Source: Candidatus Poribacteria bacterium
GTDB taxonomy: Bacteria > Poribacteria > WGA-4E > WGA-3G
Length of the DNA stretch: 64,000 nt
Direction: 5' to 3'
NCBI GenBank assembly: GCA_965205025.1
Contig: CBDBFU010000009.1
Coordinates: 32,001 to 96,000 of the forward strand
In this document: positions 1 through 64,000 of the stretch, piece by piece
Layout: each line of letters starts with the position of its first letter
Position numbering within the stretch: position 1 is the first letter of the stretch
Made by a program: the position numbers and the translations under genes
Notes under the pieces: generated by a model
What the model saw: the letters and a program-made list of their open reading frames with translations, nothing else
Told to the model about the DNA's origin: nothing
The model's database searches: none

Positions 1-1984
1 TACAGCAAAAACAACCAGTACAATAACCGTCGTTGATATAGAGGATCTTGAAACACCGGCTGGTACTTTTAAAAACTGTATCAAGCTTGAAATTAGTAGA
101 AAAATTGTCACAGCAGTTGTAACTTTGCGTCCTATATCATATCAGTGGTTAGCACCTGATGTGGGACCTGTAAAGTATGTAGATGACCAAGATATTGTAT
201 ATGAACTGCAGAGTTATACCTTACTTGATGAACCCCAAATTGATGATCCTGAAGTTGAAACCCCTGAGGTTGAAACCCCTGAGGTTGTAACCCCTGAAGT
301 TGAAACCCCTGAGGTTGAAACTCCTGAAGTTGAAACTCCTGAAGTTGAAACCCCTGAAGTTGTAACTCCTCCCGTTGAAACCCCTATAGATCAAGAACCC
401 ATTATCGAATTACCACCCGGTATACCTTCGATTAGTGAACAAGAGTTTGAAATCACATTAAAGAATCTAACAGTTGGTGAACCCGGAATGGGAGGACAGA
501 TCTTATCACCTCCAATTTTTGCAACCCATTTATCCGGTACAAAACTCGCACCAGTTGGTGAACCCGCAAATCCTGCCCTTGTCGCACTTGCTGAAAATGG
601 AGATGTCTCAGCAATATTACAACTCGCAACTTCTATACAAGCAAATACTGCTGTCGCGGATGACGTTGTCATTCCAGGTGGATCTGTTACCGTTAAGTTA
701 AAGGGAAACCAAATTAATACTTCTCTTACAGCGGCTTCAATGTTAGTTTCCACAAATGATGGCTTCATCATCGCTGATGGGATTCCACTCTTTGATGAGG
801 ATGGAATGCCTGTTACAATGACATTAGATCTAATGGCTTATGATGCGGGCAGTGAAGATAACACAGAACTTGCTTCCGATATACCCGGTCCAGTCGGCTT
901 AGATGCTGACGCTGACCCTGAAGGAAGTAATGCACGTGTTCCTACTGAAGGGGGTGTCATTTCAGCACATCCAGGAATACAAGGCGTGGGTGATGTGGGA
1001 GAAGCGTTTGCTTGGACTGAACCTACAGCGACACTAACTATCAAACCTGTTTCAGATGAAGTTCCTATACCTGAATCCAACTTTGATATCACACTTGTAC
1101 AAGGATTGAATATGATATCAATTCCATTAATGCCTTCTGAACCATATTCAGCAAAATCACTTGCTATGAAATTGGGAGCATCCATCGTCATTAAATTGGA
1201 CGCCGCAACACAAACATTCGTTGGATATTCCTATGCTGAAGAAGGGGATGGCTTTGAGATAGATGGTAGAAGCGGATATATCGTTAACACACCTGCGGGT
1301 GGGAAATTCACATTTACTGGTACCGCTTGGATGAACGATACTGAAAATGCAGCTGCTCCAAAAATTATAAATGTTGATAATGCTTGGGCATTCATTGTCA
1401 CGAGTGACTTACACGGACTACTATCAGGTGAATCTTACACTATCACCGCGAAGAATCTTCGAACAGGTGTAATTGCCACTGAAAAAGTAAGTAGTGAAAA
1501 AGAAAGTGTTTCCGCTGTATGGGCAGATATGAACCGGAAGAGTGTTGTCCAAGTCGGGGATAAACTTGAAATCACACTCCTTGATGAACACGGTTCTATA
1601 GTCTCTGGTCCATTCGAACGCACTGTTCAAACTTCCGACATACACAATGCTTTTTTGACTGTACAACTGCAAGTTGGAGATGTGAGACCTAAGGAAACTA
1701 TTCTTGGTCAGAATTATCCAAATCCCTTTAATCCTGAGACATGGATACCTTATCAACTCAGCCAGGATAGCGATGTAACCATTAAAATTTATGATGTGTC
1801 CGGTCAATCTATTCGGACCATCAATTTGGGTCATCAGTCTATCGGTTCATATATGACTTCTGAAACCGCAGCATATTGGGATGGTAAGAACGGCGCAGGA
1901 GAGTTTGTTTCAAGTGGAATCTATTTCTATTCCCTTCAAACGAAGAATTTTTCCGCAACCCGTCGAATGGTAATCCTAAAGTAG
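1..1984 (+). CDS. Large secreted/surface protein, 5'-truncated by the window edge: domain shared with the next gene, PEVET linker, Spondin_N-like domain, C-terminal FlgD/T9SS-like Ig domain
   Basis: Frame 2 is open from base 2 (TAKTTSTITVVDIEDLETPAGTFKNCIKLEI...), so the TTG at 125 is not the true start. Spondin_N-like motifs SMLVSTNDGF and AYDAGSEDNTE; C-terminal LGQNYPNPFNPETWIPYQL...YWDGKN...SGIYFY. Confidence 0.85.
   Translation, partial: TAKTTSTITVVDIEDLETPAGTFKNCIKLEISRKIVTAVVTLRPISYQWLAPDVGPVKYVDDQDIVYELQSYTLLDEPQIDDPEVETPEVETPEVVTPEVETPEVETPEVETPEVETPEVVTPPVETPIDQEPIIELPPGIPSISEQEFEITLKNLTVGEPGMGGQILSPPIFATHLSGTKLAPVGEPANPALVALAENGDVSAILQLATSIQANTAVADDVVIPGGSVTVKLKGNQINTSLTAASMLVSTNDGFIIADGIPLFDEDGMPVTMTLDLMAYDAGSEDNTELASDIPGPVGLDADADPEGSNARVPTEGGVISAHPGIQGVGDVGEAFAWTEPTATLTIKPVSDEVPIPESNFDITLVQGLNMISIPLMPSEPYSAKSLAMKLGASIVIKLDAATQTFVGYSYAEEGDGFEIDGRSGYIVNTPAGGKFTFTGTAWMNDTENAAAPKIINVDNAWAFIVTSDLHGLLSGESYTITAKNLRTGVIATEKVSSEKESVSAVWADMNRKSVVQVGDKLEITLLDEHGSIVSGPFERTVQTSDIHNAFLTVQLQVGDVRPKETILGQNYPNPFNPETWIPYQLSQDSDVTIKIYDVSGQSIRTINLGHQSIGSYMTSETAAYWDGKNGAGEFVSSGIYFYSLQTKNFSATRRMVILK
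248..384 (+). repeat. 15-bp coding tandem repeat (CCTGARGTTGWAACY, ~9 copies) encoding a PEVET/PEVVT linker
   Basis: Visible directly in DNA and protein. Confidence 0.9.
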
Positions 1985-2008
1985 AATTATATCTACAATA
2001 AAATCTGG

Positions 2009-2081
2009 TGGAACGTCTTGACAGAAAGTAATCTGGCAGTCCAAAATAGTTGCAAGATTACTTAATCAAGACGTTTTCCAT
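2009..2081. terminator. Long imperfect intergenic stem-loop (terminator or mRNA processing/stabilising hairpin)
   Basis: AACGTCTTGA (2012-2021) pairs with TCAAGACGTT (2066-2075); AAGTAATCT (2026-2034) pairs with AGATTACTT (2055-2063). Confidence 0.5.
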
Positions 2082-2108
2082 TTAGAATACAATACCGACA
2101 GGAGTTAA

Positions 2109-2912
2109 ATGTATAAAATCACACTTCTGAAGATTGCCTTCACAACAATACTTCTCTTATGTTTCACTACTATAGGGTCAACACAGATCTATTTTCCTTC
2201 TAATTACGGTAATACATGGGTATTAGAAAGTGAAGATGACGCTGAACGCGTTACCTATACTATTGAAACATCTGAAGAAACCTTTAATGGTAAACAGTTG
2301 GGACTCCTTACTATAACATTTGAAACTTTAGGTACAGAGTCAATTACGACTGATAAACTGTATGTTGATTTTGAGGAAGATGGAGTCAAACTCTACAGAA
2401 TCGAAGCAGATCTTGGACCAGTATTTGGTATTGCCCATGCAGTGTTTTATCCACCTGCTCTCTTTTATCCCTACACATTACAACTTGGTGATACATGGGA
2501 GGTTACAGCAGAAACAGAGGTCAAATTAACCGGTCCTGTTACATTTATAACGATTAACGAGGTAGTTGCAATTGAAGATATTGTAACACCCGTAAGAGTA
2601 TTCAAGAAGTGTGCGAAAATCAGAATACAGGGTAAGAGTACTTCCACATTAGGAAGTACACGTTCGACTTCATATCTATGGCTGGCACCCAATATCGGAC
2701 CCGTGAAATTTGAGAATACACAAGATATCGTATATCATTTAATACACTCTAATCTACTCTATGATGTAACCCAAGACGGCATCATAAATATATTAGATTT
2801 GGTATATGTGGCATCTCGGTTCGGAGAGGAAAATACGGAGGGAGATGTAAACAAGGACGGGGTCGTTGACATCTTAGATTTAACACTCGTCGCACAGCAC
2901 TTCGGAAACTAA
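2109..2912 (+). CDS. Secreted protein with a beta-rich domain paralogous to the upstream gene and a C-terminal dockerin type I-like domain
   Basis: Signal peptide; GGAG RBS; tandem DVTQDGIINILDL / DVNKDGVVDILDL EF-hand-like repeats; WLAPNIGPVKF matches WLAPDVGPVKY upstream. Confidence 0.85.
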   Translation: MYKITLLKIAFTTILLLCFTTIGSTQIYFPSNYGNTWVLESEDDAERVTYTIETSEETFNGKQLGLLTITFETLGTESITTDKLYVDFEEDGVKLYRIEADLGPVFGIAHAVFYPPALFYPYTLQLGDTWEVTAETEVKLTGPVTFITINEVVAIEDIVTPVRVFKKCAKIRIQGKSTSTLGSTRSTSYLWLAPNIGPVKFENTQDIVYHLIHSNLLYDVTQDGIINILDLVYVASRFGEENTEGDVNKDGVVDILDLTLVAQHFGN

Positions 2913-2952
2913 TTAGAGTAAGTCAAAAACTTTGAAAGAAAATAACAAATCA

Positions 2953-4566
2953 CTATATAAGTCTTTTCAGAATTCCTTTTTCATCAAGTGTCTCATCATT
3001 CCAAGGATTCTTATCTGATTCTGTAATTTTCACAATACTATGGCTTTCCTCATCAATGTGCATTATTTGGTGTTGCCAAGAGAAATTGAGAGCTGAATTT
3101 CCACTATTATAGAAGATAATCTCTATGTTGTCCGAACTAACAATTGGTCTTACCAAAGATAGCAATTCTGCTGGGTTATGTTTTGTTCCGTTCGCTTGTC
3201 TGATCGCTATTAGTGGTTCCACCCTTCCAAAGATCTCACGAGTGCCAAGAAGTAATGGTCCATAGCAAGATGTAACAGCACCATGCCCCCAATTTCGACC
3301 ATGTCCAGCTGCCACCGAACAAACCGCGCCACCCATATCCGCATGTTCCCTCCCGCCACGCAACACACGTCTTGCGATATTCAGACGTGTTGCAGCATTC
3401 TGCAGTGCTCGGTGTACATAAGCCACATCCCCAGTCAACTGATAGGCAAGTGTCAATGTTGCTGTTGACGGTTCCCGTATCGGTTTAACAGAACCATCAT
3501 CTGACCATTCTCCCCAATACGCCATATCTGAACGTTTACCTACACCTAATTCACGACGACGAATCTCTTGTGGAAAAACAAGAGCAAGTAATTCAGGTGG
3601 AGTTGTTGGTAGGTTTTGCAAACCTACTTCAATAACTGAATCATAACTGGTATCTTGGAAAGTCCACCGATAATAACTAATCGCGGCAGCAGCAGGATCA
3701 TTAAACGGATCACTAAGCGACGATAAGAGCGGTTCTATGATACGCCTTGCAGCAGATTTGAAGATCTCTTCTCCAGTCAATAGATAAAGATCCCCAAAAG
3801 CATAAATAGCACCCGACGCCAGTAGGTTTTCAATACCTGCCAAGGGATCACCTGCGACATGATGTCCACTGGCAACAAGTCTATGCAGGTTTTTATCATT
3901 GACCTCTTCCTCATTTAGACCGTTTTCATTCAGATCCCAAAGAAGTGGCATCGGTCCTGAGGCAGCAATGATACGTTCCGCACGTTTCTGTCCATATCGG
4001 ATTGCCCAATCCACATACCGTTTCTCACCCGTGATGCTATATGTTGCTAAAGCAATGTGAATAAAACGGAAGTGTTCAGCGAGTTCATATCTGTCCTTCT
4101 CTTGGTTTTCAACGAATTCAGTACCGATATTATATCCGATAAATGTATCCCGGGTGTAATCATACCAATCCGGGATTCCAGATACCCAATTCCCTATATG
4201 TTCAGCAGCATCTGTCAATAGAGAAATCGCTTCTATATTCTCAGGTTTCAAACCGATATATCGAGGTAAGAAAAGTAGAAAAGGTTCAGGACCGTGATGA
4301 GCTTCAGCCTTTTTCTCATAGCCATGAAAACAATCCCGCTCCACCCAACCCGTGAGTGCATCTTTGAGTGTATCAAAGTGTTCAAGGACGTTTGAATCAC
4401 CTGTGATAAGATAGTGCGGGAACCATGCAAGTGCATAGTTTGCTTCATCTTCACCACCATCATTTGGGCCTGGTGGATCAAGCATCATGCTTTGCTTCAG
4501 CCAACGACGCATTTCTGTTCTGAGTGAGCTGTAGGCTTCAAAACAGTCGTTTAAAAGTTGGGTCAT
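2953..4566 (-). CDS. Hypothetical protein, probable (alpha/alpha) toroid glycosidase/lyase-like fold
   Basis: 537-aa ORF with repeated helical motifs YxxTGD/E (YLITGD, YSITGE, YLLTGE, YQLTGD); overlaps the upstream epimerase by 4 bp. Confidence 0.65.
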   Translation of the reverse strand: MTQLLNDCFEAYSSLRTEMRRWLKQSMMLDPPGPNDGGEDEANYALAWFPHYLITGDSNVLEHFDTLKDALTGWVERDCFHGYEKKAEAHHGPEPFLLFLPRYIGLKPENIEAISLLTDAAEHIGNWVSGIPDWYDYTRDTFIGYNIGTEFVENQEKDRYELAEHFRFIHIALATYSITGEKRYVDWAIRYGQKRAERIIAASGPMPLLWDLNENGLNEEEVNDKNLHRLVASGHHVAGDPLAGIENLLASGAIYAFGDLYLLTGEEIFKSAARRIIEPLLSSLSDPFNDPAAAAISYYRWTFQDTSYDSVIEVGLQNLPTTPPELLALVFPQEIRRRELGVGKRSDMAYWGEWSDDGSVKPIREPSTATLTLAYQLTGDVAYVHRALQNAATRLNIARRVLRGGREHADMGGAVCSVAAGHGRNWGHGAVTSCYGPLLLGTREIFGRVEPLIAIRQANGTKHNPAELLSLVRPIVSSDNIEIIFYNSGNSALNFSWQHQIMHIDEESHSIVKITESDKNPWNDETLDEKGILKRLI

Positions 4567-5372
4567 ATCAGGGTTCTCAAGAAATCAATACTACGTTTAG
4601 CGATGGTTTTGGGATCAGGTTTGAAATCGAACACCTCGGTTGAGACATAGCCAGTATAATCGATTTCTTTCAATGCTTCAATAATGGGGGGATAGTCAAC
4701 ATTTCCCGAACCGGGCAGATAACCGTTGTCATCGTTTGAATGAAAATGTGCTACATGTTCAGCACAGTTACGAATCTGTGTCGGCATATCCAAACCCTCT
4801 TTAGCAGTGCTACACACATCCAATATCATTTGGAAGTTTGGATGGTCCACAGCCTTCACCATCTCAACAGCTGTATCAGGATTTGTTATAAAATCTGTCT
4901 GATCACTGGAAAGTGGTTCCATACATAAGATAACACCTTTTTCTCCTGCAAGTTCTGCCCCCGCAGTAAAGGTGTCTTTGGCATAATCCCATGCCTCATC
5001 AAATGTCAGCGGATCCATGACACTCCGTTGTTTTGGAGAACCGAAAACCAAAATGCGACCATCTAAATCCGCACATAGTTCAATTAGAGCAAGAAGATAA
5101 TCACGGGTCTCTTCACGAATATCCGCATCTGGATGATTTATATAGAGTCCTTCCGGGGACACAAGGAGCCAATGCAATCCGGCAATCTCAATTTTTGCAT
5201 TTTCAGCAGCTTTTCGTATACCATTTCTTTCTGCTTCACTAATATCCAATACTGAATCTGCCAATGTAAAGGGCGCAATTTCCACTGCATCGTATCCGAG
5301 TTCAGCAGCGTAAGTCAGTACATCTTCTATTTTCCAATCTTCAAACATTTCGTTGCATATAGCAAGTTTCAT
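4563..5372 (-). CDS. Sugar phosphate isomerase/epimerase (D-tagatose/psicose 3-epimerase-like TIM barrel)
   Basis: Motifs GYDAVE, MEPL, MILD, HFHSND, PGSG, STEVF; GGAG RBS favours the MKLAIC start. Confidence 0.9.
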   Translation of the reverse strand: MKLAICNEMFEDWKIEDVLTYAAELGYDAVEIAPFTLADSVLDISEAERNGIRKAAENAKIEIAGLHWLLVSPEGLYINHPDADIREETRDYLLALIELCADLDGRILVFGSPKQRSVMDPLTFDEAWDYAKDTFTAGAELAGEKGVILCMEPLSSDQTDFITNPDTAVEMVKAVDHPNFQMILDVCSTAKEGLDMPTQIRNCAEHVAHFHSNDDNGYLPGSGNVDYPPIIEALKEIDYTGYVSTEVFDFKPDPKTIAKRSIDFLRTLI

Positions 5373-5455
5373 ATATATCTCCATTCCCATTTTTATTCAA
5401 TTCTAATCAGTTTATGCCTTTCTGGTAAGATTCTAAAGGTTGGATAGAATCACTA

Positions 5456-6292
5456 CTAAGACATGACTAACCCACCTGAAACGGTGATAGATAAACCTGT
5501 CATATAGGAGGATTCCTCAGAGGCAAGAAAAGCTGCCATATTCGCAACATCCGCGCCTTTAGCAAGTCTACCTAAAGGCACAACTGATTCGGAACGACGT
5601 GCAAATTCCGCTCTTTGTTCCTCAGCAGATAGATCATCCGGCATCATAGCAGCAGCTAAATGTCCCACACGTTCCGTATCTACAAGACTTGGACAAATTG
5701 CATTAACATTCACGTGGTAAGGTGCAAGTTCATAAGCAAGCGACTGTGTAAATCCAATGACAGCAAATTTAGATGCACAATAAGCTGCATAACTTGCAGA
5801 ACCTTGTTTACCAGTGATTGAGGAGAGATTGATTATCTTCCCACCTGTTCCTTGTTGAATCAAATGTCGTACCACTGCTTGACAACAGAGAAATACCCCT
5901 TTTACATTGACATTTTGTACTCTATCCCAATCCTCTTCAGCAAGGTCTACAACAGGCACACGATCCTTGCCTGCCTTCGTACCAGCATTATTCACAAGGA
6001 TATCTATTTTACCGAAATGAGTGACAGTTCTGTTAACCATTTCGGATACCTGCTGAGCATCAGAAACATCTGCAACAACACTGATAACTTTCCTACCCAT
6101 GGACTCAATTTCACTAACCACATCCGGTAGTCCTCTCCACTCTGTATCATCCGCTGCATAAGGATGTTCGGTAAGATCATTAACAGCAATATCCGCACCT
6201 TCTTTTGCTAAGCGGGTTGCAATTGCACGACCAATACCGTTTTTACCTCCAGCACCTGTAACTAAGGCAACTTTTCCATTAAGATTATACAT
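5456..6292 (-). CDS. SDR family NAD(P)-dependent oxidoreductase
   Basis: TGAGGKNGIG, LVNNAG, catalytic YCASK. Confidence 0.92.
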   Translation of the reverse strand: MYNLNGKVALVTGAGGKNGIGRAIATRLAKEGADIAVNDLTEHPYAADDTEWRGLPDVVSEIESMGRKVISVVADVSDAQQVSEMVNRTVTHFGKIDILVNNAGTKAGKDRVPVVDLAEEDWDRVQNVNVKGVFLCCQAVVRHLIQQGTGGKIINLSSITGKQGSASYAAYCASKFAVIGFTQSLAYELAPYHVNVNAICPSLVDTERVGHLAAAMMPDDLSAEEQRAEFARRSESVVPLGRLAKGADVANMAAFLASEESSYMTGLSITVSGGLVMS

Positions 6293-6430
6293 TGGAAGGT
6301 CTCTTTTTCAGATGGATTGCATTTGTAGGAGTCAACCCCGATTCCAGACTCTTTCAAAATAGGTAAAAGATTCCTGAATGCGTCTGAGTTATGATATGTG
6401 AATCTTAAGATTTATAGGTGTCTATGGAAC

Positions 6431-7219
6431 TTATCTCTTGATCGCACCCCACGTCAAAGCAAGTTTACCCAAGGGTTCTACGTCTAAAAATTCTTTATCA
6501 AAGGTAAGGTCTCCGAATGCAAGAGGATCCCATGCTTGACCTGCAATCCAACCTATTTGGTGTTGCCGTGTCCCATTTTCACAGTCATTAAAGTGGAAAC
6601 TCAATCCAATCGTCAATCCATCTTTCGCTTTAAAATCCTTCCCTGCATTGGCGTTACCGGGGTTAGGTCCGCGTGGCCCCGGATGCATCAATAGCAACTT
6701 CGTATGTGTATTTTGTTCCTTCCTTTATCAGCACCCATTCCGTGTTTTCGCGTGAAGCCCGCAGCGGAATGATCCTTACCATTCGCCCCAAGTGTCCACT
6801 GTACCAGCGCAGCTCTAACAATCTCATTATCAAAATCAAACATAAACTCCACACTATCATCTTCCCACCACTTCCGCATTCTCTGGATTAATATCTTGGA
6901 GTTTATCATCGGTGATTTCTACAGCAAAGTAAATACGAGAAGCGTCATTCGCACTCCAAGCGACCCGTCCTTTTCCTGAAAAATCACTTGCATTTGGTAA
7001 TGCTGCACCAGCATCTTTCAGCTGATCGAAATCTACAACCTCAGCACGAACCCATTCCTGCAGTTTACCATCAATTTTAATGTTATCAATCTGTTTGGCA
7101 ACATACTCTTTATCGCGTTCGGCTAAAGAAACACTCGTAATGTAAAATGTTAAAACAACTGTCAGTAGAATTGATAATGTACTATTAATACAGTCAATTA
7201 GATTATGTTCTCTCTTCAT
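6431..7219 (-). CDS. Secreted CBM9-like sugar-binding protein, split by three +1 frameshifts (~6875, ~6760, ~6678)
   Basis: Joined fragments give IKIDGKLQEW...IYFAVEITDD...WWEDDSVEF...YTYEVAI...IGLSFHFND...VEPLGKLALTWGAIKR; each break is one extra G in a G run on the coding strand. Confidence 0.75.
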
Positions 7220-7253
7220 ATAATTAGTCCTTTGTATAATGATTTATTGTTGG

Positions 7254-7442
7254 TCATCCTTGGAATATCTTCCGAAGAATTAAATACGCACCGCCAACAG
7301 TAATGACGAATAACGATAGTAAGATTACAGTTCCAATTATGAAACTTGCTAAACCAAACAGTAGCTTGATAATCTCTAAAAAGACAGCGACACAGATTAG
7401 AACAATTACTATACCTACAACGATCAGTAATATTTTATTCAT
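7254..7442 (-). CDS. Small two-TM membrane protein
   Basis: 62-aa hydrophobic ORF between co-oriented genes. Confidence 0.6.
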   Translation of the reverse strand: MNKILLIVVGIVIVLICVAVFLEIIKLLFGLASFIIGTVILLSLFVITVGGAYLILRKIFQG

Positions 7443-7603
7443 AACTTTGTACCGATATGATTTGAAGTCTGTTGAGGAGTTGAGATATATTTATTATATT
7501 CAATAGTTAGGTGCGGAAGTTAACGCCGCACCTAACAAGGTTATTTCGTAATTTAAATAGAATGGACAATACTCTGGGTTGTCTTGAAGACTTACATATT
7601 AAT

Positions 7604-8381
7604 CTACTGCTTAAGACTACCCCACGTAACAGCTATTTTCTCTTTGGCATCAACAGCCAATCCACTTTCAAGTCCATCATTCATGAGAGCATTAACATCA
7701 TCCTCACTTAACACTGTATTGAAAACGATGAATTCGTCAAACATACCTTGCCAATGCCGTTGACCATCCCAAGATCCGATCTTACCCGGGTCAAGAACTC
7801 CAGGATTGCCACCCCAATCGCGTTCAGCATTTAGTTCTCCATTGATATAGAAACGGATCTTCTTTTCTGTGGCACTATAGGCAGTCGCAATATGGATCCA
7901 TTTGTTTAATTCACCACCGACTACAGCGAAGTCAGCGAATGTATCATTTCCACCAGGGATTGCCATTAATGGAGAATTCTACTTTATTATTAGGATGTAA
8001 CTGGTAATGAATATCTCCACCTTTCCAACCAGCATTGTTAAAGAATGTCCGCCAATCGTTTTCTCTACCTGTACATTTTACCCAATGAGCCAAAGTAACC
8101 TCTTCAAACGATCCCATTCTTTTGTTAATGACAACCCATTCACTTGACCCGTTCAGTTCGATTGCTTTACCAATCTTACCTTCAACAAATTTTCCACCTT
8201 TGAGTTCACCATCAAAACCATTACCAGAAACATCCTTAGCATCACCATCAAATAACCAGCCAGCGACAACCATTTCACTGGTAATTTCCGCTGAAGATAG
8301 TATACTGACACCCAAAATGAGAATTAGTGTAAATAGATAAGTGATATATCTAATCAAAATACACCCCCTATGTGTATACAT
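7604..8381 (-). CDS. Secreted LamG/concanavalin A-like domain protein, split by one frameshift (~7957)
   Basis: WLFDGDAKDVSGNG...GKIGKAIELNG, KWIHIA, FYING, GMFDEFIVFN; extra C in AATCCCTGG; TWGSLK tail. Confidence 0.85.
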
Positions 8382-8476
8382 ATCGGAAAACTATAAGTCT
8401 CCATTTTAATCAATTGAACTTAGTTTATACAACATATAACCAAACTATAATATGATGTCTCATTCAATGTTTATCT

Positions 8477-9359
8477 CTATATTGATCTATGTTTTGCTAC
8501 ACCACGTGGATTTTCAAATGCATCTACCCATAGAGTCACACCACTCTTGATGATCTGTGAGAACAGTATCAGGATTCTTCTTACTCCGTACAATAAATTC
8601 TGGATGTGCAGTTCTACCCGTATGATGACCAGTTGTTTGAAAACGCAGATCCAATGACCAGCGACACCGATCTGACTTATTTGGTTGTGATCGGTGTGGG
8701 GTAAAACGACTCAGCAATATCACGTCTCCTCGATGGCATTCAAGCATCATCGGTTCAAAGTCTGGCATAAGGTCTGGTACAATCATAGTACCACCCTCTT
8801 TTTGGTGTGTAAGATACCCAATATCCTCCGTAACACCGGGTAATGCTTCAAGACACCCCATTTCAATAGTACTATCACCCAACGGCAACCAACAGGTAAC
8901 GACATTTGAACCTTCGGCTTCCTCCATCATAACACCTGCATCTTGATGCCACGGGACACCACCTGCCCAACTTGCGTTCCCATCAATGACTGGTGGTTTG
9001 GCACGTACATGCTGAATAGGGTTACAGGTAATTTCTGGACCGACAATACCTTCTATGACATCCAGCAGATTCTCGTTTCTCATGAAATCGAAGATCGCTT
9101 TACCCCGATAATGCATGATGTCCATGCCATTTGTTATCTCACCAGACTGGGAAAGGAGTTTGGCAAATCGCTTATCAAACGGTTCATCTACACAAAGGTC
9201 TTCAATCTTTCCATCCTGTAGTAAGGCTTCAGCACGCTCCGAAATCCAATCCTCAATTTCTGTTATCACAGGTTGAACATCTTCATCTGTTAACGCGTCA
9301 TTTACAACCAGAACACCCCGCTCACGATAGGTATCTTTCTGTTCTTGTGTTAATCTCAT
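8477..9359 (-). CDS. Phytanoyl-CoA dioxygenase (PhyH) family 2OG-Fe(II) oxygenase; probable +1 frameshift near 8535
   Basis: PWHQD and PHRSQPN...RWSLDLRF motifs; the shifted frame continues LWVDAFENPRGVAKHRSI* to 8477 (called ORF ends at 8514). Confidence 0.88.
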
Positions 9360-9500
9360 ATATTACCTTCAATAACTTGGTAAAATTAGGTAGAAATGTG
9401 ATCTGATCAACAATTCAATCAAAGTACAATTTGTCGCATATAATAGCATAAAAATATACTATAGACAAGTAGAAATAGAACACTTAACTATATACACTCC

Positions 9501-9529
9501 TTGCAAATAATACCTATGCATGCTATAAT
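9501..9529 (+). promoter_or_regulatory. sigma70-type promoter for sucC
   Basis: TTGCAA-N17-TATAAT with extended -10 TG. Confidence 0.6.
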
Positions 9530-9611
9530 TCATAGGATAAAAACTTACCAAAACTAACCAGTCTACATACTGGTATCAATACCGAAAGGATTATTATCAC
9601 ACTACTAAAAG

Positions 9612-10797
9612 ATGAATATACATGAATACCAAGCCAAACAAATTTTAGAATCCTTCGGAGTTAATACCCTTCTGGGGCAAGTAGCTGAAACACCCGAAGA
9701 AGCTGAATCAATTGCCAGTAGAATAAATTGTACACAATATGTTGTCAAAGCACAAATTCACGCAGGTGGACGTGCAAAAGGTGGTGGGGTAAAACTCGCA
9801 CGCTCAGTCGCTGAAGTCAAAAAACACGCTGAATCAATGATAGGAATGCAGTTGGTTACACCTCAAACTGGACCAGAAGGAAAACTTGTTAACAAAGTCT
9901 TAATCGTTGAAGCAGCAGAAATACAGAAAGAATTCTACCTTGCTATTCTACTGGATCGTGAAACATCAGAACTCACACTAATCGGTAGTGAAGAGGGCGG
10001 GGTCAATATAGAAGAAGTTGCAGAAAATACGCCAGAGAAAATCATAAAATCATCTATTAATCCTGCATTTGGGTTAACAGTTTTCCAAGTACGTAATTTC
10101 GCATACAAATTAATCACCAACGAAGAATATCAACAGATTATTCCAAACGCGACTGAATTGATTACTTCACTTTACAATGCATTCGTTGAATGTGATTGTT
10201 CACTAATTGAAATTAATCCTTTGGCAATAGTAGGTGAAGCTGATAACTTACAAATTGTGGCACTCGATTCCAAGGTTAACTTGGATGACAACTCTCTCTG
10301 GAGAAATCCCTGAAATTGCTGAATTGCGTGATCCCAATGAAGAAGATCCAAGTGAATTGGAGGCAAGTGAATCAGGGCTAAGTTATATTCGTCTCGATGG
10401 AAATATCGGGTGCATGGTAAACGGTGCCGGATTAGCTATGGCAACGATGGATATAATAAAACAAAAAGGGGGTGAACCGGCAAACTTTCTTGATGTCGGT
10501 GGAGGAGCATCAGCGGAAGCAGTTGCTCACGCTTTCAGGCTGATCTTAGCAGACGAAAATGTTAAAGCCGTTCTTGTAAATATCTTCGGTGGTATTATGA
10601 AATGCGATACCATTGCTACAGGTATTGTGGAAGCTGCAAAACAGGTTGAACTCAATGTACCCCTTGTCGTTCGCTTAGAAGGGACAAATGTTGAACTTGG
10701 AAAACAGATTATAGATAATTCCAACTTAAACGTGTTACAAGCAGAAGGACTCTCCCATGCAGCTGAACTTGCCGTGAATGCAGCAAACACCGTATAG
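9612..10797 (+). CDS. sucC: Succinyl-CoA ligase (ADP-forming) beta subunit, split by one extra C at ~10309
   Basis: [58 protein letters not shown]. Confidence 0.95.
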
Positions 10798-10805
10798 AGG
10801 TATTC

Positions 10806-11793
10806 TTGAACGAACATAACAAAGAACAGACTGAATCAGATGAGAATGTCCTACCACATCAACAATACGACATTGTAGGAAAAGAGCCTTTCTATACATA
10901 TCCTAAAGATATGCTACAATTTCTTATCAATAGAGAAGATTTTGAATTTATTGAACATGTTGATACCAATTTGACAACTGTTGAGGTCCGGCACATGGAC
11001 ATCTTGCTAAAGATTTTGTTAGATCAACAACCAGTATTAATTCACTGTGAAATCCAGACAAATGACAGTAGTTACCCAAATATGGTTCAACGGAACGTTG
11101 GATATCTCGGCAGATGTTATGAAAAATATGGACTCCCAATCTATTCTTATGTGCTTTATCTTCGATCAACCGCAGGAGTGAGAGATCCAGGAGGATATTT
11201 TCAAGATGTGCCGGGACACCGTTTCATTGTCGAATATCAGGTAATCCGATTGAGTGAGATTGATGGTGAAACAATTCTTCAAGCACAGCAACCAGGTTTA
11301 ATGCCTTTTACACCGCTGATGAAATCGCCAGTTGGTATGTCTGATGTTAATTGGACTACCCATTGTGCTGAGGTAACACACCAACTATCTATGGATGGAG
11401 AATCAAGGAATAATTTACTGGTAGAACTATGGATAATGAGTGGTTTAGTTCATGAACGACAACATCTGATGTCGTTAAATAAAGGAGAATATCATGGAAG
11501 ATTCTACTGTTTATCAAATGATTATTGAACGGGGTATTGAACAAGGTATTGAACAGGGTATTGAACAAGGTATTGAACAGGGTAAAAAATCTGGAGCAAA
11601 AGAAAGTACTATTGAGAGTATCATAGGAATTCTTGATAAACAATTCGAGATGGAGACTGCTCCTGTTTTGACACCTTTACTTCAACCAATCAACGATTTA
11701 CAACTACTTAGAAAACTGTTTAACGAAGCCTTAGAAGTAGAGCATTTAGAGCATTTTATACGATCTATACAAACGAATTCTAATGGTAAATAG
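10806..11793 (+). CDS. Rpn family (PD-(D/E)XK) recombination-promoting nuclease/putative transposase; +1 frameshift at ~11478
   Basis: RHMDILL...IHCEIQT, IYSYVLYL, YQVIRL, LMPFTPLM; C-terminal STVYQMIIERG(IEQG)4 typical of the family. Confidence 0.8.
11534..11583 (+). repeat. 12-bp coding repeat GGTATTGAACAR x4 (GIEQ)
   Basis: Visible directly. Confidence 0.85.
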
Positions 11794-11807
11794 ATAATAA
11801 TGTATAA

Positions 11808-11928
11808 CTAATACCATTTCTATTTAAATAGTTCACATTATGAATACTCTTAGTAGTCCCCCTGATAAGGGGATTTAGGGGGTTTCTTCAATTAGTAATG
11901 AGTAATCATCAATTAAAAATGGTATTAG
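11808..11928. mobile_element. ~120-bp MITE-like element with 12-bp terminal inverted repeats and an internal hairpin
   Basis: CTAATACCATTT...AAATGGTATTAG; internal TCCCC-CTGATAA-GGGGA; same ends at 17811-17932. Confidence 0.65.
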
Positions 11929-11940
11929 ATAGGAATTACC

Positions 11941-12017
11941 AAGCCTCGGAGAGGCGACAGGTGTGTAGAAGACGTTGCTACCCAAAACTACAAACCCCGG
12001 AGGGGTGACAGGTGTAT
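11941..12017 (+). repeat. REP-like hairpin doublet
   Basis: GCCTCGGAGAGGCGACAGGTGT and ACCCCGGAGGGGTGACAGGTGT, 51 bp apart. Confidence 0.75.
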
Positions 12018-12134
12018 CATAACATTTACTTCGAACTATCAACGATTTACAATGACTTAGAAAACTGTCTTCTAATTTAATAGATGTAATAATCAATATA
12101 TTGTATAACGAACATTAGACACAGAAAGAGAAAA

Positions 12135-13325
12135 ATGGCAAAACTTGAGTTAGCAGACATAGACGTATCAGGAAAACGGGTTCTCGTACGCGTAGACTTT
12201 AATGTTCCAATCAAAGAAGGGAAAATCTCTGACGAAACCCGTATTACTGCTGCATTACCTACTATATTAGATCTACTCCATAGAAATGCCAAAATTATCC
12301 TTATCACTCATTTGGGGAGACCAACAGTAGGATCAAACGAAGATAACAAAATCTTTTCAACTGAACCGATCGCCACAGCACTTAACCAAAAGCTTGGAAT
12401 ACGGATAAAGCATGTTGATGATTGCATCGGAGAATCTGTTCAAAACGCTGCTGATTCCTTAGATAATGGTGAGATATTACTCCTTGAGAATGTGCGATTC
12501 TATACTGAGGAAACAGAGAATGATCCCAATTTTGCAAAGCAACTCGCTTCACTTGCAGATGTATATGTAAATGATGCTTTCGGTACAGCTCATCGAGCAC
12601 ACGCATCAACAGAAGGGGTAACACACCATTTAAACACATGTGCTGCAGGATTACTCATGGCACGAGAAATTCATTATCTCAGCATGAGTATTGAAGATCC
12701 CGAACGTCCTTATGTCGCAATTCTTGGGGGTGCTAAAATCTCTGACAAAATTACACTAATTGAAAATCTACTGGATAAGGTTGATCATCTATTAATCGGT
12801 GGAGGGATGGCTTACACATTCCTCGCTGCTATGGGTATTTCAATTGGAAATTCACTTGTTGAGACTGAGAAACTTGACGTAGCAACATCACTTATTAAAA
12901 AGAAAGGATTTATTGATAAGGTTAGTCTTCCAATTGATCACATTCTCGGACAGGAATTTGATCCTGATACTGAATCCCGGGTTGTTGATGAGACGGCTAT
13001 TCCTGACGGATGGCAAGGTTTGGATATTGGTCCAAAAACTGTCGCTGCATTTGGTGATAGAATTAAAGCATCGAAAACAGTTGTATGGAACGGTCCCTTA
13101 GGTGTCTACGAGTTTGAAAAGTTTGCTAAAGGTACAATTGAAATTGCAAGACAAATAGCTGAGTCAGATACAATGAGCATTATTGGTGGAGGGGATTGTG
13201 TTGCAGCAATCCAACAAGCAGGTGTGGCAGACAGAATCACACATGTTTCCACAGGTGGTGGCGCATCACTGGAGTTCTTAGAAGGTAAACCCCTGCCCGG
13301 TATCACAGCATTAACTGATAAATAA
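12135..13325 (+). CDS. pgk: Phosphoglycerate kinase
   Basis: RVDFNVP, HLGRP, LLENVRF, NDAFGTAHRAHAS, STGGGASLEFLEG. Confidence 0.98.
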   Translation: MAKLELADIDVSGKRVLVRVDFNVPIKEGKISDETRITAALPTILDLLHRNAKIILITHLGRPTVGSNEDNKIFSTEPIATALNQKLGIRIKHVDDCIGESVQNAADSLDNGEILLLENVRFYTEETENDPNFAKQLASLADVYVNDAFGTAHRAHASTEGVTHHLNTCAAGLLMAREIHYLSMSIEDPERPYVAILGGAKISDKITLIENLLDKVDHLLIGGGMAYTFLAAMGISIGNSLVETEKLDVATSLIKKKGFIDKVSLPIDHILGQEFDPDTESRVVDETAIPDGWQGLDIGPKTVAAFGDRIKASKTVVWNGPLGVYEFEKFAKGTIEIARQIAESDTMSIIGGGDCVAAIQQAGVADRITHVSTGGGASLEFLEGKPLPGITALTDK

Positions 13326-13371
13326 CGAAACTAACAACTATTTACTATTTACTATAAACTAAAAACTAATT

Positions 13372-14808
13372 ATGTTTGATAAAATTACACCTCGCAGTGA
13401 AGATTACTCAAAATGGTATACACAAGTCATCCGTCAAACCGAAATGGCAGATTATGCACCGGTTCGTGGATGTATGGTTGTACGTCCGTATGGTTATTCC
13501 TTATGGGAAAACGTCAAAGAACAACTTGATATTCGGTTTAAAGCTACTGGACATCAAAACGCAGCATTTCCGCTTTTTATTCCCATGAGTTTCATAGAAA
13601 AAGAAGCAGAACACGTTGAAGGTTTTAAACCGGAACTCGCCGTTGTTACACATGGTGGCGGTAAAAAATTAGATGAACCACTCGTTGTACGTCCTACATC
13701 AGAAACCATTATCGGACACATGTATAGTCAATGGATACAATCCTACCGAGATCTCCCTGTCCTTATCAATCAATGGGCAAACGTAGTACGATGGGAACTA
13801 CGACCCCGTCTATTCCTCCGTACAATGGAGTTTTTCTGGCAGGAAGGTCATACTGCACACGCAACACATGAAGAAGCAGTAGAGGAAACCTTACGTATTC
13901 TGGATATTTACACCGATTTTGCTGTAAACGAAGCAGCAATACCGGTCATTCCGGGACGTAAAAGTGATAGTGAGAAGTTCCCCGGTGCACTAACCTCCTA
14001 TACAATTGAAGCAATGATGGGAGATAAACGTGCTTTGCAAGCAGGTACATCGCACGACCTCGGACAGAACTTCGCAAAAGTCTTTGATATTCAATACCTC
14101 GATGCAGAACAGAAACAACAACACTGTTGGACAACAAGTTGGGGTGTCAGCACCCGAATGATCGGTGCTATCATAATGGCACATGGGGATGACCAAGGAT
14201 TAGTTCTTCCCCCAAGACTCGCACCTACACAACTCGTAATCGTTCCTATTATACCAAAAAACAGTGAAGAAACAAAACAGATTGTCACTGAAACTGTCAA
14301 CGCTATATGTGAAACATTAGGAGATATACGATATTATGTAGACGATCGCTATGAACATTCTCCCGGTTGGCGATTCAATGAATGGGAACTAAAGGGTGTT
14401 CCGATTCGTATAGAGATAGGTCCTCGTGATATTGAAAACCAACAGGTCGTCTTTGCTCGTAGAGATATTCCTGGAAAAGAAGGGAAATCTTTCGTTCCGA
14501 TTGTAGATGTGGCAAAAACAGCAACACAATTGCTGGAAACAATTCAGTCTGACATGCTCAAACGCGCAACAGAATTCAGAGATGCAAACACTTTTGAACC
14601 TGAAAGCTATGATTCATTAAAAGAGATAGTTGAAATAGGCTTTGCACGGGCATGGTGGTGTGGAAACGTAGAATGCGAAGATAAAATCAAAGATGACACA
14701 CAAGCCACTATCCGATGTATCCCGACGGAGCAACCAGATTCCGATGGGGTCTGTATTGTCTGCAGTGCTGAATCAAAAGAACTAACAATCTTTGCGCGGG
14801 CATACTAA
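13372..14808 (+). CDS. proS: Proline--tRNA ligase, short archaeal/eukaryote-like type without an editing insertion
   Basis: RPTSET, QWANVVRWE, EFFWQEGHT, QAGTSHDLGQNF, C-terminal CxxC and FARAY. Confidence 0.97.
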   Translation: MFDKITPRSEDYSKWYTQVIRQTEMADYAPVRGCMVVRPYGYSLWENVKEQLDIRFKATGHQNAAFPLFIPMSFIEKEAEHVEGFKPELAVVTHGGGKKLDEPLVVRPTSETIIGHMYSQWIQSYRDLPVLINQWANVVRWELRPRLFLRTMEFFWQEGHTAHATHEEAVEETLRILDIYTDFAVNEAAIPVIPGRKSDSEKFPGALTSYTIEAMMGDKRALQAGTSHDLGQNFAKVFDIQYLDAEQKQQHCWTTSWGVSTRMIGAIIMAHGDDQGLVLPPRLAPTQLVIVPIIPKNSEETKQIVTETVNAICETLGDIRYYVDDRYEHSPGWRFNEWELKGVPIRIEIGPRDIENQQVVFARRDIPGKEGKSFVPIVDVAKTATQLLETIQSDMLKRATEFRDANTFEPESYDSLKEIVEIGFARAWWCGNVECEDKIKDDTQATIRCIPTEQPDSDGVCIVCSAESKELTIFARAY

Positions 14809-14910
14809 AGACTCTCTCAATTTTGAAATAGCAAAGATAAGGAAAATTAGAGAATTGATGGTTAATACATGCCTATATCTGCAAAAATATATGAAAGTTG
14901 GAGATGAAAA

Positions 14911-15327
14911 ATGAAATATTTTACAATTCTCACACTGTTATTTTTATTTGTAGCATCAACCGCACAAAGCGATCTTACACCAAAAGACCTTAAAAATATT
15001 CAAGAAATCGTCAAAGAAGCTATCACCGAATCTGAAAATAGAACTAAAGAATACGTTAATTTAAAATTTGATAGTCTTGAAAAAAGTGTTAACGAACGAT
15101 TTAATAGCGTTGATAAACGATTTGATAGCGTTGATAAACGATTTGATAGCGTTGATAAACGAATGACACACCAAGCAAATTTCACTTATGGACTCATGGC
15201 ACTTGTTGCTGTTGCAATAGATTTCCCCGCGTGGCGAAGCCAAAAAGACCGAACCCTTGAAAAACGGATAGAAGCACTCACGCAAGAAATTGAAATACTC
15301 AAAAAACAACGGATTCAATCCCCGTAA
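14911..15327 (+). CDS. Hypothetical protein with signal peptide, heptad DKRFDSV coiled-coil repeats and a TM segment
   Basis: GGAG RBS; 21-bp tandem repeat (TTTGATAGCGTTGATAAACGA) x3 at ~15100-15162. Confidence 0.75.
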   Translation: MKYFTILTLLFLFVASTAQSDLTPKDLKNIQEIVKEAITESENRTKEYVNLKFDSLEKSVNERFNSVDKRFDSVDKRFDSVDKRMTHQANFTYGLMALVAVAIDFPAWRSQKDRTLEKRIEALTQEIEILKKQRIQSP

Positions 15328-15409
15328 GAAAATAAACTTTTTTATTGCACAATAACGAGAATACAATTGAACTGAAAATTACGATGAATTCAAGGAAAAT
15401 GTTGATACA

Positions 15410-16063
15410 ATGAATTATGTCATCTGCGCAACACCCCGTACACGCAGTACTGTTATATGTGACTTGTTAGTTTCATCCAATGTAGCAGGCTATCCGAGAG
15501 AATACCACGAAGGACACGAATCGCTAAAAGACTTGGATATAACCGACCCAGCAACATATCAAAAATACGTATCCGTTTCCACTTCACCAAATGGAGTGTG
15601 TGGTATACAAGTCATGTCCACAGAAAAGCATATCGTTGAAAAGTTTATAGATTTTAAAAACGTAAAATGCCTCTGGATGCGCAGAGAGAACAAAATAAAA
15701 CAAGCCATCTCCCTTTTGAAAGCTCACAAACGTAATTGCTTTTATGAGACAGATACATCTCGGAAAAATGACGACCTCAATCAAATCAAAATTACGCGTG
15801 ATGAGATCGCATACAGCACATTTGAATTGACGGCACAGGATTTGTCATGGGAATCTTATTTTCAAGAAAACAAAATTATTCCCCTAACAATTTGGTACAA
15901 AGACTTAGAAACAGAAACACAGCAAAAAGACACCCTTAAGAAAGTCTTGGATTTTCTTGGTATCTACGACACGCCAAGTGAACCTAAAGTTTGGGTTACA
16001 CGTCAGGATGCAAAATGGGACCAGGACTTATATAACCAAACCGTGAATCCATATCAACAATGA
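15410..16063 (+). CDS. Stf0 family sulfotransferase
   Basis: YVICATPRTRS PAPS loop, GYPREY, RRENKIKQAIS, YKDL. Confidence 0.85.
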   Translation: MNYVICATPRTRSTVICDLLVSSNVAGYPREYHEGHESLKDLDITDPATYQKYVSVSTSPNGVCGIQVMSTEKHIVEKFIDFKNVKCLWMRRENKIKQAISLLKAHKRNCFYETDTSRKNDDLNQIKITRDEIAYSTFELTAQDLSWESYFQENKIIPLTIWYKDLETETQQKDTLKKVLDFLGIYDTPSEPKVWVTRQDAKWDQDLYNQTVNPYQQ

Positions 16064-16103
16064 AGGTTTATATGGATATCTTTCATCGGTTAAACCGTTC
16101 TTT

Positions 16104-16256
16104 AGTCCCATAGGGACGGAATGTCTATAGAAAAACTATTACACACATCTCTTGAGTCCCGGGGAATGCCTAAATGGCATTCATACCCGGGGAATGCTAA
16201 ATAGCATTCATACCGTTGATTCCTTGATTTAGTAGGGACGAAATGTTTATAGTATA
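16104..16256 (+). repeat. REP-like doublet with a nested palindromic insertion; second copy at 21256-21404
   Basis: AGTCCCATAGGGACGGAATGTCTATAGAAA, then AGTCCC[GGGGAATGCCTAAATGGCATTCATAC-like x2 + CGTTGATTCCTTGATTT]AGTAGGGACGAAATGTTTATAG. Confidence 0.85.
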
Positions 16257-16309
16257 AAATCCAAACTTCGTGAAAACAACAAATATAATTAGTTAACTGA
16301 CACAAGTCG

Positions 16310-16510
16310 TTATAGTTTGGATAGTTCTTATTCCTGAGGATGTTGAGTTTCTAATGATAAGTCTTTTTTGTGAGTTTAACATATCAGTGGAATCCTACAA
16401 GAATACTGTACTCCAGCGGAGTGCTATGTCTATAGAAAACATGATCGGTACATTCTCGCACTCCAGCGGAGTGCTATATGTCGATTCCTACAGACCGTTC
16501 CGCTGGAGCA
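16310..16510 (+). repeat. Left end of the MITE family seen at 24167, followed by REP-like hairpins
   Basis: TATAGTTTGGA...CTGAG.GATG resembles 24168-24195; ACTCCAGCGGAGTGCTA at ~16410 and ~16460; inverted partial copy at ~16495-16509. Confidence 0.65.
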
Positions 16511-16562
16511 ATGAGGGTTTCATTTTTATGTGTGGAGTCAGAATTTAGTACAGATGAAGTAA

Positions 16563-16832
16563 ACCGATTTCTTATACCATTTATACCATAAGGACGACTA
16601 CCCGATTTATGATCAACATGCTTTACTGGCTGTAGGAGAACCACAAGATGAAAGTGTTTGGGAGTCTTATGTCCAGCTTTGTCGTAAAGTTGCCAAAGAT
16701 AACAAAGTTGATATGAGAACCTTAGATCGCGCTTTGTACCGATTTGGTTATGTACTCTCTGTTCTGAATAATTTGGAGAACGACTTGGCATGCCTCGGTA
16801 TAAAGGTGAACGATATTGTAAATGGGTACTAA
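16563..16832 (+). pseudogene. 5'-truncated gene remnant resembling an HhH-type DNA glycosylase-like C-terminus; absent from the ORF track
   Basis: Open frame with no upstream start codon: FLYHLYHKDDYPIYDQHALLAVG...YVQLCRKVAKDNKVDMRTLDRALYRFG...GY*; TAA at 16560, just downstream of the REP cluster. Confidence 0.6.
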
Positions 16833-17103
16833 TAGATAACCACCACTTTTAACTGAATCGCAGAATTCCGATTTGAATATATTCAATCTAAAAGGAGTAG
16901 TAAATACTCTCCTAATTGGTTATTCAAAGATATCAACACTGGGTTATTATAGACTTGATTTGAAAAATTATATCGCACAAAAAACACATATAATCATAAT
17001 TATGTAGTGGGTTTAACGCAAGAATAAAAAACATTTGAACGAAAAAGTAATCATTTGGTAACTTTTTGAAAGTTGTAGGTTAGATTTATTTAGAGGAATA
17101 CAA

Positions 17104-17331
17104 ATGCCTATAAATTGGAGAGACCACATCGTTAGCACACCAGAAATATTACGGGGTAAACCGCGTATAAAAGGCACAAGGATTCCTGTAAGTCTCATTC
17201 TTAGTTACCTTGCAGCAGGATCTACCACAGACGAAATAATTGTTGAATTTCCTGATCTCAAAACGACACAGATACATGCTTGTCTTGATAATGAAAAAAT
17301 ATTGAAGAAAACCAAACCATTATACAACTAA
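17104..17331 (+). CDS. DUF433 family putative antitoxin; C-terminus possibly altered, no adjacent toxin
   Basis: IVSTPEILRGKPRIKGTRIPVSLILSYLAAG...EFPDL; GAGG RBS. Confidence 0.85.
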   Translation: MPINWRDHIVSTPEILRGKPRIKGTRIPVSLILSYLAAGSTTDEIIVEFPDLKTTQIHACLDNEKILKKTKPLYN

Positions 17332-17367
17332 ATATATTATGGAATAGTATCACACAAAATAATATTA

Positions 17368-17680
17368 AACTTGACACCTGTATTTTTATTGTGTTACTAT
17401 ATGTATTACAGGAAAAACATATCATGAAATTTTTGTTATAATACTTTCATAACTGTTATGAAACTTTCACAACAGTTATGAAAAGGAAATCGAAATCTCA
17501 TACCCCTACAAACCTATACCAGGACAGGGTTTAGAACAGTTCAAACAAGACCAGAGTATGAATTTTCTAAAAAAAATAAAAAAACTAACATTTTTTTAGG
17601 TATTTCTAAAAAACCCTTTCTGGGACTGACTTTAGAGCAGTTTAAAACAACTGGTTGAAAAAATTGTGTTGTGAAAATAC
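17368..17680 (+). repeat. ~300-bp non-coding element, copy 1 (copy 2 at 63609-63893)
   Basis: Shared blocks: TTGAC..TACTAT promoter, GTTATGAAACTTTCA.AACAGTTATGAAAAGGAAA, CCCTACAAACCTATACCA..ACAGGGTTTAGAACA, AAACCCTTTCTGGGACTGA.TTTAGA, TGTGTT.TGAAAATA. Confidence 0.85.
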
Positions 17681-17737
17681 TATTATGGGGTATCTCATAT
17701 TTTGATCGTTTCAACACAGTTTTTCTGACACTTTCCT

Positions 17738-17808
17738 CTCCCCAGAGGGGTGATATGTCTATAGAAAAAGGTATACCAACATCCTGCACTCCAGCGGAGT
17801 GCTATGTA
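17738..17808 (+). repeat. REP-like hairpin doublet
   Basis: CCCCAGAGGGGTGATATGTCTATAGAAA and GCACTCCAGCGGAGTGCTATGT. Confidence 0.75.
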
Positions 17809-17810
17809 AG

Positions 17811-17932
17811 TAATACCATTTCTGATAAATATTGTCTCTTTAAAATGTAGCACAAACTGTCAGTTTGTGCCGTGTTTCACCCCATACATAACAAAATTCT
17901 TGATGTGATAAACATTTTTAGAAATGGTATAA
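17811..17932. mobile_element. ~120-bp MITE-like element carrying a GTAG-type REP
   Basis: ATACCATTTCT...AGAAATGGTAT ends; internal GTAGCACAAACTGTCAGTTTGTGC (17847-17870). Confidence 0.65.
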
Positions 17933-18306
17933 ATAGGTGGTAACTTAGCTTAATATAATTTTTATGAGATACACTAAACAGAATTCACATCTTAAGAAAG
18001 AAGATAGAACAAAAAACAGGAAAATGAGAAATGACAATCCAAAATTTTCATAATAACACAATCAGATATAGAAAAAATAGCGAATGGCTTCAGTGGGCAG
18101 GAAATTCAGAAAAACCAGAAAAGAACACAAAAATCAAAATTCTAAAATTTCAAGAAAATTACCATAAACCCACTCTACTACAGGGATTAGAGCAATATTA
18201 CAAAGTTACACCATGTAACGAAAAGTGTAACTTTTTCATTTTACTCTCTTTCATTTTACTCTCTTTCAATTTACTAAAAAGTATCACATTAATACAGTTC
18301 CTCTTC

Positions 18307-18330
18307 GTAGGGACGGGGTTTTCCCGTCCG
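18307..18330 (+). repeat. GTAG-class REP hairpin; another at 22266-22289
   Basis: GTAG-GGACGGG-GTTTT-CCCGTCC; GTAGGA-GCGACC-TCCT-GGTCGC. Confidence 0.6.
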
Positions 18331-19015
18331 TATTTTCGATATATTATACATAGCAAATACAAAGAATCTTCCAAATCTATGATTTATAGGATATATTCGA
18401 ATATCTTGTCAAAATGGATTCAGAAGATATTTCACATTCATACGATCCCAATTCAATGGATTAAAAGAATAGGAAAAGACACAAATTTTGTCCCCACTTT
18501 ATAATTGGAACAAATTCTTGTAACCATAAAAAAGTGGCTTTAAATCCAGTGTAGTACTGACGGGAGAGAGGTTTTACCAATGTCACACCATGTGACAAAA
18601 AGTGTAACTTTTTTAAACGAATAAATAATAAATATATTACTATTGTGAACAGTAATAAATAGCAAATTTACAGAAGAATTACCCTTGGTTCAATATAATA
18701 CATGGCAAGGAACAAAGCACTCTCAATATAATGATATATGAGATATGACCTATAAACTATACACAAGTTGGAATTGACATAATAATTGCAAATTTTCAGA
18801 GTATTCAGAGTAAATCAGAAAAACCCAAAATGTAGAAAACAGCAAAGAAGCCATACTGTGACTGACTTCATAGGAATTAATAACTTTTCCCAGCAACATT
18901 TACTCTGAAAATTTCGCTGATACTTGGAAACAACTAAAAACTGTAAACTAAAAACTATATGATCCGTGATATTCATACCAAAAACTTTACATACCTAATA
19001 TAAGAAAGACTCAAC

Positions 19016-21067
19016 ATGCACTACACATCACAACAAAACGACTGGTTAGTCCAACCCTTTGAGCAACCCGCGACAGTAGAAGAAATGGATAATCAACTTA
19101 TTATCAGTAACGGACTAATTCAGCGAAGGTTCGTAACCACTCCCAATTTCGCAACAATAGATTACACCAATCTAATCACAGGTAACAGTCTTCTGCGTGG
19201 CATCAAACCTGAAGCTATACTTACGATAAACGGACAGGAATATGAAGTTGGTGGCTTAAAAGGTCAACCAGATTACGCCTATCTTGATGATAAATGGATT
19301 CCTGATTTGACCAGTGATCCTAACGCATTTCAATATCAAGAATATCGAATTAGTGCACCAGAAATGCGATACCCATGGGTAGACAGACGTACGGAAACAT
19401 CTTCACCGTATCCACCAGAAGGTGTAACACTGACCGTCGTCTTCTCATCTCCACCATCCCTCGAACCACTTCAAATTTGTGTGCATTATGAACTATACCA
19501 AGGTATTCCCGTATTATCTAAATGGATTACTATTCACAATGAGAGTCAGAAAACAATCGAAATTGATGCTCTAAGTAGTGAAATCCTTGCTGTCAATGAA
19601 CAGGAGAAACACCGTCTACATGTGGAAAGTGATTATGCTTTCAGCAAAATGGAGACAACACAGTGGGGACCAGATGAAGAATATCTGACACAGACCGATT
19701 ATCTCTATCAGATGCCACTTTTGATGACAAGCACGTATCCACTCGGTCCTGGCGTACTTCTTCAACCGGGAGAGTCATTTGAAAGCTTTCGCACCTATGA
19801 AATCCTACATGATAGCGATGATCGTGAACGAAAAGGACTCACACATCGTAAGATGTATCGAACACTTGCACCACAAGTTACCGAAAATCCAATTCTCATG
19901 CACGTTCGAAGTGCCGAACCAGACGCTGTTCGCTTAGCAATCGATCAGTGTGCTGAAGTCGGATTTGAAATGGTGATTATGACCTTTGGCAGTGGATACA
20001 ATGTTGAAAGTGAAGATCCTGAATATATCGCAAGAATGAAGGAATTAGCTGACTATGCTCATAGCAAAAACATTCAACTTGGTGGTTATACTTTAATGTG
20101 TGCATCACGTGGTGTAGGAGAAGAATTCAACTGTATTGATCCTGATACTGGAAAACCCGGAAGTAGATTTGGACAAAGTGCATGTCTCGCAAGTGAATGG
20201 GGAGATGGTTATGTTGAGAGAGTACTGAATTTCATGGACGCAACCGGAATGGATATCATTGAGACCGATGGTCCATACCATGGTGATGTCTGTGCCTCTA
20301 CAACCCACAAACACCATAACGGTTTAGCGGATTCACAATTGCGTCAGTGGGAAGCATGTGTGAATTTCTATCACGAATGTAGAAAACGCGGTATCTATAT
20401 CAATTCGCCAGATAATTATTACCTCAATGGTTCAAACAAATGTGGTATGGGGTATCGCGAAACAAACTTCAGTTTACCACGAGAACAACAGATTCTAATA
20501 GCAAGGCAAAATATCTACGATGCGACATACCAAAAGACACCCAGTATGGGATGGATGTTCGTTCCGTTAGTGGAATATCACGGCGGTGGACAGGCAGCAA
20601 CGTTTGAACCGTTGTGTGAACACCTTGAGGACTACGAATCACACCTCGCACAGAACTTCGGTAGCGGTGTGATTGCATGTTATCGTGGTCCGAGACTTTT
20701 CGATACAGAAGAGACAAAAGCTGTTGTTAAGAAATGGGTCGACTTTTTTAAACAGTATCGTCCTATCTTGGAATCGGATGTGATTCATGTACGCCGTCCA
20801 GATGGACGATCTATTGATTGTATACTACATGCTAATCCCCAACTTAACCCCTGTGGATTGGCAATGCTATATAATTCTACTAATCAGACACAAGAAACAA
20901 CGCTGAAATTACCTGTCTATTATACCGGATTGAGTGAAATAGCTAAAATTCGAGAAAAAGAAGATGAACCAAAAGCATACAAGATAGACCGAAATTACAA
21001 CATTGAGATTCCAATTAAAATGGAAGCGAATAGCATTACCTATCTTGTAATAGATTCTGGATCATGA
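19016..21067 (+). CDS. Alpha-galactosidase-like glycoside hydrolase (GH36/clan D-like TIM barrel)
   Basis: 683 aa; N-terminal beta-sandwich (VHYELYQGIPVLSKW), IDQCAEVGFEMVIMTFGSG, ACLASEW, IETDGPY. Confidence 0.7.
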   Translation: MHYTSQQNDWLVQPFEQPATVEEMDNQLIISNGLIQRRFVTTPNFATIDYTNLITGNSLLRGIKPEAILTINGQEYEVGGLKGQPDYAYLDDKWIPDLTSDPNAFQYQEYRISAPEMRYPWVDRRTETSSPYPPEGVTLTVVFSSPPSLEPLQICVHYELYQGIPVLSKWITIHNESQKTIEIDALSSEILAVNEQEKHRLHVESDYAFSKMETTQWGPDEEYLTQTDYLYQMPLLMTSTYPLGPGVLLQPGESFESFRTYEILHDSDDRERKGLTHRKMYRTLAPQVTENPILMHVRSAEPDAVRLAIDQCAEVGFEMVIMTFGSGYNVESEDPEYIARMKELADYAHSKNIQLGGYTLMCASRGVGEEFNCIDPDTGKPGSRFGQSACLASEWGDGYVERVLNFMDATGMDIIETDGPYHGDVCASTTHKHHNGLADSQLRQWEACVNFYHECRKRGIYINSPDNYYLNGSNKCGMGYRETNFSLPREQQILIARQNIYDATYQKTPSMGWMFVPLVEYHGGGQAATFEPLCEHLEDYESHLAQNFGSGVIACYRGPRLFDTEETKAVVKKWVDFFKQYRPILESDVIHVRRPDGRSIDCILHANPQLNPCGLAMLYNSTNQTQETTLKLPVYYTGLSEIAKIREKEDEPKAYKIDRNYNIEIPIKMEANSITYLVIDSGS

Positions 21068-21255
21068 TACCTCAAATCGTTCTATACCAACAAATTCTGG
21101 CATAATGTATTCATGCCTGATTAGATAAATAATCTCAATTGTGCATTTACATTTTCTGCATTAATGTCTATAATAGGAATGTAATACCGTTTTCAATTGA
21201 AATATCTACATTACGATTTTTCATCTAAATAGGACTAATTAGTTGTAAAAATTGG

Positions 21256-21404
21256 AGTCTCGTAGGGACGGTAGGTCTATAGAAAATCTATGAAAACCTG
21301 AACTGAGTCCCGGGGAATGCCTAAATGGCATTCATACCCGGTGAATGTCTAAATGACATTCATACCGTTGATTCCTTGATTTGGTAGGGACGAAATGTTT
21401 ATAG
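21256..21404 (+). repeat. Second copy of the REP doublet with nested palindromic insertion
   Basis: Nested block near-identical to 16153-16251. Confidence 0.85.
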
Positions 21405-21462
21405 AAATAACAATGATTAATATAACATAATTAAACCTTGTATTCGCAAATGGAGGTAAAAA

Positions 21463-22227
21463 ATGAGAGTTGTCCAATTTAAACAATCAATTTTGGTATA
21501 TGGAACACTGATCTGCCTCTGTTTTATGTATCCAGGTCTGAGTTCTGCTATCGATACTGACGCTGCTTTGGGAATATGGCTTTTTGATGAAGGTAATGGT
21601 AATACTGCAATGGATAGTTCCAATAATGGTAATGATGGAGAACTGGTTGGTGCCAAATGGGTTGCCGGAAAGTATGGGGAGGCATTAAAGTTTGAGGGTG
21701 GTGCTCATGTTTCTGTGGGTAATTTTGCAGATTATGAGGATGAGGTGTCGATCATTGCTCTGATTAAAACACCTGCAGCTCCCGCATGGTCAGATATCAT
21801 CGTGGGCCCTTGTGGTGATGTTATTTTTACATTGCAGAACCACAAATTAAATTTCGCTGGACAATGTGCACAACCCATTCCCCATAATACGTGGTCGACA
21901 ACGTTGTTGAACGATGACAAATGGCATTCTCTTGCCGGTACTTACGACGGGAAAACAGTAAAGGTTTTTGTTGATGGGAAATTAGAAGCTTCTAATGCTG
22001 CAGCAGGTGCATTCAAAATAGGAGCAAAGTATATCGGATCAAGAGACGACAAACAAGAAGCATACACTGGTCTGATTGATGAGATCGCATTTTTCAATAC
22101 TGCACTCTCAGAAAACGATGTAAAAGACATTGCAGAAGGTGGCTTATCTGTTGCACTCGGTTTTGCCTCCGTATCTCCGCAAGCAAAACTCACTACCACA
22201 TGGGGAAATTTGAAATCGAAAAACTAA
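21463..22227 (+). CDS. Secreted LamG domain protein with TWG tail
   Basis: GIWLFDEGNGN..DSSNNGNDG, KWHSLAGTYDG, GLIDEIAFFN, VSPQAKLTTTWGNLK; GGAGG RBS. Confidence 0.9.
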   Translation: MRVVQFKQSILVYGTLICLCFMYPGLSSAIDTDAALGIWLFDEGNGNTAMDSSNNGNDGELVGAKWVAGKYGEALKFEGGAHVSVGNFADYEDEVSIIALIKTPAAPAWSDIIVGPCGDVIFTLQNHKLNFAGQCAQPIPHNTWSTTLLNDDKWHSLAGTYDGKTVKVFVDGKLEASNAAAGAFKIGAKYIGSRDDKQEAYTGLIDEIAFFNTALSENDVKDIAEGGLSVALGFASVSPQAKLTTTWGNLKSKN

Positions 22228-22365
22228 TGGACAGTCCACGATAATTTTGTGAGTAGTTTTCTTCTGTAGGAGCGACCTCCTGGTCGCGACATGATTTACT
22301 GATACATAATTATATTTGACAACATGGAGGATAGAGTTTAATCATCGCGTTATTGAACCTCGAAT

Positions 22366-23238
22366 ATGAGTATACTGGTAAATAAAAATACGAAAGTAAT
22401 AGTTCAAGGTATCACAGGACGTTCTGGACGTTTTCATACTGAACAGTGTGTGGATTATGGTACGAATATTGTTGCTGGGTCGGTCCCCGGCAAAGGTGGA
22501 GCTGATGTGAATGGAATCCCTGTGTTTGACACTGTCGCAGAGGGAGTTGAGAAGACTGGAGCGGATACATCTCTAATTTTCGTACCTGCACACTTTAATG
22601 CAGCAGATTCTATCATGGAAGCCGCAGATGCTGGAGTAGCATTAATTGTCTGTATTTCTGAACACATACCTATCCTTGATATGGTCAAGGCTAAAGCCTT
22701 CTTAAATGGAAATACAACTCGATTAATCGGACCCAATTGTCCAGGAATAATTACTCCCGGTGAATGCAAAATTGGCGTGATGCCAGCATTTGCATATAGC
22801 ACCGGTAATGTTGGTATCGTATCACGAAGTGGAACACTCACCTATGAAGCAGCTTATCAACTCAAACAGCTCGGAATCGGACAATCTACATGTGTCGGTA
22901 TCGGTGGTGATCCTGTAATAGGGACAAGTTTCGTTGATGTTCTTGAACTATTCGAAGAAGACGATGACACACACGCTGTTGTACTAATTGGTGAAATCGG
23001 TGGTAACGCTGAGGAGAAGGCAGCAGAATTTGTAAGAGACAAAATGACAAAACCTGTAGTTGGTTTTATCGCAGGACAGACCGCACCACCCGGAAAACGT
23101 ATGGGACATGCAGGTGCAATTATTTCGGGTGGGAAAGGTACAGCTGCAGACAAAATACAATCTCTAAAAAACGCTGGAATCGCTGTCGCAGAAAACCTTA
23201 CCACTATTGGTGATACCGTAGCAGAGGTATTGGGTTAA
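22366..23238 (+). CDS. sucD: Succinyl-CoA ligase alpha subunit
   Basis: [42 protein letters not shown]. Confidence 0.97.
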
Positions 23239-23261
23239 TCTGAACTTGTTGGGAACAAAAT

Positions 23262-24092
23262 ATGAAAAAAGACATTGCTTATCTACTGACCAAGAAACAG
23301 CAAAAACAACCAATAACTGTACTGACATGCTACGATTACCCAACTGCCTGTTTGCAGGATGCAGCTGAGATTGACATTGTTTTTGTCGGGGATAGTGTTG
23401 GAACCAATATCCTCGGCTATAAAAGCGAGATGGAAGTGACAATGGCAGATATGCTACATCACCTCAAGGCAGTCCGACGCGGTGTTACAAATGCCTATCT
23501 ACTCATAGATATGCCTTATGCTTCTGATCGTAATCCCAAACAAGCTATAGCTAACGCCAACCTATTCTTAGATAATGGCGCGGATGGTGTAAAACTGGAG
23601 GGTGGTACAGAGAAAGTTCACATTATAGCTGCCCTTACTGAACAGGATATAGAGGTATGTGCTCATATTGGGTATAATCCACAGATTCATGGGACTGTAG
23701 CAGTGACCTATGGAAAAACGGTTGCCAAAGCAAAAAAGTTAATTCAAACCGCTGAAGCACTTACAGATGCAGGTGCAAAACTCATAGTCCTTGAGAAAAT
23801 CACTGAAGAGATTAGCGAAATCATCACAGATACCCTTACTATTCCTACTATTGGGATAGGTGCAGGTAGGTTTTGTGATGGGCAAGTGCTCGTTATCAAC
23901 GATATATTAGGTATGGGTCCACCCTTCAAACATGCTCAACGTTATCAGGATTACGATCATCTCACCTTTGAGGCAATATCGCAATATATAAACGACGTAG
24001 AAAACCGAGATTTTCCAAGAGATGAGAATGTCTCTCACATCTCCGCTGACAAGTTAGCACGCGTTCAGAAGTGGTTGGAGGTAAAACAATGA
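23262..24092 (+). CDS. panB: 3-methyl-2-oxobutanoate hydroxymethyltransferase
   Basis: LTCYD, FVGDS, DMPY, VKLEGG, IPTIGIGAG...DGQVLV. Confidence 0.95.
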   Translation: MKKDIAYLLTKKQQKQPITVLTCYDYPTACLQDAAEIDIVFVGDSVGTNILGYKSEMEVTMADMLHHLKAVRRGVTNAYLLIDMPYASDRNPKQAIANANLFLDNGADGVKLEGGTEKVHIIAALTEQDIEVCAHIGYNPQIHGTVAVTYGKTVAKAKKLIQTAEALTDAGAKLIVLEKITEEISEIITDTLTIPTIGIGAGRFCDGQVLVINDILGMGPPFKHAQRYQDYDHLTFEAISQYINDVENRDFPRDENVSHISADKLARVQKWLEVKQ

Positions 24093-24166
24093 TATATCTC
24101 TTCTATCCAAAAACACCGTAAGTATCCTTTTCGTTAGGTAGAATCTCCAAAACCCATCTATTGTTA

Positions 24167-24385
24167 CTATAGTTTGGACATTTTCTGAGAGATGCTTAAC
24201 CTATTTCTAATTGTTTCTGGTTTTTCGCTACGTTTCTTACACCAATCCAACTCTGAGTAAAACAAACTTGGATGCACCAAACGATAGCCCCAGCGGGGCG
24301 GAATGTGTGTAGAAACGTCAAGCCACCCAAGGTCCAAGCCCCAGCGGGGCGAAATGTGTATCGTTTAAAACTGTCTAAACTATAG
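24167..24385. mobile_element. 219-bp MITE with 14-bp TIRs and an 8-bp target-site duplication, carrying a REP doublet
   Basis: CTATAGTTTGGACA...TGTCTAAACTATAG (one mismatch); TATTGTTA at 24159-24166 and 24386-24393; AGCCCCAGCGGGGCG twice inside. Confidence 0.85.
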
Positions 24386-24449
24386 TATTGTTAAGAAACG
24401 TATTTGGCATTGATTTAGTTCTACAATACGACTGACTCATCCTACAAAA

Positions 24450-27200
24450 TCACTTCTCATGTTCCCATAAGATCATAGTTCCATCCGCACTTCCACTTGC
24501 GATGGTTTTTCCATCTGGGTTAAACACCACACTTTGAACCGAATCTTTATGTCCAGATAGGGTACGGATATGTTCACCTGTTTCAACATTCCATAGACGG
24601 ATGGTTCTATCATGACTTCCACTTACGATTGTTTTCCCATCTGGACTAAAAGACACACCACGAACATTACTCGTATGTCCAGATAGAGTACGGATATGTT
24701 CACCAGTTACCACATCCCATAGACGAATGGTGTCGTCCGAACTACTACTTGCAATGGTTCTTCCATCCGGTTTAAAAATCACTCTTATAACCGTATCTCT
24801 ATGTCCATATAGCGTTCGGATATGTTCTCCCCTTTCAACATTCCACAGACGGATGGTAGTGTCAATACTCCCACTTGCGATGAGACGTCCATCTGGACTA
24901 AACGACACGGTATAGACATTACTCGTATGTCCTGATAAGGTACGGATATGTTCACCTGTTTCAACATCCCATAGACGAATGGTGTCATCTCCACCTCCAC
25001 CCGCTATCATGGTGCCATCTGGACTAAACGATACGCTATCACGCCAACCTCTATACCCCGATATTGTGCGGATATGTTCTCCTGTTTCAACATCCCATAG
25101 ACGAATAGTTCTGTCACTGTCGCTTCCACTGGCAATTATGTTACCAGCCGGGTTATACAAGATACTGTCGATTGAAGCATTATGTCTCGTTGATATTGTG
25201 CGGATATGTTCTCCTGTGTGCGCGTGCCACAGACGGATGTCAAAACCACTCGCACCGATGATTGTGTTTCCATCCGGACTAAAAGAGACACTTCTTACTA
25301 CACGCATATGCTCCGATATTGTGCGGATATGTTCTCCTGTGTGCGCGTCCGACAGTCGGATGCTTTCACCCAGGTTACCACTCCAACCTGCAGTCGCGAT
25401 AGTTATGCCATCCGGACTAAACGACACACTGTCGACCTCACCCCTATGGTGCCAATTTTTGAGATGTGTACCTGTTTGTGTGTGCCACAAACGGGAGGTG
25501 TTGTCCATACTGCTACTTGCGATGAGACGTCCATCTGGACTAAACGACACACTGTACACATCACCTGAATGTTTCGTTAACGTCTGAAGGTGTGTACCAT
25601 CATGTGCGTTCCATAGATGGATTACATTGCCATCACCACCACTTGCAATGATGTTTCCATCCGGACTAAACGACACGCTATTCACATCATCAGTATGTCC
25701 AGATAGGGTACGGATATGTTTACCAGTTACCACATCCCACAAACGGATGGTTTTGTCATTACTTCCACTTACGATTGTCGTGCCATCCGGACTAAACGAT
25801 ACGCTATTCACATCATCAGTATGTCCAGATAGGGTGCGGATATGTTCACCAGTTACCACATCCCACAAACGGATGGTTTTGTCACTACTTCCACTTACAA
25901 TTACTTTTCCATCCGGACTAAATGACACGCTATTCACATCATCAGTATGTCTCAACATAGTGTGGATATTCTCACCAGTCTCTACATTCCAGAGTCGGAT
26001 AGTTTTATCCTTACTTCCACTTGCGATTGTCGTACCATCAGGATTAAAAGACACGCTGAGCACCTTATCCGTATGACCCATGTATAGATTAAGTTCTTCA
26101 CCGGTCTGTGTATTGTAGATCCAAATACCGATTGAACTTGCAACTGCAAACTTAGCGCCATCGGAAGAAAATACTATATCTTTTACATCACCTTTACCAT
26201 GTCGTATTTTTGCCCCTTTAGGTAAATGCCATTTTGTATAATCATGAACAGCTTTATCCACTTGTACTTCTTCAGAAAGTGCAGAAGTATCATTAGGTTG
26301 CAGTTCAGAAATATTATCTTCATTCTGAACATTGACACTGCCAATTTTTATTTTCACATCTGGCTCTACCTCCAAGTTTGCGACTATAGGTGTATCAATA
26401 ATATCAACAGTCATCTCAGTTTTCGCATTAATACTATAAGGTTGCTGAAATCGAATTTGGTATTGATTGTTTCCAAAACCAAGTATAAGTAATACAACTA
26501 TTAACGTGGATGCGGCAGCTGCCAATGGAGCTAAAGGTTTACTACTGGTGGGTGTTGAAACTTTAGTACGCGAAATCTCACCCATGATAGTTTCTGTTAG
26601 ATTCGGGGATATTTGGAAATTATCTAATGCCTCCCTTATGACCGGTTCTTCTTTCTGTAAACGCTGTTGCGCACGGTGAAGTCGACTTTTAACGGTATTG
26701 GCAGAAACACCTAAAAACGCACCAATCTCTTTACACGACATATCACCAAAATAGTGAAGTGTCATGACAGTCCGTTCACTTTCCTTGAGTTTCGCAAGCA
26801 GTTTTTGAACAACATCGCGTTTTGCTTGTCCAGACATACGCTCGTTTTCTTCAACAACATATTCGGAGTACGCTGCTTTTTCTAACTGCTCCTTGTCTGC
26901 CTGCTCAAGATGATCCAATGATTGTGTCTGCAAACGCTTTTTTCGCAGCCATGAACTGCAGCTGTTCGCTGCAATTACATAGAGCCAACTCACAAACTGT
27001 TGAGGCTCCTTCAGGGTTGTCAATCGCTTGTATGCCTTCAAGAATGTATCCTGCGTAATCTCTTCAGCGATATGAAAATCTCCGATTTTTCGCCACGCAA
27101 GCGCGTGAACCTGCTTTTGGTATTTTCTCACAAGCACGGAAAAAGCGTCATCATCGCCTGCAAGGACGCGTTGAATAAGCTTAACATCGTCGTTCTTCAT
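24450..27200 (-). CDS. ECF sigma factor-TM-WD40 fusion, copy 1
   Basis: sigma2 (AEEITQDTFLKAY...WLYVIA.N), sigma4 (MSCKEIG.FLGVSANTVKSRLHRA), TM helix, ~14 regular WD40 blades. Confidence 0.93.
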   Translation of the reverse strand: MKNDDVKLIQRVLAGDDDAFSVLVRKYQKQVHALAWRKIGDFHIAEEITQDTFLKAYKRLTTLKEPQQFVSWLYVIAANSCSSWLRKKRLQTQSLDHLEQADKEQLEKAAYSEYVVEENERMSGQAKRDVVQKLLAKLKESERTVMTLHYFGDMSCKEIGAFLGVSANTVKSRLHRAQQRLQKEEPVIREALDNFQISPNLTETIMGEISRTKVSTPTSSKPLAPLAAAASTLIVVLLILGFGNNQYQIRFQQPYSINAKTEMTVDIIDTPIVANLEVEPDVKIKIGSVNVQNEDNISELQPNDTSALSEEVQVDKAVHDYTKWHLPKGAKIRHGKGDVKDIVFSSDGAKFAVASSIGIWIYNTQTGEELNLYMGHTDKVLSVSFNPDGTTIASGSKDKTIRLWNVETGENIHTMLRHTDDVNSVSFSPDGKVIVSGSSDKTIRLWDVVTGEHIRTLSGHTDDVNSVSFSPDGTTIVSGSNDKTIRLWDVVTGKHIRTLSGHTDDVNSVSFSPDGNIIASGGDGNVIHLWNAHDGTHLQTLTKHSGDVYSVSFSPDGRLIASSSMDNTSRLWHTQTGTHLKNWHHRGEVDSVSFSPDGITIATAGWSGNLGESIRLSDAHTGEHIRTISEHMRVVRSVSFSPDGNTIIGASGFDIRLWHAHTGEHIRTISTRHNASIDSILYNPAGNIIASGSDSDRTIRLWDVETGEHIRTISGYRGWRDSVSFSPDGTMIAGGGGDDTIRLWDVETGEHIRTLSGHTSNVYTVSFSPDGRLIASGSIDTTIRLWNVERGEHIRTLYGHRDTVIRVIFKPDGRTIASSSSDDTIRLWDVVTGEHIRTLSGHTSNVRGVSFSPDGKTIVSGSHDRTIRLWNVETGEHIRTLSGHKDSVQSVVFNPDGKTIASGSADGTMILWEHEK

Positions 27201-27247
27201 TTAGACACCTCGAAAAAATGGTTGCATCACTCTGGTTTTATAAATTG

Positions 27248-27276
27248 TGACGCAACTTGGAAGTGCAACGGGTGCA
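27248..27276 (-). promoter_or_regulatory. Candidate ECF autoregulatory promoter, copy 1
   Basis: TGCACCC-N17-CGTCA on the minus strand. Confidence 0.7.
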
Positions 27277-27617
27277 TAATTCTGCAAATATAAAAGTGTG
27301 TTTACATAAGAAAATTTGAGATTTATTGGTAAATAGGAAATCTAAAGGAAATTATAACGGATTATATTTCTTCTGTTAGTAGAATTATACCATAAATTTG
27401 GTTTCTGGGAAGGATTTTGCAAAAGAAATAGATTTCACAGGAGATTCTTACTCAAAATTTAAGCAAAGTTAGGTTACGTGTGAACCTTTGAAGGACATAG
27501 AGCGGAAGGTGAACTGGCAGTGCCAACCTATTTCTTACACTACCAGTCTTATGTGAGGTGACAAGATTCAACTGCTTTAACGGTGGGGGTTCTGACTGCC
27601 TAAGATTCTTAATTCTC

Positions 27618-30559
27618 CTACCCAGCCGAACTTTTGAGGACTTCATCCCAATCCCACACAAGGATTGTACCATCCTGTCCCGTACTCACAAGCGTTTTAC
27701 CATCAGGTGAAAATACTAACGTTCCTACTGGTTCTGAGTGTCCATCAAGTGTAGTAAGTTTATCTCCAGATTCAATATCCCATAACTCAATTCCACCGTT
27801 CCTAAGTCCACTAACAAGCACGGTGTCATTTGGCGCAAACACTAACGTTTCAACACCTCCGTCAATTTCCCTTAGAAGCGTCAGTTTACTACCTCCCATT
27901 ACGCGAATTCGTTCATTACTTCCTATGGCAAGCAGTGCACCATTTGAAGAAAATGACAATGCTGCAATTGGTTTCCGTAGATTCTGTTCGGTTAGCGAAG
28001 TTAACACAGCACCAGTTTCTACATCCCACATCTCAACCTGTCCTTTCCAAGTTCCACTCACAACCTTCTTCCCGTCCGGAGAGAAGACCAAAGCACTGAT
28101 ACTTTGGAATTGATGTAGTAAGGCGTTGAGGTTTTCACCTGGTGGAAATACCAAAGCACCGTTTTGATCTAACTCCACTTTATCTGATAAAGGGTTATTG
28201 AGAACAGATCCTGTTTCCCTATTCCAAACGCAAACATTACCGAAACTGCTGAAAGCTACCGTTTTACCGTCAGGTGAAAAAGCAATTTCAATTGCTCCAG
28301 GAGGACCACCCATTGTTATCAAGTTTGCCAACTCATGTCCCGTCTGGACATCAGTAAAAATCACATCTCCTTTAGCACCTACGCTGACTAAATGAGATCC
28401 ATCGGACGAAAAAGCTAATCCAGATAACAAATCTTGATGTTTTGTCATCTGGACATCAGATTTTTGCCACGTTTTTAGATCCCAATGGGAAATAATACCA
28501 TTAATCTCCCCACTCAAAAGTGTAGTGTTATCTTTAAAAAAAGCTACTGCTTTCACCCACTCTGTGTGTCCGGTGATACGGGTCGGTAATGCAGCTCCAG
28601 TTTCTATATTCCAGAATCTGACCGTGCCGTCGGCACTACCGCTGACAAGTGTTGTGCCATCGGGTGAAAACGCTAAAGACCTAATTCTGTTTAAATGTCC
28701 AGTGAAAGTTTTGATTGGTTTACCCGTAGCGGTATCCCACAACTGTACGGTCTTATCAGTACTCCCACTGGCAAGCATTTTTCCATCCAGAGAGAATGCT
28801 AACACGCTTATCCGACCTGTGTGTCTTCTAAGGGTGATCGATTCGTCATTACTGGTAGTATCCGATATTAGGACTGTTGTATCCCTACTTCCACTGGCCA
28901 AGATATGTACCATCAGGCGAAAATGCCAGAGCTAATACACGCTTATCTACCTCCAAAGGCAATGGATCTTGATTTTTTCCAAAGAGCTTGCTTGAAATTC
29001 TTCTGAGAATTGTTAACTTTTCTGCATGTCCTCTGAGTGTAGATGTTTTTTTACCAGTCGTCGTATCCCACAACTCGATCCTTCCGTCCGTACCACCGAC
29101 AGCAAATTTATCATGTGTGAGCGCATAAGGTTCAGAATCACTTCGCCGCTTTATCACTTCCCAAGATCGTTCTTGGATCTCCTCCACATTTCCCCTTTTG
29201 GTTTCAATATCTAACTGACCAATTGAGTCTCCCCAATTTCCCAAACTGACAAGTGTTTTTCCATCTTCAGAAAACCGCAGTTCAGAGGCTGGTAAAAGAG
29301 CATTAGGGAGTGACACTTTGTTACCAGTAGCGACTTCCCACAGTTGAAGTTCCTTTCCACGGAATCTACCACCGCTTCCATATCTACCGCCTCCATTGGC
29401 AAGAAATCGTCCGTCAGGTGAAAATGCAAGGGATTGACACATACCAGGGAACATAGTCAATTCTTTCCCTGTTTTAGCATCATAAAGCCATACACCGATA
29501 TTACTACCTACCGCGAGTAGCGTGCCATCTGGTGAAAACTGCATAACATTAATTCCACCCTTTCCTAAACGCGCTTTCGCTGCCTTCGGCAATTCCCACT
29601 TTGTATAATCTTCTGCTATTTCATCTGTTTGCGTCTCTGCAATTGCTGGGGTGGCATCATTAAGTTGCATGTCAGAGTTATTGTCTTTATCCTGTGCGTT
29701 GACATTTCCAATTTTCACCTGCTCATTAGATGTTGATTCTAAGTTTGCGACTATTGGAGCGTCAACGATCTCAATAGACATCTCTGCATTTGCATCTAAA
29801 CTATAAGGTTTTTGAAAACGCGCCAGGTATTGATGGTTTCCAAAACCGAGCATGAGTAACACCACTAATAACGTGGAAGCGGCAGCTGCCCACGGAACTA
29901 AAGGTTTACCACTGGCGGGAGTTGAAATTTTTGTACGAGAAATCTCACCCATGATGGTTTCTGTTAGATTCGGGGATATTTGAAAATTATCTAATGCCTC
30001 CCTTATGACCGGCTCTTCTTTCTGTAAACGCTGCTGAGCACGGTGAAGTCTACTTTTAACTGTATTTGCGGAAACACCTAAAAACGCACCAATCTCTTTA
30101 CACGACATATCACCAAAATAGTGAAGTGTCATGACAGTCCGTTCACTTTCCTTAAGTTTCGCAAGCAGTTTTTTGAACAACATCTTGCTGTGTTTGTACG
30201 GTTATCCGTTCATTCTCTTCAAGCACGTACTCAGAATAAGTCGGTTTTTCACGATGTGTGGTATCTTTATCCTTTAGCAATTGCTTACGTAAATGCTTTT
30301 TTCGTAACCAAGAACTGCAGCGGTTTGTAGCAATCACATAGAGCCAACTCGCAAACTGCTGAGGTTCTTTCAGAGTTGTCAGTTTTTGGTATGCGTTCAG
30401 AAATGTATCTTGTGTAATCTCTTCTGCAGTATGAAAATCTCCAATCTTTCGCCACACCAAAGCGTGAACCTGTTTTTGGTATTTCTCCACAAGTTCCGCA
30501 AAAGCAGTATCATCACCATCAATACTACGATTTATTAATTGTACATCATTGCTTTTCAT
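27618..30559 (-). CDS. ECF sigma factor-TM-WD40 fusion, copy 2, split by two +1 frameshifts (~30172, ~28898)
   Basis: ORFs 30152-30559, 28885-30183 and 27618-28913 join into one colinear paralogue; T6 run where the paralogues have T5. Confidence 0.88.
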
Positions 30560-30584
30560 AGATCCCCTCCGATTTACCCTATAG

Positions 30585-30613
30585 TGACGCTATGAATAGG
30601 TGAAACGGGTGCA
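30585..30613 (-). promoter_or_regulatory. Candidate ECF promoter, copy 2
   Basis: TGCACCC-N17-CGTCA. Confidence 0.7.
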
Positions 30614-30788
30614 GAAATTTGAATGTTAGTATAGATCTACCATTCTGATGGATTTTGGAAATAGTAGCATACTATTGAAAAGTGTATTAAAGATGATATA
30701 TTGCATTATACAAATATGAATGATCTTAGATCCAGCAATGCGATAGAGAGATTATATATAGGAACATGAGAATCATAGAATATATCTT

Positions 30789-33719
30789 TTAAAGGTCCAA
30801 TTTTTCTTCTTCAGTTGAACCTTTAAGAACTTCTTCCCAATCCCATACAAGAATTGTACCGTCATATCCTGAACTAACAAGCGTTTTACCATTAGGTGAA
30901 AATGCCAGCGTCTTCACTGTTGCGGTGTGTCCTCTAAGTGTGGTAAGTTTGTCCCCAGTTTCAATATCCCACAGTTCAATCCCCCCGTCTATCCGACCAC
31001 CACTAACAAGCAATGGACTATCTGGCACAAATACTAATGTCGTTGTACCACTTTCAATTTTCCTCAGAAGCATCAGTTCATTACTTGCCATTACGTGGAT
31101 ACGCCTAGTATTTCCCACGGCGAGCAAAACACCATTTGAAGAAAATGACAATGTTGTAATACGATTCCACTTTGAAATCTGCCCAGTAAACGAAGCTAAA
31201 GCAACACCTCTTTCCACATCCCACATCTCAACATTCCCTTCACTGGTTCCGGTGACAAGTTTATCTCCGTCTGGTGAAAATGCCAAAGCAGTGATCCATA
31301 CATCACCTTGATCCGAATACTGGATATGCCGGATTTTGTTGGTTTCTATATTCCATAATTGAATTTTCCCGTACGAATTACTGTTACTACTAACACCGAA
31401 GACTGCCGTTTTTCCATCAGGTGAAAATGTTAGATCACTTGACCATCTTTCTTCATTGGAACGCGTCTTAGTGATCATCTCACGACCAGTGCTAACATTA
31501 GTCAAGCGAATTAGAAAAGTTCTTCCCAACCGAGAATTCGGGTTGTATTGAAATCCCTTACTGAGGAATTTGGATCCATCAGGTGAAAACGCTGGTAGAG
31601 GATTCATTGCCAAATCCGCTGTATTCTCAAAAGCAGTTTTAGTATGGTGTGTGATTGTTTGTCCTGTCTTGAGATTCCATAAGGTGATAATTCGTGCATA
31701 AGTGGCGCTTGCAAGTGTGGAACTATCATTCATGAAACTTAACGTTCTCACGTCAACGGTGTGTTCTGTAATGTTATGCGGCAACTGATCTCCTGTTTTG
31801 ATATTCCAATATAGGACAGTGCCATCTCTTCTACTTGCACTCGTAAGGGTGCTGCCATCAGGTGAAAACGCTAAATTGTAAACTTTATTAATGTGACCTG
31901 TAAAAGTGGCGAGAGATTCGCCGGTAGCAGCGTCCCACAATCTCACCTTATTGTTGTCTCCACTGGCAAGCATTTTTCCATCCGGCGAGAATACTAACAC
32001 TTTGGGACTGTCCGATTGTTTTTGTTGGAAGATAATATGTTCATTATTATCGGTAGTATTCCATAATCGCACTGTATTATCTAATCTTCCACTGGCGAGG
32101 CGCGTGCCATCAGGTGAAAATGCCAAGGATACGACGGGGTTCCGCTTGCGGTTTAAATAATATGGATCCTGAATCTTCTTTTGAGGTCCTGTAAGTGTAG
32201 ACACCTTTTTGCCAGTCTTTGAATTCCACAATTCAAGTATTCCGTTGTCTTCTCCTATCGCAACTTTATTGTGCGTGAGTGCATAGACTGCACTGGGAAG
32301 TGGCTCCAGATCCGGACGGTTTTCAATCTTCTTGACATCACTCATACCGGTTTCGATATCTATCCAACAGATAGTGTCTCCTGATTTATTCAGAACAACA
32401 AGTGTTTTGCTGTCTTTAGAGAACCAAAACACAGATGCAGCAGGTAGAGCATCGTGTAATGCCACTTCTTGACCTGTAGCTATCTCCCACAACTGGAGTC
32501 CTGTTTCGTAGCGGGTGCCGCCAGCCCTACTATTGGGATCACCTCCACCATTTACGAGGAAACGTCCATCTGGTGAGATTGCAAGTGATTCACATCTTCC
32601 CGGTAATAGCGAAGTTTCTTTGCCAGTCTCCGCATCATACAACCACACTCCTATATCACTCCCAACAGCGAGATGATTACCATCTGGAGAAAATTGCATA
32701 GCGCGAATACTCCCTTTTCCTAAACGTGTTTTCGCCTTTTCAGGTAATGCCCATTGTCTATAATCTTCTGCTATTTCATCTGTTTGCGTCTCTGCAATTA
32801 CTGCAGCGACATCAGGTTGCTTTTCAGGATTATTGTCTTTATTCTGGGCATTGACACTCCTAATTTGAAGTCGCACATTTGGCTTAGATTCTAAGTTTGC
32901 GATTATTGGAGCATCAACAATCTCAATAGACATCTCTGCATTTGCATCTAAACTATAAGGTTTCTGAAAACGCGCCAAGTATTGATGGTTTCCAAAACCA
33001 AGTATAAGTAATACAACTGCTAACGTAGAGGCTGCAACTGTCCATGGAAATAAAGGTTTACTACTGGTGGGTGTTGAAACTTTAGTACGCGAAATCTCAC
33101 CCATGATAGTTTCTGTTAGATTCGGGGATATTTGGAAATTATCTAATGCCTCCCTTATGACCGGTTCTTCTTTCTGTAAACGCTGTTGCGCACGGTGAAG
33201 TCGACTTTTAACGGTATTGGCAGAAACACCTAAAAACGCACCAATCTCTTTACACGACATATCACCAAAATAGTGAAGTGTCATAACAGTCCGTTCACTT
33301 TCCTTGAGTTTCGCAAGCAGTTTTTGAACAACATCGCGTTTTGCTTGTCCAGACATACGCTCGTTTTCTTCAACAACGTATTCGGAGTACGCTGTTTTTT
33401 CTAACTGCTCCTTGTCTGCCTGGTCCAGATGATCCAATGATTGTGTCTGCAAACGCTTTTTTCGCAGCCATGAACTACAGCTGTTCGCTGCAATTACATA
33501 GAGCCAACTCGCAAACTGTTGAGGCTCCTTTAGGGTTGTCAATCGCTTGTATGCCTTCAAGAATGTATCCTGCGTAATCTCCTCAGCGATATGAAAATCT
33601 CCGATTTTTCGCCACGCAAGCGCGTGAACCTGCTTCTGGTATTTTCTCACAAGCACGGAAAAAGCGTCATCATCGCCTGCAAGGACGCGTTGAATAAGCT
33701 TAACATCGTCGTTCTTCAT
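30789..33719 (-). CDS. ECF sigma factor-TM-WD40 fusion, copy 3
   Basis: Same architecture; N-terminal ~220 aa almost identical to copy 1. Confidence 0.93.
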   Translation of the reverse strand: MKNDDVKLIQRVLAGDDDAFSVLVRKYQKQVHALAWRKIGDFHIAEEITQDTFLKAYKRLTTLKEPQQFASWLYVIAANSCSSWLRKKRLQTQSLDHLDQADKEQLEKTAYSEYVVEENERMSGQAKRDVVQKLLAKLKESERTVMTLHYFGDMSCKEIGAFLGVSANTVKSRLHRAQQRLQKEEPVIREALDNFQISPNLTETIMGEISRTKVSTPTSSKPLFPWTVAASTLAVVLLILGFGNHQYLARFQKPYSLDANAEMSIEIVDAPIIANLESKPNVRLQIRSVNAQNKDNNPEKQPDVAAVIAETQTDEIAEDYRQWALPEKAKTRLGKGSIRAMQFSPDGNHLAVGSDIGVWLYDAETGKETSLLPGRCESLAISPDGRFLVNGGGDPNSRAGGTRYETGLQLWEIATGQEVALHDALPAASVFWFSKDSKTLVVLNKSGDTICWIDIETGMSDVKKIENRPDLEPLPSAVYALTHNKVAIGEDNGILELWNSKTGKKVSTLTGPQKKIQDPYYLNRKRNPVVSLAFSPDGTRLASGRLDNTVRLWNTTDNNEHIIFQQKQSDSPKVLVFSPDGKMLASGDNNKVRLWDAATGESLATFTGHINKVYNLAFSPDGSTLTSASRRDGTVLYWNIKTGDQLPHNITEHTVDVRTLSFMNDSSTLASATYARIITLWNLKTGQTITHHTKTAFENTADLAMNPLPAFSPDGSKFLSKGFQYNPNSRLGRTFLIRLTNVSTGREMITKTRSNEERWSSDLTFSPDGKTAVFGVSSNSNSYGKIQLWNIETNKIRHIQYSDQGDVWITALAFSPDGDKLVTGTSEGNVEMWDVERGVALASFTGQISKWNRITTLSFSSNGVLLAVGNTRRIHVMASNELMLLRKIESGTTTLVFVPDSPLLVSGGRIDGGIELWDIETGDKLTTLRGHTATVKTLAFSPNGKTLVSSGYDGTILVWDWEEVLKGSTEEEKLDL

Positions 33720-33953
33720 TTAGACACCTCGAAAAAATGGTTGCATCACTCTGGTTTTATAAATTGTGACGCAACTTGGAAGTGCAACGGGTGCATAATT
33801 CTGCAAAAATAAAAGTGTGTTTAGATAAGAAAATTAGAGAATTATTGGTAAACAGGAAATCTGAAGGAAATTATAACGGATTATATTTCTTCTGTTAGTA
33901 GAATTATACCATAAATTTGGTTTCTGGGAAGGATTTTGCAAAAGAATTAGATT
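33052..33953. repeat. ~900-bp near-identical duplication of 26533-27434 (ECF module plus upstream region)
   Basis: Constant offset of 6519 bp with scattered substitutions. Confidence 0.92.
33767..33795 (-). promoter_or_regulatory. Candidate ECF promoter, copy 3
   Basis: TGCACCC-N17-CGTCA. Confidence 0.7.
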
Positions 33954-34148
33954 GTGATGGGGTCTTATCTCAAGATTTACGTATAGTTTGGTTGCGCGTG
34001 AACCTTTGAAGTACATAGCGCGGAAGGGGCAGGACAAATTGTGCAAGTCTATCTTATCCTGGTAAAGTCTCCTTTTATTATCAATTAGTATTCGGTGTCC
34101 GTTAGCACCGTTTACGACTAACAGACACCTAAAGTACCCGTTCAAAGT

Positions 34149-34622
34149 TTATGATTTTCTTTCGGCACGCTTTTTCTCTTCAGGTTTGGAAGGCTCATCT
34201 GTATCAGAGTTACCTTCTAAAAACTTCATGATAGCTTCGCCCTTTTCGCGGCTTTCTGAAGGAATTACCTTTCTAGCTTTCATCGTCTTTATAATTCTCG
34301 CCCCAAACTTCTCCCGGAAAACGGCCAAACGTTTGTGCCTCTCTGTACGTTTTTCCTCTGTAGTTGCAGAATCGGGCAGTTTTGACCTCAGAATTTCGGG
34401 CAATTCTGCCATTATCTCCCTACCGAGTTGAAGCGCTACATCCTTTTCTTTTGGATCGTCAATGCATTCTATGAGGGTCGGATCGTCTTCACATTCTTTA
34501 AGAAGACGTTGTAATTTATCAAACTCTTGTTGAAATAATGCCTCGTGTGCTTCAGCTTCTGCTGTCTTTTCAGAATCATCAGAAACTGGTTCAGGGTTCA
34601 CAAGCAATTTCTTAGTTCCCAT
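34149..34622 (-). CDS. Hypothetical charged alpha-helical protein within the ECF array
   Basis: AAGGAG RBS before ATG 34622; protein-like composition. Confidence 0.65.
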   Translation of the reverse strand: MGTKKLLVNPEPVSDDSEKTAEAEAHEALFQQEFDKLQRLLKECEDDPTLIECIDDPKEKDVALQLGREIMAELPEILRSKLPDSATTEEKRTERHKRLAVFREKFGARIIKTMKARKVIPSESREKGEAIMKFLEGNSDTDEPSKPEEKKRAERKS

Positions 34623-34929
34623 TTTGGTTCTCCTTTCACCGCACATTCATGAAAAATGTCGGTTGAATTCTTTCCAGTTAAAACCGTTGTGGCCAACCGG
34701 AAATCGTTACCTGAGTAAGATTGAGTCTTTTGCCGATCTTACCGCAATTGTCCTTGAAACGTCAAATACACAAGCATCAACTTTTGATGGCTTACAGATA
34801 CCTTGACTGATAACCAGTACGTTCACAATTAAAACGTTATAATGTCTAATAAAAACTATTTACACAACGCCAGTAAATAGAGAGGCACCACTTTCTTTAT
34901 AATTCTAATCTTTTTCCGAACTCACGTAT

Positions 34930-37929
34930 CTACTTATTTTTCTCTCGGTTAGAACCTTTGAGAACTTCATCCCAATCCCACAGAAGAATTGCGCCATCTT
35001 GCCCTGTACTCATAAGTGTTTTGCCATCAGGTGAGAACACCAACGTCTTCACTGGCGCCGTGTGTCCATCAAGTATAGTCAGTTTGTCTCCTGTTTCCGT
35101 GTCCCATAGCTTAATTCCACCATAATTAAGTCCCGCAACAAGGATGCGATTATCTGGTGAAAATACAAACACTTCAACAATAAACGTTTTGGCACCATGG
35201 GACACTTCCTTAAAAGTGATCTGTTCCTTAATCTCAATCAAACGGATTTGTTTATGAGTTGCCACAACAAGCAAATTGCCATTTGGCGAGAATGCCAATG
35301 TTTTAATACTTTCCTTATAAAGGATGCCACTGTTATCAGTTTTGCCACTGAATACCGGTTCCTCTCCCGTAAAGAGAAGTGCTAACGGAATTCCAGTTTT
35401 CGCATCCCACATCTGCACTTTTCCGTCCTTGGTTCCACTAACAAGTTTTTTGCCGTCTGGCGAAAAAACTAAAGTGCTGATTGTAGACTTAAACTTGCGC
35501 TTGTGCTTGCGCTTGCGCTTAACGTTCTGATATGAGGGGGATATATCAGGGAGAGATATATCAGAAATCTCACCTGTCTCTGTATTCCATAGACGAATCT
35601 TACCAGAATTGCTGAATGCCACCGTTTTTCCATCAGGTGAAAAAGCCACGGGTGAAAAAAATCCTTTTTTCGCAGCCAAAGTCTGCAACTGGCGTCCCGT
35701 CCTAACATTACTCAGACGAACCAGCGGCTCATCCCACTTTATAGGGGCATCTGGGAAGGCTCTATTACCTTTTTCACGAAAACTGACGAGCTTTGTCCCA
35801 TCAGGTGAAAACGTTGAAAACGATGATAACCCATGTTGCCGTCTTTCTAGGTAGAAATCGGTTGTTTGCAATGCATTCGAACCTGTTTTTTGTGATGTTT
35901 TCACATCCCAAAGGCTAATTACCTGATCATAAGCGACACTCGCAAGCGTGGTGTTATCTTTAAAGAAAGTTACTGCTTCCACCTCCATTGTGTGTCCGGT
36001 GATGCGTGTGGGTAATAGATTCCCATTTTTGATATTCCAAAATCGGACTGTGCCCATTGTAGTTGCACCGGCTAGTATGCGATTATCTGGTGAAAACGTT
36101 AAAGCAATGATGCCGCCGGCATGACCTGTGAAAGTGGTGATAGGCTCACCAGTGGCGACATCCCACAATTGCACTGTTTGCTCTGTCTTACGTCTCCCTC
36201 CGCAGGCAAGCATTTTTCCATCCGATGAGAATGCTAACACGTCGACCTTCTTCGCGTGTTTGTCAAGGAGAATAGATTCGTTGCTGTTGGTATCCCATAA
36301 TTGTAATGTGAATGTTTCATCATTATTTTCACCTGCACTCGCGAGACGTGTGCCATCAGGTGAAAATTCCAAGGCTAAAAGAGATGTGTTTCCCTTGAGT
36401 GTAAACAGTATTTTGCCGGGTATTTCTCCGGTCGTTGTGTCCCGCAACTCAATCTCAGTTCCCATTCCAACTGCAAATTTATCATGTGTGAGCGCATAGT
36501 ATCTATGATCAACGATCGTCGGTGTCTGATCTTCCGTAATACGCTTCAACATTCTTTTACCGGTTTCAACATCCAGCCGGAGGAAAATGGTTCCCCACAC
36601 GTCATCCAAACCAAAAAGTGTTTTGCCATCTGCAGAGAACCGCAATACTGAGGCATGCGGAAAAAGACGAGGAGTGAGTTGCATTTTCTGACCGGTAGCT
36701 ACTTCCCACAACTGGAGTCCCACTGCAAACAACCGGTTTCCCTTTCTGTGAGAACCTCCAATACTGCCTGCAAGGAAGTGGCCGTCTGGAGAAAATGCGA
36801 TGGATTCGTACTTACCGGGGAACATGGATACTTCTTTACTCGTTTTCGCATCATAAAGCCACAAACCGATATCGCTGCCTACCGCGAGTAGCGTGCCATC
36901 TGGTGAGAATTGCATGACATTAATTCCACCCTTGCCTAAACGCGCCTTTGCCTTTTCAGGCAATTCCCATTTTGTCCAATCTTTCACAATTTCATCCCCT
37001 TGTGCCTCTGCAACTGCTGCAGAAGCATCATTCGGTTGCTGTTCAGGGTTATTGTGTTTATTCAATGCATTGACATTTTCTATTTGCATCCGCACATCAG
37101 GTTTGGATTCTAAGTTCGCAACAACAGGTGCGTCAATGATCTCAACTGCCATCTCCGAGGTAGCATCTAAACTATAGGGTTTCTGAAAACGTGCCAGGTA
37201 TCGGTGATTTCCAAAACCGAGCATGAGTAACACGACTACTAACGTGGAAGCAGCTACTGCCCATGGGACTAACGGTTTACTACCAGACGGTTTTACGGGT
37301 TTGGTCCGCGAAATCTCACGCATGATATTGTCAGTAAGATTCGGAGTGATTTTGAAATTGTCTAAAGCCTCTCTTATGACCGGTTCTTCTTTCTGTAAAC
37401 GCTGTTGCGCGCGGTGAAGTCGACTTTTAACGGTATTGGCAGAAACACCTAAAAACGTTCCAATCTCTTTACATGACATATCTCCAAAATAGTGAAGTGT
37501 CATGACAGTCCGTTCACTTTCCTTAAGTTTTGAAAGCAGTTTTTCGACAACAATACGCTGGGTTTCTACCGAGGAGCGTTTGTTTTCTGTAGCAACATAT
37601 TCCGAATAAGTTGATTCTTCAGGTTGTGTGCTATCAATCTTCTCTTGCAGTTGGGTTCGGATGTTTTTATTACGTAACCATGTATTGCAAAGATTTGAAG
37701 CAATTACATACAACCATCCAGCAAATAGATGTGGTTTCTTCAAAGTTCTGAGTTGCTGATATGCCCTCAGAAATGTATCCTGCGTAAGTTCTTCAGCAAA
37801 ATGAAAATCCCCAATTTTCTTCCACACAAGGGCATGAACCTGTTTTTGGTATTTTTCAACAAGCTCCGAGAATGCATTATCATCACCTTCGAGACTGCGG
37901 TGAATCAGGTGTGTATCATTGTTTATCAT
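34930..37929 (-). CDS. ECF sigma factor-TM-WD40 fusion, copy 4
   Basis: Same architecture, 999 aa; GGAGG RBS. Confidence 0.93.
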   Translation of the reverse strand: MINNDTHLIHRSLEGDDNAFSELVEKYQKQVHALVWKKIGDFHFAEELTQDTFLRAYQQLRTLKKPHLFAGWLYVIASNLCNTWLRNKNIRTQLQEKIDSTQPEESTYSEYVATENKRSSVETQRIVVEKLLSKLKESERTVMTLHYFGDMSCKEIGTFLGVSANTVKSRLHRAQQRLQKEEPVIREALDNFKITPNLTDNIMREISRTKPVKPSGSKPLVPWAVAASTLVVVLLMLGFGNHRYLARFQKPYSLDATSEMAVEIIDAPVVANLESKPDVRMQIENVNALNKHNNPEQQPNDASAAVAEAQGDEIVKDWTKWELPEKAKARLGKGGINVMQFSPDGTLLAVGSDIGLWLYDAKTSKEVSMFPGKYESIAFSPDGHFLAGSIGGSHRKGNRLFAVGLQLWEVATGQKMQLTPRLFPHASVLRFSADGKTLFGLDDVWGTIFLRLDVETGKRMLKRITEDQTPTIVDHRYYALTHDKFAVGMGTEIELRDTTTGEIPGKILFTLKGNTSLLALEFSPDGTRLASAGENNDETFTLQLWDTNSNESILLDKHAKKVDVLAFSSDGKMLACGGRRKTEQTVQLWDVATGEPITTFTGHAGGIIALTFSPDNRILAGATTMGTVRFWNIKNGNLLPTRITGHTMEVEAVTFFKDNTTLASVAYDQVISLWDVKTSQKTGSNALQTTDFYLERRQHGLSSFSTFSPDGTKLVSFREKGNRAFPDAPIKWDEPLVRLSNVRTGRQLQTLAAKKGFFSPVAFSPDGKTVAFSNSGKIRLWNTETGEISDISLPDISPSYQNVKRKRKHKRKFKSTISTLVFSPDGKKLVSGTKDGKVQMWDAKTGIPLALLFTGEEPVFSGKTDNSGILYKESIKTLAFSPNGNLLVVATHKQIRLIEIKEQITFKEVSHGAKTFIVEVFVFSPDNRILVAGLNYGGIKLWDTETGDKLTILDGHTAPVKTLVFSPDGKTLMSTGQDGAILLWDWDEVLKGSNREKNK

Positions 37930-37970
37930 AGATTCCCTCCGATTATATTTTTCACCTTTTATATTTATAA

Positions 37971-37999
37971 TGACAACGCAAAGGAATAAATGGGGTGCA
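37971..37999 (-). promoter_or_regulatory. Candidate ECF promoter, copy 4
   Basis: TGCACCC-N17-TGTCA. Confidence 0.65.
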
Positions 38000-38056
38000 T
38001 AATTATTAAATAAAATGAAATCTATGGTTCGACTTATACTCTACCACAGTCTAATA

Positions 38057-38827
38057 TTACGTATCCAAAGGCACTACATCAGCATATACATAAGTTGGTG
38101 CGGTGTTGGTGCTGGAATGTATCTTGTCATTTTTCTCTTTTGATGTCGTTTCAATATCTCTCTGGACTATTCTACCGGGTTTAGCAGCAACCGGTGAACT
38201 AAACATAGGACCATCAACAACACATGTATGGAATTCACCGTTTTCACCAAGTGGGTCCACACCATCCGGCAAATCTGCGAGAAGGTCTGCATCAAACCAT
38301 CGTCCAGCAAAGTCTGCGGGTACTTTCGTAGGGTTGAGGGCGGTAATAATAGCGCGTAAACCAGAGGATATCATCTTTTGTGCAAGTTCGGTTGTGTCTA
38401 ATCCCCAAACAGGAAAAATCGGTGTGAAACCTGTCCCCTTCAGTTTGTCCTCTCGGTAAGCACGGATCTCTTCCAAGAATAGATCACCAAATGCAAAATG
38501 TGTTGCTGTTAAATCTGCTGGTAATTCTTCTACATCTGAAAGGAATTCACGCATTGCATCTTCATATATTGCATTAGAGCAAGGATACGGAATGGGTATC
38601 TCGTATAAAGGCACACCGAGCTTTTCAGCTTGTTGTTTTAATACCCAAACTGGAGTTGAGTGAATAGATACACGGTCAAATGTCTTGGTTACGGTGGTAA
38701 AGATGCCACGTACATCGTATATATCGGGTTGCTGTCGTAATGTATGTAACCCCCATGCAGAATCTTTACCTGAAGACCAGGAGACCAATACAGGTGTTGG
38801 GTTTATTTTGTCAGTTTCTTTTTTCAT
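38057..38827 (-). CDS. Adenine nucleotide alpha-hydrolase (diphthine-ammonia ligase/MJ0570-like PP-loop ATPase)
   Basis: SWSSGKDS, FGDLFLE, DPLGENGEFHT; start at MKKETD preferred over the longer call. Confidence 0.88.
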   Translation of the reverse strand: MKKETDKINPTPVLVSWSSGKDSAWGLHTLRQQPDIYDVRGIFTTVTKTFDRVSIHSTPVWVLKQQAEKLGVPLYEIPIPYPCSNAIYEDAMREFLSDVEELPADLTATHFAFGDLFLEEIRAYREDKLKGTGFTPIFPVWGLDTTELAQKMISSGLRAIITALNPTKVPADFAGRWFDADLLADLPDGVDPLGENGEFHTCVVDGPMFSSPVAAKPGRIVQRDIETTSKEKNDKIHSSTNTAPTYVYADVVPLDT

Positions 38828-38906
38828 ATTGATTATATAAAGTAATATCTTTGAACACCTTATGGTAGAGTTGTTAGAAAACCACTCTACCATAGGGTAG
38901 AAGTAA

Positions 38907-39470
38907 TTATAATGCCAAAAAGTTACCTAATAGACTCTTTCCGGCAGTTGTTAAAATGGATTCTGGATGAAACTGCACACCCCAAATGGGTAGTGTCTTA
39001 TGACGAATACCCATAATTTCATCCTGATCTGTCCATGCTGTAATCTCAAGACAATCTGGTAATGTCTCTTTTTTTACAATGAGAGAATGATAGCGCGTTG
39101 CTTCAAAGGGATTTTCCAATCCTTCAAACAGATCTGTGTCTTTGTGATAAATCATGGATGTTTTCCCGTGCATAAGACGATCGGCACGCACAACTTCACC
39201 CCCAAAGGTATCCCCGATGCATTGATGTCCAAGACAAACCCCTAAGATCGGAACTTTACCAGCGAAATGTCTTATAGCATCGTTTGATATACCTGCCTCT
39301 TTTGGTGTGCATGGACCGGGAGATATTACAATCCTTTCTGGTGCCAATGCGTCCAATTCCTTTATACCTATCTTTCGACTACGATGAACTTCTAATTCAG
39401 CCCCGAGTTCACCGAAATATTGTACTAAGTTATAGGTAAATGAGTCGTAGTTGTCAATCATTAAAACCAT
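38907..39470 (-). CDS. trpG: Anthranilate synthase component II (glutamine amidotransferase)
   Basis: [34 protein letters not shown]. Confidence 0.93.
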
Positions 39471-39473
39471 CTT

Positions 39474-40985
39474 TTATCTCCTATGATGTAACAAGCCTTG
39501 TTGTGCCATTTCAATAGCAGTGAGCATTGCCCATGCTTTACTGACGGTTTCATAATACTCATTTTCAGGCATGGAATCCGAAACGACACCACCACCTGCT
39601 TGCACGTATGCAGTACCATCTTTAATAACCGCAGTTCGAATGGTTATTGCCGTATCCGCACTACCTGAAAAACTGAAATAACCGACTGTTCCACCATAGG
39701 GACCCCTTCGTGTCGGTTCCAATTCTTCTATGATTTCCATAGCACGTATTTTAGGGGCACCAGAGAGTGTACCGGCGGGTAGACACGCTCGAATAACATC
39801 AAAAGCAGTAAGATTTTCACGCAAGCGTCCGACAACATGAGAAACGATATGCATCACATGTGAGAATCTTTCAACTATCATCAGATCGGTGACCTCAACG
39901 GAGTGATACTCACACACGCGCCCGAGGTCGTTTCTACCTAAATCCACCAGCATCACATGTTCCGCACGTTCCTTTGGATCTGAAATGAGTTCTTTTTCCA
40001 ATTCACGATCCTCATCATCGGTTTTGCCACGCGGACGTGTTCCGGCAATCGGAACTGTCTGGACAAGTCCATTTTCCACCCGTACCATCATTTCGGGTGA
40101 TGCACCAACTATCTCAAAACTATCATACTTCAGATAATACATATAAGGAGATGGATTTACAACTCGTAATGCACGATAGATATCAAAAGAATCCACTGAA
40201 ACAGGACGACTGAATCGTTGTGAAGGCACAACTTGTATTATGTCACCTGCAGCGATGTATTCTTTTGCACGTCGTACAACCGCCTCGTAATCTGATTTTG
40301 TGAAATTTGATGGCGGATCAGGAATAGTATCAACATCACTATCTGATCTATCGTCTAAATTCCTTACTGAAAGCACCTTTGAAGCAGATGTAAGTTTTTC
40401 TACCAACGAATCGATTTTAGCAATCGCATCTGTATACGCTGTATCTACATTTCCATCAATATGTGCATTGGCAACAACTTTAATCTGATGGTTAACATGA
40501 TCGAATATAAGGATCGTATCGGCAATCATGAAAAAGCAATCCGGCACCTGCAGTTCATCTTCGTTTGTATCAGGTAATTCTTCCACGAAACGCACCATAT
40601 CATAGGTCATATAACCAACTGCCCCACCATGGAATTCTGGTAGCCCATCAACACTGACGGGTTGATATTGCTGCATCAATTCTTCAAGTGCACTCAGCGG
40701 ATCATCGTACTCTTTGACTACTTTTTCTCTTTTTCCAAAGTCCTCTATGGTAACCTCGTTTCCTTTGCTTTGGAAGAGAATAGAGGGTTGGCTGCCCAAA
40801 AAAGAATATCGAGCGACTTTCTCACCACCTTCAACACTTTCCAAAAGGAACGCGAATTCATCAGGCATTAATTTGTAAAAAGCAGATACTGGTGTCTCCA
40901 TATCTGCCAAGATAGGTCGATAAACAGGTATCGTGTTCCCCTGTTTTGCTTTTACCTGAAATTCTTGTAATGTAGGATAATACAT
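39474..40985 (-). CDS. trpE: Anthranilate synthase component I
   Basis: FLLES, NPSPYM (Trp feedback motif), PIAGTRPRG, EHVMLVDLGRND, GTLSGAPKIRAM. Confidence 0.96.
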   Translation of the reverse strand: MYYPTLQEFQVKAKQGNTIPVYRPILADMETPVSAFYKLMPDEFAFLLESVEGGEKVARYSFLGSQPSILFQSKGNEVTIEDFGKREKVVKEYDDPLSALEELMQQYQPVSVDGLPEFHGGAVGYMTYDMVRFVEELPDTNEDELQVPDCFFMIADTILIFDHVNHQIKVVANAHIDGNVDTAYTDAIAKIDSLVEKLTSASKVLSVRNLDDRSDSDVDTIPDPPSNFTKSDYEAVVRRAKEYIAAGDIIQVVPSQRFSRPVSVDSFDIYRALRVVNPSPYMYYLKYDSFEIVGASPEMMVRVENGLVQTVPIAGTRPRGKTDDEDRELEKELISDPKERAEHVMLVDLGRNDLGRVCEYHSVEVTDLMIVERFSHVMHIVSHVVGRLRENLTAFDVIRACLPAGTLSGAPKIRAMEIIEELEPTRRGPYGGTVGYFSFSGSADTAITIRTAVIKDGTAYVQAGGGVVSDSMPENEYYETVSKAWAMLTAIEMAQQGLLHHRR

Positions 40986-41124
40986 GAGTGATTCCTCTTC
41001 ATATCATAAGCATCTAAGTTATGTACTCTTAATAACTAATAGTTGTTATACAATTCTTTTCTATGGCCACCACTACTTATTCTATTGATCAGATGCTATG
41101 CTATGAGTTGGATAACATTCAATA

Positions 41125-41505
41125 CTAATAAACAGCATCTGCATCGAAAATCTTATCTCCAACAATAGTAGTTGACTCTCCATTGGGGGAGACTTCCCTA
41201 AAAAAGCAGGACCGATACCCTTGATGGCATGCTGCAACCTTCTGTTCAACCTTAAACAGCAGGGCATCACCATCACAATCAACTGCCATTGACTTGACAG
41301 TTTGGGTGTGTCCTGAAGTCTCCCCCTTTATCCACAACTTCTGGCGGGAACGACTCCAAAAACATACTCGACCTGTTGACAAAGTCTGTTTGATCGCTTC
41401 TTCATTCATATATCCAAGCATTAGTATTTCATTGTTTGTACTATCTTGGATAATAGCTGCGACCAAACCATCACTATCATATTTCAGTTCAGATAGAATC
41501 TTCAT
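41125..41505 (-). CDS. hisI: Phosphoribosyl-AMP cyclohydrolase
   Basis: [32 protein letters not shown]; AGGAGG RBS. Confidence 0.96.
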
Positions 41506-41526
41506 AATTCCTCCTTCAAACAGTTT

Positions 41527-41571
41527 AAAAACAAAAAACCTTATGCCACCGAGGTAGTGTGTGCATAAGGT
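41527..41571 (-). terminator. Attenuator terminator upstream of hisI
   Basis: Minus strand: ACCTTATGC-(A)-CAC...GTG-GCATAAGGT followed by TTTTTGTTTTT. Confidence 0.85.
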
Positions 41572-41609
41572 CTACAAAATCAATCAATATTAGAATATAT
41601 AAAAATCTG

Positions 41610-41705
41610 TTAACGCGCACACCCCTCCATACTGAAATTGGATCGCCACCAATGCCAATGATCCGTTATAGTATTTAGGTTGGTGTGTGAACTAACAAAT
41701 ATCAT
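41610..41705 (-). CDS. His/Trp-rich attenuator leader peptide MIFVSSHTNLNTITDHWHWWRSNFSMEGCAR (31 aa)
   Basis: Manual translation: CAT TGG CAT TGG TGG CGA; lies between a promoter and a terminator upstream of hisI-trpE-trpG. Confidence 0.82.
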   Translation of the reverse strand: MIFVSSHTNLNTITDHWHWWRSNFSMEGCAR

Positions 41706-41753
41706 CTTTGCAAAAAATATAAGAAATTTATGTATTATTCCAAATTTATTTAT

Positions 41754-41782
41754 ATAATAACATATATGAAATGGGTTGTCAA
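41754..41782 (-). promoter_or_regulatory. sigma70 promoter of the leader-hisI-trpEG operon
   Basis: TTGACA-N17-TATTAT with extended -10 TG. Confidence 0.7.
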
Positions 41783-41963
41783 ATTAAATAATAAAGTAAA
41801 ATTTTCAAATACTTATTAGGGGATAGTAAGCATCAAGGATTCTTGACATACACAGGTTTTTGGAGTAAAATTGACACGGTAAACCCATAATATAAATGAC
41901 ATTGTAAGCATATAGAATTAATAACACGATATATTGAGATAACATTATTAGAAGAGGAAATGA

Positions 41964-43355
41964 ATGGAAACAAGAATTGAGAAGGATAGTTTAGGGGATG
42001 TAGAAGTTCCAGAGTCAGCATATTGGGGTCCACAGACACAACGTGCATTTCTTAATTTCGATATAGGTAATGAACAATTTCCACCAATATTCATCCAAGC
42101 ACTTGCAATAATTAAACATTCCGCGGCAACAGTAAATGCAGAACTCGGTGGTATCACTGAAGAAATAGCAGATTTTATCAGTCGAGCAGCAGATGAAGTT
42201 GCTGAAGGTGGTCTGGCAGACCAGTTCCCACTTCGAATTTGGCAAACAGGAAGTGGAACACAGACACACATGAATATAAATGAAGTGATCGCCAATAGAG
42301 CAAATGAATTGGCGGGGGGAAGCCGTGGAATGAAATCGCCTGTACATCCCAATGACCATGTGAATCGTTCTCAATCAACCAATGATGTATTTCCAACTGC
42401 AATTCACATTGCAGTGGTTACACAGATTCTTAAACGACTACTACCGGCTGTTCAATTGTTACAGGAAGCATTAGAGGAGAAATCACAGAAGTATTCAGAC
42501 ATAGTAAAGACAGGCAGGACACATCTGATGGATGCAACACCTCTAACATTAGGGCAAGTCTTCAGTGGATATGTTCAACAGGTGAAACATGCACAGGAAG
42601 CAATTAAGAGTACTTTATCCCATCTGTATGAACTGCCTATTGGTGGTACAGCAGTAGGAACTGGTTTAAATTCACATCCTGATTATGCTTCCTCTGTTGC
42701 TCAGCGTATTGCGGAACGTACAGGTCACCCGTTCATCACAGCACCAAATAAGTTTGAGGCATTGGGAAGTCGAGATGCTCTTGTATCTGCAAGTGGAGCA
42801 TTGAAACGTCTTGCATGTGCATTGTATAAAATTGCTAACGACATACGGTTGCTCGGAAGTGGTCCACGGTGTGGAATTGGTGAATTGATATTACCCGAGA
42901 ATGAACCGGGAAGTTCAATTATGCCGGGTAAAGTGAATCCAACTCAGTGTGAAGCTATGACAATGGTATGTGCACAGGTAATTGGAAATGATACTACAAT
43001 CTCGCTGGCTGGTAGTGCCGGTAATTTTGAATTGAATGTATTTATGCCTGTGATAGCCTTTAATAGTCTTCAATCTATTCGATTGTTATCGGATGCGTGT
43101 GATGCTTTCAGAGAACATTGTGTTGTCGGCATTGAGGCAAACGAACCAGTGATTGCTGGGTATCTTGAAGCATCTTTGATGTTGGTTACTGCGTTAACAC
43201 CACGTATAGGTTATGATGCCGCAGCTAAGTTGGCACAGAAGGCACATCGGGAAGGATCAACATTACGTGAAGTCGCTCTTGAGGACGGTGTATTGACAGG
43301 AGAGGAATTCGATTCATTGGTGATTCCAGGTGATATGGTAACACCCAATCTATAA
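41964..43355 (+). CDS. fumC: Fumarate hydratase class II
   Basis: [37 protein letters not shown]. Confidence 0.98.
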
Positions 43356-43436
43356 TTGAATAGTTGTGAGTTGAGTAAACACTGAATATCGTCAAAGAAA
43401 TTGATAGTATACCAATTTCCTACGAATAATGTCTTA

Positions 43437-43485
43437 ATATAAAAATGCGTTCAATAGCAATTTACTATTGAACGCATTTTTATAT
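43437..43485. terminator. Bidirectional terminator between convergent fumC and rpoC
   Basis: Perfect 21-bp inverted repeat ATATAAAAATGCGTTCAATAG / CTATTGAACGCATTTTTATAT with a 7-nt loop. Confidence 0.88.
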
Positions 43486-43505
43486 AATATGTATGAAGTC
43501 AGAGA

Positions 43506-46500
43506 TTATTCTTCAAGTTGTATGATCTCTTCAGGTACCTGGATTTCATCAAGATCTGATTCTTCAATACCATCTTTGGAAACTTCCAGCTCCAGCCAAC
43601 TTGAGAATCCAGTACCTGCCGGAATTAATCGTCCAAGGATGACGTTTTCCTTCAGACCTGTAAGGTAATCGGTCTGTCCTTCAACAGCAGCATCTGTAAG
43701 AACTTTCGTTGACTGCTGGAAACTTGCAGCAGAAATGAAACTATCAGTACTTAAAGCTGCTTTACTAATACTCTGTAGGAGTGGTTCACCTGTTGCAGGT
43801 GTACCACCTTCATCTGCTACACGTCTATTTTCAGCATGGAACCTACGTCGACTAACCTCATCGTTAGCATAAAATCTGGTATCTCCAATCGTAAGAATAC
43901 GGATTTTCTGTAGCATTTGTCGGACAATTACTTCGACGTGTTTATCATTGATGATATTCTTACCGTAGACAGTCTGAACTTCATCAACAAGATATGTCCA
44001 TACTGCCTCTTCACCTTCAAGTGAAACTCCGTTGATATTTGCTCTACCGATACTAAGTATATCGTGTGGATTCAGATATCCATCCGTTAAGGGTTGTCCA
44101 GCTTCGACAATGTCACCAGCATCAACACGTCGTTTTTCATCGGGGATCGAGTAAAGGCGACTTTTGGCTGCATCATCAACAATCCGATACTGTGGAACAC
44201 CAGCTTTTTGACCCGTTAGCTGCAATTCCCCAGCAATCTCGGCGATTTCAGCTGCATCTTCACGTTTTGGACGTCGTGCTTCAAAAAGCTCAGTCACCCG
44301 TGGTATCCCTACGACAATGTCAAGGTTCGTAGTTTTCTCGTGTAATTCTGCTAACCCGTGTTGTGCATTCACCTTTTCCCCATCTTCAACAGAAACAGAA
44401 TATCCGGCTGGGATAAGGTGTGAAACGCGTCCTCCACCTTCAACGTCAATATCAATCCTGAAGGTTTCAATCAACTCATCAACATCAACACCACCATACT
44501 GTTCTATGGCTCTCTCAAATTCCCAATCGTTTAACTCTTGGCCAACAGTAAGTGTACAGTTTGGATGAATTACCTTTGTAATTTCATAGGTGTTTTTTGA
44601 GGTTAGTGCTGATTTAGCCTTGTAATCAGCATCACTTAAAATTTCATCTTTAGTAACCTCAGATCCAGAGTCGTTAACTGCCGTGACTTTATACACGCGA
44701 TCAGTATCAAAACCCTTATAAAGACGTTGTGCCTTCTTGTATTCATTCTCATCAATTTCCTGTTGTGGGACAAGTGCACAATCTTCATGATGAACAGCAA
44801 GGATCAAATAAAAACGTTGGATCTCAGGCAATGGTGTTTCTGTGTCTCTATGGTGTTTGACGAGAGCTTTGTGATCTGTCTCAGTCAATACTTCCTCTGT
44901 ATCAGCTCCTTCAGGGGTATACTTGTAAAGTTTCTCAAAATCAAAGCCTTTATAGCTTCTTCTGAATCGATTGGATTCAGACTGAGTAATAACCTCATCA
45001 ACAGCTACAGGAAAATCAGGATGATGAATAGCAGAAACTTTATAAAGCCGTTCAACCTCAAATGCTCCTTCGTTCTTAGTAATGTTAACTTCAAATCCAG
45101 GAAATTCCTTAAGAACAGCCTTTTTCTCATTCTCGGTGAGGAGCGTATCGGTTTCTAACTTACAATTTGGATGATACACAGAGGTTATACGATATTTAAG
45201 ACGTTCAGCAGAGAATCCACCGAATTTATCTTTGAGGGAATCATAGTTGTCTTGTTCAATCAATTCACCAGGTTTGAGCGGACATTCACTATGTGATATT
45301 TCTGATACACGATACAGTTCATTACTTAAAAGCGATACTTCAAACGCCTTTTCATTTAGGAATCTATCTCTATATTCCGACTCAGATAATTGTTGTCCGA
45401 CAGTCAGATCAACCCCATCAGATACTTCTGTAACTGTGCGTACTGGATCCCCGAGTTCAAGATGATATTGACTTTCCTCTTCAGGGGTTAACAAGTGTCC
45501 TTCCTTAAATGGACAACTTGTATGGGTAATAGTCTGAATTTCATATCTCATCTCAGCGTTAAGGGTGTTCTGTTTCCGTAAGTATTCACTTTCGGTGAGG
45601 ATATCACCCGATGTGGTTCGATATACCCATTTTCCATCGAAAGGTCGAATCTCAGTTTTCCATTTTTCAGCTTCAGTCTCAGTCACTAATGTACCCTCCT
45701 TCAGAGAACTTTCAGGGTGCATTACCCGTATCACAGGATACTGAGGTTCGGAACAACGGAATAGAGCAAATCGATGTAAACAGGCATTATACTCTTGATC
45801 TGTAAGATACTGTCCTTCCTGTAAGGCAAATCCTTCCCCACTATTAGCCTCAATTACATCTGGACGATTTACGGCTTCAATTACCCGTGTAATGGGTACC
45901 ACCTCAAAACCAGGATAACGCTCCTTGTTCTCCTCATGCTGCTTAATAGTAAGTAGTTCATTCGGTTGGAGTTTACAGTCAGGATGTTCAACTGTCTTCA
46001 CTTTATAGTTTGCTTGGTCAAGATGATCAGCAACTTTTTGAACAATCCAGAGTCCACCTTCTTCACGGACTGTCCTCCCAGGTATAAAATCACGAAAGCG
46101 AACAACACCAGATGCTTTAGCAGGGATCTTCCGGGCAAGACGTTCACTCACATCTTCAACCACACCACCCGTATGAAATGTTCGCATTGTTAACTGTGTT
46201 CCTGGTTCCCCGATTGATTGTGCAGCAATAATTCCGATTGCTTCACCAACATTAACCATTTGTCCTGATGTTAAATCAGAACCGTAACAATGAGCACAAG
46301 ATCCCTTTTCGGTCTCACAGGTAAGTATAGATCTAACACGAACACTGGAGACTTCAGCATCTTCTATTATTTGCGCCATTTGAGGTGTAATCATTGTATC
46401 ACTTTCGACAAGAACTTCATCAGTAGTAGGATGAACTACATCCTCAACTGCCACACGACCACTGATTTTAAATCCTATTGATCCGGCACTCGTAGTGAAT

Positions 46501-49109
46501 TTTTGGATACCATGAACCGTTCCGCAATTTTCCTCTGTTATCATTACATCTTGTGCCACATCAACGAGTTTACGGGTGAGATAACCAGATGCAGCGGTTT
46601 TCATTGCTGTATCAACTAACCCTTTACGGGAGCCGTAGGTAGAAGTAAAGTAATCCAGTACATCTAATCCTTCTCTATAAGAAGATTCAATCGGAGTTGA
46701 CAGGATTTCACCGCTCTGCTTGGATTTCAATCCAACAATAGCACTGATTTGAATAAATGGATTCTTACGTGCTCTGGCACCACTATCCGCCATAAGATGC
46801 ACTGGACTAAATCCTTCCACATCCTTACCTTGTTCAACCAGATAACTTTCCGTGGCAGGAAGTTGACCAAATAAATCCTCCTCAATCTTTATAGTAGCAT
46901 CGAACCAAATACGAATTTTTTCATTCTCTAATTCTTCTGGTTCGAGGTTCTCCTGTTTATAGAGTTTATCAATAGCATTCCGGGCATCAGTCAGTATCTC
47001 GGTCTTATGATCAGGTACAAGGTAATCCTTAATACCTGGTGAAATTCCGCTTCGAGTTGCATACTCAAAACTAAGTTTCTGTAACCGATCTAATAATGAA
47101 ACAGTTTCTGAAGTTCCAAGTTCGTTAAAACAACGTTGAACAAGATCCGATAACCTTCTACTCCGTGCTTCCTCATTAAAGAATGGTATTTCAAGTCCGG
47201 TGATTTCATCTTTCCATTTTAGTGATGCTGTACCATTCGTATGGGGGAGTACTTCGTTAAATATGACACGACCAACAGTTGTTAATATAGGTTCACTATT
47301 TCCTTCAAAGAAGAGAAGAATTGAATCGTGTAATTTTATCGTTCCACATCCATGTGCATGTGTCACCTCATCAACAGATGTAAACCGTCGTTTTGCCCAT
47401 TCCTCGTTTTCTAATGAGGAGAAGATTTTCTTTGATTCAGAACCATTAGTAAGTTCCGTATAAGCAGAATGTAGTAATTCTGCACGCTCAAGATGTTCTG
47501 GAAGTTGTTTGGTAAGAAAACTTGCCCCCAATATCATATCAAGTTCAGGTACTGTAATAGGTTCACCATGGGAAGGTTTCAGTATATTACTACTACTAAG
47601 TAACAACATCTTTGCTTCAGTTCGTGCTTCAATTGACAGTGGTACATGTACAGCCATCTGATCACCATCAAAATCAGCATTAAAAGCTTTACAAACAAGA
47701 GGAGGAATCCGGATAGATTTGCCTTCAACAAGAACAGGCATGAATGCCTGAATACCCAGACGATGGAGTGTTGGAGGACGGTTCAGTAACACAGGATGAT
47801 CCGCAATAACTTCTTCTAATGCTTCCCACACCGGGGAGTCGGGGGTGACGTGTTCAGTCATGTTCTTCCCACGTTTAATAGTTTGAACATGTCCGTCTGC
47901 TAAGAGTTTCTCAATAATGAAGGGTTTAAAGAGTTCTACTGCCATTAACTTTGGAATACCACATTGATGCAACTCTAATTCAGGTCCAACAACAATAACA
48001 CTTCTACCAGAATAGTCAACACGTTTCCCAAGTAAGTTCTGACGGAATCGACCAACTTTACCTTTAAGTATGTCCGATAGTGACTTGAGGGCACGCTTAC
48101 CAGGACCAGTGACGCGACGACCATGTCTCCCATTATCCAAAAACGCATCAACGGATTCTTGTAACATCCGTTTCTCATTCCGTAGAATAACCTCCGGTGA
48201 ACGTAAGTCAATCAGTTTTTGTAATCGGTTATTCCTATTAATCACACGACGATACAAGTCATTGAGATCACTTGTAGCGAATCTTCCACCTTCGAGTGAA
48301 ACTAATGGGCGTAGGTCAGGACTTATGACAGGTAGTACGTCAAGAATCATCCACTCAGGCTGCATCTCTGCTTTATCAAAACCTGCTACCATTTTTAATT
48401 GTTTTGAGAGTTTTACTTTCTTCTGATGGCTTGAGGTCTCTTCAATCTCTTGAGTAAATTTCTCTACATCCTCAGGTAAGTCAATCTTCTGAAGAAGTTC
48501 TTGAATTGCCTCTGCTCCTGTAGCTGCTTTGAATGTATCAGGATGTTTTTGCATTTTAGCATTCATCTCTTGTTCTGTGAGAATATCTTTATGTTCCAAT
48601 TCACAACTATCATCCATAACTTCTGTTACGATAAATGCTTCAAAGTATAAAACACGTTCAACTTGGCGAGAAGCAAGTTCAAGGAATGTCCCAAGTCGTG
48701 AAGGAATACCTTTGAAAAACCATATATGTGAAACTGGGGTGGCAAGTTTGATATAACCAAGCCGTTCTCGTCGAACTTGTGATTTAGTCACCTCAACCCC
48801 ACATTGATCACAAATTAGTCCTTTATGCTTAATTCGCTTGTATTTACCACAACTACACTCAAAATCTTTTTGTGGACCGAAGGTCGCTTCACAAAATAAA
48901 CCTTGGTGTTCTGGTCGGAAACTTCGATAATTAATTGTCTCTGCCTTCTTAATTTCACCACAATCACATGTACCTTTTTCAGGACAAGACCATGTTTCAC
49001 TTGCTGGATTCCGTCGTTTACAGGATGTGCGTTTTGCCCAATCTCTAATTGTTTCGGGTGATGCGATGCTTATAGAGATACGATTAAAACGGTTTTCTTT
49101 GTCTGCCAT
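43506..49109 (-). CDS. rpoC: RNA polymerase beta' subunit with a large lineage-specific insertion
   Basis: NADFDGD, GKRVDYSGRSVI, QSIGEPGTQLTMRTFH, SAASFQ, LKENVILGRLIPAGTG. Confidence 0.99.
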   Translation of the reverse strand: MADKENRFNRISISIASPETIRDWAKRTSCKRRNPASETWSCPEKGTCDCGEIKKAETINYRSFRPEHQGLFCEATFGPQKDFECSCGKYKRIKHKGLICDQCGVEVTKSQVRRERLGYIKLATPVSHIWFFKGIPSRLGTFLELASRQVERVLYFEAFIVTEVMDDSCELEHKDILTEQEMNAKMQKHPDTFKAATGAEAIQELLQKIDLPEDVEKFTQEIEETSSHQKKVKLSKQLKMVAGFDKAEMQPEWMILDVLPVISPDLRPLVSLEGGRFATSDLNDLYRRVINRNNRLQKLIDLRSPEVILRNEKRMLQESVDAFLDNGRHGRRVTGPGKRALKSLSDILKGKVGRFRQNLLGKRVDYSGRSVIVVGPELELHQCGIPKLMAVELFKPFIIEKLLADGHVQTIKRGKNMTEHVTPDSPVWEALEEVIADHPVLLNRPPTLHRLGIQAFMPVLVEGKSIRIPPLVCKAFNADFDGDQMAVHVPLSIEARTEAKMLLLSSSNILKPSHGEPITVPELDMILGASFLTKQLPEHLERAELLHSAYTELTNGSESKKIFSSLENEEWAKRRFTSVDEVTHAHGCGTIKLHDSILLFFEGNSEPILTTVGRVIFNEVLPHTNGTASLKWKDEITGLEIPFFNEEARSRRLSDLVQRCFNELGTSETVSLLDRLQKLSFEYATRSGISPGIKDYLVPDHKTEILTDARNAIDKLYKQENLEPEELENEKIRIWFDATIKIEEDLFGQLPATESYLVEQGKDVEGFSPVHLMADSGARARKNPFIQISAIVGLKSKQSGEILSTPIESSYREGLDVLDYFTSTYGSRKGLVDTAMKTAASGYLTRKLVDVAQDVMITEENCGTVHGIQKFTTSAGSIGFKISGRVAVEDVVHPTTDEVLVESDTMITPQMAQIIEDAEVSSVRVRSILTCETEKGSCAHCYGSDLTSGQMVNVGEAIGIIAAQSIGEPGTQLTMRTFHTGGVVEDVSERLARKIPAKASGVVRFRDFIPGRTVREEGGLWIVQKVADHLDQANYKVKTVEHPDCKLQPNELLTIKQHEENKERYPGFEVVPITRVIEAVNRPDVIEANSGEGFALQEGQYLTDQEYNACLHRFALFRCSEPQYPVIRVMHPESSLKEGTLVTETEAEKWKTEIRPFDGKWVYRTTSGDILTESEYLRKQNTLNAEMRYEIQTITHTSCPFKEGHLLTPEEESQYHLELGDPVRTVTEVSDGVDLTVGQQLSESEYRDRFLNEKAFEVSLLSNELYRVSEISHSECPLKPGELIEQDNYDSLKDKFGGFSAERLKYRITSVYHPNCKLETDTLLTENEKKAVLKEFPGFEVNITKNEGAFEVERLYKVSAIHHPDFPVAVDEVITQSESNRFRRSYKGFDFEKLYKYTPEGADTEEVLTETDHKALVKHHRDTETPLPEIQRFYLILAVHHEDCALVPQQEIDENEYKKAQRLYKGFDTDRVYKVTAVNDSGSEVTKDEILSDADYKAKSALTSKNTYEITKVIHPNCTLTVGQELNDWEFERAIEQYGGVDVDELIETFRIDIDVEGGGRVSHLIPAGYSVSVEDGEKVNAQHGLAELHEKTTNLDIVVGIPRVTELFEARRPKREDAAEIAEIAGELQLTGQKAGVPQYRIVDDAAKSRLYSIPDEKRRVDAGDIVEAGQPLTDGYLNPHDILSIGRANINGVSLEGEEAVWTYLVDEVQTVYGKNIINDKHVEVIVRQMLQKIRILTIGDTRFYANDEVSRRRFHAENRRVADEGGTPATGEPLLQSISKAALSTDSFISAASFQQSTKVLTDAAVEGQTDYLTGLKENVILGRLIPAGTGFSSWLELEVSKDGIEESDLDEIQVPEEIIQLEE

Positions 49110-49209
49110 TCTTATGCTCCTTTAATGGTTGGGGGTGCAATGGTTATCGGTACTCAATATTATAGAATCAGTTTAAAAAGAAAAATTAACATCTACTGAT
49201 TACCGATAA

Positions 49210-52200
49210 CTATTCGGTATCGTCGGTATCCCAAGTAAGTTTAAGAGGGGGTTCATCATCAACAGGTTCCATCGTATCTACCGTATGTAAGATTGGTAGA
49301 CCCGACTCATGAAGAGCTGCTTGGATTGAATCAAGCTCTGACGGGTTACCTTCAGATAATTCAACATTTAATCCAAGACTTTGAAGTTCTCTAACTAACA
49401 CATTGAAGGACTCTGGTGTACCGGGTTTCAATGGGCTTTGACCTTTGACAATTGATTCGTAGATTTTAGTCCTACCCTTAACATCATCCGATTTGATGGT
49501 CAACATTTCTTGAAGGGTATGTGCAGCACCGTATGCTTCTAATGCCCATACTTCCATTTCACCAAGACGTTGTCCTCCGTGTTGTGCTTTCCCACCGAGG
49601 GGTTGTTGTGTTACTAAGGAGTATGGACCCGTCGAACGGGCATGCATCTTATCTGCAACAAGGTGGTTCAGTTTCAGGAAATAGACATAACCAACTGTTA
49701 CTTCCTGTCCAAACGCGTCACCTGTACGTCCATCGTATAGAACACTTTTACCAGTTTTCTTGACGCTCTCAAGTAATTCTGTATCTTCTAACATCTTAAA
49801 CACTTCTGCTTCTGTAGCCCCATCAAATACAGGAGACGCCACATAATAACCGAGTTCTTTACATGCTAATCCTAAATGAATTTCAAGGATTTGACCAACA
49901 TTCATGCGTGATGGAACTCCGAGAGGATTCAAGACAATATCAACAGGTGTGCCATCAGGAAGATATGGCATATCTTCTTCAGGTAGAATCTTGGCAACAA
50001 CACCTTTATTTCCGTATCGTCCAGCCATTTTATCACCGATGGATATTGGACGTCTGCTTGCAACATATACTTTTACGAGTTTCAAAACACCGGGTTTTAG
50101 TTCTTCACCGGAGGTAAGTTTTTCTAATGCCTCCTCTTTTTCATCCGTATATGCTTTTTCCCGTCCGACAGCGAGTTCTTGCAGACTTTTAATATAATCA
50201 ACAGTTTCAGTATCTGTAATCTGAAGCGTTTCAAGTTGCTTTTGTGATAACCCCTCAAGAAAATCACGTGTCAGTATATCTCCAGCCTCTAATTGCTGAG
50301 GTGAGTCAGATTTTTCGGTATCTTCAGGTTCATCATCATAAAGGATAGTTGTAGGATACGCCAACTCTTTGTTTAGCAAAGAGTCGCGCATCTCCTCTGT
50401 TAAACGATCTGAAATCTGTTGACGCTGTTCTTCCCAGGTCTGTTCAATTTGCTTACGGAGTGAATCTTGCCGTAGGGCAGTTCTGTCACTATTGGGTGTC
50501 GCTTGTCGTGAAAAGACTTTCACATCAATTACAACACCTTCGACACCCGGGCGTGTGTAGGCAGAAGCATCTTTTACTTCTTTTGATTTTTCACCAAATA
50601 TAGCACGTAGAAGTTTTTCTTCGGGTCCTGTCTCACTTTCACCTTTAGGAGAGATTTTACCTACCAGGATACTGCCCGTTCCTACAACACTACCTATCCT
50701 TATAATACCTTCGTCATCAAGCTGTGCCAGACTCCGTGCTGACATGTTAGGAATATCTCTGGTAATCTCTTCATCACCCATTTTTGTTTGCCTGGCCGCG
50801 ACTTCAAATTCTTCAATATGGATAGAGGTGAATGTATCCTGCTTTATAAGAGATTCACTGATAAGTATTGAATCCTCAAAGTTATGTCCACCCCACGGCA
50901 TATAAGCACATAAGATATTCCGTCCAAGTGCCAGTTCCCCACCTTCCGTTGCTGTGCCATCTGCAATGACATCTCCAGTTTCAACAACATCTCCAATATT
51001 CACACGTGGACGCTGATGAATACAAGTACCACTATTACTACGTTTGAAGTTTTTTAGTTTATAAACATCATAACCCATTTCACTGAAAGCATGTTCACCT
51101 TCTTCAACATGGAGTGCTTGTCCAGTTCGGATGAGTATTTCTTCTGCGTCAACGCTTGAAACAACACCACCCCGATGTGCGATAACCATTGCATTCGCAT
51201 CACGTGCAGCACGATGTTCCATTCCTGTACCCACCCATGGTGCTTCAGGGCTGATCAAGGGTACAGCTTGTCTTTGGTGGTTAGCACCCATCAATGCACG
51301 GTTAGCATCTTCGTGTTCAAGAAATGGAACAAGAGCAGCGGAAACACCAACGATCTGTTGCGGGGCAATACCTACATAATCTATCTCTTTCAGATCTCGT
51401 TCAAGCACCTCTTCACCCTTACGACTGCGAACAGGAACGTCTTTTTTACGGGCAGGGATAGCGTCAGCCGGTGCAATATGGAACTTGTCCTCAGCATCTG
51501 CTGTTAGATACTCAACATTTTGAGTAATTTTACCATTGCTAACTGTACGATACGGTGTTTCTAAAAAACCGTAAGGATTAACTCTGGCAAACGTTGCTAA
51601 TGAAACTATAAGGCCGATTGATGGACCTTCAGGGGTTTCTAATGGACACACGCGACCATAATGGGTACGATGTACATCTCGAACCGCCGCAGTAGCGCGA
51701 TCTCGATGTAGTCCTCCAGGACCAATAGCTGAAATTCTTCGTTTATGCGTGAGTTCATCTAATGGGTTTATCTGTTGCATAAACTGGGAAAGTTGATTTG
51801 ATCCGAAAAACTCACGAAGCGCACTCATGAGCGGCTTTGGGTTTACTAAGTTTTTGGGATTCTTTAACTGGGCATCGGCAGTTGTGCTCAGTTTCTCACG
51901 TGCTGCCCGACGCATTTGTAACATAGCAATACGAAATTGGTTTTCAAGAAGTTCTCCAATAACACGAACTCGACGATTTCCAAGATGATCTAAATCATCA
52001 ACTTCTTTATGTCCGTTTCGAATATGCATCAGGTGTTGTAATGTGGCAGCAATATCTTCTCGACGAAGAACCCGATTTTCTTCATCAGGCAACCCTTCGG
52101 ATTCTTCCTGATATACTTCTAAATCACCCAGTTGTGAGTTGAGTTTGTATCTACCAACCGTACCTAAATCGTAACGTGCACCATCAAAAAATAATCGTTC

Positions 52201-53232
52201 AATACATGCCGATGCGGCTTCTCGTGTCGGGGCATCACCTGGGCGTAGGGTGCGAAAAATTTCAAGTAATGCACCTTCTTGCAATGTACCTCCACCATAC
52301 GCTTTGACAGTGTCACGGGACAATGTATTTCGTAAATACCGTAGTTCTTGTTCGTCGACTTCTACCAATACTTCAACCTCTGAGATTTTAGCATCGATGA
52401 GACGATCATATTCAATCTCAGACAACTTAGTGTTAGCCTCAAGTAATACTTCACCCGAATTTGAATCAACGATGGGTTCAACGATTACACGGCCTATAAC
52501 ATCTGTAGTCAACTTAACATTTTCTGTATCACCAAATAGTTTGAGGATTTCTGCATCAGTTTCCCATCCAAGCGCTCTTAAAAGTACTGTGGCTAAGATT
52601 TTCTTTTTTCTATCTAAACGTACGTGAATACAATCTTTTGAATCAAATTCAAACTCTACCCAAGCACCACGATAAGGTATAATCTGCCCTGTTGGAAGTT
52701 TTTGTACACTGGGAGCAGATTTATCAAGAAATATAACACCTGGTGATCGATGTAATTGATTTACGATAACACGTTCGGATCCATTGATTATAAATGTACC
52801 GTTCTCAGTCATCAATGGAATATCCCCAAGATACACTTCTGATTCAGTAATATCTAAAACCCGTGTTTGACCAGTGTCTTCATCTTTTTCTCGTTCAACA
52901 CACATCAGCTTGGCTTGAAGCCTAACTTGATAATTTAATCCACGTGCTTGACAATCAGATAGATCATGCGTGGGTGGACTGAGTGCGTAACTAACGAACT
53001 CAAGACTCGTTGTATCTTTAAAATCATAAATTGGAAAAACTTCTTTGAAGAGTGCTTGCAACCCTTTTGTTTCACGTTCACTTTCTGCAACATCACGCTG
53101 CAAAAATGCAGCATAGGAGCGTTTTTGGGTTTCAATTAAATCAGGTAGGTCAAGAATTGATGGGGTTTTGGCAAAGGAGATGCGCTTACGGAGAGCAGCC
53201 GGACTTCCATTATTTTTAGTAGTAGCTGGCAT
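49210..53232 (-). CDS. rpoB: RNA polymerase beta subunit
   Basis: [61 protein letters not shown] RBS supports ATG 53232. Confidence 0.99.
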   Translation of the reverse strand: [1340 protein letters not shown]

Positions 53233-53778
53233 AAAGTTCACCTTGTGCAGATTGCAGATGGGTTGAAGGTTTTACTATCGGACTTTCGTAACAACTAATT
53301 GACAGTATACCGATCGGATAACAATATTCACGACAACAGATACTGATTTCTACTGAATGCGTTTTATTCAATGCTGTTGTATGAGTTTCTAACATACTTT
53401 GATTTATAGGAATGGTGACTCGTTTTGAATTGTGAAATGGATGGCGTATTCGTTCTCACATCCAATAATTGTGACTCTACTTACCCTAAGATATTAAGGA
53501 TACGGATCACTATATACAGATGTCTATTGATAGGAAGACACGCTATTGACGGTAACATGTTCAAGGCGCGAAAAGACACTTGACTACACACCACTTTTAA
53601 ATAACATGCAAGTCAAGTACTGGATATTCTTTGACACTACCGCAATCAATTATAGACATCCCTTGTTTAGATACAAAAACAGTTGCCAATATATCAAAGA
53701 AGGTGTATACTTCACTAAACTAAAGCGACTCTAACTTCAAGGCTAATACTTATTTACCTTCTTAAGGCGTAACGTAAC

Positions 53779-53808
53779 ATTATACATTAATATCTATAGA
53801 AATGTCAA
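53779..53808 (-). promoter_or_regulatory. Candidate sigma70 promoter for rpoBC
   Basis: TTGACA-N18-TATAAT on the minus strand. Confidence 0.55.
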
Positions 53809-53915
53809 GGAAATTGTGGATAATTGTGTCTAATTTACATTACTTATATTTTAGATGTTCATTTTCAATAAAGGTTTAAAGCATTCAATTAAAATACCTT
53901 ACTGTAACTTACATT

Positions 53916-54452
53916 ATGGGAATCCTAATAGAGCATCATCCTGTCAAAACAATTATCGCAGTATTAACCTCTGAACCCTCCCTATTGCCCACCGTTTATC
54001 AACACCTGACAGACGAATTAGGAGAAATTGACTATACCAGTAAACTAATTCCATTTAATAGTACAACTTACTATGAAGTAGAGCTGGGGAAAGAAATACA
54101 GAGACAATTTATTAGTTTTGAGAAATTAATGGATGCTGGTGCATTAGCAGATAGAAAACTCTTTACAAACAGTATTGAACAGCTATTCGTTCGTGAAAAC
54201 ACACAACACCGTAGAGTAAATTTAGATATTGGTTATGTCTGTATGGCAAAGTTAATCCTTGCATCAACAAAAGATCACGCTCACCGTATTTATCTTCGTA
54301 ATGGAATTTTTGCAGAGATGACCCTTCGTTTTTACCAAAAGACATTTCAAGCATGGGAATGGACTTATCCTGATTACCGATCACAAACTTATATTGCTAT
54401 CTTTAATCATATTCGCAAAATCTATAGGAAGCAACTTGAGAATCAAACATAG
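53916..54452 (+). CDS. DUF4416 family protein
   Basis: F.STTYYE.ELG, K..TN.IE, RRVNLDIGY, LASTKDHAHRIYL, WTYPDY. Confidence 0.88.
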   Translation: MGILIEHHPVKTIIAVLTSEPSLLPTVYQHLTDELGEIDYTSKLIPFNSTTYYEVELGKEIQRQFISFEKLMDAGALADRKLFTNSIEQLFVRENTQHRRVNLDIGYVCMAKLILASTKDHAHRIYLRNGIFAEMTLRFYQKTFQAWEWTYPDYRSQTYIAIFNHIRKIYRKQLENQT

Positions 54453-54488
54453 AATTAATGCTAATTTAAAAGACTGAATATATTAGCT

Positions 54489-55637
54489 ATGATATATAAC
54501 CCACTGCGATATTACATTATATTGTATCTTACGATCTGTGTATTTTGTACTCAGTTCCTGAATATCTCTACTTCTCAGGATATAGATCCACCTCGTCTAC
54601 GAGCGCGTGAACTTGGAATCACTATCGGTTCACTCCCTACTGGTGAACACAATGCAATTACCGATATTCCAGGGGTAAAAGTGGGACATGTCACTTTAAA
54701 CAAAGGTGATTCAATTCGTACAGGGGTAACCGCTATTCTTCCGCATGATGATATATGGAAGGCACGTCTTTTTGGTGCAGCACATACTATTCATGGCAAT
54801 GGGGAAGCTACGGGTATTGCACGGATCAACCAAGCAGGATGGATTGAGTCCCCTATTTTACTGACGAATACTCTCAGTGTGGGTGCTGTCCACGATGGAG
54901 TTGTTCGATATATTGTAGAGCGATATCCCGATGATAACATAATCCTACCTATTGTTGCTGAATGTTATGATGGTGGATTGAACGATATTAGTGGACTTCA
55001 TGTAAAACCGGAACATGCAATTGAAGCTATACAAAAAGCAAAATCAGGACCTGTAGTAGAGGGATGCGTCGGAGGTGGTACAGGTATGCGATGCTATGGA
55101 TTCAAAGCCGGTATTGGTACCGCATCACGTGTACTGCCTCAGAACAGGGGAGGATGGAAAGTCGGTGTACTGGTAAACTCTAATGGTGGAAGGCGACATC
55201 AATTACGTATAGACGGTGTACCTGTGGGGACTGCGTTAGAAGATATGCAATTAAAACCGGGTAGAGATGGATCCTTTATAATTGTAATTGCCACAGATGC
55301 TCCTTTAACACACCGACAATTAAAACAGTTGTCTATTCGTGCGACACATGGTTTAGCTCGAACTGGAACACCGAGTACAGATGGTAGTGGGGAATTTGTA
55401 ATTGCATTTTCAACTGCTAATGTCTTTCCACGAAGTACTGATAACGGCACATTCAAAATTGATATGGTTGTCAATTGGCAGTTGAGTACACTTTTTCAGG
55501 CAGTTATTGAAGCAACAGAGGAAGCGGTTATTAATTCTATGACAATGGCAACCACAACAACAGGTCGTGGTGGTCGCACTATGCCTGCGATTCCATTGGA
55601 TCAATTGAAGCACGTGATGAAACAGTATGGTCGTTGA
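54489..55637 (+). CDS. P1/S58 (DmpA-like) aminopeptidase
   Basis: NAITDIPGVKVGH, RTGVTAILP, PIVAECYDGGLND, EGCVGGGTGM, GS cleavage site then VIATDAPL. Confidence 0.92.
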   Translation: MIYNPLRYYIILYLTICVFCTQFLNISTSQDIDPPRLRARELGITIGSLPTGEHNAITDIPGVKVGHVTLNKGDSIRTGVTAILPHDDIWKARLFGAAHTIHGNGEATGIARINQAGWIESPILLTNTLSVGAVHDGVVRYIVERYPDDNIILPIVAECYDGGLNDISGLHVKPEHAIEAIQKAKSGPVVEGCVGGGTGMRCYGFKAGIGTASRVLPQNRGGWKVGVLVNSNGGRRHQLRIDGVPVGTALEDMQLKPGRDGSFIIVIATDAPLTHRQLKQLSIRATHGLARTGTPSTDGSGEFVIAFSTANVFPRSTDNGTFKIDMVVNWQLSTLFQAVIEATEEAVINSMTMATTTTGRGGRTMPAIPLDQLKHVMKQYGR

Positions 55638-55750
55638 GTTTTAATTGCATCGACTATTTCTCTCAGACTTATCCATATTAGATAAAATAACGTGAGTTTG
55701 GCAAATCAGATCACAAATAATACAACTTATCAAACTCAGGAGAACTCCTA

Positions 55751-57145
55751 ATGGAAAATCGTTATCTTTTTTTAGATCTGCATAACATCACACGGATTGA
55801 AGGTCTATATCGTAAAATGCATCAACCCCAACGGCATCCTGAAAATCCGATATTGCAAGGTGAAAACCCATGGGAAAGTGTCGCATCACTATATGGTACC
55901 ACACTATACGATCCACAAGATTCGTTATTTAAGATGTGGTATCTCACCGGACCTTATGTTGATGGTATGGTGCAGGTTCGGGAACGTCAGGCACTTGGGA
56001 ATATCACTCTCCTTGGATATGCGACATCAACGGATGGAATTCATTGGGAAAAACCTACACTTAATCAAGTTGATTTCAATGGAAGTACAGCAAACAATCT
56101 TATTGATGTTGGACGTACAAACTGTGAAGGTATGGCTGTTCTGTATGATGAAAATGAGACAGATCCTGACCGCCGCTATAAAGGTTTTTACTGGGAACAC
56201 GGTGGAGTTGATGTATTCATCAAACATACTGATGGACGTACGTTATGGGGACAAGGAGATGGGGATGGTATGTGGATGTCCTTTTCACCGGATGGTGTTC
56301 ATTGGACTGACTATGAAGACAATCCCGTCATTCCACTTGGGAGTGATTCTACACAATCCTTGGTATGGGATCCAAATATACAAAAGTATGTCGTGTTTGG
56401 TCGATTCGGAGCTGGCGGTCGAAAAACTGCACGGGCAGAAAGTAATGACTGTATTCACTTCAGTGAACCTAAACTTGTTCTGGAATGTGATGAATTCGAT
56501 GAAGGTGGAACTCAGATTTACGGTATGCCGATAAATATCTACGAAGGTGTTTATATCGGTATGATTTGGATTTATCGTGAAGGTGTTGATGGCACTATTG
56601 ACACATCATTGGCTACCAGTCGTGATGGAATTAAATGGCAGAGAGTCTTAGATCGCCAAACTTTCCTAACGCTTGGAGAGAAAGGTAGTTGGGAGGATGG
56701 AATGGCTCGTATCAGTCAAAATTTCATCGTCTACAACGACCAGATTTACCTCTATTACGGTGGTGTGAATGGTCCTCATACAGGAAGCAAATTCAAACAG
56801 GTTGAACGAAAGTTTAAATCGATGTTAGGTCTTGCGACTTTACGGCGTGATGGATTCGTCTCACTTGATGCTGGGGCAGAAGAGGGAATGATGCTGACGA
56901 AACCGTTGACATTAGCCGGAAAAGATTTACATCTGAATGTTGATGCCAGAAAAGGTTATGTTGTCGTTGCAGTCACGGATGATCTGGGAACACCACTGGA
57001 GAATTATTTCTCAAGACCGATTGTTGTTGATTCAGTAGACACCATAGTGGAATTTGGACATTCTCTCGAATCTTTAACAGGAAGGGAAGTCAGATTACAG
57101 TTCCAACTAAGAGATGCCAGTCTCTTTTCATATTGGTTTGAATAG
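55751..57145 (+). CDS. Five-bladed beta-propeller glycoside hydrolase-like protein (GH32/43/130-like)
   Basis: Asp-box motifs STDGIHW, SPDGVHW, SRDGIKW; GLATLRRDGF; C-terminal beta-sandwich. Confidence 0.8.
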   Translation: MENRYLFLDLHNITRIEGLYRKMHQPQRHPENPILQGENPWESVASLYGTTLYDPQDSLFKMWYLTGPYVDGMVQVRERQALGNITLLGYATSTDGIHWEKPTLNQVDFNGSTANNLIDVGRTNCEGMAVLYDENETDPDRRYKGFYWEHGGVDVFIKHTDGRTLWGQGDGDGMWMSFSPDGVHWTDYEDNPVIPLGSDSTQSLVWDPNIQKYVVFGRFGAGGRKTARAESNDCIHFSEPKLVLECDEFDEGGTQIYGMPINIYEGVYIGMIWIYREGVDGTIDTSLATSRDGIKWQRVLDRQTFLTLGEKGSWEDGMARISQNFIVYNDQIYLYYGGVNGPHTGSKFKQVERKFKSMLGLATLRRDGFVSLDAGAEEGMMLTKPLTLAGKDLHLNVDARKGYVVVAVTDDLGTPLENYFSRPIVVDSVDTIVEFGHSLESLTGREVRLQFQLRDASLFSYWFE

Positions 57146-57234
57146 GTGACCAAGGAATTGATTGACATCTGACACAATCTTGTGTTACCCTTCAAATTGA
57201 CAACAGCATCTCCATTCGTCCGTAAGGTTTAACC

Positions 57235-57675
57235 ATGAAAGATAAAATTTCCGATAATACTTCACACATAGACAGTTTGCCTGAAGATAATCAAGAACCA
57301 GAAGAAATAGGCAAAATTAAACTTCTGGATGTCGTTGCGCTTACAGAAGATATCCCTGAACATAATCTTAAGCGTGGAGAAGTCGGCACAGTCGTTGAAA
57401 TCCTTGCGAACGGTGAAGCATTCGAGGTTGAATTCAGCGATGAAAATGGACAAATGTATAAGTGTACCAGTTTTCTTGCATCTCAACTCACGTTATTACA
57501 AAACAGACCGAGAAAAAAGAATGCCGCTGCACAACGTCTCATCAAAGCGATGGCAAAACTGCCGCATCTCACCGATGAAGACATTGAAGCACTGAATCAG
57601 TCAATAAAAGAGGGAAAGATACCTGTAAGTTTTGATTCACTTTTCGACCTTGATGAAGACGAAGTCAATGAATAA
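57235..57675 (+). CDS. DUF4926 domain protein with a C-terminal antitoxin-like extension
   Basis: LLDVVALTEDIPEHNLKRGEVGTVVE...FEVEFSD. Confidence 0.8.
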   Translation: MKDKISDNTSHIDSLPEDNQEPEEIGKIKLLDVVALTEDIPEHNLKRGEVGTVVEILANGEAFEVEFSDENGQMYKCTSFLASQLTLLQNRPRKKNAAAQRLIKAMAKLPHLTDEDIEALNQSIKEGKIPVSFDSLFDLDEDEVNE

Positions 57676-57805
57676 ATCAGAAAAAACAGACTTAAGATTT
57701 GCGGTAGTTGGAGAAGCTGCAGCGCAAAACCGCCGTGAATTGGGTACTTCTGTACCCGAAGAAGGTGCGGTATTTCATACTTCAACCTAAAATGGAGAAT
57801 GAGAA

Positions 57806-58483
57806 ATGAATACGATGAAAATCTTGTTTGTCGAAGATGGAAAAGGTGAACAACAGAACTTTATAAATGTCGTGGATTTTTTCAATAAAAAATACAATAT
57901 GACCGTTGAACCTGATATAGCAGAGAGCACTTCGAGTGCATTGGATAAGATAGACAGTTCATACAATGGTGCAATTATTGACATGAAACCAGGCAATGAT
58001 TATGAAAGGGGAAATGAAATTGTTCGCCAATTAGTATATCGGGATATCAAAGTCCCAATTATCTTTGTCACAACCTACCCTGACTCTATTCAGGCGCATC
58101 CATTGATTATCAAGAAACGCTGCCGTGACACCGACACTTATGAATCGGATCTTCTATTGTTTCAGGAAAGATTCAACGCGGGGCGGAATCCAAAAGAGAT
58201 AACACAAACCTATACAGCGCTTATAAGGCAGAGCGAAGAGTGGTGGATTGGGTGGATATTGGAAGTCCGAGGTGTTACATGCCAAGAACGAACAAGAAGC
58301 GAATTGTTAGATACACTGCAAATCACACTTCGTGAGATGTTAGAATTTGACAAGATGGAAGTGTGTCGTCGAACTGAAAATGAAACGGCGGAGATAAAGG
58401 CTTCTGACATTTTGGAATTCGGTGTGCCGGGAGCATTAGACCAAACTGAAAGTGGGTTTGAGGAAGTAAGAATTGATGTATGA
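57806..58483 (+). CDS. Response-regulator receiver domain fused to a HicB-type antitoxin domain
   Basis: KILFVED...AIIDM...PIIFVT (receiver); YTALIRQSEEWWIGWILEVRGVTCQERTRSELL (HicB). Confidence 0.75.
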   Translation: MNTMKILFVEDGKGEQQNFINVVDFFNKKYNMTVEPDIAESTSSALDKIDSSYNGAIIDMKPGNDYERGNEIVRQLVYRDIKVPIIFVTTYPDSIQAHPLIIKKRCRDTDTYESDLLLFQERFNAGRNPKEITQTYTALIRQSEEWWIGWILEVRGVTCQERTRSELLDTLQITLREMLEFDKMEVCRRTENETAEIKASDILEFGVPGALDQTESGFEEVRIDV

Positions 58484-58665
58484 AACGAAGGGTTTTGCTT
58501 AAGCATCTTAGAAATCACGGATGCGAATTTCTCCGAGAAGGTAGTAATCACACAATATGGTGGAATCCTGAACTGAACATCCGCGTATCAATACCGAGAC
58601 ACACCGAGATTAATAGAATTACCGCTCAGAAAATCTGCAAGGACTTGGAAATTCCGCGTCCATGA
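58480..58665 (+). CDS. hicA: HicA family toxin
   Basis: MKRRVLLKHL..HGC..LREGSNHTIW...IPRH.EI; ATGA overlap with the upstream gene. Confidence 0.9.
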   Translation: MKRRVLLKHLRNHGCEFLREGSNHTIWWNPELNIRVSIPRHTEINRITAQKICKDLEIPRP

Positions 58666-58734
58666 TCTCAACACATTCTATATTAATGTTCATTTGTGAT
58701 AAAATACACTTGCATACTTTTTCAACGGAACCTT

Positions 58735-59055
58735 ATGCCCACACTTGAATTCAAAGGAAAACAACACATCTACGCGCACCACCTCACCGTACCCTACCGA
58801 CCCCTAAAAACAGACAAATCCCGCTCCTGCAACCCAATTGAAGAAGATGACAACCTCATTATCCACGGCGACAACCTACACGCCCTCAAGGCATTACTCC
58901 CCCGCTACGCAAATCGAATCAAATGTATCTACATTGACCCGCCCTACAACACTGGCAACGAAGGATGGATTTACAACGACAACGGGAACTTACGGGGATG
59001 GGTATTATCTTCTGTCAACTCCCCGATGCTCTGCATGAAAGGTGATCCACTCTAA
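58735..59055 (+). pseudogene. Truncated type III R-M methyltransferase (Mod), N-terminus only
   Basis: MPTLEFKGK, NLIIHGDNLHALKAL, CIYIDPPYNTG; stops after ~106 aa with no SAM-binding motif I or target-recognition domain. Confidence 0.85.
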
Positions 59056-59059
59056 TATC

Positions 59060-59977
59060 TTATAATGTTTGTAATGCATTTTGGATTCGACTCTCAAGCA
59101 AACTATTACCAACATCTTGTGTTTGTCTTAATGCTATATTTAAATCATCTTTAGCATTCTTCTTATCACCCAAATATCTTTTAATTATTGCACGAGCATA
59201 GTAGGCATCTGGATAATTGTTATCATTAAGAGAAATCGCCATGTTGAAGTCTCGGATAGCTTCATCATAATTTCTGAGTCTGTTTTTAACGAGCCCGCGT
59301 TCATAGTACATTTTAGCATCTTCTGAATCTAATTCTATAGCTTTGTCAAAATCCGAAAGTGCATCTTCAGGATGCCCTAATTTTTCCTTTGCTATTCCTC
59401 TATCAAAGTATGCTTCAGCCAGATTAGGCTTTATACTGATTGCTTTATCAAAATCATAAATTGCTTCAAAATATTTCTTTAATTCTTTCTTTACATTTCC
59501 CCTGAGAAAGTATGCTGAAGCATAGTTATTTTCTTTAGCAATTGCTTTATCAAAATCTTTAATCGCTTTTTGATGTTCTCCACGTTTGCGGTTAGCAACT
59601 GCTCGGTTATAGTAAGTTGATGCGTTGTTTGGATCTAATGCTATAGCTTTATCAAAGTCCTTAATAGCTTTTTTTGGATGATTTAGTTTACCTTTAGCAA
59701 TACCTCGGTAATAGTAACCGTCTGCCTTGTTAGGATCTATATTGAGTGCTTCATTAAAATCTGTAAGTGCTTCAAAATACCTTTGGCAAGCCTCCTTTGC
59801 TCTTCCTCTGAGTATATAGGCATCAACTAATTCCGCTGAAGTAGGGTTTTGTTCAATTGCTTTATCACATAACAAAATTGTATCTTCATATCTATCTTGA
59901 TGAAATACTGTTGAACCTTTATGAAGACATCCTGCAGCGGATTCTGGCACTTCAATCGGAGTGGTAACGTTTTCCAT
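59060..59977 (-). CDS. Tetratricopeptide repeat protein (~8 TPRs)
   Basis: Repeated AY..RG..K..L.....A..DFDKAI; AAGGAGG RBS. Confidence 0.92.
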   Translation of the reverse strand: MENVTTPIEVPESAAGCLHKGSTVFHQDRYEDTILLCDKAIEQNPTSAELVDAYILRGRAKEACQRYFEALTDFNEALNIDPNKADGYYYRGIAKGKLNHPKKAIKDFDKAIALDPNNASTYYNRAVANRKRGEHQKAIKDFDKAIAKENNYASAYFLRGNVKKELKKYFEAIYDFDKAISIKPNLAEAYFDRGIAKEKLGHPEDALSDFDKAIELDSEDAKMYYERGLVKNRLRNYDEAIRDFNMAISLNDNNYPDAYYARAIIKRYLGDKKNAKDDLNIALRQTQDVGNSLLESRIQNALQTL

Positions 59978-60021
59978 TAAGAAGATCCTCCTTTAACCTG
60001 ATATTCGTACCTTATAGCGTT

Positions 60022-60097
60022 ATTGTACCTAAAATATCGGTATAGTGTCAAATCTGAAATCAAGATATTTGACAGTTGACTTTTTCTATGCTATAAC
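60022..60097. promoter_or_regulatory. Divergent sigma70 promoters for the TPR gene (-) and hicB (+)
   Basis: Minus: TTGACA-N18-TACAAT (60051-60022); plus: TTGACA-N17-TATAAC with TG (60069-60097). Confidence 0.55.
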
Positions 60098-60158
60098 ATA
60101 ATCAGAGAGGATAAACACTTCTGGAATCTAAGTTAAATATCCACAACGGAGACATCAG

Positions 60159-60482
60159 ATGAAAACGCAAGAAACCCATGATTTCAGTCATGGAGGAATC
60201 AGGAATTTAGTAGTAACAGAAGAAATATGGAAAGAAGGGAATATGTACACCGCCTATTGCCCGGAACTGGACATTGCAAGTTGTGGAAACGACATTGAAG
60301 AAGCACGCAAAAACCTGCTTGAAGTTATTGAAATTCAGTTAGAAGAAACAGCACAACTCGGAACCCTTAGAACCTTTTTAGAAGATGCGGGATATGATTT
60401 GGATACTTCACAACTCACCCTTCAACTTGACAAACAAGTCGTCTCCTTCAATCAACTTACTGTGACACTTGGAGACATATAA
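60159..60482 (+). CDS. hicB: HicB family antitoxin
   Basis: IWKEGNMYTAYCPELDIASCGNDIEEARKNLLEVI. Confidence 0.85.
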   Translation: MKTQETHDFSHGGIRNLVVTEEIWKEGNMYTAYCPELDIASCGNDIEEARKNLLEVIEIQLEETAQLGTLRTFLEDAGYDLDTSQLTLQLDKQVVSFNQLTVTLGDI

Positions 60483-60711
60483 TGCCTAAAATTTCGCCGA
60501 CAGACTGGCGAACACAAGTTAGGGTATTTGACCATTTTGGGTGTCAATTCGTTAGACAAAGGGATCACATCTCATCTATCACCATCCTGATGTCACATGT
60601 GCTGTAGTTATTCTGCGCTATGAAGAGGTCCCAGTCACCATCATCAAGAATAATATGCGAACTGTTAACCTGAGCAGAGAGGAATTTTTTGGGCTGCTCA
60701 TAGAAGTCTAA
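60482..60711 (+). pseudogene. hicA: HicA family toxin with a 1-nt deletion at ~60559; absent from the ORF track
   Basis: Restoring one base gives MPKISPTDWRTQVRVFDHFGCQFVRQKGSHLIYHHP...IIKNNMRTVNLSREEFFGLLIEV*; TAATG overlap with hicB. Confidence 0.75.
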
Positions 60712-60733
60712 ACTTGCCTATACACATATATCC

Positions 60734-63292
60734 ATGTTGGAATTAAAAGTATATCAACGCAACGCACTTGACGCTTTTAGCCGTTGGTTAGAAACACTTG
60801 AAGACACACAATATGAATTGGAAACGATGGTTGAGATGCTTAGCCAGTCATCAACAGATATTCCAATTCCCGATGAATTACGCAATTATCCGAAAGCAGC
60901 GTGGAAAAAGTTAAAAGAAAACGATGACGTTGCAGCATCTGCAGGCGAATACGTTGACCGTACAGATGACGCAAATCGACCAATTCCGCATATCTGCTTT
61001 AAAGTGCCGACAGGTGGTGGTAAAACCCTACTTGCTGCCGCTGCGTTAGAACATATCCCTTGGCAACGTGGTTTGGTATTGTGGATTGTACCGACCAAGG
61101 CTATTTACGCGCAAACAAAAGCTGCCTTGTGGAATAAGGAACATCCTTACCGAAAAATGTTGCAACGGGCAGCTGCAGGAAGAGTCAAAATGCTGGAAAA
61201 AGAGGATACCTTTAGCAGAGATGATATAGCAAACTATTTGTGCGTCATGCTACTGATGTTACCAGCAGCAAATCGTCAAAGAGGCAGGGAATTTCTACGA
61301 ATGTTTAAGGATAGTGGACGCTATCCCAGTTTTTTCCCCGATAGTGATGACATCTTTGGCGATACCTCCTTGCGAAACGAATATCCTGATCTGGAAACTG
61401 AAAATGAAGGTGGACACGTCAAACAGAGTCTATTTAACGTGTTCAAGATGTTGCGTCCTATCGTTGTTTTAGACGAGGCACATAAGGCGTATGGTGCAAG
61501 GAGGCAAGAAGCGAATGTAGAATTTGCGCGATCTATCAGCCGTCTCGACCCGCGTATGGTGATTGAACTTTCCGCGACACCGAACCGTGGCATTAGTAAT
61601 CTGCTTGTTGATATTGAAGGTCCTGACCTGAAAAAAGAGGAGATGATAAAGTTACCGGTGCAGGTAACTTCATTTCCAAACGCAGAGTGGGAATTAACGC
61701 TTGGGCAAGCAGCAGATGAACTTGAAAGGCTTAACACAGAGGCAAGGGCATTTGAGAGCAATACAGGTCGATATATCCGTCCGATTGCCGTTGTCCGTGT
61801 TGAGCGTACAGGGAAAGATCAGCGCGATAGTGATCACATTCATGCGGAAGATGTGCGGGAATATCTCACCCAAAATCTGCACGTACCATCCGATGCGGTT
61901 CGCGTCAAATCTGCCGAAAACGATGAACTTGGACGAGAAGATCTGCTTTCGGAATTTTCTAAGGTGCGTTGGATCATCACAAAATCCGCACTTATGGAAG
62001 GTTGGGATTGTCCGTTTGCATATCTACTGGTAATGCTGGATAATACGCAAGCACAAAGGGCAATTACGCAACTGGTAGGACGTGTGATGCGTCAACCACA
62101 CGCACAGCTAACTGGTAGAGAATCACTGGATCAATGCTATGTCTATTGCAACAACACCGATGTGGCTACTGTTGTTCAGCAAGTTAAACACGGGTTGGAA
62201 TCGGAAGGACTCACTGGCTTGGGTGATGAAGTCATGGGTGCGTCAGGGGCACAGCAGCAAGACGATATACAACCCAAAAAAGTGAAACGACGTCAAGAAT
62301 TTCGGAGTCAAGATATCTATCTGCCAGTTGTGCTACATAAAAATAGTGATGATTGGATCCACCTCAATTATCAGACGCATATCTTACCAAATATAGATTG
62401 GGCAGCTATTGAACCACCGGATCCAAATGCATCCACTCCTCAGAATGTAAGACGACAATCTGCTACGGTTGACGTGGGTGAAGAATTACCTGTTTTTCAT
62501 ACCGAACAAGAACCGTACGTTGAAAAGAGGGTTAGCATTGCCGACTTTGCACATCGCTTGTCGGATATTGTACCGAACCTGTGGCAAGCAGCACGCATTG
62601 CACATGAGATGAGTAAACGACTCATAGCAGAAGGTGAAACCGAGGCGGATATTTACGATAGACGTTCTTACCTTGCACATGTGTTGCGGGAACACGTAAA
62701 AAGCGAAGTTGAAAATCAAGCAGAGCAGGTCTTTCGCAGAAAACTTGAACACGGTGAAATCCGTTTTGACTTGGAAACAAAAGAACTCAATTATCGAATG
62801 GTAGATAAATATGAAATACAGGTCAGTCCTGATAATGATAACCCGCTTTTGAACAATTTTGAGCCAGTACAATTAAGCCTATTTGAACCTGTATTTGAGA
62901 AACAGTTTGATAGTGAATTGGAAAAGCAATTTGCTTACTATCTTGATGAAGAACGGGCATTGCGATGGTGGTATCGAGTAGCAGCACGCCAACGTGGCGA
63001 GTATTATTTGCAAGGATGGAAACGGGGTCGTATTTATCCTGATTTCGTAGCGATGACAAACGAAATCGCAGGCGTGACACGTGTGTTAATTTTTGATACA
63101 AAGGGTCAGCATCTCGGTGGTAACCTTGACACTGAATATAAACGTAAAGTGTTGGAAACACTTGAGGGAGCATTTAATGCTGCGGGGACTATGATTGTGC
63201 GGGATGGTTCCAGATGGAAAGGTATTTTTCAACTGGTATTCAATGATCAAGAGTTTTTGGAAATAACGGCACGTCTGAATGATGGTGGATAA
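60734..63292 (+). CDS. Type III restriction enzyme Res subunit-like SF2 helicase with C-terminal PD-(D/E)XK nuclease
   Basis: LKVYQ, KVPTGGGKT, LDEAH, ELSATP, EGWDCP, QLVGRVMR, IYPDF...IFDTKG. Confidence 0.9.
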   Translation: MLELKVYQRNALDAFSRWLETLEDTQYELETMVEMLSQSSTDIPIPDELRNYPKAAWKKLKENDDVAASAGEYVDRTDDANRPIPHICFKVPTGGGKTLLAAAALEHIPWQRGLVLWIVPTKAIYAQTKAALWNKEHPYRKMLQRAAAGRVKMLEKEDTFSRDDIANYLCVMLLMLPAANRQRGREFLRMFKDSGRYPSFFPDSDDIFGDTSLRNEYPDLETENEGGHVKQSLFNVFKMLRPIVVLDEAHKAYGARRQEANVEFARSISRLDPRMVIELSATPNRGISNLLVDIEGPDLKKEEMIKLPVQVTSFPNAEWELTLGQAADELERLNTEARAFESNTGRYIRPIAVVRVERTGKDQRDSDHIHAEDVREYLTQNLHVPSDAVRVKSAENDELGREDLLSEFSKVRWIITKSALMEGWDCPFAYLLVMLDNTQAQRAITQLVGRVMRQPHAQLTGRESLDQCYVYCNNTDVATVVQQVKHGLESEGLTGLGDEVMGASGAQQQDDIQPKKVKRRQEFRSQDIYLPVVLHKNSDDWIHLNYQTHILPNIDWAAIEPPDPNASTPQNVRRQSATVDVGEELPVFHTEQEPYVEKRVSIADFAHRLSDIVPNLWQAARIAHEMSKRLIAEGETEADIYDRRSYLAHVLREHVKSEVENQAEQVFRRKLEHGEIRFDLETKELNYRMVDKYEIQVSPDNDNPLLNNFEPVQLSLFEPVFEKQFDSELEKQFAYYLDEERALRWWYRVAARQRGEYYLQGWKRGRIYPDFVAMTNEIAGVTRVLIFDTKGQHLGGNLDTEYKRKVLETLEGAFNAAGTMIVRDGSRWKGIFQLVFNDQEFLEITARLNDGG

Positions 63293-63608
63293 CCTACAAA
63301 AATTAGTATTGTAACGTATACACATAGGAAGAGGATTAGAAAAATGATACACCAACGAATTTTTAAAGTATTCCAAGGCTGAAGCGCGGGGTAATGATCG
63401 TCCGTCCTTCAATCAATCCCAAAGAAACCATCAGACTATAAAAAAATGAAGAAAACACCCATCAATAACAACTAACATACATATATCACAAAAACAGAAA
63501 ATAATATTAACAATGCTTGTCAAACTGAAATAAAATTGTGCCATATTATAAAGTTCATTTTAATTACAAACTCACATCAATATAAACATATTACGAAAAT
63601 CATATTTT

Positions 63609-63893
63609 AACTTGACTCATATAATATATTATGTTACTATATTTATCACAATAAAAGCATGTTCTGAAAAGTTGTTATGAAACTTTCATAACAGTTATGA
63701 AAAGGAAAATCAAAATCTAACACCCTACAAACCTATACCACAACAGGGTTTAGAACACTTAAAACAAAATGAAGTATGAAAATCTAAAAAATATAAAAAA
63801 ATGACGGTTTTTCAGGTATATCTATAAACCCTTTCTGGGACTGATTTTAGACCAGATTTAATTTTGGAATTAAAAAAATGTGTTATGAAAATA
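63609..63893 (+). repeat. ~300-bp non-coding element, copy 2
   Basis: Colinear with 17368-17680; TTGACT-N17-TACTAT at 63612-63640. Confidence 0.85.
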
Positions 63894-64000
63894 AAAACAC
63901 AAGAGTTTACGCAATTTGTAATACGAAGGAAATAAAATGTATATTTGTTGTAAGGGGTCTAATTGTTTTCTATTACCGCAAACATCTTATACAATTTACA

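Follow-up and report, generated by a model that had tools for sequence, protein, structure and literature searches.

What is the element of about 300 bp that stands twice in the window (the whole stretch of 64,000 nucleotides that was analysed), and why should a sequence with promoter-like and palindromic motifs recur in the genome of this Poribacteria bacterium? An earlier note, made from the letters alone, had proposed a family of non-coding RNAs or a protein-bound recombination or regulatory platform, such as an island end or an orphan leader. The repeat is indeed present at both of the sites described there, 17368-17680 and 63609-63893, with a mean column identity of 80% when windows of 431 nt are aligned. 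The promoter motif of copy 1 consists of TTGACA (17371-17376), a spacer of 18 nt and TACTAT (17395-17400), with TG at 17392-17393; that of copy 2 consists of TTGACT (63612-63617), a spacer of 17 nt and TACTAT (63635-63640), with TG at 63632-63633. In both copies, -35 and -10 hexamers of the sigma-70 type are thus spaced by 17±1 nt and the TG lies upstream of the -10. Two palindrome units are found in copy 1 (17445-17483) and one unit plus an upstream half-site in copy 2 (63674-63702), the extra unit of about 20 bp belonging to copy 1, as first read. The two AAACC...TTTAGA boxes (17510-17537 and 17611-17639 in copy 1) and the closing TGTGTTGTGAAAATA (17665-17679) were also recovered. An alignment of 33 copies from three genomes bears out that the motif blocks are kept and the spacers are variable.

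Two points of the first description need revision. The repeat does not end at 17680, as uninterrupted copies stay similar for about 800 bases further; copy 1 seems to stop there because other repeats have been inserted at about 17709-17978. The statement that no credible open reading frame exists is correct for 17368-17680 and fails for the whole element, which contains a conserved open frame at 18031-18504. The layout in the window is as follows.

17290 to 17708, forward strand: copy 1, 5' part of an element of about 1.2 kb, containing the 300-bp module (nhmmer, C9:49290-49708, model positions 6-471)
17290 to 17331, forward strand: conserved 5' block, ..ATTGAAGAAAACCAAACC..CAACTAA (sequence inspection, copies compared)
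17371 to 17400, forward strand: P1, sigma-70-type promoter-like site, TTGACA-18 nt-TACTAT with TG (promoter scan, conservation)
17445 to 17483, forward strand: two tandem palindromes, TTTCATAAC-T-GTTATGAAA, C, TTTCACAAC-A-GTTATGAAA
17510 to 17537, forward strand: box 1 (AAACCTATACCAGGACAGGGTTTAGAAC), strongly conserved (33-copy alignment)
17611 to 17639, forward strand: box 2 (AAACCCTTTCTGGGACTGACTTTAGAGCA), strongly conserved (33-copy alignment)
17665 to 17679, forward strand: closing block TGTGTTGTGAAAATA (33-copy alignment)
17709 to 17978, no strand assigned: insert of unrelated short repeats that interrupts copy 1 (depth profile, BLAST, gap between nhmmer pieces)
17979 to 18736, forward strand: continuation of copy 1, model positions 470-1198 (nhmmer, C9:49979-50736)
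18031 to 18504, forward strand: conserved open frame, 157 codons (list of open reading frames, copy comparison)
18311 to 18339, forward strand: GC-rich hairpin GGACGGGG-TTT-TCCCGTCC followed by GTATTTTCGA, terminator-like, with GTAG before it (inside the open frame)
18581 to 18610, forward strand: hairpin TGTCACA-CCA-TGTGACA followed by AAAAAGTGTAAC (nested short repeat)
18975 to 18995, forward strand: terminal inverted repeat (ATACCAAAAACTTTACATACC) at the right end of copy 1, with 2 mismatches in 21 to an ISKra4-type insertion sequence end
19016 to 21067, forward strand: downstream host gene of 683 aa, its ATG 20 bp past the right terminal repeat
63584 to 64000, forward strand: copy 2, model positions 107-759, running off the window end (nhmmer)
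63879 to 63893, forward strand: closing block of copy 2 (alignment with copy 1)

After 18736, copy 1 is broken by a second insert, and the terminal repeat at 18975-18995 follows. The first insert (17709-17978) is made of GTAG-tagged hairpin repeats, REP-like and present in about 90-100 genome copies each, which follow the closing block directly. In other copies the insertions at this point are different ones (for example an IS630-type MITE in the C2 copy), which makes this junction a hot spot of insertion. At the opposite edge, the DUF433 open reading frame (17104-17331) takes its last 14 or so codons and its stop codon from the conserved left block of the element, so that insertion or a later deletion remodelled the C-terminal tail of that protein. 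A hairpin motif of the form GTYACA-CCA-TGTRAC followed by RAAAAGTGTAAC is repeated within the element, at 18581-18610 and, as a near-copy inside the open frame, at about 18205-18235; the genome as a whole contains about 100 examples. With a GTGTAAC..TTTTT core that resembles the core of the terminal repeat, the motif may represent a miniature element of related origin or the remnant of a site for transposase binding.

The size of the family was determined in the window's own genome, that of a sponge symbiont (5.66 Mb, 33 contigs). The 313-nt query returned about 20 more long matches at 72-87% identity with E values from 1e-38 to 1e-104, far above chance, and a profile search places the module at 22 loci, which agrees with the early view of it as a family. 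It can be seen from these copies that the 300 bp are the 5' module of a longer repeat of about 1.2 kb (full unit about 1.1-1.3 kb). In uninterrupted copies such as C18:33971-35119 and C4:117113-118233, similarity begins about 50 bp before the position equivalent to 17368 and lasts until about 1075-1240 bp beyond it. A full-unit nhmmer model of 1245 positions recognizes 68 merged loci, divided into 22 with the 5' module, 41 with the shared 3' part of about 490 bp only, and 5 intermediates. The 41 loci form a sister family, which shares the 3' half, has a different and distantly related 5' half, and is bounded by perfect terminal inverted repeats of 21-22 bp, GG(G)TGTGTAAAGTTTTTGGCAT.

The distribution of the module is patchy. 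Only 3 of the 61 sampled genomes of the phylum contain it (the window genome, G000, and two others, G009 and G043), all from one genus, within which it was found in the window genome and in 2 of 24 others. Two G009 copies are orthologous to copies in the window genome, because their flanks are shared. For the pair C2:184104-184541 and L044:1200-1860 (G009), the element differs by about 13% and the flanks by about 8%. The same pair also differs in palindrome number (two and one) and palindrome type (TAC, and a mix of CAC and CAT), indicating that the palindrome array changes more quickly than the element around it. At C11:35810-40359 the window genome holds a sister-family element, and the same locus in G009 (L032) and G043 (L037) holds a copy with the 300-bp module between conserved flanks; judged by these occupants, this intergenic locus is a repeatedly hit site. 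At two further loci (C21 at about 124890 and C31 at about 14190), the left edge carries the pyrimidine tract CCATCCTTCCATCC, which reads GGAAGG-ATG on the opposite strand, and divergent upstream frames appear to start there. This hints that the left edge of the element can supply a ribosome-binding site and start codon to a divergent neighbour.

The right end indicates what kind of repeat this is. A match to an insertion sequence end or a MITE was the outcome that the earlier note had set against its own reading, and such a match was found: on its right the repeat closes with a terminal inverted repeat that belongs to an ISKra4-family insertion sequence. In the window genome this repeat occurs at 179 sites with up to 4 mismatches. 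At up to 2 mismatches it is present in all 40 genomes of the genus, with 3 to 252 sites each, and a reversed control pattern gave 0 everywhere. An exact-match scan of a collection of species-representative genomes returned 105 stretches; among the 80 listed, 78 are from Poribacteria and 2 from an 'uncultured bacterium'. A cyanobacterial origin was rejected, as the HIP1 motif occurs only 9 times. In several other Poribacteria genomes, inverted pairs of the repeat lie 1451-1457 bp apart and enclose an open reading frame of 439 aa, which is an ISKra4 family transposase (NCBIfam NF033572, 239 bits with a cut-off of 205; no Pfam match). Perfect 9-bp target duplications flank 5 of 8 intact copies of this insertion sequence in those genomes, and at least 8 of 29 close left-right pairs that bound short elements with the same ends have direct flank duplications of 8-9 bp.

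The intact insertion sequence was found only in other Poribacteria genomes. The window genome holds transposase fragments only, corresponding by tblastn to aa 2-176, 2-147 and 352-439 and located at C30:33666-34186, C3:184006-184440 and C23:105860-106119; they are the sole remains of the autonomous partner. No autonomous copy was found in that genome, where left and right repeats paired at distances of up to 6 kb have nothing but host-like frames between them. Between the insertion sequence and the 1.2-kb element, sequence is shared over the terminal 25-31 bp only. The window element has the same terminal inverted repeat as the 1.45-kb Poribacteria insertion sequences, and 8-9-bp duplications occur with these ends; it differs from an ISKra4-family insertion sequence in that it encodes no transposase and in that most copies with the 300-bp module are without a left repeat. 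Neither copy 1 nor nearly any other module copy has the left terminal repeat, one copy retaining a 15-nt remnant. Because the left ends are missing, target duplications are unreadable for the module copies.

A clean empty site was not found by comparison with G009 and G043. Several copies in these two genomes sit where the window genome has other sequence, and the comparison failed because whole intergenic regions have been replaced. Contigs from four sequencing runs over 16800-21100 likewise yielded no clean empty site, only joints and fragments derived from repeats. A mobilizing partner of the IS630 type was considered and rejected, as the four IS630 families of the genome (31 DDE_3 matches) have different ends. 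Many dispersed copies with no transposase gene inside are what is observed of a non-autonomous element. The term MITE in its strict sense does not fit, since the full unit of about 1.1-1.3 kb has an open frame of about 150 codons, against the small non-coding elements for which the term is used. On sequence grounds, the 1.2-kb repeat is most probably a decayed non-autonomous transposon mobilized by ISKra4-type transposition. The 'recombination platform' of the earlier note accordingly gives way to the probable end of a transposon relic. Its island end or CRISPR-type leader is not supported either, because the module leads into the remainder of the element, beyond which stand ordinary protein genes unrelated to one another; no tRNA was found in the window and no integrase among the 20+20 neighbours scanned.

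The best-conserved block of the module is its promoter. Of the 33 aligned copies, which come from three genomes, 32 have the extended -10 TGTTACTAT and 26 have TTGAC; conservation is also good in both boxes and in the closing block. P1 of copy 1 matches the consensus at 10 of 12 positions and has the TG in addition, which places the predicted transcription start at about 17407, and P1 is the top site in promoter scans of two copies. The sister family keeps TTGTCA-17-TACAAT at the homologous place. Promoter-like matches as such are no commoner than in shuffled sequence (7 against 9.6±3.2 and 8 against 6.5±2.9), so it is conservation that supports the promoter call. As a regulatory platform, therefore, the first proposal retains its substance in this conserved promoter-like block and in a compensated palindrome that is described below. 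P1 probably feeds transcription into neighbouring genes.

Where the copies sit relative to genes accords with such an arrangement. Orientation was counted with simple longest-ORF gene calls covering 83% of the genome and including 40 sister-family loci. The next downstream gene lies on the element's strand at 21 of 21 module loci (p=9.5e-7) and at 37 of 40 sister-family loci (p=1.9e-8), or 58 of 61 combined (binomial p=3.3e-14). On the left, the nearest gene shares the element's strand at 11 of 22 module loci and 18 of 40 sister-family loci, a combined split of 29:33. If transcription leaves the right end and not the left, this one-sided bias would be the trace of selection. The bias of the sister family, which has another 5' half, means that the shared 3' half may contribute to it or cause it. 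Among 8 intact insertion sequence copies, the downstream gene is on the same strand in 5, on the opposite strand in 2 and undetermined in 1, with no clear bias.

The distances are short as well. In 11 of 32 measured loci the right terminal repeat is at most 91 bp from the predicted start codon, and in the window it is 20 bp away (ATG at 19016); over such short distances a further promoter could hardly fit in between. As an outward promoter close to that end, a TATAAT conserved in 17 of 24 copies at about 70 bp from it was considered and rejected, since its -35 is at an unworkable spacing of 21 nt. Scan matches for outward promoters in the 3' half reach 9 of 12 consensus positions at best. In the module family, the GC hairpin between P1 and the right end could stop transcripts inside the element. 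The downstream genes themselves are of many kinds. Sixteen of the 20 outside the window have Pfam matches, all different, and they include ThuA, ThiF-rhodanese, RibD, LarA, VWA, cupin and a polysaccharide exporter, with no functional theme. The upstream genes are also mixed, and as only 4 of 22 upstream neighbours are TA- or defence-like, the general link to such genes that had been drawn from the two window copies is not upheld.

We consider it most probable, at roughly 60%, that the 300 bp are the promoter-and-leader module of an old non-autonomous transposon that was mobilized by ISKra4 and transcribes rightwards into the neighbouring gene. An ISKra4-family transposase, no longer intact in the genome, would have moved the 1.2-kb element by way of the shared terminal repeats. 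The module would act as a sigma-70-type extended -10 promoter, with a short hairpin or palindrome about 40-75 nt into the predicted transcript, an AT-rich leader after it, and then a translated-looking open frame. Transcription would cross the element rightwards and leave it at that end, and such read-out would explain why the surviving copies stand almost only ahead of a gene and point at it. What has been observed is the relatedness of the copies within the repeat family, the terminal repeat together with its insertion sequence partner, the conservation of the promoter block, the covariation of the hairpin and the orientation bias; the firing of the promoter, the reach of transcripts into the neighbouring gene and the role of the hairpin are predicted from them.

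The same observations could, though this is unlikely, be left by an inert relic. The blocks would then be alike by descent from a few master elements whose promoter served the transposon, and the bias would reflect the purging of insertions made harmful by antisense transcription or termination. The C2/L044 orthologues, being further apart in the element (about 13%) than in the flanks (about 8%), behave as expected under weak or no constraint, and the copies are only 72-87% alike in a genome with no transposase left. Inert descent is hard to reconcile with an extended -10 kept in 32 of 33 copies while the adjoining spacers vary. Moreover, a bias of 58 in 61 still requires an element that emits or blocks transcription directionally, and genes starting 4-60 bp past the terminal repeat must be transcribed through the element or from it.

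The interior of the element contains the open frame of about 150 codons, which is open in most copies (157 codons at 18031-18504 in copy 1) and has the purine-rich stretch AGGAAAA before its ATG. Stop-creating substitutions are depleted in it, with 4 observed and 16.4±3.8 expected (P=0.0002), and two control frames show no depletion (22 against 14.9, and 20 against 19.1). The frame's indels among the ten main copies measure 21, 15, 15 and 27 nt. Diversity at codon positions 1, 2 and 3 is equal (0.127, 0.139 and 0.136), and dN/dS is about 0.8. The stop depletion together with this neutral-like codon pattern suggests that the frame is kept translatable without a constrained product. That it carries transcription across the element is a speculation. 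Carried one step further, the idea becomes an orientation-locked expression cassette, in which one promoter and hairpin set stands before about 20 unrelated genes and the frame is translatable only to protect transcription from polarity over 1 kb. So complete an arrangement is rather improbable; if true, a transposon would have built up a set of co-regulated genes in a symbiont that has not been cultivated.

A more conventional role for the frame would make the module the promoter and 5' UTR of a real protein gene of about 150 aa that travels on the transposon. Openness in most copies, the shortage of new stops relative to the control frames, the indel lengths and the purine-rich stretch before the ATG all agree with a passenger gene of this kind. 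Equal diversity at the three codon positions and a dN/dS of about 0.8 do not, and the database relatives, about 90 in clusters of one or two sequences, have no Pfam domains. No longer relatives of the frame, which could represent a parent transposase, were found among the database sequences, and the frame of copy 1 has no Pfam match. The only invariant peptide block, KVTPCNEKCNFF, falls on a nucleotide hairpin motif of which another example stands in non-coding sequence near the 3' end. A genuine passenger gene is therefore doubtful. Capsule-locus or sigma-factor leaders, which had been considered from the downstream frames of about 150 aa, were rejected for the reason that those frames are themselves part of the repeat.

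The palindromes allow another explanation, equally doubtful, in which the transposon has spread a regulon: the palindrome would be the operator of a dimeric DNA-binding protein, and about 20 genes would share one input. A 9-1-9 dyad symmetry just downstream of the promoter, with the centres of the two-unit array about 20 bp apart, is a plausible form for an operator, and the symmetry is well maintained. In the alignment, 96.5% of the cells pair, against 90.1±0.7 in shuffles, and cells with double changes number 21 against 6.5±1.7, neither value being reached in any of 500 shuffles; slid registers of the hairpin give zero double changes. The substitutions are compensatory. At columns 118 and 130, 21 copies have C-G and 11 have U-A; at columns 120 and 128, 21 have C-G, 8 have U-A and 3 have C-A; and at columns 117 and 131, 30 have U-A and 2 have G-C. 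Three symmetric variants result, TTTCATAAC/GTTATGAAA, TTTTACAAC/GTTGTAAAA and TTTCACAAC/GTTGTGAAA, and in most copies the upstream half-site is of the same variant type as the palindrome. In copy 1 it is the second tandem palindrome that is the counterpart of this family-wide hairpin. The coexistence of CAT, TAC and CAC variants, two of them within the window genome, fits base pairing better than the specificity of one protein, and the pattern points to a hairpin in the nucleic acid more than to the operator of a single protein. A regulon is further weakened by the fact that no candidate regulator is linked to the copies and that the downstream genes have no common theme.

Pairing does not extend much beyond this hairpin. 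RNAalifold on the 33 copies predicts three short helices only (consensus -5.9 kcal/mol over 341 columns), and compensatory changes occur in the single 8-bp hairpin formed by the palindrome and in neither of the other two. Rfam gave 0 matches at the gathering score in the window and 0 at E<=1 in 17250-19050. A long-range pairing of box 1 with box 2 was also rejected, the boxes being partly complementary in the window genome, not so in the G043 copies, and not paired in the RNAalifold prediction. The structured non-coding RNA family of the first proposal is thus not supported. A multi-copy RNA gene running from P1 to the GC hairpin as a transcript of about 600 nt is the least probable reading, for although one strand carries both the promoter and the terminator-like hairpin (separated by about 900 nt in copy 1 and about 600 nt in uninterrupted copies) and one hairpin has covariation support, no other conserved structure and no Rfam match exist, the putative RNA would include a Shine-Dalgarno-like stretch as well as an open frame, and the terminator-like hairpin is degenerate in one sub-lineage.

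Several known kinds of mobile DNA resemble the promoter-bearing transposon that we prefer. Mobile insertion cassettes (MICs) consist of insertion sequence ends around cargo other than a transposase. The Poribacteria element is like them in its IS-type ends and in the 1.2 kb of unrelated sequence with an open frame, and it is unlike them in that its 'cargo' frame does not evolve as a protein gene. The Correia elements of Neisseria, as two reports describe them, are promoter-bearing MITEs of about 100-150 bp with demonstrated promoter activity (PMC10969869; PMC3575422). By the same accounts, the two share a non-autonomous, multi-copy nature, IS-type terminal repeats, a position mostly just upstream of genes and sigma-70-like promoter sequences, of a kind that can drive the neighbouring gene. 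Compared with that description of Correia elements, the Poribacteria element is larger (about 1.2 kb), has an open frame and is unrelated inside to its parent insertion sequence beyond 25-31 bp; its bias is strong and one-sided (58 of 61), and its promoter is predicted from sequence. Putative mobile promoters (Matus-Garcia, Nijveen and van Passel 2012, as described in PMC3575422) were defined on the region from -150 to -50 relative to the start codon. Going by that definition, homologous upstream sequence before unrelated genes in one genome is a common feature, whereas the Poribacteria promoter is about 1 kb upstream and only the right end of the element falls between -150 and -50. No description of the Poribacteria family was found in a literature search, which listed general MITE papers that do not mention Poribacteria.

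These findings remove a candidate 'new ncRNA or recombination platform' and replace it with a well-defined transposon family of Poribacteria, for which ISKra4-type ends, a 9-bp duplication and the loss of the autonomous partner are documented. They also carry a warning for annotation, as many 'hypothetical proteins' of about 150 aa in Poribacteria genomes are frames within this repeat. The orientation bias of 58 in 61, together with genes that start tens of bases past a transposon end, provides a clean natural case in which decayed mobile DNA would supply promoters to the host genes of an unculturable symbiont.

Follow-up and report, generated by a model that had tools for sequence, protein, structure and literature searches.

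Tandem membrane-tethered ECF sigma-WD40 proteins in a sponge-associated Poribacteria genome share a conserved ECF-type promoter class

Sigma factors of the extracytoplasmic function (ECF) type often have a bipartite promoter with a CGTC-like -10 element before their own gene, through which they autoregulate, and one of their groups, ECF57, formerly bore the name 'ECF01-Gob'. ECF57 is described as confined to Planctomycetes (100%), with an extension that carries about two membrane helices on average, WD40 repeats in only 21% of one subgroup and a completely conserved pair of cysteines in sigma2 and sigma4 (Casas-Pastor et al. 2021, PMC7826278; PMC8999054). The sigma/anti-sigma hybrid IutY (ECF243) of Pseudomonas putida undergoes regulated proteolysis by Prc and then by RseP, and proteolytic activation has also been proposed for the ECF52 protein SCO4117 of Streptomyces coelicolor (PMC8999054). 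In group ECF266 of the Clostridiales, the control of an autoregulated ECF sigma is believed to rest with a single-pass membrane protein that carries its beta-propeller outside (PMC7826278); there the propeller is encoded by a separate gene beside the sigma gene, unlike the single polypeptides presented below. WD40 repeats are moreover among the abundant 'eukaryote-like repeat proteins' of Poribacteria, for which a host-directed role is presumed, and the accessible sections of these reports (Kamke et al. 2014, PMC3909097; PMC8163846) do not link such proteins to sigma factors; the word sigma does not occur in the former, and in the latter it is part of a supplier's name. A search of openly accessible literature found no paper joining Poribacteria with extracytoplasmic function.

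We analysed 64,000 nt (hereafter the window) of contig CBDBFU010000009.1 from the 5.66 Mb genome of a sponge-associated Candidatus Poribacteria bacterium, in which four large genes, c1 to c4, lie in tandem (Table 1). The proteins have the sigma2 and sigma4 domains and the match to the superfamily model that characterize ECF (group 4) sigma-70 factors: residues 18-184 of c3 matched TIGR02937 with 105.6 bits (cut-off 42.9), and family searches with the c2 fragments returned PF04542 (Sigma70_r2, 1.4e-14) and PF08281 (Sigma70_r4_2, 6.5e-14). WD40 propeller families of Pfam were matched in all four copies, in c1 by PF00400 at 2.9e-140 over 12 stretches. The tether that leads from sigma4 to the membrane helix is about 35 residues long, without any Pfam match and without a zinc-finger or RskA-like anti-sigma domain (about 80 aa), and FecR was absent among the 24 families matched by the middle fragment of c2, which runs from sigma4 to the first propeller blades. 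Complex prediction between the sigma part (residues 1-190) and the tether plus helix (191-250), which considered the tether as a possible minimal anti-sigma element, gave a score of 0.06 and speaks neither for nor against that role. A simple pattern search found a single hydrophobic segment of 22 residues with K/R at its N-terminal side, and P222, P225 and G241 at the ends of this helix (c3 numbering) are invariant in 50 homologues. The preliminary description had noted that no anti-sigma gene is evident, and family searches agree with it: the neighbours of the array are sucD, panB, trpE, trpG and an orphan ORF of 165 aa, which matched 0 families in Pfam and NCBIfam and has 0 relatives in the genome or in the fetched loci. 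It had also described an essentially invariant sigma4 next to highly divergent propellers. The former is confirmed, with 0 to 3 non-synonymous differences per 61 codons among the copies; the latter applies to c1, whose propeller is 29-32% identical to those of the other copies, but less to c2, c3 and c4, which are 44-52% identical to one another.

Table 1. Coordinates of the array and its promoters in the window
Feature	Position	Strand	Description
c1	24450-27200	(-)	916 aa; ECF sigma (sigma2, sigma4), tether, one TM helix, 14 regular 42-aa WD40 units; intact
c1 promoter core	27248-27276	(-)	TGCACCC-N17-CGTCA within TATGCACCC-N16-GCGTCAC; 27.0-bit site, beginning 78 nt upstream of the ATG
c2	27618..30559	(-)	architecture as in c1, c3 and c4; read in the window as three ORFs
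c2 promoter core	30585-30613	(-)	TCTGCACCC-N16-GCGTCAC; 24.9-bit site, beginning 56 nt upstream of the ATG
c3	30789-33719	(-)	976 aa; ECF sigma, TM, double WD40 propeller; intact
c3 membrane helix	32991..33056	(-)	residues 222-243
c3 sigma4	33120..33302	(-)	codons 140-200; homogenised stretch (pS 0.03-0.25 between the four copies)
c3 promoter core	33767-33795	(-)	identical to c1 core; conserved block TTGCAGAATTA just upstream
Orphan ORF, c3/c4 gap	34149..34646	(-)	165 aa
c4	34930-37929	(-)	999 aa; ECF sigma, TM, double WD40 propeller; intact
c4 promoter core	37971-37999	(-)	variant -10: TATGCACCC-N16-TTGTCAT; 21.1-bit site, beginning 72 nt upstream of the ATG

The view of the locus as four co-oriented genes holds in that all lie on the minus strand and c1, c3 and c4 are intact, but c2 is split as written into ORFs 30152-30559, 28885-30183 and 27618-28913. 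Its breaks stem from two insertions of a single base each: an A5 run is read as A6, and there is one extra G. A first reading of c2 as a pseudogene with two frameshifts was dropped in view of contigs without the extra bases: those of the best-matching run (X1), which contain 0.96 of the stretch's sampled words with 0 other letters elsewhere, are shorter by one base at 28898 and by another at 30169, the two break points, and the contigs of the relatives X3 and X4 likewise lack both. Since independent contigs are free of both insertions, the gene is probably whole, and by arithmetic from the coordinates c2 minus the two bases encodes 979 aa. At least seven further short members of the family resume in another frame, for which a broken gene and an assembly error are both possible.

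Every copy had been said to be preceded by TGCACCC-N17-YGTCA, and the window contains exactly four matches, all on the minus strand and each before one of the copies, where shuffled sequences gave a mean of 0.02 and 0 of 100 shuffles reached four. Sigma-70-type promoters were not enriched in the region (36 versus 30.2 ± 5.0 in shuffles). The upstream DNA of c1 and c3 is 78-99% identical, and that of c2 and of c4 shares little with it beyond the motif, as the preliminary description had observed. The genome-wide scan that it proposed returned nine matches of the exact motif, against 1+1 for a backwards control, and eight of the nine lie upstream of genes of the same family; the fuller element around the core is TATGCAMCC-N16-GCGTCAY. 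The family counts 51 paralogues in this genome, 35 of which have a matrix site of at least 17 bits before them, a within-genome count that is partly circular because the matrix was trained on these same paralogues. Beyond this genome, the family was found in 74 of the 81 sampled genomes of the phylum, and it comprises more than 7000 clusters in all; the titles of the 80 best related loci read Candidatus Poribacteria, uncultured Poribacteria or 'uncultured bacterium'. The predicted enrichment before homologues was found there as well: the element precedes 63 of 71 homologue loci of other Poribacteria genomes and 0 of 414 control stretches, it starts at a fixed distance of 55-57 or 78-82 nt upstream of the start codon, and in the alignments the -35 and -10 blocks stand out with 90-100% column identity from poorly conserved flanks. 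To judge from this conservation at the copies and at their homologues, the motif is a real, conserved sequence element of the ECF bipartite promoter type, of the kind used for ECF autoregulation. None of the runs recorded as RNA contained the stretch. The idea of a four-input system did not stand, since the array samples a larger family, whose 51 members in this genome fall into at least six -35 classes. Besides TGCACCC, the classes include TGCACCA, TGCAACC, TGAGACT and CGCGACC.

The postulate of one regulon fared no better. Across the whole genome, 11 of the 17 strict-pattern sites of the TGCACCC class lie before family genes, and the six others are fewer than the nine in the control, so that for this class the scan brought out no regulon other than the family genes. 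Such an absence of outside targets is odd for a sigma factor. At a matrix score of at least 20 bits there were eight non-family sites (one of them a family fragment) versus three in the control, and the best ones, none of which is in the window, stand before small exported proteins, a small membrane protein and a gene that we take, from its N-terminal sequence, to be MoxR-like. Non-family sites tend to lie near family genes, 9 of 38 being found within 3 kb of them versus 4.1% of the genome; among those nine, three represent the same repeated element and another is a family fragment.

Across 108 pairs of promoter and protein, most information on the -35 positions came from the protein columns S172, C156, H175, K157 and K171, all in the sigma4 helix-turn-helix, and in the sigma4 helix of c3 the residues that vary with the -35 are C156, K171, S172 and H175. 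Of the 68 cases of TGCACCC, 67 have K171, and of the 21 cases of TGCACCA, 20 have R171; likewise TGC is paired with S172 (94/98) and TGA with N172 (6/7). The best partners of the -10 positions lie outside sigma4. On the tree, the -35 and the sigma4 states change three times each, with one or two independent pairs on supported branches, too few for the association to reach significance. The association nevertheless fits the notion that each sigma most likely reads its own promoter, which would result in positive autoregulation.

The history of the copies is a mosaic. Synonymous divergence (pS) among them amounts to 0.23-0.25 in sigma4 versus 0.76-0.83 in sigma2, and these sigma4 values are the lowest and the third-lowest among 1105 family pairs (median 0.76, minimum 0.23). 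A constraint at the nucleotide level as the cause of the low sigma4 values was ruled out by this family-wide median. Because pS is low in sigma4 and high in sigma2, the pattern points to gene conversion between neighbours as what keeps sigma4 identical in the four copies, and the invariance is due not only to selection. Between c1 and c3, promoter, sigma and TM are 96-100% identical and the propellers about 35%. In c4, the promoter and sigma2 are nearly identical to those of another gene of the genome (C2:268479-271478; pS 0.08 in sigma2 versus 0.46 in sigma4), and its sigma4 is like that of c1 and c3 (c3-c4 pS 0.83 in sigma2 versus 0.25 in sigma4).

In our view, the array is probably a set of tandem membrane-tethered ECF-WD40 switches that read promoters of their own class, activate one another and exchange sequence by gene conversion, and whose sigma domains may be released by site-2 proteolysis. 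Each copy has a complete ECF sigma in the cytoplasm, which the short, conserved tether and one predicted membrane helix connect to a double WD40 propeller outside the cytoplasm, and stands behind its own promoter of the form TATGCACCC-N16-GCGTCAC (TTGTCAT in c4), most likely read by the encoded sigma. A signal at the propeller would lead to the cutting of the helix by a site-2 protease, and the freed sigma domain would then probably raise the expression of its own gene, of the other three copies and of roughly seven further genes of the same class elsewhere in the genome. Recombination joins the same promoter-sigma module to different propellers. The interchangeable sigmas and cross-activation put forward in the preliminary description are supported in part. 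Cross-activation among the four copies is plausible since they share the -35 class and a near-identical sigma4, but full interchangeability is doubtful because of the TTGTCA -10 of c4 and of its roughly 30% different sigma2, and cross-recognition by c4 may be partial.

The same differences would be expected if the copies were insulated channels, each driving mainly its own promoter and its own targets, with specificity residing in sigma2 and the -10 and with the shared -35/sigma4 as a by-product of gene conversion. We regard this as unlikely. In its favour, c4 has TTGTCAT instead of GCGTCAC and a sigma2 pN of 0.20 against c1 and c3, homologues of other genomes also have TTGTCA before them (L030, L038, L042), and the family as a whole falls into promoter classes. 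However, GCGTCAC is common to c1, c2 and c3, and c1 and c3 would not be insulated from each other because their sigma2 regions are nearly identical (pN 0.008) and their promoters identical. Release itself is inferred, and a tethered sigma could also be active uncut, by recruiting RNA polymerase at the membrane or through an oligomeric state of the propeller that sets its activity, as in membrane-bound one-component regulators. Indeed, no finding here demands cleavage, no anti-sigma domain separates sigma4 from the helix, and the tether is short. We nevertheless hold this alternative to be rather improbable, since IutY owes its release to proteolysis, proteolytic processing has been put forward for SCO4117 (PMC8999054), and the helix-breaking Pro/Gly residues are invariant at the helix ends. 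The genome encodes a site-2 protease (Peptidase_M50, 213 bits), which says little because all 14 control genomes have one.

It is more doubtful still that the motif is read by another regulator or by a separate soluble ECF sigma while the fused sigmas act on other promoters. In favour of this reading, the genome has about 15 more distant small ECF-like genes, and the conserved block TTGCAGAATTA lies just upstream of the -35; yet it is with residues of the fused sigma4, and not of sigma2 or the tether, that the -35 bases vary, and a single outside regulator would not explain the number of -35 classes. Finally, the near-identical upstream copies of c1 and c3 might suggest that the motif is a functionless remnant of recent duplication. 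This reading is contradicted, and we give it hardly any credence, by c2 and c4, which retain the motif in otherwise diverged upstream DNA, and by its maintenance in unconserved DNA before most homologues elsewhere.

If dozens of these WD40 proteins per genome are the sensor halves of tethered sigmas, much of the repeat-protein load of these bacteria would serve signalling. The family is also a natural series on how ECF sigma4 reads the -35 (K171 with TGCACCC, R171 with TGCACCA, for instance), it illustrates the rewiring of sensors to promoters by recombination, and its promoter classes are a possible source of orthogonal sigma/promoter pairs. The receptor genes and a few neighbours are nearly the sole detectable targets of the family promoters. 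A bolder proposal, which we advance only as a long shot, is that the receptors are their own main output, with about fifty sigma receptors per cell in a few promoter/sigma4 classes and modules moved by gene conversion. On this view, ligand sensing would chiefly increase the number of WD40, lectin or other 'eukaryote-like' surface domains of the matching class on display, and the cell would have an inducible set of binding proteins that amplifies itself and serves life in the sponge, rather than a classical stress regulon.

To conclude, as far as the published descriptions go, the array resembles ECF57 in the fusion of an ECF sigma to a long C-terminal extension with a membrane helix and WD40-like repeats, in the lack of a separate anti-sigma gene and in a cysteine in both sigma2 (C81) and sigma4 (C156), present in c1, c3 and c4 (c2 being left out as broken). 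It differs from that planctomycetal group in its phylum, Poribacteria, perhaps in its number of membrane helices (one hydrophobic run of 22 residues by simple pattern search, versus about two), and in a cysteine pair that is not fully conserved across the family (C81 in 105 of 108, C156 in 59 of 108). With IutY it has in common a single polypeptide in which an ECF sigma at the N-terminus is followed by a membrane segment and a sensing part outside, and the proteolytic activation of IutY is the mechanism that may operate here; IutY, however, contains an anti-sigma part of the FecR type and cooperates with a siderophore receptor of the outer membrane, in place of which the array has a WD40 double propeller and no FecR. 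As in SCO4117, the ECF sigma is fused via a membrane segment to an extracytoplasmic binding domain, although neither the zinc-finger anti-sigma domain nor the carbohydrate-binding domain of the actinobacterial ECF52 was found here. The overall design is thus already known from ECF57, IutY and ECF52, and the Poribacteria array is a variation on it.

The products of the four array genes (c1 to c4) comprise an ECF sigma factor bearing sigma2 and sigma4, a tether, a membrane helix and a WD40 propeller, and match Sigma70_r2, Sigma70_r4_2 and numerous WD40 propeller families of Pfam. Residues 1-200 of c3 belong to the ECF superfamily (NCBIfam TIGR02937, 105.6 bits versus a cut-off of 42.9); the nearest NCBIfam models are of SigW/RpoE type and scored under their cut-offs. 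The tether, of about 35 residues, carries the conserved motif NLTENIMREISR, and no anti-sigma domain was found with Pfam in the stretch from sigma4 to the helix. After the sigma domain there is one hydrophobic run of 22 residues (222-243 in c1 and c3, 219-240 in c4), with R/K residues on its N-terminal side and fewer on its C-terminal side, a charge pattern that fits a predicted topology with the sigma domain in the cytoplasm and the propeller outside. Across 50 homologues, P222, P225 and G241 at the helix ends (c3 numbering) never vary, and RFQKPYSLDA, next to the membrane on the outside, shows strong conservation. The propeller of c1 has 14 WD40 units, of which the 12 with a recognisable RLW-type end motif could be compared; their variation clusters at a few positions following GH and following DG, which we take to be the top, ligand-binding face of WD40 propellers.

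In the window, c2 is split into three overlapping ORFs and, compared with its paralogues, has one additional A within an A-run and one additional G. Public contigs were compared over window positions 27600-30650. In the best-matching sequencing run (X1), 0.96 of the sampled words of this stretch were present, and its contigs have exactly one base fewer at 28898 and one fewer at 30169, with 0 other letters elsewhere; X1 is possibly the source sample of the window assembly and hence represents reads assembled a second time rather than a separate organism. Because both extra bases are absent from X1 and also from contigs of two relatives (X3 and X4), c2 is in all likelihood intact, with, arithmetically, 979 aa, and its breaks are most likely mistakes in, or rare variants of, this assembly. 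Seven or more other family members of the same genome are cut short and continue in another frame and, given the result for c2, may reflect homopolymer errors of the assembly rather than decay.

Positions of the genes and other features discussed (G000, the window's own genome; C with a number, one of its contigs)
Feature	Location	Strand	Remark
c1	window 24450-27200	minus	intact, 916 aa
c3	window 30789-33719	minus	intact, 976 aa
c4	window 34930-37929	minus	intact, 999 aa
Sigma-70-like sites	window 27351-27411 and 33870-33930	minus	two, predicted
165-aa ORF	window 34149-34646	minus	between c3 and c4
rpoC and rpoB	window 43506-53241	minus	intact, 1867 aa and 1343 aa
Promoter-like copies	G000:C32:50396-52114	minus	three, 0.5-1.2 kb apart
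Adjacent family genes	C28:126931-131945	plus	two
Relative of c4	C2:268479-271478
Non-WD40 members	C28:216951-218996 and C14:104360-106246		C-type lectin domain in one, PD40/DPPIV-type propeller in the other
Short members, examples	C2:353822, C2:360619, C16:63172, C16:81837, C26:80974, C28:116988		continue in another frame

The array is flanked by housekeeping genes (sucD, panB, trpE, trpG, fumC, rpoB and rpoC). rpoC is unusually long relative to its 1147-position model, which suggests lineage-specific insertions. The ORF between c3 and c4 is acidic and lysine-rich, with zero Pfam or NCBIfam matches, and it lacks relatives both in the rest of the genome and in 71 loci from other Poribacteria.

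The array belongs to a large family. In the window's genome (5.66 Mb, 33 contigs, 95% complete), tblastn with residues 1-260 of c3 revealed 51 paralogues with at least 44% identity across sigma domain, tether and helix, mostly of 900-1400 aa and many in tandem arrays. WD40 repeats are not universal, since two members have other outside domains after the same sigma-helix module. When genomes of the phylum were sampled with a profile for the N-terminal module, 74 of 81 proved to carry the family; within the GTDB family to which the window belongs, most genomes have at least 32 matches each. A protein search yielded at least 7441 clusters among 8000 scored candidates; among the 120 matches listed, two had source-given names, both starting with "sigma-70 family RNA polymerase sigma factor". 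In the species-genome collection, the best 80 of 526 confirmed relative stretches were titled Candidatus or uncultured Poribacteria, or "uncultured bacterium".

The preliminary description placed the motif TGCACCC-N17-YGTCA before each of the four genes (27276-27248, 30613-30585, 33795-33767 and 37999-37971). These are indeed the only 4 matches in the window (64 kb), and each is on the minus strand, 54-76 nt 5' of a start codon; shuffles of the window gave a mean of 0.02 matches and reached four in 0/100. A two-block weight matrix (9-mer, 13-17 nt gap, 7-mer), with the consensus TATGCA(A/C)CC-N16-GCGTCA(C/T), was trained on the paralogues of this genome and scored above 8 bits in 43 and at least 17 bits in 35 of these same 51 upstream regions, where sites start mostly 55-87 nt before the start codon and, in three cases, at 112-129. 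Since the matrix was trained on these sequences, other genomes provide the fair test. With sites sought within 160 nt upstream and with coding segments and upstream regions read in antisense as controls, 63 of 71 other-genome loci reached at least 17 bits, against 0/414 control stretches, so that the proposed check of the motif before homologues came out in its favour. Their starts fall at one or the other of two fixed distances (55-57 and 78-82 nt), and upstream alignments have 90-100% column identity over TTTGCAGAATTATGCACCCGTTT and AGCGTCAC, DNA farther 5' being poorly conserved. These counts and alignments show that the element is real, conserved across species and longer than the core first described. 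In shape it is an ECF promoter, its -10 being of CGTC type, and it would drive transcription.

Two sigma-70-like sites, with 10/12 matches each and one with an extended TG, lie 100-160 nt 5' of the ECF-type promoters of c1 and c3. These predicted sites could supply the basal expression required by a positive feedback loop; sigma-70-like sites have no overall enrichment in the region. On contig C32, three promoter-like copies, TTTGCACCT-N17-GGGTCAT, are oriented away from a family gene (C32:52325) with an identical -35 block in its own promoter.

Within the genome, the -35 falls into the classes TGCACCC, TGCACCA, TGCAACC/T, TGCAATT, TGAGAC/TGAAAC, CGCGACC and GTAACC, and the sigma4 recognition helix has a different version for every class. 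Over 108 promoter/protein pairs, of which this genome supplied 41 and other genomes 67, the columns most informative on the -35 were S172, C156, H175, K157, K171, N168, A161 and Q178, all within the sigma4 helix-turn-helix, and the best partners of the -10 positions were in sigma2 and the linker. In TGCACCC, the final C occurs with K171 (67/68), and in TGCACCA the final A with R171 (20/21); TGC occurs with S172 (94/98) and TGA with N172 (6/7). Plain co-inheritance would be expected to tie the promoter more to sigma2 than to sigma4, because the promoter adjoins sigma2 and the two domains differ in their recombination histories; the association of the -35 with sigma4 is therefore meaningful. On a tree built without the sigma4 columns, the -35/sigma4 states change 3-13 times, with only 1-2 independent pairs on supported branches, too few for significance testing. 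That each sigma reads its own promoter is thus suggested by a meaningful pattern, not proven.

The four copies had been described as sharing an invariant sigma4. The near-identity holds, and its cause appears to be gene conversion. For c3 versus c4, pS (the proportion of synonymous differences) falls from 0.83 in sigma2 and 0.71 in the linker to 0.25 in sigma4. A general constraint at silent sites might produce such sameness; over 1105 family pairs with saturated sigma2, though, the median sigma4 pS is 0.76 (5th percentile 0.59), which rules this out, and c1-c4 (0.23) and c3-c4 are the lowest and third lowest of all. Judged by these silent sites, the local copies have recently exchanged a sigma4 patch. 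The reverse is also found: c4 and its relative on C2 share promoter and sigma2 (pS 0.08), and not sigma4 (0.46) or propeller. From promoter through helix, c1 and c3 are 96-100% identical, versus about 35% nucleotide and 30% protein identity beyond; c2 has scattered patches of 84-92% identity with c3 or c4 along the propellers. Gene conversion and module exchange thus drive the evolution of the family, with breakpoints located between sigma2 and sigma4 and past the helix. The two adjacent genes on C28 have almost identical promoters and first residues (sigma2 pS 0.08); the first has no sigma4 region in the alignment and may be a rearranged or chimeric copy.

To the architecture, conserved promoter, class structure and mosaic history observed here, we would add, with moderate confidence, positive autoregulation of each sigma-fusion gene and cross-activation among members of one promoter class. 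c1, c2 and c3 have GCGTCAC and near-identical sigma4 in common. Because c4 has a TTGTCAT -10 and a divergent sigma2 (proportion of non-synonymous differences 0.20), it may be only partly interchangeable. Release of the sigma domain by regulated intramembrane proteolysis is proposed at low to moderate confidence, with reference to the conserved residues at the helix ends and just outside the membrane. The genome also encodes a Peptidase_M50, but so do 14/14 control genomes.

A single regulon, as first envisaged, is not visible. The strict class pattern (TGCACCC, 16-18 nt, YGTC[AT]) has 17 genome sites, 11 before family genes; the 6 others fall below the 9 of the reversed-genome control. Since non-family sites do not exceed the control, the sigma-fusion genes themselves are, on present sequence evidence, the only well-supported targets of the TGCACCC class. 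With the general matrix at 17 bits or more there were 73 sites versus 14 in the control, 35 before family genes and 38 elsewhere; at 20 bits or more, 8 non-family sites versus 3, one of the 8 being a family fragment. Within 3 kb of family genes there is an excess of non-family sites (9/38 versus 4.1% of the genome); three of these nine are one repeated element, one is a fragment, and zero lie near the studied array. Either the sites of the targets are weaker, or the main output of the receptors is the receptors themselves.

Our literature search found no paper linking Poribacteria to ECF sigma factors; the passages of PMC3909097 and PMC8163846 on WD40 proteins of Poribacteria present them as abundant "eukaryote-like repeats" and make no link to sigma factors. 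As far as the descriptions in PMC7826278 and PMC8999054 go, the closest design is ECF57 of Planctomycetes, whose long C-terminal extension contains about two membrane helices; 21% of one subgroup have WD40-like repeats, and a cysteine pair is completely conserved. Our family is from Poribacteria and shows one predicted helix, and its sigma2 cysteine is present in 105/108 and its sigma4 cysteine in only 59/108 sequences. Because phylum and sigma4 cysteine differ, we do not place it in ECF57, a separation based on the published description of that group. According to PMC8999054, among fusions to membrane segments, IutY (ECF243) and SCO4117 (ECF52) are characterised examples, with proteolytic activation shown for the former and proposed for the latter; both have recognisable anti-sigma domains, unlike the family here. 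In ECF266, as outlined in PMC7826278, the single-pass propeller protein is separate and encoded by a gene adjoining the sigma gene. The window adds the absence of a visible regulon past the family, c2 breaks that are probably assembly errors, the gene-conversion origin of the "invariant" sigma4 and the promoter/sigma4 class structure. The system is real and well conserved, and is a lineage-specific variant of a known design.

Follow-up and report, generated by a model that had tools for sequence, protein, structure and literature searches.

Introduction

Which amino acid, or which amino acids, should control an operon that places a histidine biosynthesis gene ahead of two tryptophan biosynthesis genes? 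The question is raised by a locus in the 64,000-nucleotide stretch of DNA analysed here (the window), which comes from the genome of an uncultured, sponge-associated Candidatus Poribacteria bacterium (G000; 5.66 Mb in 33 contigs, 38.5% G+C, 95.5% complete). At this locus a leader open reading frame (ORF) of 31 codons, in which codons 16-20 comprise three Trp and two His codons, stands ahead of hisI-trpE-trpG. Leader-peptide attenuation is documented mainly in Proteobacteria, Actinobacteria and a few Firmicutes. The anatomy of the locus, its comparison with related loci and the folding of its RNA indicate that the element is very probably a ribosome-mediated leader-peptide attenuator controlled by Trp. 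That it senses both Trp and His as a selected function, operating as an OR gate with interleaved codons, is a reading that we favour with more reserve.

Results

Anatomy of the locus and proposed mechanism

The elements lie on the minus strand in the order promoter, leader ORF, hairpin with U tract, hisI, trpE and trpG, and all of them, together with the codon run His-Trp-His-Trp-Trp-Arg, were recovered exactly where the first-pass annotation had placed them. The regulatory element is self-contained and measures about 180 nt. With the genes downstream of it, the features are:

41754..41782, minus strand: sigma-70-type promoter, TTGACA-17 nt-TATTAT with TG before the -10 hexamer, 11 of 12 consensus matches
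41610..41705, minus strand: leader ORF of 31 codons plus stop with an ATG start, encoding MIFVSSHTNLNTITDHWHWWRSNFSMEGCAR and then the stop, from the ORF reading
41643..41660, minus strand: regulatory codons 16-21, CAU UGG CAU UGG UGG CGA (H W H W W R), from the sequence
41678..41699, minus strand: segment 1 (anti-antiterminator), codons 3-10, containing CACACACC; pairs with segment 2 in the minimum free energy (MFE) structure of the free RNA
41614..41628, minus strand: segment 2, GGAGGGGUGUGCGCG, codons 27-31, directly 5' of the UAA stop; pairs with segment 1 or segment 3
41551..41571, minus strand: segment 3, the 5' arm and loop of the terminator, ACCUUAUGCACACACUACCUC, from RNA folding
41527..41550, minus strand: segment 4, the 3' arm GGUGGCAUAAGG, and the U tract UUUUUUGUUUUU, from sequence and RNA folding
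41125..41505, minus strand: hisI, phosphoribosyl-AMP cyclohydrolase, 126 aa (NF000768, score 172.6 bits, cut-off 126)
39474..40985, minus strand: trpE, anthranilate synthase component I, 503 aa (TIGR00564, score 589 bits, cut-off 517.7)
38907..39470, minus strand: trpG, glutamine amidotransferase component II, 187 aa (TIGR00566, score 276.9 bits, cut-off 121)
38057..38893, minus strand: PP-loop ATP pyrophosphatase-like gene, 278 aa (weak NCBIfam matches, all below their cut-offs)

Of the 26 same-genus loci that were scored, 12 have a hexamer pair with at least 11 of 12 consensus matches ahead of the leader. The terminator hairpin extends from 41571 to 41538 and its U tract to 41527, with RNAfold energies of -16.8 to -17.6 kcal/mol; a simple consensus terminator scan returned 0 sites despite the hairpin shown by RNAfold. 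Downstream of it, hisI is preceded by a GAAGGAGG Shine-Dalgarno site and is the sole match to PF01502 (PRA-CH) in the genome, just as trpE is the sole match to PF00425 (chorismate-binding enzyme). The PP-loop gene, which starts 13 nt after trpG, is possibly the last gene of the operon; in L059, L063 and L068 such a gene likewise comes after trpG, but in L060 it is found 5' of hisI and is encoded on the other strand. The remaining his and trp genes that were located (two trpF, two hisA/F, trpD with a likely trpC, and trpA) are scattered over other contigs, and no Trp- or His-rich leader was seen in the five upstream regions that were read, those of trpD, trpA, trpF, hisA and hisF. The genome has one copy each of tRNA-His and tRNA-Trp, and His and Trp account for 2.2% and 1.5% of its codons, respectively, with CAT making up 70% of the His codons.

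In the proposed mechanism, transcription would start near 41750. If no ribosome were on the leader, or if a ribosome had reached the UAA codon and covered segment 2, segments 3 and 4 would form the terminator and transcription would stop near 41530. Should charged tRNA-Trp or tRNA-His be scarce, the ribosome would stall at codons 16-20 (H16 W17 H18 W19 W20), segment 1 would be parted from segment 2, and the 2:3 antiterminator would then allow readthrough into hisI, trpE and trpG. Since codons 16-20 share one stall window, it follows from the mechanism that any hungry codon within it should act alike structurally. Segment 1 lies upstream of the footprint of the stalled ribosome and outside it, and it is assumed that the stalled ribosome keeps segment 1 from segment 2 by steric hindrance together with trailing ribosomes. 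Anatomy, conservation and in silico structure switching are what the analysis shows; that the leader is translated, that transcripts end at the hairpin in vivo and that the operon responds to starvation for either amino acid we infer.

Conservation of the leader across Poribacteria

Regions upstream of hisI in Poribacteria were pooled and, after the removal of six duplicates, gave 81 distinct regions. The first-pass annotation had proposed that such regions be compared for conserved His and Trp codons, and these codons are indeed conserved. The exact codons W-H-W-W are present in 59 of the 81 regions, where the middle His is encoded by CAT in 58 and by CAC in one. A variant core in which His touches Trp is found in 11 more (L034, L055, L057, L058, L067, L141, L142, L143, L144, L145 and L151), such as WRHWHWR in L141, HRHWRR in L142 and L144, HWHWGW in L143, HHHWCWWH in L145 and DWHWR in L151. 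His lies near Trp in another three (L049, QHFWR; L051, FHHWC followed by a stop; L069, DHICWWPWW). No His/Trp leader was recognised in five regions (L045, L052, L140, L152 and L153), two had too little upstream sequence (L046 and L068), and in one (L146) hisI does not adjoin trpE. Among the same-genus loci UGG-CAY-UGG-UGG is present in 30 of 30, and cores with His next to Trp are found in relatives whose HisI identity is as low as about 52%.

None of the 59 exact cores lacks the middle His, and in 41 of them His also occupies the codon before the first Trp. The codon after the tandem Trp codons is Arg in 31 of the 59, His in 16 and Trp in six. The exact cores hold one to four His per 10-codon window, and most cores have three or four UGG codons. 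Outside the core the peptides are unrelated between families (MKYIRSHSSLHRNSNHWHWW..., MQTLNRQPQFQIASHHWHWW... and ...RGHHHWCWWH...). Most of the 51 leaders listed have an in-frame ATG placed exactly 48 nt 5' of the first Trp codon and a stop that comes 45-51 nt after the core begins, and leaders differ in length by whole codons, for example WHWW to WHWWW, with the frame kept. Judged at the sequence level, this combination of a conserved frame, a conserved core and whole-codon changes is the signature of a translated frame in which Trp and His codons are both constrained.

Runs of Trp and His codons are also found elsewhere in the genome. A six-frame scan of the 5.66 Mb for runs of at least four Trp/His residues in short stop-to-stop frames gave 37 matches, of which 12 were inspected, the leader under study among them. 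None of the other 11 was leader-like or had a biosynthetic gene close downstream, and most lay in an alternative frame of sequence that looks coding. The arrangement of the leader is more than chance, and the decisive evidence for this is the conservation of ORF, frame and His/Trp core across families.

The gene order hisI-trpE-trpG is kept in 20 of 20 loci from other genera of the same order (L033-L052). The gap between hisI and trpE measures 4-81 nt in L069 and in 19 of these 20 loci, the exception being L052 with 115 nt; in family f1 it ranges from 41 to 1649 nt. A second trp leader within this gap was considered and rejected: the G000 gap has a TGGTGG that lacks a start codon and is not conserved.

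Histidine codons and the position of hisI

A leader that regulates by Trp only might be expected to keep its WWR and lose its His codons, a pattern that the earlier annotation had named as the mark of a plain trp attenuator. The opposite was found, in that the middle His is present in 59 of 59 exact cores and Arg follows WW in 31 of 59. Across three families the middle His equals the Trp codons in conservation, and in families f5 and f7 His stays adjacent to Trp at 52-65% HisI identity in leaders that are otherwise unrelated. The core of genus g15 in f5 (HRHWRR..H) has one Trp and three or four His.

Genomes in which trpE is not preceded by hisI provide a natural control, which is small (five genomes of two genera) and not clean. 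Four of the five have a homologous leader directly before trpE and the fifth has none. The four leaders read KRWWYTSW and NWCWWWR, with no His, and RRWCHISW and SRWRHIDR, with one His each, so that W-H-W is present in none of the four. The stand-alone hisI of such genomes (f4 g4) has no His leader. The conservation of the middle His, the His-rich core of f5 g15 and the leaders without hisI are three arguments that the His codons are selected.

An alternative that has to be weighed against this is that the element is a Trp attenuator in which only the Trp codons are selected, the His being kept for codon context, for a nascent-peptide effect or by an RNA constraint on UGGCAUUGGUGG, and any response to His being a by-product. 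Selection on Trp alone would fit the dominance of Trp in most cores, with their three or four UGG codons, and the fact that the His codons are few (one to four per core) and never form a long run like that of hisL; the his leaders that PMC9413887 describes in Firmicutes have His runs of three to five. In 58 of 59 exact cores CAT encodes the middle His, a scarcity of synonymous change of the kind that a constraint on the RNA sequence would produce, but CAT accounts for 70% of the His codons of the genome and is simply the commoner codon, so its near-uniform use is not informative. L045 (CERWDS) and L069 (DHICWWPWW) are linked to hisI and yet have no His beside Trp, and two of the leaders without hisI still hold one His. 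Against these points, His stands beside Trp in families that have wholly different nucleotides and peptide sequence around the core, the f5 g15 core has more His than Trp, and a ribosome would have to stall at a hungry His codon because it lies within the same window as the Trp codons, much as starvation for Arg partly relieves trp attenuation in E. coli. Selection on Trp codons alone is possible but, on this evidence, unlikely.

Returning to the reading in which both amino acids are sensed, the sole hisI of the genome likely sits behind what was originally a Trp attenuator, with the His codons preventing a sufficiency of Trp from shutting off His synthesis. A fuller scenario, to which we would give an even chance, is that the two-input OR gate was selected after the sole hisI became trapped behind the Trp attenuator, that the His codons rescue His synthesis and decay where hisI has left, and that the regulatory codons thereby track the content of the operon. 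The leader would then be the first attenuator to couple two biochemically separate amino acid pathways through one stall site.

Alternative RNA structures of the leader

The MFE structure of the free G000 leader RNA consists of a long 1:2 helix, in which codons 3-10 pair with segment 2, and the terminator, and its 5' part (1:2) folds at -29.9 kcal/mol. The 1:2 helix is part of the MFE structure of several relatives as well. To model the switch, the RNA 3' of the ribosome was folded by itself, at the stage at which segment 4 has yet to be transcribed. With the ribosome at the Trp and His codons of G000, segment 2 pairs with segment 3 and the fold has -21.3 kcal/mol. Among representatives of families f1, f2 and f3, a ribosome at the second Trp codon leaves segment 2 able to pair with the terminator's 5' arm and its loop (-14.5 to -27.2 kcal/mol), whereas with the ribosome at the stop codon segment 2 is covered and segment 3 is left unpaired (0 to -3.7 kcal/mol). 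This switch between stall and stop is seen in silico in nine of nine representatives.

The folds bear on several claims of the first-pass annotation. The complementarity that it had noted between leader codons 27-30 and the 5' arm of the terminator is borne out as a pairing of codons 27-31 with the 5' arm and loop. Folding with leader codons masked by a ribosome, which it had suggested, gave a stall that frees the 2:3 antiterminator and a ribosome at the stop codon that masks segment 2 (9 of 9). Its view that a ribosome at the stop codon masks the antiterminator and one stalled at His or Trp codons frees it is in this way supported, with a layout that is conserved across Poribacteria families. 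The covarying stems that it had proposed to look for between relatives did not materialise, there being no significant column covariation among 37 leaders of f1.

These column tests used 37 leaders of family f1, from genus g1 and some sister genera. For the 1:2 pairing 64.4% of cells were paired, compared with 64.9% in shuffled alignments, and a slide of -2 equalled it. For the 2:3 pairing 73.7% were paired, a value reached by 72 of 500 shuffles, while slid registers gave 28-46%. RNAalifold found no compensatory pairs in the alignment of this family. The lack of significant covariation within f1 is explained by stems that are nearly invariant, and the terminator stem is nearly invariant among the 37 aligned leaders.

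Segments 2 and 3 were also compared with shuffled sequence and between families. The 2:3 duplex of G000 has -21.2 against a shuffle mean of -12.8, and over 51 leaders the duplex has a median z of -2.6 relative to shuffled segment 2, with at most 5 of 300 shuffles as good in 31 of the 51; the weak cases include L036 and L060, whose segment 2 fell outside the fixed window used. The terminator, with folding energies between -15.4 and -23 kcal/mol, occurs in every one of the 51 leaders analysed. Its sequence varies by family (CCUUAUGCACAC...GUGGCAUAAGG versus GCCGUAGGCAUAC...GUCUACGGC) and segment 2 varies in step with it (GUGUGCGCG versus GUGUGCCUU or GUAUGCC), such that the terminator loop (ACCUC, CCCC or CUCCC) remains complementary to the G-rich start of segment 2 across families. 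The stop codon likewise keeps its place relative to segment 2 whether the ORF is shorter or longer. In L060 and L149 the ORF ends early and segment 2 is directly 3' of the stop, and in the g9 form the stop is 12 nt beyond segment 2.

When the whole transcript was folded at equilibrium under a ribosome mask, the states could not be told apart. The terminator had a probability of 0.95-1.0 with the ribosome stalled at Trp and His codons (in one row of this set, L028, the terminator was wrongly picked), and a mask that permits pairing around the ribosome gave no discrimination either. Since the terminator wins at equilibrium wherever the ribosome sits, the switch must be kinetic, as it is in E. 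coli trp.

These data also speak to the possibility that the terminator is constitutive or is controlled by a factor (a protein, a tRNA or a metabolite), and that the ORF is untranslated or incidental. No Shine-Dalgarno match precedes the ATG of the G000 leader, which would suit an untranslated ORF, as would a 1:2 helix that shows no significant column covariation. An SD-like match of at least 4 nt precedes the in-frame ATG in about 16 of 51 leaders, and the A-rich region 5' of the leader ATG may, we assume, be sufficient for initiation. However, start, frame, length and His/Trp core of the ORF are kept across families while its other codons drift, and the stop is always where a terminating ribosome covers segment 2, the unusual forms in L060, L149 and g9 included. 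In addition, a cmscan of positions 38000-45000 against Rfam, with E values up to 10, gave no match to a T-box, a riboswitch or another leader family. Control without a translating ribosome is accordingly very unlikely. The same scan found neither Trp_leader (RF00513) nor His_leader (RF00514); the leader works like the members of these two families and yet is not a sequence member of either. The matches that Rfam did return in this region are chance miRNA and snoRNA hits, the best of them on a palindrome at 43432-43492.

Still less probable is an action of the W-H-W-W peptide itself, whether as an arrest peptide that senses a free ligand, like TnaC (the subject of PMC8429421), or in trans, like peTrpL of Sinorhizobium (PMC7298713), with codon starvation not the main signal, since the strong conservation of the core that would suit such precedents does not extend between families beyond the core, the downstream genes are biosynthetic rather than catabolic, and the full 1:2, 2:3 and 3:4 RNA layout would account for regulation without any function of the peptide.

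Discussion

The ribosome-mediated attenuator that emerges from this analysis brings a textbook mechanism into view across a candidate phylum of sponge symbionts, and the regulatory codons of its leader mirror the mixed content of the operon, in which hisI stands with trpE and trpG. If the response to His is true, a few inserted codons would have been enough to widen the specificity of an attenuator, the reason being that the sole hisI would otherwise be silenced by tryptophan. Being small and self-contained, the element can be tested without a culture of the host, either in E. coli or in a cell-free system, and it might find a use as a compact two-input starvation sensor.

Comparison with known attenuators

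The closest resemblance in design is to trpL of E. coli and Salmonella (RF00513). Both have a short leader frame in which Trp codons stand in tandem before an Arg codon (WWR), 2:3 and 3:4 pairings that exclude each other, an intrinsic terminator ahead of the structural genes, and genes for anthranilate synthase among those that it controls; the competing 1:2 pairing of trpL has a predicted counterpart in the free-RNA fold of the Poribacteria leader. The E. coli trp leader has 14 codons, whereas that of Poribacteria has 31, shows neither sequence nor covariance-model similarity to trpL, has His interleaved with Trp, is followed by hisI as the first gene and belongs to a candidate phylum. Its Trp codons also lie between segments 1 and 2, and those of trpL inside segment 1.

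With hisL (RF00514) and the His leaders of Firmicutes the Poribacteria leader shares a peptide with His codons before a His biosynthesis gene and the alternative of terminator and antiterminator. The E. coli his leader has seven His codons. Three to five consecutive His codons are reported, for some of the Firmicutes leaders, in PMC9413887. Those of Poribacteria, by contrast, have one to four His spread among Trp, and a single his gene, hisI, under their control.

Classical attenuation outside the Proteobacteria has its parallel in Actinobacteria. PMC1262725 reports classical trp attenuators in Corynebacterium and Streptomyces, with double or triple UGG and only Trp codons, and no conserved RNA element ahead of the his genes. 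According to PMC2965389, Proteobacteria and Actinobacteria were at that time the only groups in which leader peptides were known. Adjacency of hisI and trpE is found in single loci of Actinobacteria, Sumerlaeales, Planctomycetia and Thermoanaerobaculaceae, and no such leader was seen upstream of hisI in any of these loci. The actinobacterial loci L080 and L098 thus share the gene adjacency but differ from Poribacteria, in which the attenuator stands upstream of hisI.

A single leader peptide with codons for more than one amino acid is itself familiar. In the multivalent attenuators of enterobacteria, thrL has Thr and Ile codons and ilvL/ivbL have Ile, Val and Leu codons, and starvation for any of these amino acids leads to readthrough. 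The amino acids that they sense belong to one connected pathway family, whereas the His and Trp pathways are separate save for PRPP and the Poribacteria operon mixes both. Full-text searches of mainly open-access literature yielded no interleaved His/Trp leader, and a His/Trp leader attenuator in a candidate phylum is first documented here.

Repeats and insertions around hisI, trpE and trpD

The spacer between hisI and trpE was compared across the relatives L003-L069 (individual hisI loci), and is expanded in f1, the Poribacteria family of the genome under study (G000), where it measures 41-1649 nt; in other families it spans 4-81 nt in most loci, with 115 nt at L052. Different repeats fill the expanded f1 spacers, for example tandem repeats of the GGATGGAAGGGTGGAAG type in L016/L017 and hairpin-forming REP-like units in L005, L022, and L026. 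Repeated units, namely CACAAACTGGAAAGTTTGTG-type palindromes and GGAGATCGCTCCTACAGAAGAG repeats, are also found before trpD in G000, in the following stretch, and they look like REP/MITE elements.

Contig C14, ~337143-338330: gene-poor stretch of 1.2 kb upstream of trpD

The leader region itself varies among relatives. In L152 (genome G098, f1 genus g12), the 450 nt upstream of hisI contain at least five copies of a ~60-nt GC-rich unit (…CCACGATCGCGGGGGACAGGCCCCCGCGCTACGAAAAAAA…), and this array occupies the position of the leader in sister genera; the leader of L152 may have been displaced or lost. In two genomes (L034 and L057), an in-frame insertion of 33-45 nt splits the W-H-W-W core, giving HHW-LVPHCEDPENRE-WH and HW-QCEAKTNSTHTGRI-WWH, which could be genuine variants or assembly artefacts.

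Features flanking the operon

Two convergent genes in the window enclose a palindrome that is probably a bidirectional terminator.

41964-43355, plus strand: fumC-like gene
43432-43492: near-perfect palindrome
49109-43506, minus strand: 1867-aa ORF

Rfam miRNA matches to both strands of 43432-43492 are spurious. Two further ORFs lie downstream of trpG.

38057-38893, minus strand: gene for a 278-aa protein, 13 nt past trpG
34930-37929, minus strand: 999-aa ORF, N-terminal ECF sigma-70 match

The 278-aa protein weakly matches PP-loop ATP pyrophosphatases (Dph6/PAB0415 family), with all matches sub-threshold, and this PP-loop-like gene is also 3' of trpG in L059, L063, and L068. Residues ~1-180 of the 999-aa ORF match SigW-like ECF sigma-70 factors; the product would combine a sigma factor with a very long fused extension at its C terminus.

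The hisI-trpE junction in other phyla

Outside Poribacteria, hisI lies immediately 5' of trpE in single loci (L072, L080, L083, L098, and L119) from Sumerlaeales, Actinomycetes, Planctomycetia, Tessaracoccus, and Thermoanaerobaculaceae, and the his-trp junction is therefore recurrent across phyla.

Follow-up and report, generated by a model that had tools for sequence, protein, structure and literature searches.

The window, a stretch of 64,000 nucleotides, carries the genes of the two large RNA polymerase subunits on its minus strand, to which all window features described here belong. The rpoC gene (43506..49109) encodes a β′ subunit of 1867 aa, assigned from its open reading frame, its translation and Pfam matches to Rpb1 domains 1-5 (E 8e-70 to 3e-4), and rpoB (1343 aa, 49210..53241) lies directly upstream of it. 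Both trigger-loop arms of RpoC are intact and close in sequence to those of E. coli. By motif position, the N-terminal arm ends with TFHTGG (aa 977-982, 46164..46181; TFHIGG in E. coli) and the C-terminal arm starts with DIVVGIPRV (aa 1597-1605, 44295..44321). Between them lies an insert of 614 aa (44322-46163), and its position after TFH.GG and before DI..G.PR is that of the SI3 site. An earlier note, made from the letters of this DNA, had proposed an insert of about 600 aa at 44320-46160 between these two motifs, and its coordinates and assignment to the SI3 site agree with ours.

The insert opens with the N-terminal half of a host SBHM (51 residues, aa 983-1033, 46011..46163) and closes with the C-terminal half of the same domain (46 residues, aa 1551-1596, 44322..44459). 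The intervening array of 13 tandem modules of ~40 aa each (aa 1034-1550, 44460..46010) was delimited by alignment, profiles, HMM searches and a structural model. In order of translation, its units are R1 (45885-46010), R2 (45744-45884), R3 (45627-45743), R4 (45549-45626), R5 (45444-45548), R6 (45318-45443), R7 (45195-45317), R8 (45048-45194), R9 (44928-45047), R10 (44814-44927), R11 (44697-44813), R12 (44592-44696) and R13 (44460-44591). The array is acidic, with a net charge of -37 and a pI of 4.9. The same subunit contains a single resident module, detected by HMM at aa 159-193 (48531..48635), that is kin to the array units. A separate feature of this RpoC is an additional stretch at aa 30-50 (48960-49022) with four cysteines, C30, C42, C48 and C50, located between a conserved Trp and the EIKKAETINY motif and upstream of the usual β′ zinc site. 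This stretch is kept in the Poribacteria consensus and missing in E. coli; it may form an extra zinc knuckle.

The 517 aa of the array were split into 13 segments that can be aligned in register, and per-segment profiles built from 69 orthologues were compared all versus all with hhalign. Eight units with an H-P-x-C-type loop (R1, R3, R5, R7, R8, R9, R11 and R13) match one another with probabilities of 82-99%. R2, R6 and R12 each have several unit matches at 80-96%, the truncated R4 (26 aa) reaches 70-76%, and R10 does not exceed 59% against any other unit. The flanking SBHM halves, which served as an internal negative control, score only 0-3% against every unit. An HMM pooled from 121 unit sequences recovers 11 units in the insert at iE <1e-5. 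With the same HMM, a match below 0.01 turned up in three of 100 shuffled inserts, the best at 0.0014; none came from the reversed insert. Altogether, the self-similarity seen in the earlier note holds by both profile and HMM and lies above the controls; its example repeat strings all occur in RpoC, and the in-register consensus is close to the one it gave. Its estimate of about 12 copies stands as far as the tandem repetition is concerned, whereas the exact number becomes 11 firm units and two degenerate ones. The resemblance of the unit to the N-terminal segment of RpoC itself was likewise borne out. Residues 161-190 of β′, which were outside the HMM training set, match at iE 6.7e-7 in the whole RpoC and at iE 3.7e-8 when aa 1-982 are searched alone, and profile comparison of this N-terminal module with the units gives probabilities of up to 85%. 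From R1 to R13, canonical (c) and degenerate (d) units follow each other as c d c d c d c c c d c d c, an alternation which suggests that the array may have grown by two-unit cassettes. Repeats at the DNA level were not detectable in the array.

Structure prediction distinguishes the units from their frame. The AlphaFold2 model of the whole insert, computed from a 24-sequence alignment, has a pLDDT of 82.4 and a pTM of 0.42, a value that leaves the predicted overall shape of the arm uncertain, while a fragment covering R7-R9 has a pLDDT of 84.0 and a pTM of 0.72. Each unit is predicted as a strand, a long loop, a short strand, a helix and a strand; with a helix in each of them, they cannot be counted as SBHMs. 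The whole-insert model was compared with 48,161 PDB representatives, and the top structural matches pair its two ends, from residue 7 to residue 610. On the basis of this structural alignment, the 51 and 46 flanking residues are modelled as one SBHM with the array nested inside it. The weak RPOC_hybrid match of Pfam falls at aa 1563-1622 (E 0.07). The earlier proposal of an SBHM-like frame that is split by the amplification of a non-SBHM module is thus upheld in both of its parts, by the ends of the model as well as by the 0-3% scores and the helices. Neither the whole insert nor R7-R9 matched a PDB structure at E <=1e-3 in Foldseek, where the weak rows are mostly RNA polymerase β′ chains. Among PDB sequences, phmmer found no match to the whole insert at E up to 10; a search of the ESM Atlas with the array gave no usable match, and a DNA-level search for distant matches to the rpoC of the window in E. 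coli genomes gave none.

The insert is confined to a narrow lineage. Among 1.84 billion representative proteins only 17 match it at E 1e-3 or better, and a search with the unit profile retrieved 89 proteins, of which every family-assigned one is RpoC or RpoB; all named relatives are Candidatus Poribacteria. In a sample of 61 Poribacteria genomes, 36 carry the insert, single-contig assemblies among them. They comprise the genome from which the window comes and, from the same family, 35 of 36 further genomes; none of the 24 genomes from seven other families has it. In the genus of the window, all 23 complete loci have inserts of 614-616 aa with 11-12 units at iE <0.01, and six loci of two sister genera have inserts of 627-647 aa with 9-10 units. 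Ten genomes of the seven other families have inserts of 179-369 aa with no unit at that threshold. The insert is exactly 614 aa long in 52 of the 69 orthologues and 613-635 aa long in all of them. Its identity (60-75%) is lower than that of the core (80-85%). Against two close relatives, its dN/dS is 0.081 and 0.088, and that of the core (aa 502-982) is 0.101 and 0.063. An array with ~10 or more units was already present in the ancestor of one family, and it has since been kept at constant length under purifying selection as strong as that on the catalytic core. The lack of detectable DNA-level repeats, together with a best unit-pair identity whose median is 0.44 in proteins without an endonuclease domain, indicates that the array is old.

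Modules of the same kind were also found at other sites. A second in-frame β′ insert of 361-546 aa occurs in P0016, P0019, P0025, P0030, P0031 and P0033, at the equivalent of aa 904 of the window's RpoC (~46398). It contains a REase_MTES_1575/DUF559 endonuclease domain (in four of the six) and after it three to six further units, several of them nearly identical, and looks like a young, growing array. In three more distant proteins, P0073, P0074 and P0075, the trigger-loop insert measures 926, 1345 and 867 aa, respectively, and in P0104 it measures 966 aa. The endonuclease domain lies within the array in P0073, P0074 and P0104; P0074 further carries a pair of identical 39-aa units, 116 aa apart, and the cluster of P0075 includes a protein labelled Poribacteria. 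The largest insert (1345 aa) is about twice as long as the 645-aa cyanobacterial Si3, a lineage-specific insert described as the largest known (Qayyum 2024, bioRxiv 10.1101/2024.01.11.575193). In the RpoB subunits P0076, P0077, P0144 and P0145 of the sister genera, module arrays stand at the β-i4 site, and P0144 and P0145 have a further array near aa 1363-1517. The RpoB of the window has no tandem array at β-i4, only one weak module-like stretch with a best iE of 0.092. The sole occurrence of the module seen outside RNA polymerase is P0112, a TPR-repeat protein of 938 aa with three units (iE 2.6e-12, 2.7e-10 and 1.5e-3).

The RpoB arrays bear on the identity of the module. An HMM trained only on trigger-loop units detects five to six tandem copies at aa 234-468 of P0076 and P0077 (iE 2.8e-14 to 2.8e-3), and in an alignment with E. 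coli β these copies occupy the gap at β-i4. Published work describes β-i4 as a predicted run of one to six tandem BBM2 (β-β′ module 2) repeats, two of them in the E. coli crystal structure (Opalka 2010, PMC2939025), and the Firmicute β-i5 as two BBM2 units (bioRxiv 10.1101/2022.01.17.476619). Because homologues of the units stand in tandem where the literature puts BBM2, the units are likely, but not proven, to be of the BBM2 type. By sequence, they belong to one family with the β′ 159-193 element and with the RpoB repeats at the β-i4 site of the sister genera, and the earlier reading of a different repeat module is accordingly to be amended: the module is probably not of a new kind. The unit model superposes on E. 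coli β′ 142-192, the equivalent of aa 159-193 in the window. Other comparisons speak against the BBM2 assignment. The unit HMM finds no match in E. coli β, including β-i4. For the β segment that is the orthologue of the second BBM2 in E. coli, hhalign gives only 54% (E 1.3e-4) with 4 sequences and 17.6% (E 1.4e-3) with 29. When profiles of 13 or 68 units were searched against the PDB, the best β′ matches fell around aa 141-175 and reached only E 0.1-1.2.

The array of the window resembles the known BBM2 arrays of E. coli β-i4 and of Bacillus and Clostridioides β-i5 in being built of small tandem modules. However, those arrays lie in β, on the lobe, and comprise at most six units, whereas this one comprises 13 units in β′, in the trigger loop and inside an SBHM. 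The conserved β′ element (E. coli 142-192) differs from the array units in being unrepeated: all bacteria have one resident copy of it, in the clamp region, and it lacks the H-P-x-C loop. It is conceivable, at a low probability, that the units have a fold of their own and form a Poribacteria-specific module family that has colonised the same sites. None of the solved E. coli BBM2 units was matched directly by sequence or by fold, but weak scores are expected for BBM2 units because they are short and divergent. The matched universal β and β′ elements also have their secondary-structure elements in the same order as the units, along with an L-T-E-x-E-type helix start, and tandem arrays stand exactly at β-i4, the described site of one to six BBM2 repeats. 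The H-P-x-C loop had further led to the idea that recurrent H-x-x-C pairs bind metal, which would make the array a string of zinc sites. The histidine and the cysteine recur, but they occur together in only six of the 13 units; the Cys column is variable, with F, V or S in R2, R3, R6, R9 and R12, which fits a buried position for a small or hydrophobic residue. A unit would offer two or three ligands, too few for a zinc repeat, which takes four conserved ligands per site, and most units with both residues (R1, R5, R11 and R13) adjoin ligand-free ones. Finally, the universal β and β′ elements have the H-P motif without Cys (H-P-E-T-G-E type). Metal binding is therefore not supported, and we rate it as improbable.

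As for the origin of the insert, nothing beyond its unusual size speaks for an assembly artefact, an intein or a degenerate SBHM run. The same insert recurs in the 36 genomes, single-contig assemblies among them, in an open frame under purifying selection. Pfam finds no Hint or intein domain, only the Rpb1 domains and the weak RPOC_hybrid match, and the flanks are SBHM; the units themselves are set apart from SBHMs by their scores against the two halves and by their helices. We regard all three explanations as practically dismissed. A less easily discarded view is that the array derives from a selfish in-frame cassette of endonuclease and module, of which it would be a domesticated remnant with no adaptive role of its own. 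The REase_MTES_1575 domain adjoins or interrupts arrays of the same module in related RpoC proteins, and unit pairs at least 87% identical occur in eight of 12 proteins with the domain versus two of 102 without it, although the 12 come from no more than two or three independent lineages. The spread of the module to a second β′ site, two RpoB sites and a TPR protein also agrees with a mobile cassette. The window array, by comparison, has no endonuclease domain in Pfam and no young copies, in keeping with the median of 0.44 given above for proteins without the domain. Its fixed length and a dN/dS equal to that of the core argue for a function, and on this evidence a remnant without a role appears unlikely. 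We consider it probable, instead, that the array belongs to a lineage-specific SI3-type insert in which a BBM2-type array is nested within a split SBHM, is ancestral to one family and forms an arm coupled to the trigger loop.

The functional role of such an insert is entirely inferred. The array would form an acidic arm of ~58 kDa, as estimated from its 517 aa. Because it is tethered to both trigger-loop arms, it would move each time the loop folds or unfolds and would in this way modulate catalysis and pausing, the role that SI3 plays in E. coli. Its place would be the secondary-channel rim of an enzyme whose lineage has no detected Gre factor or DksA, and, like cyanobacterial Si3, the arm may extend to further parts of the polymerase or to a partner. 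Trigger-loop inserts have been described as comprising two to five SBHMs (Bao and Landick 2021). The E. coli β′ SI3 consists of 188 aa with two SBHMs only, compared with one SBHM and 13 non-SBHM modules in the 614 aa of the window. Cyanobacterial and plastid Si3 is closer in size, at 645 aa, and has an SBHM array nested in a tail SBHM, whereas the nested brick of the window is a ~40-aa helix-containing module, so that the insert lacks the SBHM array typical of Si3. The frame SBHM of the window has its equivalents in an SBHM of E. coli SI3 and in the tail SBHM of the cyanobacterial insert. In cyanobacteria, rpoC is split into two genes; in the window it is unsplit. The array could thus be a convergent counterpart of cyanobacterial Si3, with the same site, a similar size and the same nested plan but a different brick.

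The analogy extends in part to the transcript-cleavage and secondary-channel factors. Cyanobacterial Si3 is described as blocking the binding site of Gre and DksA, in organisms that are without these factors (Qayyum 2024). In Poribacteria, the GreA_GreB_N domain was found in none of the 61 phylum genomes, 58 of which are of high quality, and the GreA_GreB C-domain gave only three weak matches, all within ORFs of 1346-1455 aa. The DksA-type zinc finger was found in none of the 57 genomes of families f1-f5 but in all four genomes of the three deepest families. The window's own genome, which is 95.5% complete, has neither of the two Gre domains nor the DksA zinc finger. The array was rejected as a cause of these losses, since they are wider than the array and reach families with unit-free inserts of 179-369 aa. 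Unlike in the cyanobacterial parallel, Gre is thus missing even in families without the big insert; at most, the loss of Gre and DksA preceded the array and was permissive.

Inserts of another type were observed in P0013, P0028 and P0067, at the equivalent of aa 709-722 of the window's RpoC. They measure 49-58 aa plus 278-350 aa, are coiled-coil-like and fall into the counterpart of the rim helices, on which secondary-channel factors dock in other bacteria.

A literature search, with the catalogues of Iyer 2004 and of Lane and Darst 2010 outside its scope, found no published description of an insert like that of the window. A trigger-loop insert of the SI3 type with BBM2-like modules in place of SBHMs is a new build for a known site. 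A wider and more tentative reading is that one small RNA polymerase module has become, in Poribacteria, a proliferating block from which in-frame arrays arise in both large subunits, namely in the trigger loop, at the second β′ site, at β-i4 and in the C-terminal part of β, and which also turns up in a non-RNA-polymerase protein. Young arrays would grow beside an in-frame REase_MTES_1575 domain, and the array of the window would be an old, fixed product, recruited as an arm that replaces an Si3-type SBHM array in the absence of Gre and DksA. As a whole, this reading is doubtful.

The RNA polymerase of the window belongs to a sponge-associated bacterium, and its insert shares the site of the SBHM inserts and offers an arm of equal size made of a different brick. 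It thereby provides a natural test of whether mass, reach or the brick itself is what counts in such an arm. The phylum also supplies a second lineage without Gre factors in which proofreading and pausing can be studied. Because the young arrays of its relatives adjoin an endonuclease domain, lineage-specific RNA polymerase inserts may here be visible in the making.
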